A stretch of DNA of 30,962 nt, taken from the UHGV virus genome UHGV-1558343; one strand, written 5' to 3'. The DNA is from a virus. The position numbers were made by a program, and so were the translations under genes. Below, piece by piece: positions 1 to 30,962 of this stretch. How positions within the stretch are numbered: the first letter of the stretch is position 1; every line of letters begins with the position of its first letter. Under the pieces are notes generated by a model. It had not been told where the DNA came from. It saw only the letters and a program-made list of their open reading frames with translations, and searched no databases.

Positions 1-160
1 TAAGAGCTTTGATGGCTGCTTTCTTTTCATCCTTTCCAGATTCTAGATAGAACCACTCTAGCACAGACTGCTCAATAAGAATTTCATCATTATTGGTGTC
101 TGTGCAGAGGATTCTTACTCTATCAAGAGGGTTATTGGCTGGGGGGCCCGTATAACACAT
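1..160 (-). CDS. hypothetical protein, N-terminal part only (runs off window start); possibly a head-completion gene downstream of the capsid gene
   Basis: ATG at 158-160 with AAGGAGG-like SD just upstream on minus strand; frame open to position 1; absent from ORF track because truncated. Confidence 0.35.
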   Translation of the reverse strand, partial: MCYTGPPANNPLDRVRILCTDTNNDEILIEQSVLEWFYLESGKDEKKAAIKAL

Positions 161-181
161 TTATAACCCTCCTTAAGAATA

Positions 182-1285
182 TTAGCCTCTAGCGTCAGCG
201 CGAACATCTACCAGCAACTGAGGACGAGTGCAGTATGGCAGCATGTAAGAGTGAGCTTCGAAGTCAATACCTTCGTCACGGTCTTTTTCGTATTCAAATA
301 CGTACAGTTCCTGACCAAGTGTATTTGCATAACCCATCTTAGGACATGGGCCATATGCCACTTCGAAGATGTTGTTAGCTTCACCCAGCATAGATACGTT
401 AGGGAAAGCATGACCAACACCAACAGTGTCTGCTACGCTGTCAATGCTCACCAGAGTATGAACCTTACCACGCTTGTCTTTGAACTTACCGTTGTACTGG
501 ACAAACTTAACACCACCGTAGTAGAAAGTATTCATATGAGCCTGAACGCCGTCAGTACCACCAGTTCTCAGAGAACCAGTAATCTGTTGCCAAGCCAGCG
601 GAGTCTGCTGTGCAAGATAAGCGTCACGAATCTTAGGATGCTTAACCAGTTTGCTGAAGAATACACGGTCAACAACTACGTGAATTTCTTCGCCGTTGAT
701 TACAGTGCCAGTCTTAGCTTCGTCTTCCATGTGCATACGCAGTTCTTCGATAGAAGCGTCGATGTCAGCATTAGGGTTGGCAAGGTCGAAGTAAACAGTC
801 TTCTTCTCAACGTCGAACTGCTTGTACAGGTCAGCGTATAGAGTACCACGAGCATCAACAACTTTACCCTTCAGGGCTTGCATAAACAGGAACTCACGAG
901 TAATATCGAACTTGGTACGAATCTTCATCAGCTTCTTAGCACGTACTACAGCTTCAGTAGTCAGTTCGTTTGCAGTGCCTGGCTGACGTACACCCTGAAT
1001 CTCATCAGGAGTAATGCTTTCAACTTCTTTGAAGTACATCATTGGGAAGCTGATTTGACGAACACGCTCAGGTGCGCTAGTCTCTGCTTTACGGCTATCA
1101 CGGTCTACCGCATCAAGCAAGCTAACATCCCAATCAGTCAAGTCCATAAGGAAAGTGGTTTGGGTGATTGGTGCTGAACGGAACAGACCTAAGTTGGAAA
1201 TATACCCATAAGTATTTGGGATAGACTGGACTTCACCAGTCAGGTCAGCAAGGAAAAATCTGCTTTTTTCAGAATTAGTCAACAT
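182..1285 (-). CDS. major capsid protein (lambda gpE-like)
   Basis: 367 aa ORF, ATG with GGAG SD; last gene of terminase-portal-protease-decoration-capsid order; size and position fit a gpE-type capsid protein. Confidence 0.7.
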   Translation of the reverse strand: MLTNSEKSRFFLADLTGEVQSIPNTYGYISNLGLFRSAPITQTTFLMDLTDWDVSLLDAVDRDSRKAETSAPERVRQISFPMMYFKEVESITPDEIQGVRQPGTANELTTEAVVRAKKLMKIRTKFDITREFLFMQALKGKVVDARGTLYADLYKQFDVEKKTVYFDLANPNADIDASIEELRMHMEDEAKTGTVINGEEIHVVVDRVFFSKLVKHPKIRDAYLAQQTPLAWQQITGSLRTGGTDGVQAHMNTFYYGGVKFVQYNGKFKDKRGKVHTLVSIDSVADTVGVGHAFPNVSMLGEANNIFEVAYGPCPKMGYANTLGQELYVFEYEKDRDEGIDFEAHSYMLPYCTRPQLLVDVRADARG

Positions 1286-1318
1286 TGTAAAATTCTCCAG
1301 AATGTCTTATTATTGTTA

Positions 1319-1696
1319 TTACAGGCCAGTTGGTACGAAATCAATACCTTTAGCAGCCAGAGCCTTCTTGACTTCATCAGCATTGACGCTTGATTCAAGT
1401 TTAAGCATGTCTTTTAGTTCTGCGTCGCGGTAAATACCAACAACTTTCAACTGACCGTGGTAAGACAGTTGCAGGTCTGCGTAGAAATTAACGATACATA
1501 CCGAATCAGCCTGAGCTTCTTGCCCTGCTGTAACCTTAGTACCATCTGCTTTCAGAACTTCACCTACACGGTATTCTGTTGAAGCAACCGGAGTGTACTC
1601 TTTACGAGAGTGGCCTGTTGGGGTAATCTGTTCCCAAAGAATGATATCATTCAGAGGTTCTCTGTTACCTAACTTAGTAAAACCTTGATATGCCAT
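1319..1696 (-). CDS. head decoration protein (gpD-like), putative
   Basis: 125 aa ORF between protease/scaffold and capsid genes, the position of lambda gpD; assignment by synteny and size only. Confidence 0.5.
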   Translation of the reverse strand: MAYQGFTKLGNREPLNDIILWEQITPTGHSRKEYTPVASTEYRVGEVLKADGTKVTAGQEAQADSVCIVNFYADLQLSYHGQLKVVGIYRDAELKDMLKLESSVNADEVKKALAAKGIDFVPTGL

Positions 1697-1707
1697 TATT
1701 GTGTTCC

Positions 1708-3054
1708 TTATTTGATAAGAGATTTTAGAGCATTCTGGAGAGCCAGTTTGCGTTGTTCAGCGGTGTCTTCGGAAGCATTCTTAGCTGGTTCTTTTTCTTC
1801 TTCAACCAAATCAGCTTCGCCGTCATTACCCACTTCTTCCATAGCGTTGGAATGTTCAAGAACAGCACCAGCAGTTTCTTTCAGCTTGGTAATTTCTGAT
1901 TCTTTTTCTTCCATTGCAGAAGCATGGGACGCGATAGTTTCATTAAGTTTCTGGTTAGCACCTTCCATAGCATTCATAAACAGAACACTCAGAGGGTTGT
2001 CAAGACCAGCACCTAAAATAGTCGTTGCAGCTTCTTTTGCATCAAATCCAAAAGCTTCAGCAGAAGCAGAAATCTTATTAGTCAAATCTGACAAAGCAGC
2101 TTCCTGTTCTTTAGCTTTCATTTGAGCAACCTGAAGACGCAAAGCTTCTAGTTCTTGCTTTTCTTGTTCAGTCATTTCTTCACCTGAATTGTTAACGTTT
2201 AAACTTACAGGAGCCTCTTCAGAACCTTGTAAGTAATTTAAGAAATCATCTTGAGACATGATTGAGTTAATTAAACCAAGTTCAAGAGCTTCCTGAGCAG
2301 AATAAACATTCGCCTCAGTATTCTTTACAGCTTCTTCAGAGAGATTACGAGATTCGGCTACAAAACCTGTAAAGGTTGCGTAGGTATCATTAATTCTCTT
2401 TTGAAGTCTTTCTTTGCTTTCTTCTGAAAGTACTTGGAATGGTGAACCCATACCTTTAAACTCACCAGCTTTGATGACATTAATTGTTACGCCATCCTTT
2501 TCAAATGCCTTAGTTAATTCCTGATGAATCATAATCACACCAATAGAACCAACCTCTGCATCTGGTGATGCAATAATTTCTTCAGCAGAAGATGCAAGAG
2601 CGTATGCAGCGGAACAAGCGAACTCATCTACATAAGCAATAATTTTCTTTTGGCCTCTTGAAGCCATAATGTGACGTGCTAATTCAAAGCAACCTGAAGC
2701 TTCACCACCACCAGAATCAATGTGCAGAACAATAGTCTTAATTGACTCATCTGCTAAAGCTTCGTCAAAGCCTCTACGCAAACCTTCATAAGAGCTTAAT
2801 CCACCTGTACACATTGCATCAATGAATGTCATACGATGGGTTAAACCGCCCATAATAGGGATAATAGCAATGTCATCTTTTACTTTTAAAAGACTTCTTG
2901 CATCACCTTTGGGTTTATCAAAGTTTACTGCTGCTTGGACATCACCCAGTAATCTGTTATTTACATAAGTTGCTGCTGAGTGAGCTAATGATTCAGTGGC
3001 TAGTAAAGGTTGGTTGAATAATCTATCAGCAAGTCTGAAGATATTCGAACTCAT
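1708..3054 (-). CDS. prohead protease (S49/ClpP-like) fused to scaffold-like C-terminal domain
   Basis: 448 aa; N-terminal half has an SppA/ClpP-like segment (IDSGGGEASG ... AYVDEFACSAAYALASSAEEIIASPDAEVGSIGVIM); C-terminal half is E/K/A-rich and coiled-coil-like. Confidence 0.8.
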   Translation of the reverse strand: MSSNIFRLADRLFNQPLLATESLAHSAATYVNNRLLGDVQAAVNFDKPKGDARSLLKVKDDIAIIPIMGGLTHRMTFIDAMCTGGLSSYEGLRRGFDEALADESIKTIVLHIDSGGGEASGCFELARHIMASRGQKKIIAYVDEFACSAAYALASSAEEIIASPDAEVGSIGVIMIHQELTKAFEKDGVTINVIKAGEFKGMGSPFQVLSEESKERLQKRINDTYATFTGFVAESRNLSEEAVKNTEANVYSAQEALELGLINSIMSQDDFLNYLQGSEEAPVSLNVNNSGEEMTEQEKQELEALRLQVAQMKAKEQEAALSDLTNKISASAEAFGFDAKEAATTILGAGLDNPLSVLFMNAMEGANQKLNETIASHASAMEEKESEITKLKETAGAVLEHSNAMEEVGNDGEADLVEEEKEPAKNASEDTAEQRKLALQNALKSLIK

Positions 3055-3065
3055 TTTTACTCACC

Positions 3066-3398
3066 CTATTTGTTTAAATCTACAGAGACTGAAGAGATAA
3101 CATAGATACCTTCTTCAGCAAAGAATTGAGGTTTACTAAGAGCACCAGTTGCCACGCATTTATCGTTAGCATCCCACAAGCTATAGTGTGAGACCGTTGC
3201 AGAAGCTGGAACAGTAATATTAACTGTATCTTCTGAGGCAATTAAGCCATTATCCGGTTCAGAAAAATAAATAGCCACTGGCTTAGTAACCTTATTTGCT
3301 GTAGGGTCTGCCGTTGGGTCTACATTGTGTAAAATAATAGTCTTTGGGGTTAGCGTGGCGAGGATTTTATTCTTACCATCAATAGTTAATGTTCCCAT
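3066..3398 (-). CDS. hypothetical protein
   Basis: 110 aa ORF; stop/start overlap (TAATG) with upstream gene indicates translational coupling. Confidence 0.5.
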   Translation of the reverse strand: MGTLTIDGKNKILATLTPKTIILHNVDPTADPTANKVTKPVAIYFSEPDNGLIASEDTVNITVPASATVSHYSLWDANDKCVATGALSKPQFFAEEGIYVISSVSVDLNK

Positions 3399-3898
3399 TA
3401 ATTAAACCTTACTTTTTGTTTAAGGACTGTTGAATGGTTACCAGATTCATCTACCACATTTACAATCATATCATATACTTTACCTTTGACAAGTACTTTG
3501 TAATCATTTTGTGAAAAAATGTATTCAAGTCTGTTTGTTTCTTTATTAACTGTCATTGGAGATTGAAATGCAGTGTCGAGGGTAATGAAAGCGGCTTCAA
3601 TGCTCTTAACATTGATACGTTTATTCTCGCAGTTATATAACTTTACACCCAAAAGGCATGAACTGTCAAATGGAATTTTAACAATTTCACTACAATTTCC
3701 TGAAATAAACGGTTTTCCACTCATTGGTGCATCAAGTAACCTACAAATAGTGAAAACGTCAGAGGTTCCACCATCACTTACATAACCTGAAAGGCTGACC
3801 CTTGAGCCAGCCTCTACAGATAATTTGTCAGTAATGATAAGAACACCTCTATACGAATGCACTCGTGTAGCATTTGGAATAGAGATAACTTCAGCCAT
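3398..3898 (-). CDS. hypothetical protein
   Basis: 166 aa ORF; its ATG overlaps the portal stop (TAATG). Confidence 0.5.
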   Translation of the reverse strand: MAEVISIPNATRVHSYRGVLIITDKLSVEAGSRVSLSGYVSDGGTSDVFTICRLLDAPMSGKPFISGNCSEIVKIPFDSSCLLGVKLYNCENKRINVKSIEAAFITLDTAFQSPMTVNKETNRLEYIFSQNDYKVLVKGKVYDMIVNVVDESGNHSTVLKQKVRFN

Positions 3899-5364
3899 TA
3901 TTTATTTGCCTTGTTTGCTGTGCTTGGGTCTTTCGCTGAAGGTGTCTTTGCAGTACCTTCTCCAGCGGTCTTATAACCATCTCCTGAACGGCTTTGGCTA
4001 TTTGGAGAAAGCTTTTCAGATACTGGCTGAGACTCATCAGCAGGAGGAAGACCAATATGCTCTCTAAGCTTGTTAGATAGCTCTTTGTCAACTTCCAAAG
4101 CACCTACTGCAACAGTCTTCTGGATATAAGAACCAATTGCTTCAAGGTCTGGAGTTTCGATATCATCATAAGTGATTTGTACATGTTCTTCATCGTCCCA
4201 CATATTAAGAGCATAAGTCTGTGCAACTAAATCACGGTTAATTACGTTCTTAATTTGCTTCAGCAGGATGTCTACCGACATCGCTAGTAAGCTTGTCTTA
4301 GAATCTGCAAGAGAGAATGAACCATATTTTGACTGACCCATAGCAAGAATATCTGACATAAATGCCATCATAATCTGCTTGGAATATCTGTCAATAATAG
4401 AGCCTGTATCGTATGCTTTAGCACCCTGTCTAGAAACTAATGAGAACTCGAAAATATCCTCTTTAGTGTCTGGGTCGATATATCTAGGCCAGATTAAACC
4501 TGCTCTGTCATTAGCAATCATATCGTTAACAACAGTTTTGCAGTATTGTACGAAAGCTTTCTTTTCAGGTTCTGCATTTTCATCCAGATAATCTGGTGGT
4601 AAACCAATTTTTGGCATACCTACCAAGTCTCTTGAAACACCGACTGCTTCGTACTCTTCAATCTGAACTTTATACTTCCACGGCACATAGGCATTAAGTA
4701 ATGGTGAACGACCTTCTGGGTTTCCATATTCATCGTCATACTTAAACAGCATGAATTTAGCTCGTGGGAGTTTTCTTGTTAGTGGTCTTTCTCCAAGATT
4801 AATTGCTCCAGCAATATGTGAAACATTTCTCAGATTCTGTCTGACACCAGTAACTTTTCTAAAGTCTTCGTCAAAATACCACTTATCAAGTGTTGATTGG
4901 TTTCTGATTGGTAATTTAGCCCATCCAATTAGACCATCATCAAATTTAGACTGGTACTTTCCTTTTTTACCCTGACGTTTTTTATAAACCTTCTCATTAA
5001 CACAGAACCCATAAGTGCAGAATGACATTACAGAGTTAATAAAATCTGCCCAATCATGCTCCATGTCATCCATTAAAGAATTAAAGAAGTCTGCTCTTTC
5101 AAGCATTTTAGGGTCTTGCTCTTTTCCCTTTGGAGGTACGAATCTCCAGTTGACTTTTCTGACAAACATCTTAATAATATTTACAGATGCTGCTACAGCA
5201 GGGTCACGCATCATTAATTGGAAAGTTTTAATACTTTCAGGGAACCTTAGTGCCTGACGAGGTTCTTCATAGATTCTTCCATTCTTAACCTTCAGACCCA
5301 AAGAACCTACTTCACCCATTCTAAATGGTGGTAAGCTTTCTTGTGTTTCTGTAATATCTGCCAT
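3898..5364 (-). CDS. portal protein
   Basis: about 488 aa ORF directly downstream of terminase large subunit; ORF track starts at a GTG (5373), ATG at 5362-5364 with AGGTGA SD is the likelier start. Confidence 0.7.
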   Translation of the reverse strand: MADITETQESLPPFRMGEVGSLGLKVKNGRIYEEPRQALRFPESIKTFQLMMRDPAVAASVNIIKMFVRKVNWRFVPPKGKEQDPKMLERADFFNSLMDDMEHDWADFINSVMSFCTYGFCVNEKVYKKRQGKKGKYQSKFDDGLIGWAKLPIRNQSTLDKWYFDEDFRKVTGVRQNLRNVSHIAGAINLGERPLTRKLPRAKFMLFKYDDEYGNPEGRSPLLNAYVPWKYKVQIEEYEAVGVSRDLVGMPKIGLPPDYLDENAEPEKKAFVQYCKTVVNDMIANDRAGLIWPRYIDPDTKEDIFEFSLVSRQGAKAYDTGSIIDRYSKQIMMAFMSDILAMGQSKYGSFSLADSKTSLLAMSVDILLKQIKNVINRDLVAQTYALNMWDDEEHVQITYDDIETPDLEAIGSYIQKTVAVGALEVDKELSNKLREHIGLPPADESQPVSEKLSPNSQSRSGDGYKTAGEGTAKTPSAKDPSTANKANK

Positions 5365-5380
5365 TCTTCTCACCTAGCTA

Positions 5381-6982
5381 TCAACGTCTAAGCCCCTCAT
5401 ATGGGTTTCCTCTCACTAAGTCTGTGTGAGCACCCATTGATGGTGGCTTGAATAATTTAACTTCGTTAAGACTGTTGAAAGCATCACTGGTAGCATCCAC
5501 TTGGTCATCTTTAGTTTTGCCATCACCACAAAAGCCTTCAAGCTCTTGAAAGTAAGCTTCATTCCAACTACCTCTCAAGACTTTTACAAGTCCAGCTTCA
5601 GAAGCAGCAGAAAATCCCGCAAAGCGGGTAACTTTATCTTTATTTGTTGGTTTAGCTCTTGCACGATAGCCTTTCTCGGCAAGTTTCCTGATGAGGGATG
5701 TTGCGTAGGATTTACCAGCAGCGCCTGGGTCTTGAGGGATAAAAATACCAGTTCGCTTACCGTCACTTTCAGCAGTCAAATTAATTTGTGTTTCGACTCC
5801 AGAGGGTCTATCTCTAAATCTTACTACATCAATGATATAATAGCAACCGTCTTTTTTAGATTTACCCATCTTAACACCTGCTGTCCAGTCTGGATTAGGG
5901 TTAACCTCAGATGGTAAAGTTGCTGCTAAGTCCCATGCTCTAACATCAAATACATCTTCTGGGAGTGAATCAACAATTTCACACCATTGTCTTTGCCAAT
6001 AGTTTGAACCTTCTGCACGAGCCTTCCAGTTACCGAAACGAAGTCTTGCAACGTTTACAGGAGTGTTGTTTTCAAGCTTACCGCGATACTTTGGCTCTAA
6101 GAAGTCAAGAATTGGGTTATCATCAATCGTACCAGAGATGAAGGTGTATGTTTGAGGAATCTCAAGAGGGAACATTTCAAGAATCTTGTCTCTCTCCCAA
6201 TCAGAAACCATCACACCATCATTCATTACATACCAACGAATACGACCACACTTTTCAGGGTCTGGGTAACCTTCTTCATCTAAGAATGGTTCTACCCAAT
6301 CGTAAATAAAGTGGTCTCTGTCTGGGTTCATGGAAATCTTCATGTATGAATCACCTTCAGCACCAGAACGTAGACGGGTTTGTAGGTATGAAATCTGTGA
6401 AGCAGAGAAGTGTGTACCTTCGTCAAAGTAAATAGCTGAGTATTCAATACCCTGATGACCTTCAGCGTGCTTTTCAAGCTCTAGGTAGGTAAACTTGATA
6501 GTTGCCCCAGAAGGGAATGTGATAGTCATTTTCTGCTCGTGAGGAATCCCACCAAACTTACCAAATAGTTTCTTTGCAGCAGGCCATAAACCACCTTGTA
6601 ACTGTGTTGTATTTCGACGGAAATATACAGCATTATAGTTAGGGTCTTCAATAAATCTTAAAGAGTCCATTAACAATGCAGCAGTTTTACCAGCACCAGC
6701 AGCACCACCATAAAGAACCAAGTCAGCATTAGTATTTAAAAAGACCTCTTGAGAACCCGGCTGAGGGGCTACATAGTTCTTATCAGTCATCAATTTAAAG
6801 ATGAGGCGAACTTGGTCTGGTGTGTATCTTAATAAAGTCAGAATTTGAGTTGGAAGGAATTTAGAGGGGTCTTTACCGAATGATTTAATAATTTCTTTTA
6901 CTTCATCAGAAAGCCCCAACTCTCCAGCTAGGACTTTCCTAACATCTTCCACTCGCTTCTGCTTAACAGCATTTAAGTCCAT
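5381..6982 (-). CDS. terminase large subunit
   Basis: Walker A motif GGAAGAGKT in N-terminal ATPase region; about 533 aa; ORF track starts at TTG (6997), ATG at 6980-6982 with GGAGG SD is the likelier start. Confidence 0.85.
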   Translation of the reverse strand: MDLNAVKQKRVEDVRKVLAGELGLSDEVKEIIKSFGKDPSKFLPTQILTLLRYTPDQVRLIFKLMTDKNYVAPQPGSQEVFLNTNADLVLYGGAAGAGKTAALLMDSLRFIEDPNYNAVYFRRNTTQLQGGLWPAAKKLFGKFGGIPHEQKMTITFPSGATIKFTYLELEKHAEGHQGIEYSAIYFDEGTHFSASQISYLQTRLRSGAEGDSYMKISMNPDRDHFIYDWVEPFLDEEGYPDPEKCGRIRWYVMNDGVMVSDWERDKILEMFPLEIPQTYTFISGTIDDNPILDFLEPKYRGKLENNTPVNVARLRFGNWKARAEGSNYWQRQWCEIVDSLPEDVFDVRAWDLAATLPSEVNPNPDWTAGVKMGKSKKDGCYYIIDVVRFRDRPSGVETQINLTAESDGKRTGIFIPQDPGAAGKSYATSLIRKLAEKGYRARAKPTNKDKVTRFAGFSAASEAGLVKVLRGSWNEAYFQELEGFCGDGKTKDDQVDATSDAFNSLNEVKLFKPPSMGAHTDLVRGNPYEGLRR

Positions 6983-7003
6983 TAAGCGCCTCCGCAAATA
7001 GAA

Positions 7004-7204
7004 TTATTCAGAGTCTGTAGCAGTCTCTTCTTTCTTAACTTCGAACTTTGCATCAACAGCATCAAGAAGTGCATCCATAGATGCTTCTTTAATATCAATA
7101 CCTGTTGCTACAGATAATCTATCTGCAATTGCCATGATAGTATTCTGCATAAACTCTAACTTCTTGTTAGCTTCATAAAGTTCTTTATAAACGTTCTCGC
7201 TCAT
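7004..7204 (-). CDS. hypothetical small protein upstream of terminase (packaging accessory or small terminase candidate)
   Basis: 66 aa ORF immediately upstream of the terminase large subunit gene; no recognisable motif. Confidence 0.4.
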   Translation of the reverse strand: MSENVYKELYEANKKLEFMQNTIMAIADRLSVATGIDIKEASMDALLDAVDAKFEVKKEETATDSE

Positions 7205-7320
7205 TATGTTTTCTCCAAATAATTAATCTTGTTTCTCCCTTAAAAAAGACGGCACAGAGACCGTCAAGGAGAAACCACAATGTACGTCAGAGACATACTG
7301 TATAAGTCTTCCTATAAAGT

Positions 7321-7390
7321 ATAACTCTGTAAAAAAGCCCTGTCTAAAAATACTCTTCGGTAGCGAAAGGAAGAATACTTATAGCAGGGC
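7321..7390 (-). terminator. long imperfect hairpin followed by U-run on minus strand, downstream of the tRNA array
   Basis: GCCCTG ... CAGGGC arms (7337-7390) enclosing further pairing; minus-strand transcript continues TTTTTTACAG. Confidence 0.5.
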
Positions 7391-7427
7391 ATTATTATTA
7401 TTTTAATTGAGAGAGAGTAAAATAACT

Positions 7428-7503
7428 TGGAGAATCCGAAGGGACTCGAACCCTTATAAACCTGTTTTGCAGACAGGTACATATCCATTTCTGTCACGGA
7501 TTC
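7428..7503 (-). tRNA. tRNA-Cys(GCA)
   Basis: cloverleaf folded by hand; T-loop TTCGAGT, anticodon loop CUGCAAA, 7-bp acceptor stem, CCA encoded. Confidence 0.8.
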
Positions 7504-7507
7504 AAAT

Positions 7508-7600
7508 TGGAGGAAGATACCAGACTTGAACTGGTACACCGATTTCTCAGCTACTGGCAGTTTAGCAAACTGCTCCCTTACCTTTTAGGGTTAATCTTCC
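7508..7600 (-). tRNA. tRNA-Ser(GCU), class II
   Basis: 93 nt; perfect 7-bp acceptor stem GGAAGAT/ATCTTCC; anticodon loop UUGCUAA; long variable arm; CCA encoded. Confidence 0.8.
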
Positions 7601-7601
7601 A

Positions 7602-8336
7602 TTATTTCTGTAATGCGCTCTTCATTTCTGGTGTTGCAATAGTGTCAATCACACCAGTTTTACAAGCATCATCAAACCAGTCTGGTAAGATACCTGCTAA
7701 GAACCCATTGATATTCGTTTTAAGGTACTCTGCAATAAGGGCAGCTTCTTCTTCAATCATCTGCACAACTTCATCTGCATAAGCTGTAATCTTCGAAATA
7801 CCTTCATTAATCTTACTAACAGCTTGGTTAGCTAAATCAGAAATAGTATCAAGACCTTTGTCAATAGCATCTTGTAAGTCACTTAATACATCATTAACAC
7901 CATCTAGTGCGCTGTTAATCGTATCCATAGCTTTTTGACCATACTCTGTAGCAACACCCATAATACCACTAAATGGTGTACAGCCAACTTGCTCCCCTGC
8001 TGCACCCATAACATTAGAATAGCCTTTTGCTACCTGCATACGTGAGGAAAACTCATCAATGGACTTTTGACCATAATCTGTCAGTGTCTTAGTAGTTGAT
8101 GTAGTGCTTGTCAGACTCGTTGTAAAGCTGTTAAGCAGAACTGTTGTAAGTCCAGCAGCAACAAGTTTATCTTTTATTGTAGGGTCTGTTACAGAACTAA
8201 TAGAGCTTACAAGTGATGTAGAGGCAGATACGGTTCCACCGAGAACTGCTGCACCAGTAATAAGTGGGTTAGAAAACCCTTTACCGGTTTTTAAGAGATT
8301 AAAAATCTCCTTACCTTGTTCTGTCATCTCTTTCAT
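7602..8336 (-). CDS. hypothetical Ser/Thr-rich protein embedded in tRNA array
   Basis: ORF 7602..8399 in track; first about 20 codons overlap tRNA-Phe on the same strand, so an internal Met start is likelier; exact start uncertain. Confidence 0.45.
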   Translation of the reverse strand: MKEMTEQGKEIFNLLKTGKGFSNPLITGAAVLGGTVSASTSLVSSISSVTDPTIKDKLVAAGLTTVLLNSFTTSLTSTTSTTKTLTDYGQKSIDEFSSRMQVAKGYSNVMGAAGEQVGCTPFSGIMGVATEYGQKAMDTINSALDGVNDVLSDLQDAIDKGLDTISDLANQAVSKINEGISKITAYADEVVQMIEEEAALIAEYLKTNINGFLAGILPDWFDDACKTGVIDTIATPEMKSALQK

Positions 8337-8352
8337 TAAGCACCTTTGAAAT

Positions 8353-8429
8353 TGGTAGTCCAGTGGGATTTGAACCCTCTTCTCATGTTTTTCAGACACG
8401 CGCTTTAACCATATAAGCTACTTGGACTA
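8353..8429 (-). tRNA. tRNA-Phe(GAA)
   Basis: T-loop TTCAAAT, anticodon loop CUGAAAA; acceptor pairing TAGTCCA/TGGACTA; exact 3' end ambiguous. Confidence 0.7.
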
Positions 8430-8434
8430 TAAAT

Positions 8435-8510
8435 TGGGGTGACCTACGGGATTTGAACCCGTATAGACCATGTTCACAGCATGGGTCATTACCGTTTATG
8501 ATAAGGCCAC
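8435..8510 (-). tRNA. tRNA-His(GUG)
   Basis: anticodon stem CCATG/CATGG, loop CUGUGAA; T-loop TTCAAAT; CCA encoded. Confidence 0.8.
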
Positions 8511-8541
8511 ATTTAAGGACTCTCGTAAGAACCCTTAGAAG

Positions 8542-8617
8542 TGGCAGCGGCATAAGGATTTGAACCTTAATAGGACAGCTTCAGAGACTGTTGCATTGCC
8601 AGTTATGCTATACCGCT
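8542..8617 (-). tRNA. tRNA-Gln(CUG)
   Basis: D-stem GCAT/ATGC, anticodon loop CUCUGAA, T-loop TTCAAAT, CCA encoded. Confidence 0.7.
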
Positions 8618-8622
8618 AAATT

Positions 8623-8701
8623 TGGTACTCCATATCGGATTCGAACCGATACATAACACAGATTTTAAGTCTGGCCTCTCTGCCAATTGGAGTAATGGAG
8701 C
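8623..8701 (-). tRNA. tRNA with anticodon UAA (Leu-type anticodon; short variable arm)
   Basis: T-arm ATCGG/TTCGAAT/CCGAT; anticodon loop CUUAAAA; acceptor GCTCCAT/ATGGAGT; A73; no long variable arm. Confidence 0.6.
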
Positions 8702-8703
8702 AT

Positions 8704-8779
8704 TGGCGGGGGATGTTGGAATTGAACCAACTTCTTCGATTTCAAAGACCGAGGTTTTAACCTTGTAAACTAATCCCCT
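8704..8779 (-). tRNA. tRNA-Gln(UUG)
   Basis: anticodon stem TCGGT/ATCGA, loop CUUUGAA; T-loop TTCAATT; CCA encoded; 1:72 mismatch. Confidence 0.65.
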
Positions 8780-8787
8780 TTAAATCT

Positions 8788-9345
8788 TTACTTTCTCAGT
8801 GGATGAATAAAGAATGCCAACATAACTCTTTCCCTTGAGAATGCTCTTTCTTCTGGGACAACACTTTTAAGTTTCCATCCAACATAAATTCTCCAGTAAA
8901 ACTGTTTACCAAAGACTTTAATTGATGGGATAAAAGCGAATAACCCCCAAGCATTACTGTTCCACATTAGGAGATAACCAGTCTGATTATCTTCAGGGTT
9001 AGAGCTTACGTTGATATTACCTTTCCACTTAGTAACATCTTTTACATCTCTTCCTAATACATGGTAAGAGAAGTTATAAGCTTTGTTTCTCCAGAGCCAT
9101 CCAACTCTCTGCATGTAGACACCCAGCTTACCAATCTTTCTAATCTTAGCCCATCTTTTAACGTGGCCTTCATCACCATCAATTGGGTTGTCATAGGTCT
9201 CCATCCATCTGAATCCAAAAGGTAGATGTCCTTTCTTCTCACTGTAGAATGGAACTACGAAAGGTGCTAAGATAACTGCTAGGGTTGCTGCAAATGGTTC
9301 TAACAAAGCTAAGAAAATCCATGAAACATATTTTAAGTATCTCAT
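8788..9345 (-). CDS. hypothetical protein with N-terminal hydrophobic segment, embedded in tRNA array
   Basis: 185 aa ORF with ATG and AAGAGG SD; N-terminus WIFLALLEPFAATLAVILAPFVVPF is hydrophobic; Trp-rich. Confidence 0.5.
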   Translation of the reverse strand: MRYLKYVSWIFLALLEPFAATLAVILAPFVVPFYSEKKGHLPFGFRWMETYDNPIDGDEGHVKRWAKIRKIGKLGVYMQRVGWLWRNKAYNFSYHVLGRDVKDVTKWKGNINVSSNPEDNQTGYLLMWNSNAWGLFAFIPSIKVFGKQFYWRIYVGWKLKSVVPEERAFSRERVMLAFFIHPLRK

Positions 9346-9365
9346 CTAAATAGCCTCTTAAAAAA

Positions 9366-9441
9366 TTGGTGCAGGATAAGGGATTCGAACCCCTATTAAC
9401 AGCTTCGTAGACTGTTGCTCTATCCATTTGAACTAATCCTG
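9366..9441 (-). tRNA. tRNA-Arg(ACG)
   Basis: acceptor GCAGGAT/ATCCTGC; anticodon loop CUACGAA; T-loop TTCGAAT; CCA encoded. Confidence 0.8.
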
Positions 9442-9540
9442 CTTACCTACGAGAACACCATACAGTTTTTCACAAACTTTGTTTTTACGTCTGTTTAGAT
9501 ATGAAGCTCTAAACTTTTTTGCGATGGACTTATTACTCAT
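9432..9540 (-). CDS. possible small basic protein (35 aa)
   Basis: ATG at 9538-9540 with AGGAG SD; translates MSNKSIAKKFRASYLNRRKNKVCEKLYGVLVGKQD; 3' end overlaps tRNA-Arg by about 10 nt. Confidence 0.3.
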
Positions 9541-9556
9541 AGTGCTCTCCTAAAAT

Positions 9557-9634
9557 TGGTGTTCCAAGACGGATTCGAACCGTCACTAATACAAGGTTTG
9601 AGCTTGCATCCTCTGCCAATTGGGATACTGGAAC
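9557..9634 (-). tRNA. tRNA with anticodon CAA (Leu-type anticodon; short variable arm)
   Basis: acceptor GTTCCAG/TTGGAAC; anticodon stem GCAAG/CTTGT, loop CUCAAAC; T-loop TTCGAAT; A73; CCA encoded. Confidence 0.6.
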
Positions 9635-9635
9635 A

Positions 9636-9710
9636 TGGTACTCACTAAAGGACTTGAACCTTTTTCTTCATCTTGTAAGGGTGATGTTTTACCATATAAA
9701 CTAAGCGAGT
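9636..9710 (-). tRNA. tRNA-Val(UAC), tentative
   Basis: acceptor ACTCGCT/AGTGAGT; anticodon loop CUUACAA with one C-A mismatch in the stem; T-loop TTCAAGT. Confidence 0.6.
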
Positions 9711-9805
9711 GTGAAAGAGGTCTGAAGTTGTGCCGCTAACTCAACTCCGTGGAATTTGTTACGGTCTTCAGTTGACACCAGCGGTCTTTCACTTGACCTC
9801 TGAAT

Positions 9806-9882
9806 TGGTGCTGCTCACAGGACTCGAACCTGCATTTCCATCCTTACAAGGGATGTGTAATAGCCAATTATACGAAAGCAGC
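9806..9882 (-). tRNA. tRNA-Thr(UGU)
   Basis: anticodon stem CATCC/GGATG perfect, loop CUUGUAA; T-loop TTCGAGT; CCA encoded. Confidence 0.8.
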
Positions 9883-9888
9883 ATTATT

Positions 9889-9963
9889 TGGAACATCCAG
9901 AGGGAATCGAACCCTCAACCTCAGTTTGGAAGACTGTAATTTTCCCGTTTAAACTATGGATGC
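9889..9963 (-). tRNA. tRNA-Gly(UCC)
   Basis: anticodon loop CUUCCAA; T-arm GAGGG/TTCGATT/CCCTC; CCA encoded. Confidence 0.75.
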
Positions 9964-9969
9964 ACTAAT

Positions 9970-10045
9970 TGGTGGAGAAGCAGGGAATTGAACCCTGTAC
10001 TTAAGTTTGCAAAACTTATGTTTTAACCATGTAAACTACATCCCC
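9970..10045 (-). tRNA. tRNA-Ala(UGC)
   Basis: D-stem GTTT/AAAC; anticodon stem TAAGT/ACTTA, loop UUUGCAA; T-loop TTCAATT; CCA encoded. Confidence 0.75.
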
Positions 10046-10051
10046 AATGTT

Positions 10052-10127
10052 TGGTACAGGTGGAGGGAATTGAACCCGTCGTCTTACTGATTAAGAGTCA
10101 GCCGCATAACCATTTTGCTACACCTGC
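10052..10127 (-). tRNA. tRNA-Lys(CUU), tentative
   Basis: anticodon stem GCTGA/TCAGT (one GU), loop CUCUUAA; T-loop TTCAATT; CCA encoded. Confidence 0.6.
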
Positions 10128-10134
10128 ATTAATT

Positions 10135-10212
10135 TGGTAGGAGACAAGGGATTCGAACCCTCAAACATCTCGTTCTAAGCGAGATAGGTTTACCAATTAC
10201 CGTCAATCTCCC
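10135..10212 (-). tRNA. tRNA with anticodon UAG (Leu-type anticodon; short variable arm)
   Basis: anticodon stem TCTCG/CGAGA perfect, loop CUUAGAA; T-loop TTCGAAT; A73; CCA encoded; variable region only 5 nt. Confidence 0.6.
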
Positions 10213-10293
10213 ATTAAATCTTTTTAGAGAACTTCTAAGAACCTAAGCAACAAGGTTCCACAACAAGCTGTAATAACCTTAGAAGCCCTCTAA

Positions 10294-10313
10294 AAAGACC
10301 TAAAAAGGTCTTT
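10294..10313. other. AT-rich hairpin inside a 258-nt tRNA-free spacer
   Basis: AAAGACC-TAAAAA-GGTCTTT palindrome; spacer 10213-10470 has no T-loop motif but several other inverted repeats. Confidence 0.4.
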
Positions 10314-10470
10314 GCATAGTCTTGTTTAATCCGGTGACTAGAACCTTTGGAGAGCTTGATACTATCTCTTCTCCGTGACACCTACTAGGTGCTTTATAGT
10401 CGTGCCGTGTACGCCAATACACGAGTAAAAACCGAGCTTGTTAGACGAGCGCGGGAATTAAATCTTATTA

Positions 10471-10560
10471 GGCGGTAAGTAAAGGAGTCGAACCCTCACC
10501 GTATCTCTACAGTGGCAACTGTTTTCAAGACAGTTTGGCTACCATTAGCCGCTACCTACC
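10471..10560 (-). tRNA. tRNA-Ser(UGA), class II
   Basis: 90 nt; anticodon stem ACTGT/ACAGT, loop CUUGAAA; long variable arm; acceptor GGTAGGT/ACTTACC. Confidence 0.75.
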
Positions 10561-10573
10561 CCTAATAAGACTT

Positions 10574-10656
10574 TGGCATGGGACGGAGGAGTTGAACCCC
10601 TTTGAAACGGTGTTGGAAGCCGTTGCTCATGCCTTAGAGTCTTAACATCGTCCCAT
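10574..10656 (-). tRNA. tRNA-Trp(CCA) with enlarged D region
   Basis: perfect acceptor ATGGGAC/GTCCCAT; anticodon loop UUCCAAC; T-loop TTCAACT; about 27 nt between anticodon stem and acceptor where about 20 are expected. Confidence 0.6.
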
Positions 10657-10799
10657 ACTATAATTCGAAGCTTACTGTATTATCTCAACACTGTAAAGCC
10701 CCTTCTCAGATTATTTACATGTTCTGGAAAACATGAGATACAGACCACCTCCCTACAGGAAGACCCGCTAAGGTCGTCTAAGTAATCTGCTAACTAAAT

Positions 10800-10881
10800 T
10801 GGTCGAGGCGGCAGGACTCGAACCCGCATACTCCACTTACTCGGTTAACGGCTGTTTAGAAGACAGCTGAGATACGCCCCG
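10800..10881 (-). tRNA. atypical tRNA-like gene, anticodon UCU (Arg-type); no recognisable D-arm
   Basis: T-arm GCGGG/TTCGAGT/CCTGC; acceptor CGGGGCG/CGCCTCG; anticodon arm GCTGT-CUUCUAA-ACAGC; only 7 nt between acceptor and anticodon stem; 23 nt between anticodon stem and T-stem. Confidence 0.5.
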
Positions 10882-11128
10882 TAATTATCTTTAAAGACTC
10901 TCTTAGAAAGCCCTTAAAGATGCCCACCTTATTAATCATACCGTGGGCTAGTACGCCAAATTCTTTGATGAGGGATTGGAAGACCTCACTGGTGTTTAGC
11001 CTATCAAGCTACTGCCAGAAAAACATTGTCGTTTGCATTTATTTTAAATTTGCAAAATAGACGCTACGCAACGAAAACTAAGGTTACTATAAAGTAGTCA
11101 CATCTCAATGTCAACAACTTTTTGAAAT

Positions 11129-11204
11129 TGGTACTGTGAGAAGGATTTGAACCTTCTGCCTTTCGGTTATCAGCCGAATGCACATCCATATGTGCTTTCA
11201 CAGC
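11129..11204 (-). tRNA. tRNA-Ile(GAU)
   Basis: anticodon stem TTCGG/CCGAA perfect, loop CUGAUAA; T-loop TTCAAAT; CCA encoded. Confidence 0.8.
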
Positions 11205-11683
11205 ATTGTTACCCCTTCGTGTACTTCTCTGTGGCAATTTGCACAAAGCAAGACACACTTATCAACTTCAGACTGCATTGTAGCCAGTGAGTAGTGTTTT
11301 TTACTTACTGTGAAGTCTTTTGTCTTAGGGTCTAAGTGGTGAAACTCTAGAGCCTTTGTGCACCTATTGTAACCACAAATTGAACAACAACCACCCTTGT
11401 AATCAACTAAAGCCTTCTTCAGTCTGTCACGAGACTTTTTAACGTGCAGTGATTTGGCTTTGCTTTTTTCATGATGGGTCTTATGTTTTTTCATGACTCC
11501 ACCTGCAATACATTCGTCACAGTATTTTCTCGCTTTTGGCGTTACCTTTCCGCATGAATGGCAAGAGCCTTCCTGACTTCTCTTTGGGTGTTTCTTGTTG
11601 TTCACTTTTGCAGAACAAGAGCGTGAGCAAAATTTTCCACCTTTAACGGCTTCATTTCCGCAACCTTTGTTAGCACAAATCAT
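11198..11683 (-). CDS. HNH homing endonuclease
   Basis: multiple CxxC pairs plus FHHLDP and CANCHREVH motifs near C-terminus; ATG at 11681-11683 with AGGTGA SD; lies between tRNA genes. Confidence 0.85.
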   Translation of the reverse strand: MICANKGCGNEAVKGGKFCSRSCSAKVNNKKHPKRSQEGSCHSCGKVTPKARKYCDECIAGGVMKKHKTHHEKSKAKSLHVKKSRDRLKKALVDYKGGCCSICGYNRCTKALEFHHLDPKTKDFTVSKKHYSLATMQSEVDKCVLLCANCHREVHEGVTML

Positions 11684-11700
11684 AAGTATCACCTATAAAT

Positions 11701-11777
11701 TGGAGGTTCAGATGGGAATCGAACCCACATTCATAGGGCTTATGAGACCCTTGCATTACCTTATCTGCGACTGAACC
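11701..11777 (-). tRNA. tRNA-Met(CAU) (elongator Met, fMet or Ile-lysidine not distinguishable)
   Basis: acceptor GGTTCAG/CTGAACC perfect; anticodon loop CUCAUAA; T-loop TTCGATT; CCA encoded. Confidence 0.75.
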
Positions 11778-11781
11778 ATAT

Positions 11782-11857
11782 TGGTAGAAGTGGAGGGATT
11801 CGAACCCATCGCCTGTCAGATTAAAAGTCTGCCGCATCACCATTCTGCTACACTTCC
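11782..11857 (-). tRNA. tRNA-Lys(UUU)
   Basis: anticodon loop CUUUUAA; T-arm ATGGG/TTCGAAT/CCCTC; CCA encoded. Confidence 0.7.
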
Positions 11858-11863
11858 ATTAAA

Positions 11864-12001
11864 TTATCTTTGTAGATAAGCTACCCAGACTTGCTTAAGG
11901 TCTGTAGCGATGTGTCTTTTCGGGTTAAATCTAGAATCTACCCTTCCACCTTTGTGGTCGCATACTCACAGGTAAGCTTAATAACTTATCTACAAAGATA
12001 A
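11864..12001. repeat. perfect 17-bp inverted repeat flanking about 100 nt of hairpin-rich spacer
   Basis: TTATCTTTGTAGATAAG at 11864-11880 and its exact reverse complement CTTATCTACAAAGATAA at 11985-12001; each arm is itself palindromic. Confidence 0.7.
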
Positions 12002-12052
12002 TTACCAGACCGTTGTTTATCATCTTAAGTGCTACCATTACACCAACTCGAC

Positions 12053-12101
12053 ATCTGCCGAGTGAAGGAATCGAACCTTCGCCTTTTCTTTACCGGAGAA
12101 A
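12053..12101 (-). pseudogene. tRNA 3' fragment (T-arm plus anticodon arm, anticodon GGU Thr-type); 5' half missing
   Basis: T-arm GAAGG/TTCGATT/CCTTC and anticodon arm TTTCT-CCGGUAA-AGAAA present; no sequence downstream pairs with acceptor 3' strand ACTCGGC; no CCA. Confidence 0.45.
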
Positions 12102-12116
12102 TAGATTGTTTAAGTT

Positions 12117-12143
12117 TTGCTGTAAACGGTCTTCTGTAAATTT
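12117..12143. repeat. tRNA-spacer repeat copy 1 (TTGCTGTAAACGGTCTTCTGTAAATTT)
   Basis: 27-bp element identical to copy at 13048-13074; sits where the 5' half of the tRNA fragment would be. Confidence 0.75.
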
Positions 12144-12202
12144 GTTGAGCCAGACCAAGTTTTAAATTTTTCAAAATTAAATTGGCTTGAAATTTTAAGT
12201 AA

Positions 12203-12227
12203 CTTGCTGTATTTGGTCTTCTGCTCC
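12203..12227. repeat. tRNA-spacer repeat, degenerate copy
   Basis: CTTGCTGTATTTGGTCTTCTGCTCC shares the TTGCTGTA..GGTCTTCTG core. Confidence 0.55.
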
Positions 12228-12284
12228 TTTAAAGGATACTCGTAAGAACCCTTTAATGGAGGGGCTAAATAGCCCTCTCAAAAT

Positions 12285-12360
12285 TGGCGAGGTATGCGAG
12301 AATCGAACTCGCGGCTCAGGAGAGACAATCCCGTATTTTACCCGTCTAAACTAATACCCC
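12285..12360 (-). tRNA. tRNA-Asp(GUC)
   Basis: anticodon loop UUGUCUC; T-arm GCGAG/TTCGATT/CTCGC; acceptor GGGGTAT/ATACCTC; CCA encoded. Confidence 0.7.
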
Positions 12361-12364
12361 AAAT

Positions 12365-12793
12365 TCATGTACCATTTCTTAGATACTTCTTCCTACGTCT
12401 TTCTGGACTATAGTTTCTTCTACTCTCAGCATTCTTAGCCAGCCTACACTCATCGCATCTACAGCCTTTAAAATAGCTATACGCAGTTCCGTGTTTAATT
12501 GTTTTATGTTTTCTTTCACTTATCTGTGCTGGTCTTGCTGCTTTCATGTTACATTTAAGATGACTATAAGAAATATTATCTAGTGAAAAGAAAAGCTCTT
12601 TTGCATTCTCACTATGTCTCCACGGAATCTTATGCTCGATAGAGAAATCATCCCTAGTCATTTCTTTTCCGCACTGAAAACATCTATTTTGATTTGTCTT
12701 ACATATAAAATCGAATAGCAAATCTTTTACTAGTCTGTTTTGTGCAGTTCCCAAACTCATACCAAGTTGTGATTTGTATACTTCATCTCTCAT
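12365..12793 (-). CDS. HNH homing endonuclease
   Basis: CFQCG ... EHKIPW ... HLKCN motif set; C-terminal Cys/Arg-rich segment GCRCDECR; ORF track start overlaps tRNA-Tyr so internal ATG at 12791-12793 is proposed. Confidence 0.8.
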   Translation of the reverse strand: MRDEVYKSQLGMSLGTAQNRLVKDLLFDFICKTNQNRCFQCGKEMTRDDFSIEHKIPWRHSENAKELFFSLDNISYSHLKCNMKAARPAQISERKHKTIKHGTAYSYFKGCRCDECRLAKNAESRRNYSPERRRKKYLRNGT

Positions 12794-12815
12794 AACTAAG
12801 TATCTCGCTAAGTGT

Positions 12816-12903
12816 TGGTGTGCCGTGTAGGAGTCGAACCTACCGAGTCTCAATGACAAGGGATTTACAGTCCCCACCGCTACCATCTACGGGATAACGA
12901 CAC
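12816..12903 (-). tRNA. tRNA-Tyr(GUA), class II
   Basis: 88 nt; anticodon loop CUGUAAA; long variable region; acceptor GTGTCGT/ACGGCAC; CCA encoded. Confidence 0.75.
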
Positions 12904-12915
12904 ATTTCAATTTTG

Positions 12916-12989
12916 CGGTTAGTCAGGGATTCGAACCCTGTGCCATTCGCTTAACAGGCGACCGCACATACCTTATGTGCTTCCTAACC
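12916..12989 (-). tRNA. tRNA-Asn(GUU)
   Basis: D-arm GCAC-9nt-GTGC; anticodon loop CUGUUAA; T-loop TTCGAAT; CCA not encoded. Confidence 0.75.
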
Positions 12990-13047
12990 ATGTTTAGTAT
13001 TACCAGACCGTATCTTTCAATTTTTTCCGCTAAAAATTTAATAAATA

Positions 13048-13074
13048 TTGCTGTAAACGGTCTTCTGTAAATTT
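13048..13074. repeat. tRNA-spacer repeat copy 2 (TTGCTGTAAACGGTCTTCTGTAAATTT)
   Basis: exact 27-bp duplicate of 12117-12143; abuts the 3' end of the tRNA at 13074. Confidence 0.75.
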
Positions 13075-13150
13075 GGAGGCGGGTGCAGGAGTCGAACCTG
13101 CCGATACCATGCTAATGAGACATGTGAGACGCCCTTTCTCTATACCCGCA
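13074..13150 (-). tRNA. tRNA with anticodon CAU (Met or Ile-lysidine), tentative
   Basis: anticodon loop CUCAUUA; D-arm GAGA-7nt-TCTC; acceptor with 1:72 mismatch; CCA encoded. Confidence 0.6.
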
Positions 13151-13213
13151 ATTCTTAATGACCAGACCAAATCTCTTCTTTGTCCGATTTACCTTCAGAT
13201 GAATAAGATTAAG

Positions 13214-13240
13214 TTTGCTGTAATTGGTCTTCTGTCAAAA
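13214..13240. repeat. tRNA-spacer repeat, degenerate copy
   Basis: TTTGCTGTAATTGGTCTTCTGTCAAAA directly beside the 3' end of tRNA-Glu. Confidence 0.6.
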
Positions 13241-13241
13241 C

Positions 13242-13319
13242 TGGCGTTCCAGAAGGGATTTGAACCCTCAGATATCCACTTTGAAAGAGTGGTGACTATA
13301 CCATTTTGTCTACTGGAAC
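13242..13319 (-). tRNA. tRNA-Glu(UUC)
   Basis: perfect acceptor GTTCCAG/CTGGAAC; anticodon stem CCACT/AGTGG perfect, loop CUUUCAA; CCA encoded. Confidence 0.8.
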
Positions 13320-13326
13320 ATTAATT

Positions 13327-13403
13327 TGGTCTCTGTTGGAGGACTTGAACCTCCGGCCTTACCGCCCCAAACGGAACGCTCTACCAAGCTGAGCTAAACA
13401 GAG
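13327..13403 (-). tRNA. tRNA-Pro(UGG)
   Basis: classic D-arm GCTCAGCTTGGTAGAGC; anticodon loop UUUGGGG; T-loop TTCAAGT; perfect acceptor; CCA encoded. Confidence 0.8.
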
Positions 13404-13527
13404 ATAAACTTTTCAAACTCTATGTAACCACTTTAACATTATTTTTTAGTGGTTGTCAAGAACTTTTTTAAAATATTTTTCAGTATCTTAGAAAAGCTCT
13501 CATTTCGTTTCTATGTAGAACATATTA

Positions 13528-13557
13528 AAGGGTATCAAACACATTGTCAATACCCTT
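13528..13557 (-). terminator. hairpin just downstream of the vWA gene stop
   Basis: AAGGGTAT - 14 nt loop - ATACCCTT inverted repeat, 12 nt past the stop codon at 13569. Confidence 0.5.
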
Positions 13558-13568
13558 TTTAAAACTTT

Positions 13569-14984
13569 TTACCAGATGTAACGGTCAATCATTACTGCTT
13601 TGAGCATTACGCTGATTGGGTCAAACTTCTCACCACCAAGCAGAGCTTTTAAAGTGGCTGGAGAGAAACCAGATACCATTGCTACACCGTTATCCTTAAC
13701 AGATACTTCGCAAGTTCCATTACGGTTTGCTAAGTACCAAAATACTAGTTGTGGCATATCATATCCAGCTTTTTTGTACTTACTCTGAATTGCTTCAAAG
13801 TTTGTACGACCGTTAGCCCCATCAACCTGATTGAACTCCATATCGGAGAAGATGATAAGCTTACTTGGCATATCTTTCTGAGTCAAGTTGTTTCTTTTAC
13901 CTGTCTCAAGAATACGGTCAAAAGCCACTTGTAAGTTAGTTGAGCCATATTCAACGTTTCGCATCACCTGACGATGACGGTTTCGTAAATCACCACTCAG
14001 TTCGATGAAGTGAGGGTTTGTTGAATAAACCATCAACTCATTCTTAAAGCAACCTGTATTGCGTTCTGCTACATACAAGGCAAGTGATACACCAATATCA
14101 AGGGCGGTGATTGAGCCAAGATTCACCCAAGACATTGAGCTTGAAACATCAGTCATACACAAGATGTTTTCACCTTCTGCCATCCAGTTTGGTAGTGCTT
14201 TCCACTGCTCATTGGCAACATCTGCATTACCATGCTTAACAGATTTAATCACATCGTATGGGTAAACAGCACCAGCATTAATCTTAGCCTCACCCTTTGA
14301 TAAGGACTCAATGTAAGCTTTGTAGCGTTCTCCATCTTTACGGTTAAACAGTTTTTGGTAACGTGCAGCAGCAAGTGAAGGAATCTTACTGTAGTCAATC
14401 TTACCAAACTCATTAGCAGAGATTTTTTGCTCAACTGTATCAGATAGTGCAGACAACAGTGTGCGGTACTCTTTCTCGCTTAAGTTTGCAAACTTACAGA
14501 AACGTTTTACAAACTGTTTGTGGCGTGGTTTTACTCGTGGCAACCACTTAGCTGCTAAACCTGCTGTTGCAGGGTCTAGTAATGCTGCTTCTAAATGTTT
14601 GAAGGCATCTGTCTCGAAACGAGTACCTACGAAGATTTTGAAGTCATCAAAACGACCAAGTTCTGCAATCTTATCCATAATGCGAAGAACCTGTGTAGGC
14701 TCTAAAACTTTATCTTCAATCGCTTGAAGTAAAACAGTTCTGAAAGCTTTACGCTCACCCATACCTTCTCGTACATCTCGCATGTGAAGCAAAATACGAA
14801 CTGCAACATCAACATCCTCACGCAAAGCTTTGTAGAACAAGTCTGGTAAGATTTCTACATTGCTACGGCTGGAACCAGCAGCTTTGTAAAAGTCCACAAG
14901 AGCAGACATTGATGAAGTATGGTTTACAGCACCATTTTCAGTTCGACCTGCATGAAGGTGCGCATGTTTAAATAATTCGCTCAT
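13569..14984 (-). CDS. von Willebrand factor A (vWA) domain protein with MIDAS motif, DUF2828-like
   Basis: 471 aa; DVSSS (DxSxS) MIDAS motif in C-terminal half; N-terminal GRTENGA motif; largely helical N-terminal region; family assignment from memory. Confidence 0.65.
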   Translation of the reverse strand: MSELFKHAHLHAGRTENGAVNHTSSMSALVDFYKAAGSSRSNVEILPDLFYKALREDVDVAVRILLHMRDVREGMGERKAFRTVLLQAIEDKVLEPTQVLRIMDKIAELGRFDDFKIFVGTRFETDAFKHLEAALLDPATAGLAAKWLPRVKPRHKQFVKRFCKFANLSEKEYRTLLSALSDTVEQKISANEFGKIDYSKIPSLAAARYQKLFNRKDGERYKAYIESLSKGEAKINAGAVYPYDVIKSVKHGNADVANEQWKALPNWMAEGENILCMTDVSSSMSWVNLGSITALDIGVSLALYVAERNTGCFKNELMVYSTNPHFIELSGDLRNRHRQVMRNVEYGSTNLQVAFDRILETGKRNNLTQKDMPSKLIIFSDMEFNQVDGANGRTNFEAIQSKYKKAGYDMPQLVFWYLANRNGTCEVSVKDNGVAMVSGFSPATLKALLGGEKFDPISVMLKAVMIDRYIW

Positions 14985-15066
14985 ATTTTACTCTCTTCTC
15001 TCATTTTGTTTGTTGATGTGACAGACTTTAGAGCAACTTTGTAGAGTCTGTCAACACCTTTTAAAA

Positions 15067-15438
15067 TTATTTTTTGAGGGTTGCAACAGCAGAGAACGTT
15101 GGTTTGTTATCTGTCTGAGACTGACCCCCGTTATCAGGAGTCTTCTTAGTGTCTGCTGCAATTGCTTTCATCTCACCTGCTGAGTGGGTCATGATAGTTT
15201 TACCAGCTTCCATCATCGCCTTCAGGTTTACATCATCAGTCGTCAAACCGAACTCTGCAAGCTTAGCAGCGTCCCTTGTAACAATCGCTTCAAACAACTT
15301 TGCAGCAAACTCAGCAGAATTATCAATGGTCAGTTGAGCTTTTACGAGTGAGCTTTTGTTACGAGAGCCTTTTGGTCTTCCAGATGGGTTTCCAGATTGG
15401 CCTTTTTTAAACTGGCCTTTGTTTGTTCTGTTTTTCAT
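15067..15438 (-). CDS. hypothetical protein with N-terminal GNPSGRPKG basic motif (possible DNA-binding)
   Basis: 123 aa; N-terminus KGQFKKGQSGNPSGRPKGSRN; C-terminus Ala/Lys-rich. Confidence 0.5.
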   Translation of the reverse strand: MKNRTNKGQFKKGQSGNPSGRPKGSRNKSSLVKAQLTIDNSAEFAAKLFEAIVTRDAAKLAEFGLTTDDVNLKAMMEAGKTIMTHSAGEMKAIAADTKKTPDNGGQSQTDNKPTFSAVATLKK

Positions 15439-15486
15439 TGGTATGCCTCTTATAAGACCTCTTAAAAGGCTTTTAAGATAAAAGAT

Positions 15487-15506
15487 AGATATCCAGAAAG
15501 ATATCT
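15487..15506. promoter_or_regulatory. operator-like palindrome in divergent intergenic region
   Basis: AGATATC-CAGAAA-GATATCT, 7-bp arms with 6-bp spacer, between divergent minus and plus gene blocks. Confidence 0.35.
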
Positions 15507-15613
15507 GTTTAAATAGCCTTTTTAGAGGAACCTTTTAAGTTATCTTCTAAGTAGATATAAGCCTACACCTTGTCAAGTACTTTGTCAACAACTTTTTTAA
15601 CTTGCAATAGTTC

Positions 15614-15642
15614 TTGACTTGTTGTATGGATTACTGTACCAT
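15614..15642 (+). promoter_or_regulatory. candidate sigma70-like promoter for the plus-strand operon
   Basis: TTGACT - 17 bp - TACCAT upstream of the first plus-strand gene. Confidence 0.4.
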
Positions 15643-15687
15643 CTTACTTAAAGCTGTAGGTCTGCCTTGTTCTACAAAGGAGACTTA

Positions 15688-15849
15688 ATGAGAAAATCAA
15701 ATAAACCGAAGAAAGGTAAGAATACCAATCACTGTAAGGAATCAAAAAGGGTAGAGTTAATCTACTATTCATCCTCTGAAATTGGTCTGTACCTGTTCTT
15801 TCAAAATTACAGAAGACAAGAGGATTATCTATGTGTAGTTCCCAATTAG
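15688..15849 (+). CDS. hypothetical small basic protein
   Basis: ORF track 15667..15849; internal ATG at 15688 has AAGGAG SD so is the likelier start. Confidence 0.35.
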   Translation: MRKSNKPKKGKNTNHCKESKRVELIYYSSSEIGLYLFFQNYRRQEDYLCVVPN

Positions 15850-16064
15850 AAATCGCAGATATTATAGATTTATATCAAACTGCAAAGAGTCATGGCTATA
15901 TAACCTCAATTGGAAAGAATAGTCACTATGATGCTTTGACTGGAATGTATTTCAGGGCAATGGCTCAATCTAGTGAACAACACTTAATGGTTTCTTCCAG
16001 TGAGTTTACTTCGTTTCTCTATTGCAGCAAAATTATAAATCGCAGGAGAACTGAAAAATGTTAA
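15831..16064 (+). CDS. hypothetical protein
   Basis: 77 aa ORF, AGAGGA SD; overlaps next gene start. Confidence 0.5.
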   Translation: MCSSQLEIADIIDLYQTAKSHGYITSIGKNSHYDALTGMYFRAMAQSSEQHLMVSSSEFTSFLYCSKIINRRRTEKC

Positions 16065-16648
16065 CAGTAAGTTTTAATTACAATAGTGATGGCTCTGTAT
16101 CAATTAACTCACCATATGCAAATGACCTATTGAAAGAATTAGTTAATCAGTGTGATAGAGGTCTTCACTATGTCCCAAATTCTTTTAAACAGAAGACTAT
16201 TGCTAATAACTTGATGCGTGTAACAGTAACGGCATCGAATCCAAATTATGACTTTGATAGTGAAAGTCCGTACTCATTAGTTGCGCTTGGAGAGAGCAGC
16301 CAATTCAAACTTGTTTGCCACGACTCAGAAATATTTCTTAAGGTATTTTCCAACCTTACCCATAATAATAAGTACAGCTACGTTGATGGTAGTGTAAACT
16401 TCTATCCAGCAAACTATACATGTTTGTTGGTTGATAATATGAGAAAAAGTAAGCAAGAGCCTACAGAAATTTCATTTGATGTGAACTCTAGTCCAGATGC
16501 AGAAACAAGTAAGAACTTTGATATGAGTTACGCATTGTCACTCAGTAAGAAATCCGAGTTCATTGATTATGTCAATGGATTTGGTTTTAAGTTTGATGAG
16601 AGTATGAATCTTAAAAAACTTAAGAACCTACTTAAGACCAAAGCTTAA
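16058..16648 (+). CDS. hypothetical protein
   Basis: 196 aa ORF with AGGAGA SD. Confidence 0.6.
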   Translation: MLTVSFNYNSDGSVSINSPYANDLLKELVNQCDRGLHYVPNSFKQKTIANNLMRVTVTASNPNYDFDSESPYSLVALGESSQFKLVCHDSEIFLKVFSNLTHNNKYSYVDGSVNFYPANYTCLLVDNMRKSKQEPTEISFDVNSSPDAETSKNFDMSYALSLSKKSEFIDYVNGFGFKFDESMNLKKLKNLLKTKA

Positions 16649-16695
16649 GTGTGAATAGGGGCTGATGCCCCTTTAACTATTTATAAGGATATTTA

Positions 16696-17067
16696 ATGAA
16701 GGCTAAGAGTGCAAAAGACTTTTATTGCTTCCTACAATCCTATATCAATTCCGTGCAAAATGGTGAAAGGTACAACCTTAATGATGTTATCCCAACACCT
16801 TTGACATGGAGACTCAGTAAATGGCCTGAAGAAGATATTACACCAACAAGCGAACAACGCACCTACAAACCTGAAATCAATATTCCAGATTCTGAGAATC
16901 TATTATATCCAATGTTCCGTATTGTTGGTCTTGGAAGATTCCTTATGGATATCCAGTATGTAATCGGTAAAGGTTATAAGGTTAAAGGTATTGTTGTTGG
17001 TGATGTATCTCCGCATCACAAAGGTTATTTTAGACTAAACGCACATTTAGAGGCTAAAAAGAAATGA
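16696..17067 (+). CDS. hypothetical protein, paralog of the N-terminal domain of the next gene
   Basis: 123 aa; shares an alignable domain with 17064..17696 (KAK..DF..F...I..V..G.RY ... LLY ... F.MD.QY.I..G). Confidence 0.6.
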   Translation: MKAKSAKDFYCFLQSYINSVQNGERYNLNDVIPTPLTWRLSKWPEEDITPTSEQRTYKPEINIPDSENLLYPMFRIVGLGRFLMDIQYVIGKGYKVKGIVVGDVSPHHKGYFRLNAHLEAKKK

Positions 17068-17696
17068 TTAAAGCAAAGACTTACCCAGACTTCAAAGAGT
17101 TTGTGAAGGGCTTCATTGCAAATGTAAAGGCTGGTAAGAGATATGATTTTAGAACATATCAAGAGGCTATTTTACCACTTACCTATAGTTCATATTGGCC
17201 TGAAGCTGATATTGCAGAAGTTGAGAAGTTTGACTACAAACCAGACTATAAAGTCCCATTTAGTAATGAGTTGCTTTACAGTGTTGGTGCACAGATGAGA
17301 ACTGCTGATTTCTTCATGGATTTGCAGTATGCAATTATCAATGGTAAAGACGTTGATACAGTTTATTGTGAATGGTTGGCAAGAGTTAAGCCCTTCTCAA
17401 TGCTGAATGCTAAGCTGAAGGATGCTATCAAGCCACCATCAATCACTCAGCAACCAACCAATCAAACAGTCAATGAGGGTGGCACACTTACTCTAAGCAT
17501 TCTAGCAACTAACGCCACTGGATATCAGTGGAAAAAGGATGGTGAGGACATCCCTAGTGCCAATTCTGCAACTTACACAAAACAGTCAGTAGCACCTTCT
17601 GACGCTGGTTCATACACTTGTGTTGTAACAGGTGCAGGTGGCTCTGTAACATCTAATGCAGCAACAGTTACAGTTAACCCAGTAGGAGGGGTATAA
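17064..17696 (+). CDS. hypothetical protein with C-terminal Ig-like domain
   Basis: 210 aa; C-terminal segment PSITQQPTNQTVNEGGTLTLS ... GYQWKKDGEDI ... DAGSYTCVV ... TVTVNP matches Ig-like strand pattern; overlaps flanking genes. Confidence 0.65.
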   Translation: MIKAKTYPDFKEFVKGFIANVKAGKRYDFRTYQEAILPLTYSSYWPEADIAEVEKFDYKPDYKVPFSNELLYSVGAQMRTADFFMDLQYAIINGKDVDTVYCEWLARVKPFSMLNAKLKDAIKPPSITQQPTNQTVNEGGTLTLSILATNATGYQWKKDGEDIPSANSATYTKQSVAPSDAGSYTCVVTGAGGSVTSNAATVTVNPVGGV

Positions 17697-18160
17697 TGCA
17701 ACTCTCAAGAAAAGGTTTAGAAGCTATTAAGTTCTTTGAAGGTCTTAAGCTGGAGGCTTACGAAGATTCTGCTGGAATCCCCACAATTGGGTATGGGACT
17801 ATCCGTATTGCTGGTAAACCTGTTAAGATGGGTATGAAAATTACTGCTGAACAAGCTGAACAGTATCTTCTTGCAGATGTTGAAAAGTTCGTTGCAGCAG
17901 TTAACAAAGCCATCAAGGTTCCAACTTCTCAGAATGAGTTTGATGCACTTGTAAGTGAAACATACAACATTGGTATCACGGCTATGCAGGACTCTACATT
18001 TATCAAGCGCCACAACGATGGTAATAAGGTAGGTTGTGCAGAAGCTATGCAGTGGTGGAACAAGGTTACAGTCAAAGGTAAGAAGGTCACTTCAAACGGA
18101 CTGAAAAACAGACGTAGAATGGAAGCTGACATTTATCTTGACAGTGTATATCCAAAGTAA
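17696..18160 (+). CDS. lysozyme / endolysin (T4 lysozyme-like, GH24)
   Basis: 154 aa; N-terminal EGLKLEAYEDSAGIPTIGYGT matches the T4-lysozyme catalytic Glu/Asp/Thr region; AGGAGG SD. Confidence 0.85.
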   Translation: MQLSRKGLEAIKFFEGLKLEAYEDSAGIPTIGYGTIRIAGKPVKMGMKITAEQAEQYLLADVEKFVAAVNKAIKVPTSQNEFDALVSETYNIGITAMQDSTFIKRHNDGNKVGCAEAMQWWNKVTVKGKKVTSNGLKNRRRMEADIYLDSVYPK

Positions 18161-18169
18161 TATCTTCAT

Positions 18170-18196
18170 AGGCTCCTTCGGGAGCCTTTTTATTTT
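18170..18196 (+). terminator. rho-independent terminator after lysozyme gene
   Basis: AGGCTCC-TTCG-GGAGCCT stem-loop followed by TTTTTATTTT. Confidence 0.85.
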
Positions 18197-18210
18197 CTAA
18201 GGAGAAAACT

Positions 18211-18609
18211 ATGAAACTTTGGGCTAGTGACTTTGGAACTTTTAAGTACACTCGTAATGGTTCTCTTGTACGCATTGTTGGAAGCAATGTAGTTTCAAGA
18301 GGTGACAAGGTGTATACACGGTTTACTGTAGAACTTGTTAAACTCTCACCTATTGAATCTGCTAACAACGGCCTGTTCAAGTTTGAGACTTACCATGTAA
18401 ATGAACACGGGCAGTTTAACACTTTAGGTGAAAGTGGCCTTGATATTATTTCAGAACACCCATTGACAAGAGAGCAGCTTGCGAGTTACTATAAAACAGT
18501 TCTTGAAAGAACTTTGGCAATACATGAGAATGAGGCCAGATATCACATAGAACGCTGTGAAGTTTTAAGAGCAAAAATCGAACAAGCAGAGAGAGGTTTT
18601 TATGAATAA
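18211..18609 (+). CDS. hypothetical protein
   Basis: 132 aa ORF, AAGGAGA SD. Confidence 0.55.
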   Translation: MKLWASDFGTFKYTRNGSLVRIVGSNVVSRGDKVYTRFTVELVKLSPIESANNGLFKFETYHVNEHGQFNTLGESGLDIISEHPLTREQLASYYKTVLERTLAIHENEARYHIERCEVLRAKIEQAERGFYE

Positions 18610-18988
18610 GATTCAAGTAAAAGTTGATGTCAGTCGTTACAGCGAAAATGAAGAATTAGACCTGAAAGATGCTCTTCTCTTTGAGAAGAATGGTAATCTC
18701 CATTTGCATTTTGAAGGTACAAACACATATCTCCACAGATGTCGAGATGATGCAGATGGTTGCCCTGTTTTTGCTTGGTATAATTTAGAGTTCCCTCTTT
18801 ATGCCATCCACTACCCAGATGGTGGTGAAGACTGGACAACTCAATCAATCTTTGATGAGCTTAATGGCATTCCAGTTGAGCAAGAAGAGCAAGAGCCTGT
18901 TGAACTCACCTTCACTTTTATCAAAGAAGAGAAAGTGGGTGATTTGTCAGTAACTGAAGCAATTCAAGTCTCACAGGTTATTCGTTAA
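18602..18988 (+). CDS. hypothetical protein
   Basis: 128 aa ORF overlapping upstream gene end. Confidence 0.55.
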   Translation: MNKIQVKVDVSRYSENEELDLKDALLFEKNGNLHLHFEGTNTYLHRCRDDADGCPVFAWYNLEFPLYAIHYPDGGEDWTTQSIFDELNGIPVEQEEQEPVELTFTFIKEEKVGDLSVTEAIQVSQVIR

Positions 18989-19281
18989 TGAGTAAAGTAC
19001 AGGTTGTTTTCCCTATTTGTGACTTCTCACTAGAGCGTGAACTTGACCTGTACGAAGAAATTACTGATGAAATTATCTGGTCTGTTGTAGAAGAGGCTAT
19101 CAAGAAACTATATGGTGGCCTCTTAAACCCATCAAGTAAGAAGTTAAGTACTAAGCAAGTATCTGACCCATACGTTTCATATGATGCCTACAACAAACCT
19201 TTTGAGAATACCTGCTTTGACCTTATGGTAGGTAATAATAAAGTCAACTATTTCTTCGTCAGAGAGTTTAACGATGAGTAA
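18988..19281 (+). CDS. hypothetical protein
   Basis: 97 aa ORF, TAATG overlap with upstream gene. Confidence 0.5.
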   Translation: MSKVQVVFPICDFSLERELDLYEEITDEIIWSVVEEAIKKLYGGLLNPSSKKLSTKQVSDPYVSYDAYNKPFENTCFDLMVGNNKVNYFFVREFNDE

Positions 19282-19618
19282 GCTCCATGTCACAGTGTAC
19301 AAAAACTTCTCAGATATCAAAGAGTCTTTAACAAATAAGCTTGACTTACAACGTAAAAGACTCTTTTTAATGTACGACATAGACAACTACGACCATCCTA
19401 AAGAGTTTAACTACAAAGATGGTACAAAGGTTGTTGAGTTTGAAGATTCTGTGACGGTATATGTCAAGCATGACTTACCAGCAAAGTATATAGGAATGTT
19501 AGAGTACTACATATTCAAACATACTGGTATGCGTGGTGAATCTGTTAAGATATCTTCTATAGAAGTTTTTGAGAAACCTAACACACAACTTAAAAAGTAT
19601 TTAATGAGGAAACTGTAA
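19274..19618 (+). CDS. hypothetical protein
   Basis: 114 aa ORF overlapping neighbours. Confidence 0.5.
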   Translation: MSKLHVTVYKNFSDIKESLTNKLDLQRKRLFLMYDIDNYDHPKEFNYKDGTKVVEFEDSVTVYVKHDLPAKYIGMLEYYIFKHTGMRGESVKISSIEVFEKPNTQLKKYLMRKL

Positions 19619-20199
19619 TGTCCGAAGAGCAACAGAATATCACTCCACAAGTAACACTAGTCCAACATTTTGGAAACATTGAAGGGTGTATTGCACTTTT
19701 TCAACCAAGTATCAACTCTCCTGCAAAAGTTTGCAAGTTGACTATGAATGTCAACAATATCGGTGTTTGCCTTATTGAAGAAGTTCAATATTTCAAGTTC
19801 AATGACAGAGAGGTTGATGCCGCACTATTGAAGTATCGAGCAAACCTCGAAAAAGATATTGACCACAAAGAACTTGTAACATTGTTTGGTGACCTTCACA
19901 AGCTTCTTGAAAAGGTTATGAAGCGCACATATTACATGAACAATGGTTCAATCATCACCACTTTGATTTCACCATGTATTTCAGAGCCGATTTTAACTGA
20001 TGACGGTGGATACTACGTGGTAGCATCAGCAGATTCTGATTGGTGGATGAAGAACACAGCACTTAAGACGGTTATCGAGGCTATCCGTGAACATATTCCT
20101 TCATTCAGCCCGTGGAAAGGTAAAAGTGATGATTTCATTGCACTATTGAGTGAAGAGAGTAACAAGCGCAGTGCATTGCTGCCTAAAAAATACTCTTGA
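19618..20199 (+). CDS. hypothetical protein
   Basis: 193 aa ORF, GAGGA SD. Confidence 0.55.
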   Translation: MSEEQQNITPQVTLVQHFGNIEGCIALFQPSINSPAKVCKLTMNVNNIGVCLIEEVQYFKFNDREVDAALLKYRANLEKDIDHKELVTLFGDLHKLLEKVMKRTYYMNNGSIITTLISPCISEPILTDDGGYYVVASADSDWWMKNTALKTVIEAIREHIPSFSPWKGKSDDFIALLSEESNKRSALLPKKYS

Positions 20200-20271
20200 C
20201 CGAGTATACAACACTGACTATGATGGGAGCTATCGAGAGGTAGTTCCCTTTTTAGTTTCTGGAGAATAGAT

Positions 20272-20817
20272 ATGGCTAAAGTGAAAGAACACGATAAAAT
20301 TATTTTGTATGTTAAACAGAATCCTTCAAAGAGTGTTGAGGCTGTTGTAACACACGTCTCACACAATGGTACAGTTTATTTCCGACCACTGAAGAATTTA
20401 GACTTTGACACAACACCAAACCACACATTCAGTACTTCTGCAAGACTGTGTGCAGGGACTGTATACTCAACTGCTGAGATTGATTCCTTATCTTTCACAG
20501 GTGCTTACAAAAACTTTATAGGGATTGCTCTAAAGGACTCTGAAGAATCTTTTAAATTTTTCATGGAGACTAATAAAGGTTGCTACGCACATGTTATGCC
20601 AGTCTATAAGAAAGTTGATACAGAACTTACCAGTAAGTGCGAAGAGATTAGTAGTGACCTGAAGGAGCGTAAAACAGCTATTCAGAATGCTATTTACATC
20701 ATTGAGAGGAACCATTTAGAGGTTCTTTTCAGAGATATGCTAAAAGCAGGGTTTACCCCAAACGAAATTACAAGAGAAACACAACGCCAGTTCAGAAATG
20801 CTATGGTGAAAGAATGA
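20272..20817 (+). CDS. hypothetical protein
   Basis: 181 aa ORF, GGAGA SD. Confidence 0.55.
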   Translation: MAKVKEHDKIILYVKQNPSKSVEAVVTHVSHNGTVYFRPLKNLDFDTTPNHTFSTSARLCAGTVYSTAEIDSLSFTGAYKNFIGIALKDSEESFKFFMETNKGCYAHVMPVYKKVDTELTSKCEEISSDLKERKTAIQNAIYIIERNHLEVLFRDMLKAGFTPNEITRETQRQFRNAMVKE

Positions 20818-21032
20818 AAAAGTTAACTACAGTTGAAGATTACTACAAACTATCCCTGTTAGAGCAGTATCGTAGGAGCCAGAATATCAGAAAATGCTAT
20901 GGTAAACACGCTGAAGGTGACTTTTACCGTTGTTACGATGCAGATTTAAAAGGTGTGACACCTAGAGGGAAAGTCCTGCAAAGACTTGTTGACCTTGAGT
21001 GGAACAAACGATTGAGAGGGGTTGGAAAATGA
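20814..21032 (+). CDS. hypothetical protein
   Basis: 72 aa ORF, ATGA overlap with upstream gene. Confidence 0.5.
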   Translation: MKKLTTVEDYYKLSLLEQYRRSQNIRKCYGKHAEGDFYRCYDADLKGVTPRGKVLQRLVDLEWNKRLRGVGK

Positions 21033-21532
21033 TTTACGAAGAAAGATATAAGATAGATTTTCAGGATACTTGCCATCATACTTCTTTAAGAGTAACCAAA
21101 CCAAATGGAGATACCGGTATCATAGCACATTTTGGTGGTGATTATTGGTACGGTACAGGTTGCTTTGAAGGCTACAATCAAGAATACTTGAAAGCCTTCT
21201 ACAGAGACTTTGCAAACGACTACAACAGGGTTGTTGATGAAAAGAACAAGTGCATTAAGCATGAACACCATGCCAGAGGCTGCCTAAGTATTGTTATGGT
21301 ACTGGCGTTCTTCTTAGTAATGTTACTGGCAGTATCAGCAATCAGTTGTATAGCTCAAGACTTGACCATTACACAGATTACTGCAAAGGTACATGATATC
21401 TGGTACTTGTATACTGTTCCTTTAGCTGGTATCATCATCTCACTAATGAGATTCAGAGTTCATAAGAAACGACTTAAGGATTCTGAGGTTAAACTTGAAG
21501 AGGTAAGTAAAGAATGCAACCTACAATTATAG
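21029..21532 (+). CDS. hypothetical membrane protein
   Basis: hydrophobic segments LSIVMVLAFFLVMLLAVSAISCIA and WYLYTVPLAGIIISLM; ATG at 21029 overlaps upstream stop (ATGA), preferred over track start 20999. Confidence 0.5.
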   Translation: MIYEERYKIDFQDTCHHTSLRVTKPNGDTGIIAHFGGDYWYGTGCFEGYNQEYLKAFYRDFANDYNRVVDEKNKCIKHEHHARGCLSIVMVLAFFLVMLLAVSAISCIAQDLTITQITAKVHDIWYLYTVPLAGIIISLMRFRVHKKRLKDSEVKLEEVSKECNLQL

Positions 21533-21608
21533 CTGTATGTGTTCGTTTTGCAATCGCTGAAATGATTAATAAGGCAATCTTAAAAGATGCCTATGGAGAA
21601 ACTAAGTA

Positions 21609-21836
21609 ATGATTAAGACACCTATCCAGCCATTCGGCTTTAGCTCTCTGAACGAACTGAAAGAGCACCTTGACAAGAACTACTACAATGAACAACCTGT
21701 AACGGTTCTTAAAGCTGACCTTTCAAAACTTCTGGACATTGCTATTGAAGCTACTGTAGAATCAAAACCAGAAGTTGAGAAGAAAGCTGAAAAGAAAACG
21801 AAGAAGACTGAAAAGAAATCTGAGGATTCTGAGTAA
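21609..21836 (+). CDS. hypothetical protein with Lys/Glu-rich C-terminus
   Basis: 75 aa ORF, GGAGA SD. Confidence 0.5.
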   Translation: MIKTPIQPFGFSSLNELKEHLDKNYYNEQPVTVLKADLSKLLDIAIEATVESKPEVEKKAEKKTKKTEKKSEDSE

Positions 21837-22001
21837 AATCTTGAAGGGGTTACTTGATAGCCCCTCTTAACCAAACAAGGTAGTGAAAATGAAACTTAAA
21901 GAGATTGTTCGTAAAGCAATACTGGATAACTCTACTAAAGAAGATTTAGCTATGTCATCTGGAAATAAAACTTACTCTATACCACACTATGAAATTGTAC
22001 G

Positions 22002-22682
22002 ATGAAGAATCTTACGGGACACCTTCGCAGGATGAATTGGATGAACTTGAAAGATATGGTTCTCCTTCGGAAGAAGAAAAAGATTCATTTTGCTGAGTTG
22101 TCAAAAATCACTAAGAAGTATTTTCAGGATTTGATAGATATGGAAAAACAGTTTGAATTAGAGAGAAAGTACTTGGTACTTGACTGGAATGATGTTCAAG
22201 AAGCATTATCCAAAGAAAGCCTTAACAGACTAGAGCAGCTTATCTTATCAGTACGGCATATCAGAGAAGTTAAGAATGGTAAAGAGCCACTAAAAGGTAT
22301 CTTTGTTAAGGAGTCTTATCCGTTCTATAAAGATACTTTGCAGAAACTTGAAATGTATGTTAAACAGCAGAACCGTAAAGTGGTCACTATGGTATCTCTT
22401 GGTGGACAGAGTATGTCTGTGATGGAAGATATCAACCCTAAGAGACCGAGTAAAGGCGTTTGTATAAAAATCACAGGACATGAAGAGTATATCTCAGTTG
22501 ATGACTTTAGAGCATTCTGTAGTGGTTCTTGTGTCTTTAATGGTTTTCACTATGATATCCGAGTGTACCCAATCAAGGGAGATGATATCATGATGCAGGT
22601 ATTTGATAACAACAATGGCTTTACTCATTTTTATCAGACAACCAAGTCATCACTAAAAACAGTTCTGGAAACACTGATTTAA
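22002..22682 (+). CDS. hypothetical protein
   Basis: 226 aa ORF, last gene of the plus-strand operon. Confidence 0.55.
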   Translation: MKNLTGHLRRMNWMNLKDMVLLRKKKKIHFAELSKITKKYFQDLIDMEKQFELERKYLVLDWNDVQEALSKESLNRLEQLILSVRHIREVKNGKEPLKGIFVKESYPFYKDTLQKLEMYVKQQNRKVVTMVSLGGQSMSVMEDINPKRPSKGVCIKITGHEEYISVDDFRAFCSGSCVFNGFHYDIRVYPIKGDDIMMQVFDNNNGFTHFYQTTKSSLKTVLETLI

Positions 22683-22692
22683 AATATCTTAA

Positions 22693-22721
22693 GAGCCTCC
22701 TTAATTGGGGGGCTTTTTATT
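22693..22721 (+). terminator. rho-independent terminator ending the plus-strand operon
   Basis: GAGCCTCC ... GGGGGGCT stem followed by TTTTTATT. Confidence 0.7.
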
Positions 22722-23354
22722 GAGTAAAATTTACGAAATTTATATTTTTTTATAAAATTTTATCGGTTGTCCCAACCTCTGGGTCACCATCATATGTGAA
22801 CAAAATATCTATCCTTCTTAACAACCTTCTTAATCTTACTCTCTATATATAGTTATATAGTACTATATAGTATCTTAGTAACTATCTAGTGGTCTTAATA
22901 GCCCCTCTGTATAACCCTTCTAACTAGCCCTCTAACAAGCCTTCTAAACACTCTTCTAACAAGCCTTCTTAACAACCTATACAATCACCTTAACCATCCC
23001 TCTACACCCTCTTAGAAGCTCCTATACATCTCTTAATCTCTAGGTTACCTATGATACCCTCTATAGGTGTTCACTAGGTATTACTAAACCTCTATATAGA
23101 CTGTTTTAACAAACTTAACAGGGATATCTTTACAGACCTTATTTCACAAGGTCTAACACGGTACTAACAAGGTATCTTATAAGCCTGTTTCTACCTGTAT
23201 TTTTAAAAGACTGTATAGGTAATTATTCAGAATCTTAAAATTTTTATAAAATAGGACTATCAAGTCATTTTTTAGGGTCTTTGAAGGAACTGAAAAATAT
23301 CTGTCTAGTTGATTCGGTAGAATCTACCTCATGATGTATATCTGCTTGGTAGCC

Positions 23355-23632
23355 CTTAACAGCCCCTTAACACCCCCTTTGCAAAATTTTAAAATATCCT
23401 TAACAATCTCTTAACAGTTCTCACATCTTCTTAACAACTCTTCAAAGGTCTTAACAGATTCTTAACAGAACTAACAAGGCTGTAACAGTTTCTTAACAGT
23501 TGATACATAGTCTTTACAGATGCTTAACAGATGACTAACAAGAGCTAACAAGTTAATTTTTAAGAGTTATTTTGTTAAGATAATTAACAAGTTTCTAACA
23601 AGTGTTTAATCTTTTTAACAAGCTATTAACAT
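23355..23632. repeat. periodic array of at least 17 degenerate TCTTAACAG / CTAACAAG units spaced 10-11 bp
   Basis: runs such as tcttaacagat tcttaacagaa ctaacaaggc tgtaacagtt tcttaacagt; spacing equals one helical turn. Confidence 0.8.
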
Positions 23633-23882
23633 GGTCACTACTTCTTTCTTATCGTTCCCTTTCCTTTCTTAATTGGTATTGTTATGAGGATGCTTCATCC
23701 GAATCATCTACCAATCCCTAGTGATTCTCTAAATAGCCCTCTTAAAAGCTCTCTATAGCTCTTTATAGTCTCTTTTAAGCCTCTTCCTAGTATCTACCCC
23801 CAACTGTACAGATAGCTCTTTATAGGGCTTTACAGGAGCTTTTAAGGCTATGTCAAAGGTTCTTACAAGGCTTTTACGTGGT

Positions 23883-23990
23883 CTTAACAGAGGTTTAACA
23901 AGGGGCTAACAAGTTGCTAACAAGTGCCTTAAAAGCATAACTGTGTAGGGTTTGTTAAGAAATTGTTAAGAAAATGTTAAGGGGGCTAGA
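23883..23990. repeat. second TTAACA(A/G) cluster with inverted-orientation copies
   Basis: cttaacagaggtttaacaaggggctaacaagttgctaacaag followed by gttaagaaattgttaagaaaatgttaag (reverse orientation). Confidence 0.7.
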
Positions 23991-24360
23991 ATTTACGTAA
24001 CTTTTAAGCTACTTTTACGTAACTTTGAAGTAACTTTATAGCCCCTATAACATGCTTTTTAGTGACTAGCAAGGGGGTTGTTTAACCATTCACAAGATAC
24101 TAACCAGCCTATAAGCTTACACCCTTATAAGATTCTTTTAAGTCTCTATAAAGCCCTGTAAAGAGCTTTTTAAGATAGGTTAATGCAATCCCTTAAGTTA
24201 GGTTGATAAGGCTGTTATAGAGCGTTATAGAGCGTTTTAGGGGTTGCCCTTCCCTTTCGGGTTATGGGCTTATATTTAAGTTGATTTGATAAGAGGTTAT
24301 AGAGTAAGCTATAGAGTTATTGCTCTAAATGTCTGGTAAGAGCCTAGAAAGGGATTGTAT

Positions 24361-24390
24361 AGACGTTAAAAAGCCCCATTGAAGGGGCTT
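24361..24390 (-). terminator. hairpin followed by short U-run downstream of the last small minus-strand gene
   Basis: AAGCCCC-ATTGAA-GGGGCTT stem-loop; minus-strand transcript continues TTTAACG. Confidence 0.5.
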
Positions 24391-24443
24391 GTATAGGTTC
24401 TGGGGCTATTTGCCCGTTGCGGCGTCTTGTTAATCAAATAACT

Positions 24444-24620
24444 TTCTTGTAAGACTTGCCGGAAATGATGTAGTTAGTAACTGAATGATTTAACAAGTCT
24501 GTACCAGTGATGACTACCATTTCTTCATTTTTCTTTTCTTCATGCTCTTTTTTCATTTCTTCCCAACGTTTAGCACCAAATTTTGCAACCATACGCTGTT
24601 CAAAATTCATCTTTCAAGTC
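24444..24620 (-). CDS. hypothetical small protein (58 aa)
   Basis: ATG at 24618-24620 right after a type A cassette; translates MNFEQRMVAKFGAKRWEEMKKEHEEKKNEE...; below ORF-track size cutoff. Confidence 0.5.
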
Positions 24621-24726
24621 TCCAGTTTAGGAAGTAGTTTAAGGGCTTTATTTAGTGGGGAAGGTCATTCCCTCCCCGTTGATTAGTAATTTACTTGTTT
24701 TGATAGCTGATTGCAAGTAATTTTTT
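24621..24726 (-). promoter_or_regulatory. type A promoter/stem-loop/RBS cassette
   Basis: minus strand: TTGCAA -35 (24721-24726), 17 bp, TAAATT -10 (24698-24703), GC-rich hairpin GGGGAGGGAATGACCTTCCCC, GGAG SD, ATG. Confidence 0.7.
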
Positions 24727-24845
24727 GAGCTTATCTATAAAGAATCTTTTAAGTGAATCCCTTTTAGATAAACCCCCTCGAACAAAGTTACCAATGTCAA
24801 GGGGTATTGTCAACACTTTTTTAAAAGTTTTTTGTAAGTTATTGA

Positions 24846-25187
24846 TTAACTGATGAATATTTTTTCAGGCTTTACATAGCTGATACGCTGACTTTTTAGC
24901 AGGTCATCCCAGATTAGAGCGGCAATATGAGAGTAACCGGATTCACGTAAGAGCTTCATTGTTCTACTTCTTGTTTCAAATCGGTTTACGTAGTACTCAC
25001 TATTTAAGGTCGTTTTATTCCCTTCGTTATCTGTATGGATAATCTGCATCACTTGAAAGGGGCTTGTATCCTCACCTCTATTCCACTGTTCAAAGTATTT
25101 TAGGCACTGCATAGGTGACATCTTGTCACTAACCTGAGTTGACCAAGATGAATTCTCTTTATCGGTAATTACGGTTACATAAGCCAT
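24846..25187 (-). CDS. hypothetical protein
   Basis: 113 aa ORF with ATG and GGAG SD inside a conserved upstream cassette. Confidence 0.6.
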   Translation of the reverse strand: MAYVTVITDKENSSWSTQVSDKMSPMQCLKYFEQWNRGEDTSPFQVMQIIHTDNEGNKTTLNSEYYVNRFETRSRTMKLLRESGYSHIAALIWDDLLKSQRISYVKPEKIFIS

Positions 25188-25260
25188 TTTAGAATCTCCA
25201 GTTTAGGAAGTGAGATTGCTAGATACTTTATCTTTACTTAAAACGGTTTACAATAGATTT
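25188..25260 (-). promoter_or_regulatory. short cassette variant (promoter plus RBS, no strong hairpin)
   Basis: minus strand: TTGTAA - about 18 bp - TAAAGT then CCTAAACTGGAGATTCTAAA ATG. Confidence 0.5.
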
Positions 25261-25380
25261 TTTCTTTAAATGCAGTTTTTCTGCTTTTTTCATGGTTTTT
25301 ACTAGTAACATCATGACAAATGAGAAAATCATCTCTGAGAATACAGGGTTGTTAAAAACTGTCTCAATAGTATGCGTCAT
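25234..25380 (-). CDS. hypothetical small hydrophobic protein (48 aa)
   Basis: ATG at 25378-25380 after a type A cassette; translates MTHTIETVFNNPVFSEMIFSFVMMLLVKTMKK...; hand-translated, below ORF-track cutoff. Confidence 0.4.
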   Translation of the reverse strand: MTHTIETVFNNPVFSEMIFSFVMMLLVKTMKKAEKLHLKKKSIVNRFK

Positions 25381-25475
25381 CTTTTTGAATCTCCTAGTTT
25401 AAGGACTTTATTTAGTGGGAAGGTCATCACCTCCCCGTTGATTAGTAATTTACAGACTTTTATCAGGTTTGTCTA
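25381..25475 (-). promoter_or_regulatory. type A promoter/stem-loop/RBS cassette
   Basis: minus strand: TAGACA -35 (25470-25475), 17 bp, TAAATT -10 (25447-25452), hairpin GGGGAGGTGATGACCTTCCC, GGAG SD. Confidence 0.7.
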
Positions 25476-25706
25476 GTCTTTTTCAATGATAATTTCATAT
25501 TGACCATCAACACTGTCGAAATAGATTCCGTCGTCATCTTCTGTCTTAAAGTAGCATTGAATATCATCACTGGCGGGATAGTCTTGTCTTGCTATCTGGC
25601 AAACTTGAACAGCATTCTCTTTACTCCCTGTAAACTCCTCAAGCCCTTTAAAATCGCATGAATGACCATTACAAATAGAAAGGATGAGATAAACGGTTGT
25701 AAGCAT
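25473..25706 (-). CDS. hypothetical small Cys-containing protein with hydrophobic N-terminus (possible secreted or membrane protein)
   Basis: 77 aa; MLTTVYLILSICNGHSC N-terminus; AGGAGG SD; acidic C-terminal half. Confidence 0.55.
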   Translation of the reverse strand: MLTTVYLILSICNGHSCDFKGLEEFTGSKENAVQVCQIARQDYPASDDIQCYFKTEDDDGIYFDSVDGQYEIIIEKD

Positions 25707-25749
25707 GATTTAGGCCTCCTAAAAGCCCCTACAAGGGGCTGATTAGTGT

Positions 25750-26313
25750 TTATAAGGTGATTGTATAGGTTTTAAAAAAGCTCTTTAAATCTTTCTCTGT
25801 GATGTTTCCTGCCAGTGTATCCATGATGTCACAAAAAACCTTAATACTGTCTGATTGCTGAATACTTTTAGCGAGAAGCTCCAGAGACTCATCAAGATAG
25901 TTTAAATTTGGGTTATCCAATGAAGGAAGACAAAAAGGTGAATACATAGCGTTAAACTCTGTTGTATAGACCTTTTTAATCCAATTTACATCAAAGTACT
26001 CTGTAAAACTTGCCAGATTTGACATATTATCACAAGAATAATCATCATTTAAGTCATCCTCTGGAATATCAAGTTCCAATATAACAATATTTTGAGTTTT
26101 CATCTGAAAAGCTGCGGTGATAGTGGCATTGCCTAGAGCTTGTTGGATACCTTCGGCTGTTATCTCTTCCTCATCGTCGCCATAGATTTTATTTTCTGGA
26201 TAAACGTAAAAATTGCCGTCCATATCCGAACAATTCCATGCGCCTGATGGTTTATCACCGTTATTAATCAGGTTGATAAAGTTTTCTTGAGTAGTACCAT
26301 GAAAGCATTTCAT
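25750..26313 (-). CDS. hypothetical acidic protein
   Basis: 187 aa with many D/E runs (DDEEEITAEG, DIPEDDLNDDY); preceded by a type B cassette. Confidence 0.6.
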   Translation of the reverse strand: MKCFHGTTQENFINLINNGDKPSGAWNCSDMDGNFYVYPENKIYGDDEEEITAEGIQQALGNATITAAFQMKTQNIVILELDIPEDDLNDDYSCDNMSNLASFTEYFDVNWIKKVYTTEFNAMYSPFCLPSLDNPNLNYLDESLELLAKSIQQSDSIKVFCDIMDTLAGNITEKDLKSFFKTYTITL

Positions 26314-26398
26314 TTTTGAATCTCCAGTTTAGGATTTAGTGGTAAAGCTCTTTATCTGGGGCTTAAGATACCAACTTTTAAGCCCCTTGTAAAGTACT
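26314..26398 (-). promoter_or_regulatory. type B cassette (hairpin overlapping promoter, plus RBS)
   Basis: GGGGCTTAA - loop - TTAAGCCCC hairpin; minus strand TTTACA - 17 bp - TAAAGT; CCTAAACTGGAGATTCAAAA ATG. Confidence 0.65.
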
Positions 26399-26602
26399 TT
26401 ATTTGTTATTTTTGACAACTTTTAAAACTGCACGGTAACCTAAGCAATAGGAATCACCGAAGAGCGACCGGCCCATGAAGGAGTCTTCTGTAATATCTTT
26501 CGCCGTGACGGTTTTTTCTACGCCGTGAAAGAGAACTATATCACCAACTTTAATATCTTTGATGTGAGTTGTTTCAATGTGTAAGCCGTTGATAATAGCC
26601 AT
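26399..26602 (-). CDS. hypothetical small protein
   Basis: 67 aa, ATG directly after a type A cassette. Confidence 0.55.
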   Translation of the reverse strand: MAIINGLHIETTHIKDIKVGDIVLFHGVEKTVTAKDITEDSFMGRSLFGDSYCLGYRAVLKVVKNNK

Positions 26603-26694
26603 TTTTAGAATCTCCAGTTTAGGACTTTATTTAGTGGGGAGGTTATCGCCTCCCCGTTGATGTGTAATTTAACCTATCTAAAAATCAGTGTCAA
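26603..26694 (-). promoter_or_regulatory. type A promoter/stem-loop/RBS cassette
   Basis: minus strand: TTGACA -35 (26689-26694), 17 bp, TAAATT -10 (26666-26671), hairpin GGGGAGGCGATAACCTCCCC, GGAG SD. Confidence 0.75.
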
Positions 26695-26703
26695 CAAAAT
26701 TTT

Positions 26704-27108
26704 TTAGAGTTCTGCATAAATTGCATCACAGACATCACGAAAATCGTGATTTGTCAAATTACGTTGTAACCAAGTGGCAAAGAAATCAGCGATTGCAAAA
26801 TTAGCGTCATACTCGACGGATAGCCATACTTTAACAGCAAATCTAAACATTTTCAAATCTAACTCCCTATTCATTACCTTAGATTTGCCTAGCATATCAA
26901 TCATTTCATATTGCGCACCGTCTAGCGTGATACCTGCTGCAACGTCAGCCAATGAACTTTTTACGTTTTCAACGTCTAAAATAATACTTTGAATCTTCCC
27001 AATAATGCTGTGCAATGTTTCATCTGGTGCTGATGACGTAATAACATTAATCCGGTTAACGGTCAAACGTGCTTTTAAAATTGATAATTCACGGTTATTA
27101 ATAGCCAT
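26704..27108 (-). CDS. hypothetical protein
   Basis: ORF track start is a TTG at 27123; ATG at 27106-27108 (MAINNRELSIL...) has GGAGA SD from the cassette and is preferred. Confidence 0.6.
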   Translation of the reverse strand: MAINNRELSILKARLTVNRINVITSSAPDETLHSIIGKIQSIILDVENVKSSLADVAAGITLDGAQYEMIDMLGKSKVMNRELDLKMFRFAVKVWLSVEYDANFAIADFFATWLQRNLTNHDFRDVCDAIYAEL

Positions 27109-27194
27109 TTTTAAGTTCTCCAATTTAGGATTAAGTGGTAAAGCTCTTTATCTGGGGCTTACTTTATCGAACTATAAGCCCCTTGTAAAGTACT
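27109..27194 (-). promoter_or_regulatory. type B cassette
   Basis: GGGGCTTA - 13 nt - TAAGCCCC hairpin (27154-27182); minus strand TTTACA (27184-27189) - 17 bp - TAAAGT; GGAGA SD. Confidence 0.65.
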
Positions 27195-27467
27195 TTATGC
27201 TAAATGCAGCTTTTTACCTTTTACCATGATGTAACTTGTTGCGCTATTGCTGTATACATCTTGATAAATTCTGCGCAAACGGCCTTCGTAGTATACTTTC
27301 CAGCTAGTTGGAATCTTTTTCCCGTATCCTGTAACAGTTTTTTGGAGTCCTGCAAGTTGCCAATCCAAGATGTGTTGCTCAGCTTGTAAATCTTCAAAGT
27401 GCATCACACCATTCACATAGTGACGTAGGGTTACGTTTAAAGTGCGACCGTTGTTAGTAGCATACAT
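27195..27467 (-). CDS. hypothetical protein
   Basis: 90 aa, ATG after a type A cassette. Confidence 0.6.
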   Translation of the reverse strand: MYATNNGRTLNVTLRHYVNGVMHFEDLQAEQHILDWQLAGLQKTVTGYGKKIPTSWKVYYEGRLRRIYQDVYSNSATSYIMVKGKKLHLA

Positions 27468-27559
27468 TTTTGAATCTCCAGTTTAGGACTTTATTTAGTG
27501 GGGAAGGTCATTCCCTCCCCGTTGATGTGTAATTTAGCCTATCTAAAAATCAGTGTCAA
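27468..27559 (-). promoter_or_regulatory. type A promoter/stem-loop/RBS cassette
   Basis: minus strand: TTGACA -35 (27554-27559, overlapping upstream stop codon), 17 bp, TAAATT -10, hairpin GGGGAGGGAATGACCTTCCCC, GGAG SD. Confidence 0.75.
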
Positions 27560-27888
27560 ACACTTTGTTTTCGTTTGCTCAACTCTTGAACAATTACAGC
27601 GTAGTAGTCTTTTAAGTCACTGATATTCAAGGCATTTATCAGTGAATTATAACCATCGACTAACTGAAAATCATCTTTGAAGATGTCACTTATCTGATAG
27701 GTTTTCGCTTTATATCTGAAGCTCATTTCTAGCCGCTTTATTTGCTCATCACTTAGGCGTCCTAGAAAGCTCTCTACCAAGTTATTGTTAACCTGCTGTG
27801 TGATTGCCTTATTTGCTAGATTATAGGCCTTATACGCCTTATAAAGTGCTATAATGGCAATGATTGCAGTGATACCCATCATTAACAT
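27556..27888 (-). CDS. hypothetical protein with N-terminal transmembrane segment
   Basis: 110 aa; MLMMGITAIIAIIALYKAY hydrophobic N-terminus; AGAGG SD; start overlaps upstream gene end. Confidence 0.55.
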   Translation of the reverse strand: MLMMGITAIIAIIALYKAYKAYNLANKAITQQVNNNLVESFLGRLSDEQIKRLEMSFRYKAKTYQISDIFKDDFQLVDGYNSLINALNISDLKDYYAVIVQELSKRKQSV

Positions 27889-28178
27889 GGTATTACCTCT
27901 TTACGTGATACCTTGCCATTTACAGTTATCTCATAAGATTCTAATAAATCGCTTTTAGACTTTACAGGGCTTTTAAAAGTATCATCGTAGATATTGACTT
28001 GCAATACAGGTTTTTTATATTCCCTACAACTATTCCATAAGCAAACCACTACACGACGGCCTTTGATTTTTCCGTGTAACCATTCCATAACATCATGACT
28101 ATTCCTTGATGTTTCAATGAAATCAATTTTGTTGAGTAACTTGCTTAGATTTTCACGGACTTTATTTGATAGTTTCAT
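27882..28178 (-). CDS. hypothetical protein
   Basis: 98 aa, ATG after a type B cassette. Confidence 0.55.
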   Translation of the reverse strand: MKLSNKVRENLSKLLNKIDFIETSRNSHDVMEWLHGKIKGRRVVVCLWNSCREYKKPVLQVNIYDDTFKSPVKSKSDLLESYEITVNGKVSRKEVIPC

Positions 28179-28266
28179 TTTTGAAACTCCAGTTTAGGAT
28201 TGAGTGGTAAAGCTCTTTATCTGGGGCTATCTTATCAGCTTGATAACCCCCTGTAAAGAAATCTAT
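28179..28266 (-). promoter_or_regulatory. type B cassette
   Basis: same conserved element (CCAGTTTAGGATTGAGTGGTAAAGCTCTTTATCTGGGGCT...) with hairpin and GGAG SD. Confidence 0.6.
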
Positions 28267-28779
28267 TTAGTTCTTAAAGATATTCATCACTGAGTCTTTT
28301 AATGATTCCAAACGCTCTAATACTTCAGATTCTGCGTCTGAGTTGTTCACTTCTTCTTTTAGTCTGTCATCTAAGTCATCGCCGTCACTATAGCACCAAT
28401 CAAAAGCGTAACCAATATAAAAACTGTCTAAAATTGTTTGACCATTTGCATCGACAACTTTCGCGGCAAGGTTGTATTCTGAAGCCTCTAAATCTCTTTC
28501 CAATTCTTTCTGTAAGCTAATGTAAGCCTCTTTTGATGGATTTTCCCGGCCCTGTTTTGCATAGTCACTTGAAAGCTGTTTAAGGCTGTAATGCAAAGGG
28601 ATTGCATATTTAAAATCGTTACGCTGACAGTTAGGGTTTTTAACAGTCACGCCGCCTTGATGGTTATCTGTAAACTTCCAATTATCAAGATTATGGCTTG
28701 CTTCGTAGCAATTCACAGCTTCATAAATAATAGTGAATTTTTCTTTTACAACTTCAAAGGTAGCGTCTACAGTTTTCAT
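28267..28779 (-). CDS. hypothetical acidic protein
   Basis: 170 aa with Asp/Glu-rich C-terminus (DGDDLDDRLKEEVNNSDAESEVLERLE); preceded by a type B cassette. Confidence 0.6.
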   Translation of the reverse strand: MKTVDATFEVVKEKFTIIYEAVNCYEASHNLDNWKFTDNHQGGVTVKNPNCQRNDFKYAIPLHYSLKQLSSDYAKQGRENPSKEAYISLQKELERDLEASEYNLAAKVVDANGQTILDSFYIGYAFDWCYSDGDDLDDRLKEEVNNSDAESEVLERLESLKDSVMNIFKN

Positions 28780-28869
28780 TTTTTGAATCTCCTAGTTTAA
28801 GGTTAGTTAGTAAAGCTCTTTATCTGGGGCTTACTTTATCGAACTATAAGCCCCTTGTAAAGTACTTTA
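28780..28869 (-). promoter_or_regulatory. type B cassette
   Basis: GGGGCTTA - 13 nt - TAAGCCCC hairpin plus conserved RBS segment. Confidence 0.65.
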
Positions 28870-29127
28870 TCAGATTAAATTGCCAGTTAATGATAAGTGC
28901 ATTTTGTAACCTTGTTTAGTGAATACATTCACTTTACCGAGTGTTTTTACACCTTTGAAAAGGTTATTTGGACTACGTTTTAAGGTTAAATGTTTATCAG
29001 CCTTTACGCCCCATCTTACAGCAGACTGTTTCCCGTTGTCAACCACTTTCCCGCCTAACTTTTTCGCCATGATGCGAGCGTCGTCACGAGTCTTTGCAGT
29101 AATTACAACGTTTTTGATAATAGCCAT
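28870..29127 (-). CDS. hypothetical small basic protein
   Basis: 85 aa, Lys-rich, ATG after a type B cassette. Confidence 0.55.
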   Translation of the reverse strand: MAIIKNVVITAKTRDDARIMAKKLGGKVVDNGKQSAVRWGVKADKHLTLKRSPNNLFKGVKTLGKVNVFTKQGYKMHLSLTGNLI

Positions 29128-29212
29128 TTTAGAATCTCCAATTTAGGATTGAGTAGTAAAGCTCTTTATCTGAGGCTTACTTTATCGAACTATAAGCCCC
29201 TTGTAAAGTACT
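29128..29212 (-). promoter_or_regulatory. type B cassette
   Basis: near-identical to 27109-27194 and 28780-28869. Confidence 0.65.
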
Positions 29213-29593
29213 TTATTTAATTTTGAAGATTGTTACATAACCATCGCTCCCGATGATTTGCGATACCCCAGCTTTTTCTACTTTATAGCCCATATTTTCA
29301 AGATGATAAACAGTATCATCATAACCATATGCGCCACCCTGATAACGTCTCTTATCGCATTTTATCAGGTTTTTACCACGTCCAGCAAGTGCATGTAAAA
29401 TGGCTTTTTCACTTGAAAGAGTACCATCTAACATGGTTGCCGTGTAATGGTTGATTCTATTTCCGTTTACATCATACTTAAAATTGAATGCGTGAACAAC
29501 AATAATGTTACCTTTAAAATTTTCATCAAGTGACTTCTCCAGTGCGTTGCGAAAGTTGTCTTTGTTGATGAATTTAGGTGCACGATAAGCCAT
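29213..29593 (-). CDS. hypothetical protein
   Basis: 126 aa, ATG after a type B cassette. Confidence 0.6.
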   Translation of the reverse strand: MAYRAPKFINKDNFRNALEKSLDENFKGNIIVVHAFNFKYDVNGNRINHYTATMLDGTLSSEKAILHALAGRGKNLIKCDKRRYQGGAYGYDDTVYHLENMGYKVEKAGVSQIIGSDGYVTIFKIK

Positions 29594-29682
29594 TTTTGAA
29601 TCTCCTAGTTTAAGGTTAATGTGGTAAAGCTCTTTATCTGGGGCTTAAGATATCAACTTTTAAGCCCCTTGTAAAGTACTTT
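29594..29682 (-). promoter_or_regulatory. type B cassette
   Basis: GGGGCTTAA - loop - TTAAGCCCC hairpin, near-identical to 26314-26398. Confidence 0.65.
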
Positions 29683-29889
29683 TTATTTATCGTAATAGTA
29701 AATTGCTGTCTGTTTTATAAGTCTCTTTGTATTCTTTGTAAGGTAACAATTCGAGTTGATTGCCGTTTCTACATAGTTGCAATAGTCAGCTTCTGATATT
29801 CTACGCCATGCGCCGCAGACTTGCATGTAAAAACGTTTTGCCTTTGTGTTGACGTTAGTTGTAACCATCAATTCGCGACTGTACATCAT
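29683..29889 (-). CDS. hypothetical small protein
   Basis: 68 aa, double ATG start, GGAG SD. Confidence 0.55.
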   Translation of the reverse strand: MMYSRELMVTTNVNTKAKRFYMQVCGAWRRISEADYCNYVETAINSNCYLTKNTKRLIKQTAIYYYDK

Positions 29890-29967
29890 TTTGGATTCTC
29901 CAGTTTAGGAAGTGGGCTTGCTTGCCCGTCTGATGCAAATATTAGATAACCATACTCAAAGAGTCAA
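29890..29967 (-). promoter_or_regulatory. promoter/hairpin/RBS cassette variant with near-consensus promoter
   Basis: minus strand: TTGACT (29962-29967) - 17 bp - TAATAT (29939-29944), then GGGCAAGCAAGCCC hairpin, CCTAAACTGGAGAATCCAAA ATG. Confidence 0.7.
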
Positions 29968-30139
29968 TAGGAATTTTAAAAATATTTTTGCAAAAAACTG
30001 TAATGAAACGGGCGCACGCGATTACCACAAAACAGAACTACAATCAAGAATTATTTTTCAATCCGCTACAAATTTTTCTGTTGACTTTTATTTCCAGATG
30101 TGGTAGCCTTGTGAGAAATGGCGACATTCCCACCTGCAC

Positions 30140-30330
30140 CCACCTACCTGCACAATTCTAAAATGATTTTTCTTGCCCGACCTGATTTTTCTCTGCACGT
30201 TTTGAAAATGAAAAAGCTCTTTGGAGATTACCTGCACAGTTTGAAAATGAATTTTCTCTTTGGAGTTCAAAATTCTCTCTACAGATTTCTCTACAGAACT
30301 CTACCTGCACAATTCTAAAATGAAAAAGCC
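30140..30330. repeat. cluster of interspersed direct repeats in a 430-bp non-coding gap
   Basis: TACCTGCACA three times, CAATTCTAAAATGA twice, TTGAAAATGAA twice, CTCTTTGGAG twice, TTCTCTACAGA twice. Confidence 0.7.
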
Positions 30331-30395
30331 CTCCTTACCTGAAAATTTACCAGATAAGAAAGGCTTAGTCTATTGTGAATATTCTACAGAGTTTC

Positions 30396-30962
30396 TTAGT
30401 TCTTTGCGTCTAAGAAGGTAACTTCCGGTGAAGAGAAAATTTCCTCAACATCCTCATCATTTCTTGCATAGATATATGTATCTGCATCACTGCCAAATGT
30501 TACTGCAATTCTGTGATTGCTCTTCGACAGGTGGGTAACTAGAGCGTTACTTAGAGACATCTTTTCAACCGGAGGGTTACTTTGATGTATCTTACCTTTT
30601 CTTCGTCTGAAGAGGGTAACTGTATCGTCTGTGAACACTACTACGCCTGCAAAGTATTCTGGCTCACAGTAGTTCTTCCAATCTGAGTGTAACTCGTTGT
30701 ACATCTCTGTCTCGTAGACATATAGGTAAACATCTACGCTCTTCATCACCTGATTAATGATAACTGTGACGGCTTGAGGGTCAAGTCCACCGATACCTGC
30801 ACCAATCATAGGTAAACCAACTTTCTTCAACTGATTAACTTCACAGTATCTGTTAAGTTGTTTCAAAGATGACTCTAAAGCACTGTATCGGGCATCTTTA
30901 CCAGTCTTAAGCTGAGTGTAAAGGTTAGCTATACGGCCTTGTTCTAAACGTGCTACAGAGAA
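30396..30962 (-). CDS. macro-domain (ADP-ribose binding/processing) protein, C-terminal part; N-terminus lies beyond window end
   Basis: frame is open from 30962 with no stop; motif KKVGLPMIGAGIGGLDP resembles the macro-domain C-terminal Gly-rich loop; ORF track lists only 30396..30866 from a TTG. Confidence 0.55.
   Translation of the reverse strand, partial: FSVARLEQGRIANLYTQLKTGKDARYSALESSLKQLNRYCEVNQLKKVGLPMIGAGIGGLDPQAVTVIINQVMKSVDVYLYVYETEMYNELHSDWKNYCEPEYFAGVVVFTDDTVTLFRRRKGKIHQSNPPVEKMSLSNALVTHLSKSNHRIAVTFGSDADTYIYARNDEDVEEIFSSPEVTFLDAKN

Follow-up and report, generated by a model that had tools for sequence, protein, structure and literature searches.

In phages T7 and T3, the concatemer junction reportedly consists of a 160-bp repeat with arrays of short repeats. 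In the T7 sequence, which we checked, ACCTAAAG units spaced 13 nt apart lie just inside the 160-bp repeat and on both sides of it. To our knowledge, the role of these flanking arrays is unsettled, and even in T7 the way in which short terminal repeats arise has yet to be clarified. During T7 maturation, the phage's own RNA polymerase pauses at the junction (PMC3276506). Terminal repeats have also been described in the Ounavirinae. The direct terminal repeat (DTR) of UAB_Phi87, 608 bp long, was determined by Bal31 digestion and run-off sequencing (PMC4837284), and a T7-like DTR of 439 bp has been published for Kolesnikvirus SPARTY. Terminal repeats have likewise been published for Pr103Blw, H12, Fifi106, and Fifi318, as have PhageTerm end-mapping results for relatives. 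The terminal-repeat identity of the region described below is already known for its genus.

The DNA analyzed here is a stretch of 30,962 nt, UHGV-1558343, referred to as the window; all coordinates are those of the whole stretch. The phage is a Felixounavirus (Felix O1 type), and 257 phage records match it, nearly all from Felixounavirus or its relatives, a group that serves in the typing and biocontrol of Salmonella and Escherichia coli. A sequence-only reading of the window had singled out an ORF-free region of helically phased repeats between convergent terminators. The lack of genes is real. The stretch from 22683 to 24845 contains no ORF as long as 60 aa. Because a 58-aa ORF occupies 24434 to 24610 on the minus strand, the strictly gene-free span is 22683 to 24433 (1,751 nt), in which the longest ORF is 39 aa (cutoff, 20 aa) and no plausible gene is found. 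The terminators are present too. A rho-independent terminator at 22693 to 22721 on the plus strand (stem at 22696 to 22712 plus a T run) ends the rightward gene block, and a minus-strand terminator at 24361 to 24390 (hairpin at about 24366 to 24385, read by eye) ends the leftward one. ASO1A has an annotated terminator at the place homologous to the first, and ASO1A and Mijalis both have one at the place homologous to the second. What did not stand was their convergent placement, an artifact of reading a linear genome as circular: each of the two is the final terminator that transcription meets ahead of a physical end, right or left. On the strength of sequence comparison, we consider it likely that the region is the concatemer junction of a Felixounavirus myovirus with short direct terminal repeats of the T7 class. 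The gene-free 1.7 kb and its facing terminators would then be simply where a linear genome begins and ends, and the apparent anomaly is removed.

Where exactly are these ends? The window carries one copy of the repeat, and the end positions for UHGV-1558343 are taken from the determined ends of homologous relatives. By homology to the 581-bp DTR of Pr103Blw and to the feature labeled "DTR" in UAB_69, which corresponds to 23346 to 23988, the repeat spans 23348 to 23986 (639 bp). Base 1 of Pr103Blw maps to 23986 and its last base to 23348, and its two 581-bp ends, annotated as DTRs, are 100% identical. The ends of NBEco005 lie at the same places as those of Pr103Blw, with 651 bp that are 100% identical at the two ends. 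The H12 record opens at 23986/23987 and that of pEP20 at 23348, and about 10 of the 60 sampled records of relatives begin or stop exactly at a repeat edge. Erwinia phage vEam_W_25 has a 401-bp DTR, 100% identical at the two record ends; its end maps to 23349 and, as here, is 29 nt from TTTGCAAAAT. The repeat is found at both virion ends in the homologues Pr103Blw, NBEco005, and vEam_W_25, and the ends are fixed and nonpermuted, with independent records starting or stopping at 23348 and 23986 to within 2 nt. More broadly, the Ounavirinae DTRs (UAB_Phi87, Pr103Blw, UAB_69, and SPARTY) are homologous in sequence to the repeat described here, share its edges to within 2 nt, and occupy the same place in the gene order. 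The edges given by PhageTerm and by run-off sequencing differ by 2 nt, which may reflect staggered cuts. Annotators thereby gain exact end coordinates for the window, by homology.

The two edges have distinct sequences. The left cut site lies within the box CATGATGTATATCTGCTT/GGTAGCC (the slash marks the cut) at 23330 to 23354 on the plus strand, giving, by homology, a mature left end at 23348 (±2). At the other edge, three inverted TTGTTAAGAAATTGTTAAGAAAATGTTAAGGGGGC units on the minus strand (23951 to 23986) end at the right cut site, with the mature right end at 23986 (±2), again by homology. Read inward, the right end is GCCCCCTTAACA-N5-TTAACA-N5-TTAACA. TTAACA units adjoin both repeat edges, inverted relative to each other. 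The box at the right cut is kept in Felixounavirus, Mooglevirus, and Suspvirus but differs in Kolesnikvirus; conservation of the edge sequence is thus not universal.

Short repeats fill the region. On the plus strand, TAACA(A/G) occurs 26 times in 22726 to 24370 and 26 times in the remaining 29.3 kb (15.8 versus 0.9 per kb), a density about 17 times that of the rest of the window, and CTTAACA is present in 13 copies where 0.4 would be expected. Base autocorrelation is maximal at lag 11 (z of 9.5 relative to other windows of the same 1,645-nt length), and echoes of this peak appear at lags 21 to 22 and 31 to 32. Tandem Repeats Finder and a second repeat search recovered all of the subarrays named in the sequence-only reading. 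Two further arrays came to light, consisting of 10-bp CTCTTTATAG units at 23738 to 23785 and four 11-bp TTTACGTAACT units at 23992 to 24037. The right-end unique noncoding flank (22683 to 23347) contains TATATAG units (22844 to 22890), 12-bp TCTAACAAGCCC units (22916 to 22975), and scattered TAACA units. Within the repeat, the main array of 11-bp CTTAACAG units (23353 to 23632) is followed in mid-repeat by 10-bp CTCTTTATAG, CTTTACAG, and CTTTTAAG units (23738 to 23850, plus strand). Next come four direct copies of TAACAAG at 11-bp spacing (23885 to 23924, plus strand), seen in both the repeat searches and the phasing analysis, and three inverted TTGTTAAGAAA units (23952 to 23981). The left-end unique noncoding flank (23987 to 24433) contains the TTTACGTAACT array, CTATAAAG/CTGTAAAG units (about 24145 to 24175), and GTTATAGAGC units (24214 to 24240 and 24296).

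The main array deserves a closer description. It consists of 17 (C)TTAACA(G/A) units on the plus strand, at 23357 to 23632, that read inward from the left end. Exactly 17 TAACA units fall at 23357 to 23627, and their best period of 10.3 bp puts them on one helical face. That the units share one face had been proposed from their spacing, and a Rayleigh test of the 17 bears this out (R of 0.82 versus a null of 0.53 ± 0.08), with none of 2,000 random spacings as good. The TTAACA hexamers are under selective conservation. Hexamer positions are 97.8% conserved and spacers 88.6% (P = 3e-8) in a region that is 90 to 97% conserved overall among relatives; third codon positions of neighboring genes are 48 to 87% conserved, and the hexamers match first and second codon positions. 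Those of the main array are invariant even in the Erwinia phages. Relatives differ by insertions and deletions mostly of 11 or 22 nt and rarely of a multiple of 3; for 17 of 26, the length deviates by no more than 1.5 nt from a multiple of 10.7 nt. An invariant 22-nt block, CTTTGCAAAATTTTAAAATATC, with the palindrome TTTGCAAA inside it, occupies 23377 to 23398 on the plus strand, 29 nt inward of the left end. One exact copy per repeat is present in all four of the Ounavirinae genera compared, and the block also occurs in 19 IMG/VR stretches (source contigs of 51 to 94 kb, mostly 81 to 94 kb). As a 22-nt marker (CTTTGCAAAATNTTAANATATC) 29 nt from the left end across the Ounavirinae, it could help in orienting assemblies, which are often opened at an arbitrary point.

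How general is this arrangement? Across the complete genome of Pr103Blw, the only peaks of TTAACA density and of 11-bp periodicity fall within about 1 kb of either end. The same layout is seen in four Ounavirinae genera, represented by Felix O1, SUSP2, Mijalis, and phiEa104, although their sequences can barely be aligned. The phased TTAACA sites are a conserved detail of the genome ends, and any function for them is putative. The papers on Ounavirinae DTRs that we read or searched for give only lengths and positions, and we found in them no description of the phased TTAACA arrays, the inverted arrangement at the edges, or the invariant TTTGCAAA block. Among 12 genomes, conservation of the right-end flank is 92 to 100%, higher than that of third codon positions in neighboring genes. 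Outside the repeat, the flanks show the same degree of conservation as the repeat itself, which suggests that the region probably encodes other functions as well.

The likeness to T7 extends to several features. Both have a short, exact repeat and a 7- to 8-nt unit regularly spaced beside and within it (ACCTAAAG in T7), and the replication gene set is T7-like, as judged from the annotation of Pr103Blw (primase/helicase, DNA polymerase, exonuclease, and ligase). There are differences, too. In T7, a single strand carries all of the units, at 13-nt intervals, whereas here the spacing is 10 to 11 nt and helically phased, most units lie within the repeat, and those at its far edge are inverted. Unlike T7, Felixounavirus has no T7-type RNA polymerase, and the terminases differ, the large subunit here having a T4-type N-terminal domain. 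Other phages use repeated elements as terminase recognition sites, such as the pac hexamers that flank the cut in P1, pacL and pacR of SPP1, and the R sites of lambda cosB. In these, as here, several short elements flank the cleavage site; in those phages, an oligomeric small terminase binds the elements. P1, SPP1, and lambda, however, package by the headful or cohesive-end route, their small subunits are identified, and their elements are far fewer, while at the present locus two cut sites are separated by 639 bp and we could recognize no small subunit.

The large terminase subunit is encoded at 5381 to 6997 on the minus strand (phrog_979, E value of 8e-234; Pfam Terminase_6N and Terminase_6C). 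Its gene is 16 kb from the repeat, whose edges the enzyme would be expected to cut, and clustering of the large terminase in a Felix O1-like DTR group has been reported (PMC4837284). No small terminase was recognizable near the large subunit gene or the ends, and no gene for a DNA-binding partner of the arrays was found, in searches with PHROGs and Pfam and in the Pharokka annotation of H12. A 66-aa ORF upstream of the large subunit gene (7004 to 7204, minus strand) encodes an acidic, unassigned product.

What might the arrays do? Most likely they are assembly or recognition sites for the machinery that cuts and packages the ends. Replicating DNA would contain a single 639-bp copy of the repeat between the right-end and left-end flanks. 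Virion DNA would start at 23348, run rightward around the genome, and end at 23986, leaving a repeat at both ends. The 17 inward units at the left edge, the 3 inverted, inward-reading units at the right edge, and the TTTGCAAA block could form a one-faced platform for cooperative binding by the terminase, with a putative small subunit, or by some other factor that recognizes the ends. The bound protein would position strand cuts at CTGCTT/GGTAGCC and AAGGGGGC/TAG; strand-displacement synthesis could then duplicate the repeat, followed by packaging, as proposed for T7. Protein binding, the identity of the binder, and the chemistry of cutting and duplication are what we infer here. Hexamer conservation, phasing, and inverted placement offer concrete mutational targets for repeat recognition, cutting, and duplication.

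A more specific version of this scheme is possible, if rather unlikely. The hexamers and the TTTGCAAA block might nucleate a one-faced filament or wrapped complex of a small phage protein at both edges, and this complex, not the edge sequences, would measure off and license two staggered nicks about 400 to 650 bp apart; it might also protect the entering end or load RNA polymerase. If true, the Ounavirinae would become a tractable model for the making of short terminal repeats.

The arrays might instead be coated by an end protein other than the terminase, serving in exonuclease protection, in synapsis of the repeats to form concatemers, or as a signal for spooling or ejection. We think this unlikely, yet several observations suit it. 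Both mature ends read inward as G(C)nTTAACA-N5-TTAACA, the arrays are about 280 bp long, far longer than most terminase recognition sites, and the Felixounavirus Bas63 is reported to lack a RecBCD inhibitor. Against it, no candidate protein was found, and sequence alone cannot separate such coating from terminase binding.

The sequence-only reading had favored an origin or a partition- or packaging-type site, and of these the packaging-type part stands, in that the region comprises the virion ends and the DTR by homology. Could the phased hexamers also be iterons, binding an initiator that melts a nearby AT-rich stretch, possibly in addition to their terminal role? Iteron origins, such as those of the P1, F, and pSC101 plasmids and lambda ori, similarly have direct repeats about one turn apart on one DNA face. 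Many phased short direct repeats occur in our region, as do AT-rich stretches at 22720 to 22760 (90% AT) and 23200 to 23280 (75 to 80% AT), and in T7 a secondary origin lies close to the left end. Iterons, however, are usually 17 to 22 bp long, present in 3 to 7 copies, and located beside an initiator gene, DnaA boxes, and an AT-rich unwinding element. Consensus sites for DnaA, IHF, and Fis were not found in the region, and no known domain was recognized in the flanking ORFs, none of which is initiator-like. GC skew in the complete genome of the relative Pr103Blw follows gene orientation only, turning with the transcription blocks at about 8, 40, and 50 kb, and is uninformative about an origin. 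The divergent DNA polymerase-primase/helicase junction of Pr103Blw, at about 50.3 to 50.5 kb, is a more conventional candidate, and units arranged in inverted symmetry around the edges of the repeat suit end recognition better than unidirectional melting. We regard an iteron-type origin as improbable, with no positive evidence for it in these data, though the region may have some origin role. The partition proposal is not supported either: the neighboring ORFs include no ParA/ParB or ParM/ParR genes (Pfam and PHROG), and the phage is virulent, with a linear genome.

Nor does DNA bending set the locus apart. A wedge model, the results of which are approximate, predicts no bend in the main array and, among the repeats, one only at the right repeat edge (z of -5). 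It also places bends at 22661 to 22800 and equally strong ones at ordinary intergenic sites, so intrinsic curvature is not a distinguishing property.

A transcriptional role is still less convincing, and we rate it as very doubtful. TTAACA matches the -35 hexamer at 5 of 6 positions, and the best promoter match in the region, a predicted sigma-70-like TTAACA-17-TAAAAT (10 of 12 positions) at 23367 to 23395 on the plus strand, faces inward 20 to 48 nt from the left end, with both hexamers kept in the Erwinia phages (counterpart, TTAACC-17-TAACAT). At the entering end it might serve as an early promoter, and the other units might dock RNA polymerase, for example to help pull in DNA, as the A1 to A3 promoters help to do in T7. 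Promoter-like matches, however, are not enriched (10 found versus 7.4 ± 2.7 in shuffled sequences), and, unusually for a promoter, the "spacer" TTTGCAAAAT is invariant as well. In addition, the transcript would run antisense to the first genes, and the downstream units lack matching -10 elements.

Slippage-prone satellite DNA without function, or a long noncoding RNA gene, is hardly credible: copy number does vary by whole units among relatives and tiny ORFs are called in some records, but the region is 90 to 97% conserved with hexamers like first and second codon positions, its architecture is retained in four genera, terminators face it from both sides, Rfam gives no match, and the array folds worse than shuffled sequences. 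The view that this is not a transcribed gene agrees with these last two results and with indels that are rarely multiples of 3. As separate candidates, a structured RNA was rejected on zero Rfam matches inside the region at E values of ≤1 and a fold z score of +1.78 for the array (less stable than shuffled), and coding by small ORFs was rejected on their maximum of 39 aa and on relatives' indels, which are rarely multiples of 3. Some GenBank records tag the region simply as "repeat_region," and others call tiny ORFs there.

Where does the DNA of this phage begin and end? The region at 22683-24433 matches 257 phage records at ~82-92% identity, nearly all of them Felixounavirus (Felix O1-like myoviruses). 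A more sensitive search adds Mooglevirus and Suspvirus matches, and in the Erwinia and Hafnia Kolesnikviruses the match is limited to a 127-nt piece (window 23335-23461). The same search shows that several relatives' records break within the region at two shared positions. The Escherichia phage Pr103Blw, annotated with 581-bp "short direct terminal repeats" at both ends, which were determined with PhageTerm (PMC8303462), aligns with its base 1 at window 23986 and its last base at 23348. NBEco005 has both ends as in Pr103Blw, with an exact duplication of 651 bp. The record of H12, classed by PhageTerm as having a direct terminal repeat (DTR) (PMC11737134), opens at 23986/23987, that of pEP20 opens at 23348, and a feature labeled "DTR" in the Salmonella phage UAB_69 corresponds to window 23346-23988. 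Among 60 records sampled across the match ranking, ~10 start or stop exactly at a repeat edge. Shared record edges at the repeat borders of an 87-kb genome cannot happen by chance. For UAB_Phi87, a 608-bp DTR was found by Bal31 digestion and sequencing run-off (PMC4837284).

Judged by this homology, the region is where the physical ends of the genome lie. It consists of a right-end unique flank (22683-23347), a terminal repeat of 639 bp (23348-23986, each edge being placed to within +/-2 nt by homology to the relatives' ends), and a left-end unique flank (23987-24433). Since the relatives' ends map to 23348 and 23986, virion DNA, in the window's + orientation, would start at 23348, run rightward, and finish at 23986. 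The edges differ symmetrically by 2 nt (23346-23348 and 23986-23988) between the PhageTerm-type records (GGTAGCC ... GGGGGC) and the UAB_69 "DTR" (TTGGTAGCC ... GGGGGCTA), an offset that could stem from the different methods or hint at cuts with a short stagger. The repeat is longer than those of Pr103Blw and UAB_Phi87 partly because of insertions in this phage. Insertions absent from most relatives are 49 nt midway through the terminal repeat (23670-23720), 24 nt just ahead of the left cut box (23305-23328), and 24 nt, made up of two 12-nt units, in the right flank (22919-22942).

An ORF scan of the window finds no ORF of >=60 aa between 22683 and 24845, in agreement with the sequence-only reading that this stretch is gene free. 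With a 20-aa cutoff, the longest ORF inside 22683-24433 is at most 39 aa, and the leftward genes begin with a 58-aa ORF at 24434-24610. Convergent terminators had also been described. Terminators are indeed present on both strands: a terminator search recovers the one on the + strand, and the - strand hairpin is seen in the sequence, its homologue being annotated as a terminator in relatives. Their convergence, however, comes from reading a linear genome as if circularized; they appear convergent because transcription of the genes on either side runs outward, toward the ends.

The motif TAACA(A/G) occurs on the + strand 26 times in 22726-24370 versus 26 times in the other 29.3 kb of the window (15.8 versus 0.9 per kb). 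The autocorrelation of bases is strongest at lag 11 (z 9.5) and rises again at lags 21-22 and 31-32. All of the sub-arrays previously named are recovered by repeat searches, which add 10-bp CTCTTTATAG units at 23738-23785 and four 11-bp TTTACGTAACT units at 23992-24037. In the main array of TTAACA-type hexamers (23357-23632), 17 TAACA units at 23357-23627 are spaced mostly by 11 nt and sometimes by 9, 10, 20, 31, 33, or 39 nt. Because they are jointly in phase at 10.3 bp (Rayleigh R 0.82 versus a null of 0.53 +/- 0.08, equaled by none of 2000 random spacings), they lie on one face of the helix, just as had been proposed. Intrinsic curvature, another property put forward for checking, is predicted as a bend at the right edge (z -5) but not in the main array, with approximate model parameters. 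Over the complete genome of Pr103Blw, maxima of TTAACA density and of 10-12-nt periodicity occur only in the outermost ~1 kb at either end. The terminal repeat starts on the left with GGTAGCCCTTAACAGCCCCTTAACA and finishes on the right with TGTTAAGAAATTGTTAAGAAAATGTTAAGGGGGC, reading inward from the right end as GCCCCCTTAACA-N5-TTAACA-N5-TTAACA; each mature end therefore carries one and the same motif, which points the same way with respect to the terminus.

How widely is this layout shared? It is common to Felix O1, SUSP2 (Suspvirus), Mijalis (Mooglevirus), and phiEa104 (Kolesnikvirus), and in each of these TTAACA is the commonest hexamer, the periodicity is ~11 nt, and the units are on the + strand at the repeat's left and on the - strand at its right edge. 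In the Erwinia phage vEam_W_25, the exact repeat is 401 bp, and its end aligns to window 23349, likewise 29 nt ahead of the invariant TTTGCAAAAT. This record (GenBank PP079183.1) closes, directly past the repeat, with the 9 bases AGATCGGAA (1992-2000 of the stretch examined), a tail that looks like residual Illumina adapter and marks a true physical DNA end. Across genera, the alignment is invariant in the TTAACA hexamers and in the block CTTTGCAAAAT-N-TTAA-N-ATATC, with variable spacers. Each repeat copy of every relative compared contains this 22-nt block once, and it is also found in 19 IMG/VR stretches, all from phage contigs of 51-94 kb (mostly 81-94 kb). The right edge box is kept in three genera and differs in Kolesnikvirus.

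In a 12-genome alignment, most of the noncoding stretch is 90-97% conserved, and hexamer positions of the main array reach 97.8% versus 88.6% for spacers (p 3e-8). Conservation in neighboring genes ranges over 48-87% at third codon positions and is mostly 85-99% at first and second positions, where one small gene falls lower. Among the 26 indels of >=4 nt, the lengths of 17 differ by no more than 1.5 nt from a whole-number multiple of 10.7 nt, with 11 or 22 nt accounting for eleven of them, and just 6 are divisible by 3. Whole units have thus been gained or lost, and the region does not encode protein. Over 22850-22874, the TATATAG units show 100% conservation across the 12 genomes. Part of the right-end flank (22750-22900), outside the terminal repeat, exceeds the neighboring genes in conservation, which points to an additional functional element in its own right.

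The best-supported reading is a concatemer junction of the T7 class. The T7 sequence, when checked, has a 160-bp terminal repeat with ACCTAAAG units inside, at least 12 further units, 13 nt apart, rightward of the left repeat copy, and additional copies to the left of the right repeat copy. Pr103Blw encodes a T7-like replication set (primase/helicase, DNA polymerase, exonuclease, and ligase), and the large terminase subunit, TerL, is encoded in the window (5381-6997, - strand). At each edge of the repeat, a phage factor would bind cooperatively along one face of the DNA through the phased hexamers; cuts would fall between CTGCTT and GGTAGCC and between AAGGGGGC and TAG; and strand displacement would copy the repeat, after which the DNA would be packaged. 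What might the binding factor be? PHROGs, Pfam, and the annotated relative yield no small terminase or other array binder. Directly upstream of the TerL gene is a 66-aa acidic, probably helical ORF (7004-7204, - strand; phrog_4397, function not assigned there). Because it adjoins TerL and a small subunit is neither annotated nor detectable in this phage group, it is a positional small-terminase candidate.

Just outside the left cut, ATATCTGCTT (23337-23347) resembles ATCTGTT, the T7 class II pause signal, which directly follows the T7 terminal repeat (T7 161-167). The box is also kept in Erwinia phages. The likeness is probably coincidental, since these phages have no T7-type RNA polymerase.

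Could the arrays serve something else? Sequence alone does not separate terminase binding from that of another end-binding protein. A conserved sigma-70-like match at 23367-23395 could act as a promoter, although even its "spacer" does not vary and includes the palindrome TTTGCAAA, making it more protein-site-like. The iteron origin, one of the options offered by the sequence-only reading, finds no positive support, though as an additional role it is conceivable, if unlikely: the region has no detectable DnaA, IHF, or Fis sites, no initiator gene was found nearby, and cumulative GC skew, a check suggested for it, tracks transcription only. Junk DNA or a noncoding RNA is contradicted by the conservation and by the Rfam and folding results.

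The region's identity is already known, in that the terminal repeat of the genus is published and annotated, though many records ignore it. In the literature on the genus, we found no account of the TTAACA arrays and their helical phasing, of the inverted arrangement of the units at the two repeat edges, or of the invariant 22-nt block. These features make it a well-defined new example of the T7-type "repeat plus flanking arrays" design, one of greater interest if the arrays prove to set the two cut sites.

Elsewhere, GATC is absent from the window (1-30962; 104 expected) and from the entire 88,421-bp Pr103Blw genome (297 expected), and the remaining 4-nt palindromes are about as frequent as expected. 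An absence of MboI/GATC sites was reported earlier for the genus (PMC5477317, PMC4690856). A 70-90-nt module recurs at least six times on the - strand between small leftward genes (24625-24710, 25372-25470, 26590-26680, 27455-27545, 28770-28860, and 29575-29665). In every copy, a G/C-rich hairpin (GGGGAGG...CCTCCCC or a variant) is followed by AAAGTCCTTAAACTAGGAGATTCAAAAAATG with a ribosome-binding site and start codon, and the copies are probably the 57- and 39-bp direct repeats reported between genes 15-21 of Felix O1. Predicted DNA bends overlap some of these module-bearing intergenic sites (e.g., ~24601-24641, 25381-25421, and 29641-29661).

Follow-up and report, generated by a model that had tools for sequence, protein, structure and literature searches.

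Organization of the small-gene array

The window analysed here (the whole stretch of 30,962 nt of DNA) belongs to a Felix O1-like myovirus (Felixounavirus), and the array region has matches at ~90% identity in 254 Felix O1-like phage records. The array consists of 14 ORFs on the minus strand (24434–29889), coding, in order, for 68, 126, 85, 170, 98, 110, 90, 134, 67, 187, 77, 48, 113 and 58 aa (Table 1). All of the 14 small minus-strand ORFs of 48–187 aa listed in the first-pass annotation are present, with one correction: the ORF given as 139 aa has its true start at the ATG at 27108 and therefore codes for 134 aa. Scans of the 14 proteins against Pfam and PHROG produced only weak or unknown-function matches. 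PHROG matches were obtained for 13 of them, all to families of unknown function, while g14 has no PHROG match and its homologs were found in only 21 phage records.

The 12 cassette copies counted initially were also recovered: six of type B, four of type A, one A-like first promoter (P0) and one hairpin-less copy before the 113-aa gene. A direct-repeat finder returned a 90-nt unit six times (type B, 69–93% identity to the reference copy), a 70-nt unit four times (type A) and the leader CCTAAACTGGAGATTC at least eight times. The initial claim of a cassette before each gene holds except at two junctions. At one of them (g5/g6, 27882–27888) the genes overlap; the other (25707–25749) has a terminator-like hairpin, which the wV8 annotation gives as a Rho-independent terminator. 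The intrinsic-terminator-like hairpin that closes the array is the counterpart of Felix O1 terminator t23.

Motif scans and a covariance model run over the whole 31-kb window confined the cassette elements to positions 24600–29970 of the minus strand, with no cassettes outside the array, and all copies point the same way. The covariance model recovered the six type B copies, all in the array, at 70–87 bits (E ≤ 1e-14); once their own reverse-strand echoes were set aside, the next match scored 13.6 bits. For comparison we used 14 relatives from four Ounavirinae genera, counting gene presence over 15 loci and comparing distinct cassette copies (80 of type B, 76 of type A). Both types are conserved across this set.

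Table 1. Genes, cassettes and terminator-like sites of the array
Feature	Position	Strand	Description
P0, first cassette, A-like	29890–29970	-	TTGACT (29967–29962), 17 nt, TAATAT (29944–29939); then short GGGC..GCCC hairpin, leader CCTAAACTGGAG and ATG; full type A cassette at this position in ekra, UAB_Phi87 and wV8
g1	29683–29889	-	68 aa, basic, PHROG 5293; absent from UAB_Phi87 and wV8
Type B cassette 1	29594–29682	-	-10 TATCTT, leader variant L2; covariance-model match 29623–29682, 87.2 bits; extended hairpin -22.2 kcal/mol, z -3.3
g2	29213–29593	-	126 aa, PHROG 4495; absent from Felix O1
Type B cassette 2	29128–29212	-	-10 TAAAGT, leader L1; 79.3 bits (covariance model)
g3	28870–29127	-	85 aa, very basic (pI 10.8), PHROG 5089; absent from Felix O1
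Type B cassette 3	28780–28869	-	-10 TAAAGT, leader L2; 83.8 bits
g4	28267–28779	-	170 aa, acidic (pI 4.6)
Type B' cassette 4	28179–28266	-	TTTACA-17-TAAGAT; upper stem differs (GGGGTTATC/GATAGCCCC); 69.7 bits
g5	27882–28178	-	98 aa, PHROG 4401; in 15/15 loci
g6	27556–27888	-	110 aa, N-terminal membrane helix, start overlaps g5 end, PHROG 4375
Type A cassette 1	27468–27559	-	TTGACA (overlaps g6 stop codon)-17-TAAATT, ACACATCAAC, hairpin GGGGAGGG/CCTTCCCC, ACTAAATAAAG, leader
g7	27195–27467	-	90 aa, PHROG 3436
Type B cassette 5	27109–27194	-	-10 TAAAGT, leader L1; 84.8 bits, folding z -4.8
g8	26704–27108	-	134 aa, PHROG 4327; Felix O1 ORF20
Type A cassette 2	26603–26703	-	TTGACA-17-TAAATT, hairpin GGGGAGG/CCTCCCC
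g9	26399–26602	-	67 aa, PHROG 3623; absent from Felix O1
Type B cassette 6	26314–26398	-	-10 TATCTT, leader L1; 86.0 bits
g10	25750–26313	-	187 aa, very acidic (pI 4.05)
Non-cassette junction	25707–25749	-	terminator-like hairpin AGCCCCTTGTAGGGGCT, TTTT, AGGAGG ribosome site
g11	25473–25706	-	77 aa, acidic, lipoprotein-like N-terminus (…LILSIC), PHROG 4640
Type A cassette 3	25381–25475	-	TAGACA (contains g11 stop codon)-17-TAAATT, hairpin, leader L2
g12	25234–25380	-	48 aa, hydrophobic, PHROG 31746; among 15 loci only here and in NBSal004
Hairpin-less cassette	25188–25253	-	TTGTAA (inside g12)-17-TAAAGT (25253–25225), leader CTTCCTAAACTGGAG; before g13
g13	24846–25187	-	113 aa, PHROG 4318; Felix O1 ORF21
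Type A cassette 4	end of 24611–24845 (~24700)	-	TTGCAA-17-TAAATT, hairpin, hybrid L2/L1 leader; closes long conserved spacer (235 nt)
g14	24434–24610	-	58 aa, sporadic accessory gene; 2–3 different genes at its place in other phages
Intrinsic-terminator-like hairpin	24368–24389	-	AGCCCC-TTCAAT-GGGGCT, then TTTT

Promoter signature of the cassettes

Judged by its pattern of conservation across the 14 relatives, a sigma-70 promoter signature is present in both cassette types, and the array promoters look host-type. In type B, the -35 element is TTTACA in 79 of the 80 distinct copies from the four genera, the spacer is invariably 17 nt, and the -10 element conforms to TAnnnT in every copy, even though 11 different hexamers occur. 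These -10 hexamers are weak (e.g. TAAAGT, TATCTT), and the discriminator after them is GC-rich. The hairpin loop is variable except for the invariant T and A of the -10. In type A, the -10 is likewise TAnnnT in all 76 copies; TTG is found 17 nt upstream in 68 of them (background 1.9%) and an upstream tract of at least four A residues in 72 (background 11.7%). The four type A promoters in the window had all been described as TTGACA-17-TAAATT, which is the case at 27559 and 26694, but not at 25475 (TAGACA) or ~24700 (TTGCAA).

It might be argued that the repeats act purely at the RNA level, as processing sites, attenuators or stabilisers between the cistrons of one long operon transcribed from the promoter at 29967, the hexamers being incidental. 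The weakness of the type B -10, the long conserved type B hairpin with wobble pairs on the sense strand, and the presence at the flanks of the array of a strong first promoter and no more than two terminator-like sites are all consistent with such an operon. However, it does not explain why TA and T are invariant in an otherwise variable loop or why the 17-nt spacing is kept in 80 of 80 copies. Nor does it account for the 22 type A copies whose -35 lies within the preceding ORF and which retain TTG and the A-tract at the right distance inside coding sequence. We consider this explanation distinctly improbable.

Conserved hairpins

The 8–9 bp hairpin noted at first in type B cassettes is merely the top of a longer structure, the lower stem having been missed. 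The whole promoter lies inside an extended stem-loop of ~59 nt and 18–20 bp, in whose lower stem the region around the -35 pairs with the first transcribed bases. In 58 distinct sequences, pairing extends to 97.7% of the cells, as opposed to no more than 60% after sliding of the 3' partners. RNAalifold independently recovers the same fold, and the folding z-scores of the six cassettes range from -2.3 to -4.8. The stem has wobble pairs that can form on the sense strand alone, as well as G-C to U-A changes at two pairs. Independent covariation events in the stems are few: the count of two pairs changed on both sides is also reached by 108 of 500 shuffles. Hairpins of both cassette types are conserved across the four genera, with sense-strand wobble and compensatory changes. 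Between genera, type B cassettes are 76–87% identical, compared with 37–70% for the flanking proteins.

A perfect 12-bp palindrome, TAAAGTACTTTA, overlaps the type B -35, and a related segment, ATAAAGAGCTTTAC, lies at +3 to +16 as a near-copy 47 bp downstream of it; AGATAAAGAGCTTTA is nearly invariant across the four genera. These best-conserved parts could be operators through which a phage regulator switches all array promoters together. Yet the two segments are mutually complementary and make up the lower stem, which, with its compensatory change and wobbles, is enough to explain their conservation. Moreover, the B' variant has lost the left half-site, the downstream segment fails as a separate small hairpin (one of six pairs is open in 42 of the 58 sequences), and no candidate DNA-binding regulator was identified. 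Operator control is, in our assessment, unlikely.

In type A, an A-tract lies upstream of TTGNNN, and after the 17-nt spacer and TAAATT comes a G4-rich hairpin. This hairpin, which begins 2–4 nt past the predicted transcription start, probably forms a stem-loop that protects the 5' end of the mRNA started at the cassette itself. In type B, TTTACA, the 17-nt spacer and TAnnnT are all embedded in the stem-loop. Its hairpin cannot belong to the RNA started at the cassette itself and would therefore have to act on read-through RNA from upstream, attenuating it, protecting its 3' end or serving as an RNase III-type processing site. Strong termination is doubtful, since no U-tract follows the cassette hairpins. 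The predicted starts are at an A located after CCCC in type B and before GGGG in type A. A common leader ends both types, and with its ribosome site (GGAG, 8 nt ahead of the ATG) it gives every gene the same translation start region.

Gene gain and loss at the cassettes

Each novel gene adjacency between relatives contains one intact cassette of normal length, and three-way alignments reveal chimeric junction cassettes at gene-plus-cassette indels. Sub-modules are also reassorted: at one orthologous position, each loop variant is found with each leader variant, giving all four combinations. One gene family is found at two array positions, and gene order differs in an Erwinia phage. Overall, phages of the genus keep a largely colinear order, and true reordering is seen only between genera. 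The changes in the array thus appear to be mostly gene gain and loss rather than free shuffling, so that the gene shuffling suggested initially stands as far as gain and loss at cassettes are concerned, but not as free reordering. The cassettes look like crossover points for single-gene gain and loss, although selection for intact genes could partly account for the clean junctions. Because the 60–100 bp cassettes are near-identical, homologous recombination could add, delete or swap gene-plus-cassette units while leaving the neighbours unbroken.

Small genes alternating with imperfect inverted repeats of 60–100 bp, and entire gene-plus-repeat units that come and go, are reminiscent of an integron-like site-specific cassette system with a dedicated recombinase, or of repeats that are themselves small mobile elements. 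Such a system is highly improbable here. Pfam and PHROG scans of the 14 array proteins revealed no integrase or recombinase, and the sequence shows neither terminal inverted repeats nor target duplications. Every copy is oriented the same way and lies within the array, and crossovers fall within long identical stretches, as homologous recombination predicts.

Acidic array proteins

DNA mimicry had been raised for two acidic proteins. Mimics directed against restriction or other DNA-targeting defences would agree with the net charges of g4 (-13), g10 (-20) and g11 (-11), with the location of the genes in an early accessory region and with the confident structure model of g4, for which no informative fold relative was found. 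However, g10 models as an ADP-ribosyltransferase-like fold in which an HGT…Y…E pattern (H5-G-T, Y36/Y38, E80) is conserved, and its Bas63 ortholog, gp107, was independently described as Tpt1-like and as more essential on E. coli S17-1. The N-terminus of g11 is of the lipoprotein type, and g4 lacks any positive link to DNA mimicry. The suggestion thus does not fit g10, the most acidic of them, and we find mimicry by the acidic proteins improbable.

Early expression and relation to known elements

In Felix O1, transcripts of four array genes (ORF16, 20, 21 and 22) are maximal 5 min after infection by RT-PCR, in agreement with the early-gene modules proposed in the first-pass annotation; ORF14, 17, 19 and 23 peak at 25 min, not at 5 min (PMC3185647).

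PeSL (promoter-early stem-loop) elements, as described in the literature, include stem-loops between or overlapping the -35 and -10, or just 3' of the -10, often of the form GGGG…CCCC. In T4-like phages they are likewise ~100-bp intergenic composites reaching from stop codon to ATG (Arbiol et al. 2010, PMC2839356; Comeau et al. 2014, PMC4122927). PeSL and the array have in common an early promoter of the sigma-70 type whose spacer is 17 nt, a GGGG…CCCC stem-loop and a ribosome site; a stem-loop between or over the -35 and -10 corresponds to type B, and one just after the -10 to type A. Both occur in clusters amid small genes without known function, and in both, indels between relatives break within cassettes. 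The T4/PST PeSL consensus, TTTACW-N17-TAYWAT, resembles type B. There are also differences: the phage with the array is a member of a different subfamily (Ounavirinae), type B adds the lower stem to give an 18–20 bp structure that encloses the promoter from the -35 to about +15, and the array leader is longer and almost fixed.

Type B also resembles the RNase III processing hairpins that lie between early genes of phage T7 (R1.1 type; substrate rules in PMC1540722) in its intercistronic position, length of about two helical turns, internal loop and placement in early mRNA. By analogy, a cut in the internal loop would provide the upstream message with a hairpin protecting its 3' end. There is no sequence similarity, and the T7 sites are without a promoter. 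Morons of lambdoid phages are genes flanked by their own promoter and terminator. Array units are similarly autonomous single-gene expression units gained or lost between related phages but, unlike morons, have a shared cassette that is a likely recombination substrate.

The promoter-specific conservation among the 80 copies of type B and the 76 of type A, the hairpins kept in four genera, the chimeric junctions and the reassorted sub-modules support the original proposal of reusable PeSL-type promoter/stem-loop/ribosome-site modules. It is therefore likely that the array is an early, plastic small-gene region in which almost every gene has its own composite cassette of the PeSL kind. That host RNA polymerase fires these promoters early is an inference, as are the parts played by the hairpins in RNA and by the genes.

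The cassette repeats are the same sequences as the "direct repeats" of Felix O1 (57-bp CTTTACATGGGGCTTAAAAG… and 39-bp TTGACACTGGTTTTTAGATAGATTAAATTACACATCAAC), annotated as DR_1 to DR_9 in the wV8 GenBank record. The Felix O1 paper listed them without interpretation, outside its predicted promoters, and called the temporal control of transcription unknown. Felix O1-type repeats that had been logged only as "direct repeats" would thus be PeSL-like elements.

Cassette inventory

The 14 minus-strand ORFs (48-187 aa) and the repeat families of the first-pass annotation were recovered by ORF calling and a repeat finder. The repeats fall into three families, namely six 90-nt type B cassettes, four 70-nt type A cassettes and a leader, CCTAAACTGGAGATTC, present in at least eight copies. 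According to motif scans and a covariance model run over the 31-kb window, all cassette copies lie within 24600-29970 on the minus strand. The type B covariance model, built from 58 sequences, gave exactly six matches (70-87 bits) in these 31 kb; beyond them and their own reverse-strand echoes, no match exceeded 14 bits. Intergenic lengths are 85-104 nt; the cassette edge includes a stop codon, and GGAG precedes the ATG by 8 nt.

The previous count of 12 copies holds for ten type A and type B cassettes, the remaining two being an A-like first promoter and a copy without the hairpin (see the table). Nor does a cassette occupy each junction, as had been assumed: at one junction the genes overlap, and at another a terminator-like hairpin is followed by AGGAGG. 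g11 is the only array gene that stands behind such a hairpin and ribosome site rather than a cassette. The start given for a 139-aa ORF had to be corrected to the ATG at 27108.

Positions and properties of selected features of the array and its borders
Feature	Position	Strand	Promoter or net charge	Remark
Terminator after the putative macro-domain gene	30326-30366			upstream array border
A-like first promoter	29967-29939	-	TTGACT-17-TAATAT	
g4			-13	confident model, no informative relative
g10	25750-26313	-	-20	ADP-ribosyltransferase / RNA 2'-phosphotransferase-like predicted fold
g11	25473-25706	-	-11	lipoprotein-type N-terminus
Hairpin-less cassette copy	25253-25225	-	TTGTAA-17-TAAAGT	promoter retained
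Terminator	24368-24389			downstream array border

The loop of the type A hairpin, GGGAATGACC, holds an ATG that has been taken as a start (e.g. window 27508-27528, minus strand, and 3484-3801 of L001, a locus fetched from a relative), which leads ORF callers to false N-terminal extensions. Felix O1 ORF19, for example, was annotated with 105 aa rather than 90 aa, and other records also contain several gene calls extended in this way. A further observation concerns the 235-nt spacer at 24611-24845, where two TTGACA hexamers lie 13 nt apart at 24785-24813 (minus strand), with a possible TTGACA-17-TAACTT promoter. The spacer (~220 nt) is conserved across relatives, and the hexamers may serve an extra transcript or a small RNA.

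Promoter signature of the two cassette types

The homologous region was taken from 14 relatives representing four genera: Felixounavirus (Felix O1, wV8, Bas63 and others), Suspvirus (SUSP1), Mooglevirus (Maleficent and Sf13) and Kolesnikvirus (Erwinia phage Panisse). The expectation that the cassettes recur in related phages was borne out, as both types were recovered from the relatives and their gene content could be compared. Type B was found in all four genera. Among its 80 distinct copies, the -35 hexamer is TTTACA in 79, while the 17-nt spacer and a -10 hexamer of the form TAnnnT are present in every one. The -10 comes as eleven different hexamers, including TAAAGT, TATCTT, TAAGAT, TAGTAT and TAATCT. 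All aligned copies share the T and A of the hexamer (100% conservation), and at the next three positions the majority base reaches only ~30-50%. Judged from this alignment, invariant T and A amid variable positions are the signature of a predicted -10 element and not of a loop. A second promoter in type B was considered and discarded, because by sequence the downstream CTTTACC has no TAnnnT at a workable spacing.

In type A, the -10 likewise reads TAnnnT in all 76 distinct copies. TTG is found 17 nt upstream of it in 68 of the 76 (background 1.9%), and the copies without TTG read TAGACA, which contains a stop codon. A tract of four or more A just upstream is present in 72 of the 76 (background 11.7%), and in 22 copies the -35 is retained within the preceding ORF. 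The formula TTGACA-17-TAAATT proposed for type A fits two of the four window copies; in the others the -35 is TAGACA and TTGCAA. Both cassette types have a C-A step 7-8 nt downstream of the -10, which, given the usual E. coli start-site spacing, is likely the transcription start.

Hairpins and their possible role in RNA

Whole-cassette folding of types A and B gave z-scores of -2.2 to -4.8. The type A hairpin, e.g. GGGGAGGG-AATGA-CCTTCCCC, starts 2-4 nt past the predicted start and therefore would be a 5'-terminal stem-loop on the cassette's own mRNA. Stem-loops of this kind shield E. coli mRNAs against 5'-end-dependent decay. The hairpin sequence differs between genera (GGGGCAAG…, GGGAAACATCCC), and a G-run…C-run hairpin is always retained there.

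For type B, the hairpin of 8-9 bp described in the first-pass annotation is present as an upper stem, but a larger fold of 18-20 bp with a 3x3 internal loop (z -2.3 to -4.8 in whole-cassette folding) had been missed. In its lower stem, TAAAGU·ACUUUA, which spans the -35 and the bases in front of it, is paired with UAAAGA·GCUUUA (approximately +3 to +16). The pairing occurs in 97.7% of cells over 58 distinct sequences; sliding the 3' partners lowers this to 60% or less. RNAalifold independently gives the same fold. G-C to U-A changes at two pairs are seen in four Erwinia-phage copies and in eight copies of the type B variant B'. This covariation is thin, as it comes from few independent events and 108 of 500 shuffles match the count of doubly changed pairs. 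At three positions the pair is U·G or G·U, where the other strand would have A·C mismatches; this polarity favours a fold of the sense-strand RNA. Since both the -10 and the start lie inside the structure, the hairpin would form only in RNA coming from upstream. The segment GATAAAGAGCTTTAYC was also considered as a separate hairpin or operator and rejected, with one of its six pairs unpaired in 42 of the 58 sequences; it pairs with the region around the -35.

What comes directly after the hairpin is AGATAAAG in type B and ACTAAATAAAG in type A, with no U-tract, which makes efficient intrinsic termination at type B unlikely. A terminator scan found no intrinsic terminators at cassettes on the gene strand, where only 25707-25749 and 24368-24389 fit. 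E. coli RNase III substrates of the T7 R1.1 type span roughly two helical turns and have an internal loop that limits cutting to one strand; a single cut there leaves behind a 3' hairpin with a protective role (PMC1540722). The length and internal loop of type B fit these general rules, and by this analogy we put forward, purely as a hypothesis, that the type B hairpin would be an RNase III-type substrate. A more far-reaching reading, which we regard as rather unlikely, is that type B has a dual use: a promoter within an RNA processing hairpin, the 59-bp inverted repeat of which doubles as a crossover site for gene exchange. RNA from upstream would fold into a substrate of the RNase III type of ~20 bp, and the embedded promoter would start transcription at its 3' internal loop; cleaved read-through and locally initiated transcripts would share their 5' leader, and a protective 3' hairpin would stay on the upstream message.

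Rfam gave no match in the array at E ≤ 1, and at the gathering threshold only tRNAs were found in the window. A RegB annotation in the Erwinia relative prompted the idea that the invariant leader GGAG might be cut by a T4 RegB-like endoribonuclease. The idea is without support, because the annotated protein is really a Vs.1/SLT-domain homolog. The "putative RegB" at 1048-1560 of L013 (the locus of Erwinia phage Panisse) is T4 Vs.1-like with an SLT transglycosylase domain, and its annotation is wrong.

Gene gain, loss and recombination at cassettes

Within a genus, gene order is largely colinear, with differences in gene presence and absence. Felix O1 is devoid of g2, g3, g9, g10 and g11; wV8 is devoid of g1 and g4 and has one extra gene. 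Among the compared loci, g12 (48 aa) is confined to the window and NBSal004. In the window, g14 (58 aa) replaces two or three different genes of other phages, and its homologs occur in only 21 phage records. A single cassette of normal length spans each novel gene adjacency. Three-way alignments reveal that the junction cassettes in Felix O1 and wV8 are chimeras, with the promoter side coming from the upstream parent, the leader side from the downstream parent and the switch falling within 30-50 bp of shared sequence. Moreover, the very different loop haplotypes TAGTTCGATAAAG/AAAGTTGATATCT and the leader variants CCTAAACTGGAG/CCTTAAACTAGGAG are found in all four combinations at single orthologous positions, which means that exchange takes place within or between cassettes.

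Between genera the genes are reordered. One family is first in allfine and ekra and twelfth in Maleficent (40% identity), and in the Erwinia phage the order of the shared families is different. Between genera, type B shows 76-87% identity, compared with 37-70% for the flanking proteins. It might be argued that the array is an integron or another mobile element. However, no integrase or recombinase domain is present in the array proteins, and the crossovers, which fall in long identical stretches, look like homologous recombination; we therefore rejected this reading. A short-term evolution study of two Felixounaviruses reported nothing for the array region.

Gene content, expression timing and flanks

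A Pfam scan of the 14 array proteins gave nothing above threshold, and 13 of them belong to PHROGs of unknown function. Sequence-profile searches with g10 also found nothing. Its structural model is of moderate quality (pLDDT 66.7), with H5-G-T, Y36/Y38 and E80 conserved. An independent description of the Bas63 ortholog, gp107, calls it Tpt1-like, and on E. coli S17-1 this ortholog is conditionally important. The model makes g10 a candidate early ADP-ribosyltransferase. The suggestion that acidic array proteins are DNA mimics fits g10 poorly, as this protein is acidic but has an ART-like predicted fold. g4 (170 aa, pLDDT 93.2) is acidic as well; considered as a mimic of the Ocr/ArdA type, it matched nothing informative in fold comparison. 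A membrane helix is present in g6 (110 aa), and g11 (77 aa) starts with MLTTVYLILSIC, a lipoprotein-like signal.

End-point RT-PCR in Felix O1 showed ORF16, 20, 21 and 22 to be maximal 5 min after infection and ORF14, 17, 19 and 23 to peak at 25 min (PMC3185647). The former set comprises the orthologs of g4, g8 and g13 and one gene absent from the window. The view of the array as early genes is thereby supported for part of it, but not for all.

In a database search, the 5.5-kb region matched 254 phage records at ~90% identity, almost all of them Felix O1-like myoviruses with Escherichia, Salmonella, Shigella and Citrobacter hosts. The tRNA cluster typical of these phages is present at 7428-13403 (minus strand), with 25 tRNA genes versus 22 reported for Felix O1. 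As the border terminators are counterparts of Felix O1 t13 and t23, the array corresponds to Felix O1 genes 14-23. Record GU169904.1 (147 kb), named Staphylococcus phage SA1, contains the two cassette types in several copies at 83-96% identity. Felix O1-like sequence seems to be present in this record, which is thus likely chimeric or contaminated.

The gene just upstream of the array (30396-30962, minus strand) continues past the window end and contains a GLPMIGAGIGGL motif. By sequence it appears to encode a macro-domain protein; its ortholog is annotated as a phosphatase in Felix O1 (ORF13) and as pfam01661 in Sf13 (gp59). Taken with g10, this predicted gene may point to an ADP-ribose writer/eraser pair. 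At 30140-30340, in the gap that separates the upstream terminator from the first array promoter, lie 3-4 copies of a ~35-nt repeat (…TCATTTTAGAATTGTGCAGGTA…, minus strand). They could be regulator-binding sites or iterons. At this place some relatives have annotations of tiny opposite-strand ORFs. On the other side, 22700-24370 is a stretch of ~1.7 kb without a sizeable ORF and with dense short repeats (CTTGTTAG, CTGTTAAG, CTATAAAG, CTTAAAAG). Its counterpart carries repeat_regions annotation in relatives, and a connection of this stretch with the genome ends, with packaging or with replication is possible.

Relationship to promoter-early stem-loop cassettes

Promoter-early stem-loops (PeSLs) of T4-like phages combine a strong sigma-70-type early promoter with a stem-loop, often GGGG…CCCC, located between or over the hexamers or just past the -10, in a unit of ~100 bp that begins at a stop codon and ends at the ribosome site; such units occur clustered among orphan genes and coincide with indel breakpoints (PMC2839356, PMC4122927). 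The two Felix O1-type cassettes match this definition feature by feature. Types A and B both have a sigma-70-like early promoter, identified in silico only. A stable stem-loop is present at the promoter, with the upper stem paired in 96.9% of cells (58 sequences). All copies are clustered in the 5.5-kb array, a plastic region of small genes of unknown function, and indel and replacement breakpoints fall in the cassettes. This fit places the cassettes, as sequence-predicted members, within the known PeSL kind. In T4-like phages, promoter and terminator/attenuator activity and mini-circle formation of PeSLs have been assayed by reporter fusions and inverse PCR (PMC2839356). The extended promoter-enclosing hairpin predicted for type B is distinctive.

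Reports of PeSLs have been confined to T4-like phages, and Felix O1-type phages are not mentioned in PMC2839356 and PMC4122927. Our literature searches found no transcriptome, start-site map or PeSL report for Felix O1-type phages. In the Felix O1 and wV8 records the cassette sequences are listed as direct repeats without interpretation; the Felix O1 paper does not include them among predicted promoters and calls temporal regulation unknown, and in other genome papers promoter prediction stays generic.

Felix O1-type phages are widely used in Salmonella and E. coli typing, biocontrol and therapy. For their early region, the present analysis supplies about a dozen predicted host-type promoters and transcript starts. 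The cassettes represent natural, tolerated insertion points for engineering, and they flag the genes likeliest to be host-specific accessories, among them the candidate ADP-ribosyltransferase g10. Our findings extend the PeSL mode of gaining and losing genes beyond T4-like phages, which suggests that an early-gene toolbox made swappable by cassettes is a general strategy of large virulent phages.

What the first reader, a model, noticed from the sequence alone, without database searches (positions are those of the whole stretch)
29968..30395. Repeat-rich 430-bp non-coding gap inside the minus-strand early region
Several 10-14 bp motifs recur two or three times within 200 bp (TACCTGCACA, CAATTCTAAAATGA, TTGAAAATGAA, CTCTTTGGAG, TTCTCTACAGA). 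The ORFs the track places here are built from these repeats and are probably not coding. The gap separates the macro-domain gene from the cassette-driven small genes and may be a regulator binding array or a small RNA gene.
Basis: seen in the sequence. Interest (0 to 1): 0.45.

Follow-up and report, generated by a model that had tools for sequence, protein, structure and literature searches.

The report
Orphan tandem-repeat non-coding RNA locus
A 506-bp gene-free gap in a Felix-O1-type phage holds four copies of a ~40-base repeat, placed between a promoter and a terminator hairpin and conserved across four phage genera; it most likely makes a small non-coding decoy RNA built like the RNA antitoxins of bacterial suicide systems, though this is not proven.

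Summary
Its core is ACCTGCAC-N7-AAATGA-W5. The core occurs nowhere else in the window or in a complete relative's genome.

The window is a Felixounavirus. The gap runs 29890-30395. It is kept in at least 239 phage records and in four Ounavirinae genera, always with 3-4 co-oriented units. The array is more conserved across genera than the flanking genes. No reading frame is conserved, and substitutions show no codon bias.

The units lie on the + strand, opposite to the neighbouring genes. They sit between a conserved sigma-70-type promoter and the hairpin that ends the macro-domain gene.

Best reading (about 0.4): an independent non-coding RNA of repeated protein-binding units. Its architecture matches a type III antitoxin array without a toxin, so it may be an anti-abortive-infection decoy.

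Limits: no pseudoknot fit, no cognate host antitoxin found, and the ToxIN loci recovered by motif scan are no more similar than chance. A DNA iteron array remains a serious rival. The physical genome end was excluded.

The parts
29939..29967 (-). Promoter P1(-) for the downstream 68-aa early gene: TTGACT, 17-nt spacer, TAATAT
   Evidence: Promoter scan. The GTCAA and the -10 hexamer are conserved across genera in the alignment. The Mordin equivalent is TTGACT-17-TAGTAT.
30019..30047 (-). Possible second minus-strand promoter, TTGATT-17-TGgTAATCG, back-to-back with P(+)
   Evidence: Read directly from the sequence. The block TCAAGAATTATTTTT is invariant in three genera. It was not reported by the scan because the -10 is weak. 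The Erwinia phages have a clear divergent pair at the same place.
30048..30080 (.). A+T-rich block between the divergent promoters, which could serve as an UP-element for both
   Evidence: It is nearly invariant across Felixounavirus, Suspvirus and Mooglevirus. It shows 82-86% cross-genus identity, against 66-70% for the flanking genes.
30081..30109 (+). Promoter P(+) pointing into the repeats: -35 TTGACT (30081-30086), 17-nt spacer, extended -10 TGgTAGCCT (30101-30109)
   Evidence: TTGACTTTT is invariant in all 23 aligned loci. The orthologous site in Erwinia phage Hena2 is TTGACG-18-TATACT, matching 10 of 12 positions. In the window the -10 matches only 3 of 6 positions and was not reported by the scan.
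30110..30142 (+). Variable leader, including an extra partial copy CCCACCTGCAC at 30129-30139
   Evidence: Cross-genus identity is about 45%, which is essentially none. Two unrelated alleles exist inside Felixounavirus: the window type and a G-rich type. The partial copy is repeat family D3.
30143..30187 (+). Repeat unit 1 (45 nt); core TGCAC-N7-AAATGA at 30149-30166
   Evidence: 33.3 bits.
30188..30226 (+). Repeat unit 2 (39 nt); core at 30194-30211
   Evidence: 36.8 bits.
30227..30299 (+). Repeat unit 3 (73 nt); core at 30233-30250, plus a longer linker containing the TCTCTACAGA duplication (30271-30295)
   Evidence: 37.7 bits. The linker is where most variable sites lie.
30300..30325 (+). 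Repeat unit 4; core at 30306-30323. Its 3' part runs on as the 5' arm of the hairpin.
   Evidence: 38.0 bits. The + strand arm AAAAAGCCCTCCTTACCTG is invariant, while the other arm is replaced between genera yet still pairs.
30326..30366 (.). Hairpin: a Rho-independent terminator of the macro-domain gene on the - strand, and the likely 3' end or stabiliser of the + strand RNA
   Evidence: Terminator scan: 17 pairs followed by a T-run on the - strand. It is annotated as a terminator in AYO145A. The arms covary between genera. There is no T-run on the + strand.
30396..30962 (-). Context: 3' part of the macro-domain ('phosphatase') gene, convergent with the array
   Evidence: ORF list. Pfam Macro PF01661, E = 1e-7, on the full-length orthologue.
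29683..29889 (-). Context: 68-aa early ORF downstream of P1(-). It is absent in some relatives, such as bumzen and AYO145A, where the gap abuts the 126-aa gene.

Best explanation
The gap contains a small, independently transcribed, non-coding gene on the + strand, opposite to all neighbouring genes. Host RNA polymerase would start at P(+) (TTGACT-17-TGgTAGCCT, start near 30116). It would read a short replaceable leader and then four co-oriented, imperfect ~40-nt units, and stop or be trimmed at the hairpin at 30326-30366. The product would be about 250 nt, G-poor and largely unstructured.

Each unit displays the same invariant single-stranded motif, UGCAC-N7-AAAUGA followed by five A/U. I propose that the RNA is a multi-site protein-binding decoy. 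The layout of promoter, tandem 37-45-nt repeats and terminator hairpin, with an A-rich AAAU motif once per unit, matches a type III toxin-antitoxin antitoxin array (ToxI, CptI, TenpI) that lacks its toxin gene. The most likely role is therefore to bind, and perhaps be cut by, an A-rich-specific host endoribonuclease of an abortive-infection system early in infection, as the expanded pseudo-ToxI repeats of phage PhiTE do.

Shown: the repeat anatomy, its uniqueness in the genome, its conservation, the absence of coding signal, the conserved promoter-like and hairpin elements, and the absence of a ToxN gene in the phage.

Inferred: transcription, strand, RNA-level function, and the identity of the partner protein.
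For: Repeat family and significance. The same architecture is found in Felixounavirus, Suspvirus, Mooglevirus and Kolesnikvirus (Erwinia phages), always downstream of the macro gene, with 3-4 co-oriented units at spacings 45/39/73, 45/41/75, 39/37/37 or 45/75.

Cross-genus nucleotide identity is 74-88% for the array and 82-86% for the promoter block. It is 66-70% for the flanking coding DNA and about 45% for the leader.

There is no protein-level selection and the frames are not conserved.

The divergent promoter pair was found by the scan in Hena2: + strand TTGACG-18-TATACT and - strand TTGACT-17-TATATT. The -35 TTGACTTTT is invariant elsewhere. The hairpin follows the last unit directly, and its + strand arm is invariant while the other arm covaries.

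The + strand RNA is not more structured than shuffles (z = +0.69), which fits a single-stranded display.

Repeat length and copy number fall inside the published ranges for type III antitoxins: toxIN 31-62 nt in 1.9-5.6 copies, cptIN 40-48 nt, and tenpIN 39-57 nt with up to 35% divergence between repeats (PMC3401426; PMC12283969). Type III toxins cut A-rich sites, with ToxN cutting AA/AU (PMC5086642), and AAAU is invariant in every unit.

Genuine loci show the same layout: L063, L068 and L091-L096. The precedent of a phage RNA antitoxin mimic is PMC3475682. No ToxN homologue is found in six-frame translations of a whole relative genome, so the array is an orphan.
Against: No expression data exist. 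In the window the -10 of P(+) matches only 3 of 6 positions, and in the G-rich allele it is TAAGAG; the scan did not report either. The hairpin has no U-tract on the + strand.

The ToxI H-type pseudoknot template is recovered in real enterobacterial ToxI units but not in any phage unit above the shuffled level.

Units are only 71-86% identical to each other, unlike ToxI and CptI.

No similar repeat occurs in 72,556 plasmids or 5,426 E. coli genomes, apart from one solitary unit in a prophage. Enterobacterial ToxI repeats are unrelated in sequence.

The two or more Lachnospiraceae ToxIN loci found with the phage-derived pattern carry no similarity beyond the 11 bases the pattern forced. They rank 59-84 of 98 pattern hits, so they are not evidence of kinship.

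Copy number is stable at 3-4, with no sign of the expansion seen in PhiTE escape mutants.
Confidence: 0.4

Rival explanations
1. The array works at the DNA level as iterons. The four units would be binding sites for a phage or host protein that assembles a nucleoprotein complex, for example a replication origin activated by transcription from P(+), with the A/T-rich AAAATGAWWWWW parts serving as unwinding elements.
For: The units are direct repeats in one orientation, unique in the genome. They lie next to an A+T-rich block and a promoter. In many relatives the leader is a G-run-rich stretch on the non-template strand, GGGGAGAGGGGGAGTAAGAGGGGGAGAGGGG, which would favour R-loop or G-quadruplex formation. 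Nucleotide-level conservation without RNA structure is equally expected for a DNA site.
Against: Spacing between units is 37-45 bp and 73-75 bp and shifts by 2 bp between genera, which is unlike regularly phased iterons. No initiator gene is recognisable among the neighbours. Cumulative GC skew shows no turning point here; it follows gene orientation, with minima near 8 kb and 50 kb of Pr103Blw. The G-rich leader is absent from the window's own allele.
Confidence: 0.25
2. The locus is a transcriptional insulator or antisense unit. P(+) would fire against the early minus-strand transcription so that read-through from the macro-domain operon does not enter the cassette genes. The repeats would have no function of their own.
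For: P(+) is convergent with the macro gene. The terminator lies between them. Two minus-strand promoters restart transcription just downstream.
Against: This does not explain why the four unit cores are invariant across four genera while the leader is free to be replaced. A terminator alone would insulate.
Confidence: 0.12
3. The repeats are evolutionary debris: duplicated halves of the terminator and its downstream region, or of promoter cassettes, kept only because the region is young.
For: Unit 4 runs into the terminator arm. Units 2 and 3 carry CTTTGGAG, which resembles the other terminator arm in Mooglevirus. The region is full of modular promoter-terminator cassettes (PMC3185647).
Against: The array is older than the split of four genera and is more conserved than the adjacent proteins. 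Variable sites avoid the cores.
Confidence: 0.1
4. The region encodes a small protein: the 66-aa + strand ORF at 30118-30318, possibly leaderless because the ATG sits about 1-2 nt after the predicted start site. The minus-strand 50- and 60-aa ORFs annotated in some GenBank records are the alternative.
For: The + strand frame is open in all 19 Felixounavirus and Suspvirus loci examined. Several records annotate CDSs here.
Against: Variable sites number 10, 11 and 12 by codon position, and the synonymous fraction is 0.24 against 0.22 expected at random. The frame is broken in Mooglevirus, and unit spacing is not a multiple of three in Mooglevirus or the Erwinia phages. There is no start codon in the G-rich allele and no Shine-Dalgarno sequence.
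Confidence: 0.03
5. The region is the physical genome end: the direct terminal repeat or terminase recognition region.
For: Felixounaviruses have direct terminal repeats of about 581 bp, similar in size to this gap (PMC8303462). One GenBank record (Andreotti) starts inside the array.
Against: The PhageTerm-defined repeat of Pr103Blw, annotated at both record ends, maps to window 23400-23986, about 6.4 kb away. The Andreotti start carries a 22-bp repeat_region and looks like an assembly break at the repeats.
Confidence: 0.01

Closest known systems
Type III toxin-antitoxin antitoxin arrays (ToxI of toxIN, CptI, TenpI; AntiQ of AbiQ)
   Same: The order of parts is the same: a constitutive sigma-70 promoter, then tandem direct repeats of about 35-50 nt in 2-5.6 copies, then a hairpin terminator. 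Both are non-coding and have one A-rich AAAU-type site per unit. The imperfect repeats resemble those reported for TenpI. Genuine examples fetched here (L063, L068, L091-L096) look architecturally alike.
   Different: No toxin gene lies downstream or anywhere in the phage. The phage units show no ToxI-type pseudoknot. They have no sequence similarity to any enterobacterial ToxI and none beyond chance to the Lachnospiraceae ToxI. One unit is 73-75 nt long. The + strand lacks a U-tract after the hairpin.
pseudo-ToxI of Pectobacterium phage PhiTE (PMC3475682)
   Same: Both are intergenic, non-coding arrays of antitoxin-like repeats carried by a virulent myovirus, with a proposed role as an RNA mimic that blocks abortive infection.
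   Different: PhiTE's repeat is recognisably homologous to the host's ToxI. Wild type has only 1.5 copies and expands under selection. Here there are 3-4 diverged copies fixed across a whole subfamily, and no host counterpart has been found.
Iteron-type replication origins (lambda ori, P1 oriR, T4 oriE)
   Same: Both have a cluster of direct repeats, unique in the genome, next to A+T-rich DNA and a promoter.
   Different: The unit spacing here is longer, irregular and drifting. No adjacent initiator gene is recognisable, and there is no skew signal.
Protein-sponge RNAs with repeated single-stranded motifs (CsrB/RsmZ type)
   Same: Both are a single transcript carrying several copies of one short motif, ending in a terminator hairpin.
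   Different: The motif here is not GGA-in-a-loop. GGAG is present in the Felixounavirus units but absent from the Erwinia-phage units. This comparison is from my own knowledge and no family model was tested.

Membership tests
Type III antitoxin array (ToxI/CptI/TenpI) | Tandem direct repeats of about 31-62 nt in about 2-5.6 copies | tested here: met
   There are four units with spacing 45, 39 and 73 nt, and 3-4 units in 47 complete loci. Published ranges are in PMC3401426 Table 2.
Type III antitoxin array (ToxI/CptI/TenpI) | Promoter directly upstream, in the same orientation as the repeats | tested here: inconclusive
   The promoter is clear in the Erwinia phages: TTGACG-18-TATACT, 10 of 12 positions. 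In the window the -35 is invariant but the -10 is weak, TGgTAGCCT. No transcript data exist.
Type III antitoxin array (ToxI/CptI/TenpI) | Rho-independent terminator immediately after the repeats | tested here: inconclusive
   A hairpin begins inside unit 4 and covaries. Its T-run is on the opposite strand only.
Type III antitoxin array (ToxI/CptI/TenpI) | Toxin gene (ToxN/AbiQ, CptN or TenpN) downstream of the terminator | tested here: not met
   The next gene is a convergent macro-domain gene. A ToxN HMM finds nothing in six-frame translations of the window or of the Pr103Blw, Hena2 and Mordin loci; the best E-value is 0.43. CptN and TenpN were not tested because no seed sequences were available.
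Type III antitoxin array (ToxI/CptI/TenpI) | Each unit folds as an H-type pseudoknot (two 3-4 bp stems with ToxI loop lengths) | tested here: not met
   The template search recovers the known fold in enterobacterial ToxI (scores 18-23, fraction of shuffles at least as good 0.00-0.12). The phage units score at or below their shuffles, and three have no solution. The CptI and TenpI folds could not be tested.
Type III antitoxin array (ToxI/CptI/TenpI) | A-rich toxin cleavage site once per unit (AA/AU, A/AAA) | tested here: met
   AAAATGA or GAAATGA is invariant in every unit of all four genera. Toxin specificities are from PMC5086642. Actual cleavage cannot be tested with these tools.
Type III antitoxin array (ToxI/CptI/TenpI) | Near-identical repeats | tested here: not met
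   Units are 71-86% identical to each other. This lies within the up-to-35% divergence reported for TenpI only (PMC12283969).
Phage antitoxin mimic (pseudo-ToxI type) | Sequence resemblance to an antitoxin of the host | tested here: not met
   There is no similarity in PLSDB plasmids or complete E. coli genomes. Enterobacterial ToxI units differ. Scans of 185,579 genomes and of metagenomes found only Lachnospiraceae ToxIN, with no similarity beyond the forced pattern.
Iteron replication origin | Regularly spaced direct repeats with an adjacent initiator gene and a skew or orientation switch | tested here: not met
   Spacing is irregular and drifting. Neighbouring proteins have no Pfam assignment apart from Macro. 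There is no skew inflection at the locus. Origin activity itself cannot be tested with these tools.
Direct terminal repeat / packaging end | Coincides with the experimentally defined genome termini of a close relative | tested here: not met
   The 581-bp repeat of Pr103Blw maps to window 23400-23986.
Any Rfam RNA family | Covariance-model match | tested here: not met
   No hit reaches a gathering score in the window or in the Mooglevirus, Suspvirus or Erwinia-phage loci. Rfam also fails to detect genuine ToxI arrays, so this says nothing about type III antitoxins.

The most novel reading that the evidence does not exclude
Ounavirinae phages carry a fixed, subfamily-wide anti-defence RNA gene. 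It would be an early, abundant, unstructured transcript presenting three or four copies of UGCAC-N7-AAAUGA that titrates, or is processed by, a host endoribonuclease or RNA-binding immune effector. It would be unrelated in sequence and fold to ToxI, CptI and TenpI, making it a new class of RNA decoy. The solitary copy next to a terminator in an E. coli lambdoid prophage would be a second, independent use of the same recognition element.
Probability: 0.25. Interest if true: 0.8.

Novelty: new variant of a known kind. Interest (0 to 1): 0.55.

Why it matters
Felix O1 and its relatives are classic typing phages and are now used for biocontrol and therapy. Their gene regulation and counter-defence are almost unknown. 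This locus is unannotated, or mis-annotated as small hypothetical proteins, in roughly 290 deposited genomes.

If it is an RNA decoy against RNase-based abortive infection, it would be the first naturally fixed and widely conserved example. The known case, PhiTE, arose under laboratory selection. It would also give a simple handle, deleting or transplanting about 220 bp, for changing phage host range.

If it is instead the replication origin, it would fill a basic gap for this subfamily. Either outcome can be tested directly with one deletion mutant and one strand-specific RNA-seq run.

Tried and rejected
1. Genome end or terminal repeat. Rejected: the defined DTR maps 6.4 kb away.

2. Protein-coding ORFs on either strand. 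Rejected on codon-position statistics and broken frames.

3. Known RNA families. No Rfam hit. The control showed that Rfam cannot see real ToxI either.

4. Stable RNA structure. The + strand has z = +0.69, and the Erwinia-phage + strand has z = -0.44. The - strand value of z = -2.5 is due to the terminator hairpin.

5. Dispersed regulator motif. Rejected: there are no other copies in an 88-kb genome.

6. GC-skew evidence for an origin. Uninformative or negative.

7. Search for a cognate bacterial antitoxin. blastn against plasmids and E. coli genomes and pattern scans of viral, genome and metagenome collections gave Ounavirinae contigs, coding or 21-nt tandem repeats, and one Lachnospiraceae ToxIN lineage. 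I first took that lineage as support. I then showed with the other 91 pattern hits as a null that the resemblance does not go beyond the bases the pattern forced.

8. Phage-encoded ToxN. None found.

9. ToxI pseudoknot in the units. Not found.

10. CsrA-type GGA motifs, RegB GGAG sites, MazF ACA sites and minus-strand promoters inside the units. Each is present in some units or genera but not conserved in all (reading of the sequences).

11. The 427-aa and 49-aa prophage genes next to the solitary E. coli unit. No hit in Pfam, PADLOC, NCBIfam or PDB.

12. Literature. Nothing found on transcription, origin or type III TA for Felix-O1-like phages.

Full report
**What the window is.** The region 29600-30962 matches 249 phage records, nearly all Felix-O1-like (Felixounavirus) phages of Escherichia, Salmonella, Shigella and Citrobacter, at 90-96% identity. 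The genes around the finding lie on the minus strand. A macro-domain gene (often annotated 'phosphatase') ends at 30396 (Pfam Macro). It is followed by a series of small unknown genes, each with its own promoter-terminator cassette. The gene-free stretch runs from 29890 to 30395 (506 bp). It is unannotated in most records. In others it carries small 'hypothetical protein' calls on either strand.

**Checking the observation.** The repeat finder puts four copies in register at 30145, 30190, 30229 and 30302, with spacing 45, 39 and 73 nt and 71-86% identity between copies. A degenerate 19-mer built from them hits four times against 0.03 expected. A weight matrix from the units scores 33-38 bits at the four sites and no more than 15.9 bits anywhere else in the complete 88,421-bp genome of the relative Pr103Blw, which is within the range of shuffled genomes. 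The gap is somewhat larger than stated, and its left third is promoter DNA rather than repeat DNA.

**Anatomy, right to left on the + strand map.**
- 30326-30366 is a 17-pair hairpin followed by a T-run on the minus strand. This is the terminator of the macro gene (annotated as such in AYO145A).
- Immediately left of it are units 4, 3, 2 and 1.
- 30110-30142 is a short leader that includes an extra half-copy (30129-30139).
- 30081-30109 reads TTGACT, 17 nt, TGgTAGCCT on the + strand, pointing into the repeats.
- 30048-30080 is an A+T-rich block.
- 30047-30019 on the minus strand is a possible promoter, TTGATT-17-TGgTAATCG.
- 29967-29939 on the minus strand is TTGACT-17-TAATAT, which drives the 68-aa ORF.

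The units are thus framed on the + strand by a promoter-like element and a hairpin, in the orientation opposite to all neighbouring genes.

**Comparative evidence.** The gap is found in 289 phage records, and 239 of them cover at least 80% of it. I aligned 23 distinct loci from Felixounavirus, Suspvirus and Mooglevirus and read the equivalent region of Erwinia phages of the genus Kolesnikvirus.
- All have the same layout: macro gene, hairpin, 3-4 co-oriented units, variable leader, invariant TTGAC -35, A+T-rich block, divergent minus-strand promoter.
- In Erwinia phage Hena2 the scan reports the divergent pair outright: + strand TTGACG-18-TATACT and - strand TTGACT-17-TATATT, each matching 10 of 12 positions.
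- The common core of all units in all genera is TGCAC-N7-AAATGA followed by five A/T.
- Among 47 complete distinct loci, 38 have four strict cores and 9 have three. Spacing classes are lineage-specific: 45/39/73, 45/41/75, 39/37/37 and 45/75.
- Between the window and Mooglevirus or Suspvirus, the array is 74-88% identical and the promoter block 82-86%. The macro gene and the 68-aa gene DNA are 66-70% identical (about 55% at protein level), and the leader about 45%.
- The leader exists as two unrelated alleles even within Felixounavirus. One is a G-run-rich sequence.
- The hairpin's + strand arm, which is the tail of unit 4, is invariant. The other arm has been replaced at least twice and still pairs.

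The constraint therefore sits on the unit sequence itself, not on any protein and not on the leader.

**Not coding.** The 66-aa + strand ORF (30118-30318) stays open in Felixounavirus and Suspvirus. However, its 33 variable sites fall 10, 11 and 12 on codon positions 1, 2 and 3, and 8 of 33 codon variants are synonymous against 22% expected at random. In Mooglevirus, 2-, 4- and 2-nt indels and a TAG break the frame. In Mooglevirus and the Erwinia phages the unit spacings (41, 37) are not multiples of three. The minus-strand ORFs are likewise built from the repeats and change with them. The variable sites cluster in the leader and in the linkers between cores.

**Not the genome end.** Felixounaviruses have short direct terminal repeats; PhageTerm gives 581 bp in Pr103Blw (PMC8303462). 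That repeat is annotated at both ends of the record. It maps to window 23400-23986, about 6.4 kb from the gap. The one record that starts inside the array (Andreotti) looks like an assembly break at the repeats.

**RNA or DNA?** The + strand transcript would be G-poor and no more structured than shuffles (z = +0.69; Erwinia phage z = -0.44). No Rfam family matches. GC skew follows gene orientation and shows nothing at the locus.

Several points favour an RNA-level reading:
- the promoter and hairpin frame the array in one orientation in four genera;
- all units are co-oriented with them;
- unit spacing drifts by 2 bp between genera, which would rotate DNA-bound proteins by about 70 degrees but is harmless for a string of RNA sites;
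- the last unit doubles as a hairpin arm.

These points are suggestive only. A DNA iteron array, possibly a transcription-activated origin, fits the uniqueness of the motif, the A+T-rich neighbour and the G-rich leader allele. I rate it at 0.25.

**The type III antitoxin analogy and its limits.** A promoter, then tandem 31-62-nt direct repeats in about 2-5.6 copies, then a Rho-independent terminator, with the toxin cutting an A-rich site once per unit, defines type III antitoxin genes (PMC5086642; PMC3401426). TenpI repeats can differ by up to 35% (PMC12283969). A phage copy of such repeats (pseudo-ToxI of PhiTE) blocks abortive infection when expanded to 4.5-5.5 copies (PMC3475682). The phage array has this architecture, and it has AAAU in every unit.

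To look for a cognate I scanned 185,579 bacterial genomes and the metagenome collection with the phage-derived pattern. Apart from Ounavirinae contigs and irrelevant coding or 21-nt repeats, the scans returned one lineage of Lachnospiraceae loci. These are textbook toxIN operons: promoter, two 37-nt repeats, terminator, and a 159-aa ToxN/AbiQ protein (Pfam PF13958, E = 1e-47 to 1e-50).

This looked like strong support, so I tested it. Using the other 91 pattern hits as a null, those ToxI units are no more similar to the phage units outside the 11 forced bases than unrelated sequences are (rank 59-84 of 98). The hit is therefore compatible with chance and I do not count it as evidence of kinship.

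Further negatives:
- Enterobacterial ToxI repeats, fetched from six E. coli, Salmonella and Enterobacter plasmids, are unrelated in sequence.
- blastn of the array against 72,556 plasmids and 5,426 E. coli genomes finds nothing except one solitary unit.
- The ToxI pseudoknot template, which my script recovers in real ToxI units, is not present in the phage units.
- The phage has no ToxN.

The locus therefore fails several membership criteria for ToxI proper. What survives is the claim that it is built like, and may work like, an orphan antitoxin or decoy array. The partner protein is unknown.

**An unexplained relative.** Nine E. coli genomes carry, in a lambdoid prophage, a single copy of TACCTGCACAATCCTAAAATG. 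It lies between the 3' end of the Q antiterminator gene and a convergent 427-aa plus 49-aa moron of unknown function. It is 20-21 of 21 bases identical to unit 4 of several Felixounaviruses. As in the phage, an A-run and a bidirectional terminator hairpin of different sequence follow it directly. The BLAST E-value is 2 against 28 Gb, but that database is highly redundant, so I consider the match probably real. It suggests that 'unit plus hairpin' is a portable module. Neither neighbouring protein has any family or structure match.

**Verdict.** The repeats are real, ancient, unique in the genome and under selection at the nucleotide level. The ORFs drawn through them are not genes. The best-supported model is an independently transcribed, repeat-built non-coding RNA acting as a multi-site decoy of the type III antitoxin kind (confidence 0.4). 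A DNA iteron or origin function is the main rival (0.25). An insulator-only role (0.12) and evolutionary debris (0.10) trail behind. I found no description of this locus in the literature I could search.

Noticed in passing
window 23400-23986: By homology with Pr103Blw, whose 581-bp direct terminal repeat was defined with PhageTerm and is annotated at both record ends, the physical genome end lies here. The stretch is non-coding and packed with short CTTGTTAA / CTGTTAAGA-type repeats. Genes on both sides converge on it.
   Followed up: partly
L059 3009-3057 (E. coli H3 chromosome NZ_CP010167.1, about 2825838-2825886; also 8 other E. coli genomes): A solitary copy of the phage repeat unit (TACCTGCACAATCCTAAAATG) lies directly before a bidirectional terminator in a lambdoid prophage. 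It sits between the Q antiterminator gene and a convergent 427-aa plus 49-aa moron that has no family, defence-system or structure match.
   Followed up: partly
window 30090-30142 versus L015, L030, L020, L022, L058 at the same place: The leader between P(+) and unit 1 has two unrelated alleles. The non-window allele is GGGGAGAGGGGGAGTAAGAGGGGGAGAGGGG, with four G-runs separated by loops of 3-7 nt, which is a canonical G-quadruplex or R-loop-prone motif on the non-template strand. Both alleles occur within Felixounavirus, implying recombinational exchange.
   Followed up: no
window 29600-29690 (and similar cassettes at about 24636-24695, 25380-25453, 26599-26671 and 27468-27536): Repeated intergenic cassettes lie between the small early genes: a terminator-like stem-loop GGGGCTTAA...TTAAGCCCC sits inside a promoter-like TTTACA-17-TATCTT, followed by a GGAG ribosome site. 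They correspond to the 57-bp direct repeats noted in the Felix O1 genome paper (PMC3185647) and explain the multi-piece BLAST hits.
   Followed up: partly
window 30330-30337: The invariant + strand hairpin arm contains CCTCCTTA, identical to the 3' end of 16S rRNA (this identity is from my own knowledge). On the minus strand this reads as a perfect Shine-Dalgarno sequence, TAAGGAGG, with no start codon at a usable distance. It is present in Felixounavirus, Suspvirus and Mooglevirus but not in the Erwinia phages.
   Followed up: no
GenBank records MT833282 (Shy_0013, 0013a), NC_041977 (gp014), MF158043 (gp125), OP902295, MN850587 (mistaenkt_18), MK759884, PP278848 (Omen_094, 095): Small hypothetical-protein CDSs annotated inside this gap, on either strand, are built from the repeats. 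They show no protein-level conservation and are probably spurious calls.
   Followed up: yes
MN850610 (phage Andreotti) positions 1-289 = window about 30108-30395: This 83.4-kb record starts inside the repeat array and carries a 22-bp 'repeat_region' at its start. This is most likely an assembly break caused by the repeats, not a real terminus.
   Followed up: partly
L063 (CAJGCP010000022, Acetatifactor MAG) and L068 (JAEEQX010000022, Lachnospiraceae MAG); also L103, L122, L136, L139, L165: These are complete toxIN-type type III toxin-antitoxin operons (promoter, two 37-nt repeats, terminator, 159-aa ToxN/AbiQ) in gut Lachnospiraceae. They were recovered as by-catch of the motif scan. With the cleavage phase I assumed, their repeat units did not fit the enterobacterial ToxI pseudoknot template.
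   Followed up: partly
L058 (IMGVR_UViG_3300045988_024527, 93.8 kb) and L008, L128, L166, L176: This variant lineage has three units (spacing 45/75), a different linker, and a third version of the terminator hairpin (AAGGCCGCCTTACC...GGTTAGGCAGCCTT) that again pairs with the conserved arm.
   Followed up: no

Follow-up and report, generated by a model that had tools for sequence, protein, structure and literature searches.

The locus at the right-hand edge of the viral genome UHGV-1558343 raises the question of what its last gene does for the phage and, in particular, whether the encoded protein acts against a host defense that uses ADP-ribose. The window, that is, the whole stretch of 30,962 nucleotides that was analyzed, ends inside this gene, which an earlier note, made from the letters alone, had described as coding for a macro-domain protein. 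To answer the question we compared the fragment with full-length orthologues, with structures and with characterized macro domains, and we weighed the possible substrates against each other.

A conserved gene of Felix O1-like phages

Translation of the reverse complement places the gene on the minus strand, a point left unstated in the earlier note. Positions 30396 to 30962 hold 188 sense codons and a TAA stop codon (30396-30398), corresponding to the 3’ part of a macrodomain gene whose frame continues to the end of the window, as had been read before. The orthologues Shy_0012 and mio_17 are 786 nt long and encode 261 amino acids; since the gene of these relatives has 261 codons, 73 N-terminal codons lie beyond the window end, in agreement with the previous statement that the true N-terminus is outside. 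The fragment is 95% identical to the full-length orthologue P0001, and full-length orthologues with 93-97% identity are found in about 200 phage genomes. The pN/pS ratios of the fragment against two relatives are 0.14 and 0.28, which argues for a functional coding gene under purifying selection. PHROG 335, annotated as “phosphatase”, matches the fragment with E=2.2e-76, and the existing database labels of the family are “phosphatase”, “macro domain-containing protein”, “O-acetyl-ADP-ribose deacetylase” and “Poa1p_like”.

By its sequence, the window is that of a Felix O1-like myovirus (Felixounavirus). About 250 phage records align with its last 2 kb, most of them with a nucleotide identity of 90-95%, and capsid, protease, portal and terminase genes, as well as 25 tRNA genes, are present elsewhere in it. 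The gene is conserved, together with its neighborhood, across the Felix O1-like phages (Ounavirinae).

Assignment to the TARG1/DarG/ALC1-like class of macro domains

Residues 1-156 of the full-length protein are a macro domain of the TARG1/DarG/ALC1-like class, according to Pfam, to profile comparisons with the PDB, and to AlphaFold2 modeling combined with Foldseek. The portion inside the window (residues 74-156; 30714..30962, minus strand) comprises the central strands and the long helix of the fold, its second glycine-rich loop, and the helix and strand with which it ends. The Pfam Macro family (PF01661) matches the fragment alone with 23.7 bits against a gathering score of 22 (E=4.9e-5) and the full-length orthologue with 32.1 bits over residues 25-141. 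When a family profile built from 19 members was compared with the PDB, it matched TARG1 (E=3.5e-11), M. tuberculosis DarG (2.8e-9) and T. aquaticus DarG (1e-7). The AlphaFold2 model of P0001 (pLDDT 86, pTM 0.86) has the three-layer alpha/beta/alpha macro fold with two glycine-rich ligand loops; Foldseek aligns it with TARG1 (TM 0.81), DarG (0.75-0.79) and Poa1p (0.73), and it returned 212 PDB matches at E<=1e-3, with macro domains or designed proteins making up all of the 50 that were listed. The earlier recognition of a macro-domain protein is thus supported by a Pfam match above the gathering score and by matches of both profile and fold.

The two ligand loops are MGAGIA, which lies outside the window, and IGAGIGG, which lies inside it (30777-30815). 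The latter belongs to the second glycine-rich, diphosphate-binding loop, LPMIGAGIGGLDP (30777..30815, minus strand; fragment residues 50-62), and this is the macro-type loop that had been noticed from the letters. In the alignments it corresponds to MPRIGCGLDRL of TARG1, PPLGVGNGGLDW of M. tuberculosis DarG, MPRIGCGLAGGKW of BT1257 and MPRIGAGIGKGNW of T4 Tk.4. The N-terminal macro motifs, on whose presence in the full-length protein the earlier note had made its assignment depend, are carried by the full-length orthologues as HGCNC and MGAGIA.

With respect to annotated defense systems, DarG is the sole match of the protein among the PADLOC models (47-58 bits) and also the sole match in NCBIfam (NF048014), where the score of 47.6 bits compares with an equivalog cutoff of 250; in both cases only the macro part is covered. 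A MacroD/YmdB type, which the label “ymdB” of one record would imply, was rejected as a loose transfer of annotation: the sequence matches include no YmdB or MacroD, and the top folds are TARG1 and DarG.

A glutamine at the position of the catalytic lysine

The family-invariant motif NLYTQ is encoded at 30912..30926 on the minus strand, with its glutamine codon at 30912-30914. In pairwise and profile alignments this glutamine falls on the catalytic lysine of TARG1 (Lys84), DarG (Lys80) and AdfM (gp104) of phage PhiKZ (Lys78), and TARG1 Asp125 aligns with a glycine of the phage family. Because the positions of Lys84 and Asp125 are occupied by Gln and Gly, the lysine mechanism of TARG1 and DarG is unavailable to the phage protein. 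The catalytic residues had been thought to lie outside the window. This holds for the HGCNC...MGAGIA loop, which contains Asn28 and which we read from the orthologues, and it does not hold for the NLYTQ glutamine; the window itself shows only this glutamine and the Gly loop. The motifs HGCNC, NLYTQ and IGAGIG are invariant among 20 members of the clade, and so are, across the clade, Asn28, Gln90 and the Gly loop.

The same glutamine is found in two cellular proteins, SCO6735 of S. coelicolor (5E3B) and BT1257 of Bacteroides (2FG1/2AFC), which are stand-alone, TARG1-like macro domains in which the Asn and the Gly loop are also conserved. The NMIGQ of BT1257 aligns with NLYTQ and its HxCN with HGCN, and its GxG loop is conserved. 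For SCO6735, Gln85 is essential, the Q85A variant being dead and N27S nearly dead (PMC9411070). The enzyme cleaves the thymidine-ADP-ribose that DarT makes on DNA faster than DarG or TARG1 do and rescues E. coli from DarT, and the paper describes thymidine de-ADP-ribosylation as a unifying function of this macrodomain class (PMC9411070). A glutamine at the lysine position does not equate with inactivity, because SCO6735 has the same residue and is active on thymidine-ADP-ribose. Nor is the missing lysine an argument against a reversal of DarT action, since both SCO6735 and T4 Tk.4 are of the Gln type.

The phage family differs from these two proteins in other respects. The “mobile loop” that follows the glutamine is about 5-6 residues longer in SCO6735 and BT1257, where it carries DNA-binding lysines, and it is short in the phage family; compared with the phage-clade profile, BT1257 has an insertion of 6 residues after the glutamine. 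On account of this short loop we rejected an assignment to the SCO6735 subclass. Furthermore, SCO6735 and BT1257 are cellular and have no C-terminal domain, whereas the phage protein is viral and has one. The clade profile matches SCO6735 and BT1257 with E=1e-16 to 4e-16, and the profile of the stand-alone clade is approximately equidistant from DarG, Poa1p, BT1257, SCO6735 and TARG1 (E=1e-17 to 2e-14), so the NLYTQ clade is best described as a branch of its own within the TARG1/ALC1-like class.

Relatives that act against DarTG2

The closest characterized relative is Tk.4 of phage T4 (155 aa), which BLASTP aligns with residues 3-157 of the orthologue at 35% identity (E=5e-24); the window fragment alone matches it with E=5e-10. 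The two proteins have HGCNC, NLYTQ (Gln, not Lys) and IGAGIG in common, both come from lytic myoviruses, the host of T4 being E. coli, and Tk.4 of phage Phi1 is of the same type. In a 2025 preprint, tk.4 came out as the single T4 gene with conditional essentiality when E. coli K-12 expresses DarTG2, T4 with a clean tk.4 knockout was sensitized to DarTG2, and the product was named AdfM, for anti-DarT factor Macrodomain (bioRxiv 10.1101/2025.11.20.689424). What was shown there is a genetic phenotype, from which the authors inferred the enzymatic removal of ADP-ribose from DNA (bioRxiv 10.1101/2025.11.20.689424). As that system was expressed in E. coli K-12, DarTG2 is carried by the host genus. 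The differences are also clear. Tk.4 is a stand-alone macro domain of 155 aa, and the phage protein, with 261 aa and a separate C-terminal domain of 105 residues, departs from the single-domain architecture of about 150-190 aa. The neighborhoods differ as well, with vs, regB and tk in T4 and with rII...PNK...spanins around the present gene, and of the two proteins it is Tk.4 alone for which the DarTG2 phenotype has been demonstrated.

A second characterized case is gp104 of PhiKZ, also called AdfM, which with its chimallivirus homologues belongs, like the present protein, to the orphan macrodomains of phages with a DarG-like class of fold. In vitro it cleaves off thymine-linked ADP-ribose, and it confers protection from DarTG2 (PMC13309987); an equivalent removal and protection has been described for the NADAR protein AdfN against DarTG1 (PMC11825919). 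The identity between gp104 and the present protein is only 25% (E=5e-5). Moreover, gp104, which is of the Lys type (FPTK, K78) and not of the Gln type found here, enters the phage nucleus by import and lacks a C-terminal domain.

The macrodomain of DarG2 itself (T. aquaticus, 5M31/5M3E; M. tuberculosis, 5M3I) is of the same fold class (TM 0.75-0.79). Its N22 corresponds to Asn28 of the phage protein and the GGLD loop is conserved in both, but its catalytic Lys80 (FPTK) is replaced by the invariant Gln, its DarT-binding C-terminal domain is absent from the phage protein, and the score of the latter is below the equivalog cutoff. There is no darT gene next to the macro gene, whose neighbors are small phage ORFs, spanins, PNK and rIIB. 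Human TARG1/OARD1 (4J5R), which removes thymine-linked ADP-ribose from DNA and Glu/Asp-linked ADP-ribose from protein, is the best single PDB match by both sequence and fold; its Lys84/Asp125 dyad is absent from the phage protein.

The clade to which Tk.4 and the present protein belong is widespread. A tblastn search with the fragment found the macro part in 599 phage records, among them the “Tk.4 phosphatase” of T4-like phages, and the matches span T4-like, Ounavirinae, Acinetobacter, Vibrio, Erwinia and Pseudomonas phages. A scan of species genomes (n=185,579) with one pattern recovered three stand-alone bacterial macro domains, with NLATQ or NLASQ; no toxin neighbor is evident in the ORF listings of two of the bacterial loci. 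Two architectures deserve a separate mention. A metagenomic relative of 339 aa (P0026) is a fusion of an NLYTQ-type macro domain with PF20274 (cREC_REC), a “cyclic-phosphate processing receiver domain”, which hints that some members of the clade act on cyclic-phosphate derivatives of ADP-ribose. In a Microbacterium phage found by tblastn, a related macro domain adjoins an annotated ADP-ribosyltransferase gene, and the two may be a phage-borne pair of writer and eraser.

A probable role in clearing DarT2 modifications from phage DNA

Taken together, these comparisons make it fairly probable that the gene product is an antitoxin-like orphan hydrolase of the AdfM type, which removes from phage DNA the ADP-ribose added by DarT2. 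From them we infer a substrate (thymine-linked ADP-ribose on DNA), a chemistry and a biological role. During infection, the toxin DarT2 of a host with the DarTG2 defense would place ADP-ribose on the N3 of thymine in single-stranded phage DNA; the phage macrodomain, acting as an ADP-ribosylglycohydrolase, would remove it, and replication and packaging could proceed. The chemistry would be water-mediated, with the glutamine positioning the distal ribose as proposed for SCO6735, and would not follow the lysine mechanism. In this scheme the C-terminal domain could hold the enzyme on the DNA or the replisome, or, like the second domain of DarG, it could itself bind DarT2.

Among the possibilities that the earlier note had listed, the reversal of DarT-type DNA ADP-ribosylation is the one best supported, because the homology to Tk.4 and its genetics, the activity of PhiKZ gp104 and the biochemistry of SCO6735 point to it; the 35% identity is to a protein with a DarTG2 phenotype, and DarG is the sole defense system matched. 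Several observations weigh against this reading. The identity to Tk.4 is just 35%, and the phage protein has an extra domain that Tk.4 lacks. The glutamine occurs also in the non-catalytic macrodomain of ALC1 (PMC9411070), and the DNA-contacting mobile loop of SCO6735 is missing. In addition, the N-terminal motif is as near to Poa1p as to any glycohydrolase, and one member of the clade, P0026, is fused to cREC_REC.

Should this assignment be correct, phages of the Felix O1 type come equipped with a means of overcoming DarTG2, and the gene bears on the prediction of host range, because these phages are widely used for the typing of Salmonella and E. coli, for biocontrol and for therapy. The Gln-type, Tk.4-like macrodomain would then be a broad anti-DarT2 family, present in about 600 sequenced phages. 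The macro domain adds a member and not a concept, as T4 Tk.4 and PhiKZ gp104 have already been described, and a search of the literature on Felixounavirus together with DarTG or macro domains found nothing relevant. On the sequence data we regard the gene as a credible but largely expected counter-defense gene, the Ounavirinae version of a Tk.4/AdfM-type macrodomain with a private domain attached to it.

Alternative substrates and functions

An improbable alternative is that the protein answers another ADP-ribose-based defense, either by hydrolyzing or sequestering the Thoeris signals gcADPR and His-ADPR or by reversing the ADP-ribosylation of RNA or protein (CmdT-like, uracil-ADP-ribose). Macro domains do bind His-ADPR in the effectors of type II Thoeris (bioRxiv 10.64898/2026.06.04.730250), and uracil-linked ADP-ribose on RNA is a further modification that TARG1, DarG and SCO6735 reverse (PMC13036486). 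Soluble derivatives of ADP-ribose were put forward by Iyer et al. as what phage macro domains process (PMC9503650), and with its private C-terminal domain the protein could have acquired a different specificity. Nevertheless, PADLOC matches DarG only, with no Thoeris or other defense model, the literature search turned up no phage macrodomain acting on Thoeris signals, and SCO6735 is inactive on 2’-OH- and phosphate-linked ADP-ribose of RNA (PMC11833690).

The database label “phosphatase” implies a different role, that of a small-molecule enzyme of the Poa1p type, which would act not on DNA but as an ADP-ribose-1’’-phosphate phosphatase or an O-acyl-ADP-ribose deacylase, clearing metabolites in connection with RNA repair or NAD turnover. 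Yeast Poa1p (6LFQ/6LFR) is the source of this annotation. It has an almost identical N-terminal HxCNC...GxGIA motif (HSCNCNGSWGGGIA), it likewise has no catalytic lysine, and the clade profile matches it with E=1.4e-17, level with M. tuberculosis DarG. The genomic setting could be read in the same way, since a PNKP-type kinase/phosphatase gene lies about 2-4 kb upstream and is kept even in distant relatives, the phage has the NAD-salvage genes Nampt and Prs, and the clade includes the cREC_REC fusion. Against this, Poa1p has a serine at the key position, where the phage family has the invariant glutamine, and, ahead of the last loop, a large insertion that the phage protein does not have; moreover, T4 Tk.4, the closest characterized relative, has a DarTG2 phenotype. 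Poa1p acts on a by-product of tRNA splicing, but the phage has no annotated enzyme that would produce it: in the annotation of a complete Felixounavirus genome there is no ADP-ribosyltransferase, no Tpt1 (Tpt1/KptA or RNA ligase being required for the formation of ADP-ribose-1’’-phosphate) and no RNA ligase. These absences argue against a role in the self-regulation of the phage and weaken the idea of ADP-ribose-1’’-phosphate as the substrate, and we consider a Poa1p-type function quite improbable.

That the Gln-type pocket is a non-catalytic reader, which only binds ADP-ribose, or DNA or protein modified with it, and leaves activity or interaction to the C-terminal domain, is highly improbable, for although this glutamine is typical of ALC1, which binds without hydrolysis (PMC9411070), and one database name of the family is “high-affinity ADP-ribose binding module”, the Asn28, Gln90 and Gly loop needed for catalysis in SCO6735 are invariant across the clade, and stand-alone members such as T4 Tk.4 protect without a second domain.

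The C-terminal domain

Returning to the removal of DarT2-made ADP-ribose, what distinguishes the present protein from other AdfM-type macrodomains is its C-terminal domain (residues 157-261; 30399..30713, minus strand), which consists of 105 residues folded into one helix, six beta strands and one helix and is confined to this phage family. The earlier note had counted about 130 residues of unknown function after the glycine-rich loop. The actual number is 126, so the count stood, and the size of the additional part did not, given that about 21 of these residues complete the macro fold (to residue 156) and the extra domain has about 105. Modeled alone, the domain reaches a pLDDT of 79; the prediction for the full-length protein places it against the macro domain.

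Searches with the C-terminal domain led back to its own family. Pfam gave no usable match (a PH-domain at E=0.13), phmmer against 1.84 billion representatives gave two matches, both from the family, a profile search of 5.8 billion proteins gave one fragment, the profile found nothing better than E=0.097 in the PDB, and Foldseek against BFVD retrieved the family alone. The domain is confined to the 246-264-aa proteins of Ounavirinae-like phages, where its conservation is weak (P174, G179, Y236), and the distant members of the clade, T4 Tk.4 included, are stand-alone proteins without it. We rejected the possibility of a DNA mimic or a DNA binder, as the net charge varies between -7 and +4 among family members without following a trend. 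The domain is the sole part of the finding that known biology leaves unexplained.

Comparison of near-identical Felixounaviruses revealed that substitutions cluster in the C-terminal domain (residues 158-165, 181-187 and 244-248) and that macro residues 75-156 are almost invariant. Such hot spots would be compatible with a surface caught up in an arms race, which is in keeping with an additional, if unlikely, proposal: that the C-terminal domain adds a second mode of action beyond that of the stand-alone AdfM proteins, making the Ounavirinae protein a two-module counter-defense factor. The second mode might consist of the binding and inhibition of DarT2 (as in DarG, with an unrelated fold), of recruitment to the replisome or to single-stranded DNA, or of an activity against a second, unrelated defense.

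Gene neighborhood and other features of the window

The gene order rIIA - rIIB - transglycosylase - PNKP-like - ... - macro is kept even in relatives at 33-35% identity. A terminator-like hairpin of 17 pairs followed by a T run is located at 30326..30366 on the minus strand, 30 nt past the stop codon; it was recognized by a match to the consensus only, and phage Shy has an equivalent hairpin at the same place after its macro gene. The hairpin at 30326..30366 probably ends the transcription unit of the macro gene. In phage Shy, terminator-like hairpins are found at 7715-7732 and 5334-5375, one of them just upstream of the i-spanin gene, and this arrangement suggests one unit formed by i-spanin, o-spanin, five small ORFs and the macro gene. 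As two hairpins bracket the unit from the spanins to the macro gene, the putative counter-defense gene may be co-transcribed with lysis genes, an arrangement that leaves the early region named in the earlier note no more than a possibility.

In the Salmonella phage HMD-P8, the NAD-salvage genes Prs and Nampt share the strand of the macro gene and lie upstream of it at a distance of about 9 kb. The set comprises a ribose-phosphate pyrophosphokinase, a nicotinamide phosphoribosyltransferase and a 166-aa “NAD synthetase”, that is, an NAD-reconstitution set.

Just downstream of the macro gene there is an intergenic stretch of 500 bp (29890-30395) with three copies of a direct repeat of ~29-34 nt (TACCTGCACAATTCTAAAATGA...) that start at 30145, 30229 and 30302. 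The length of this stretch varies in close relatives; OPT-SAL01, mio and JH2 have a version longer by about 230 bp. A longer region, of about 2.1 kb without any ORF of at least 60 aa, is found at 22700-24850, where the genes change from the plus to the minus strand. It contains dense, short, iterated CTTAACA(G/A) / TCTAACAAG motifs, with spacings of 11-12, 31 and 44 nt, together with inverted copies. No Rfam family was found between 22600 and 30962, and the iteron-like region is a candidate for a replication origin or for an array of regulator-binding sites.

The 25 tRNA genes are located on the minus strand between 7428 and 13403, interspersed with small ORFs, an organization typical of Felix O1-like phages. 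The tRNA cluster is adjoined, also on the minus strand, by a gene (13569-14984) for a protein of 471 aa with the domains DUF2828 and DUF7788, which is labeled “RNA-binding protein” in HMD-P8.
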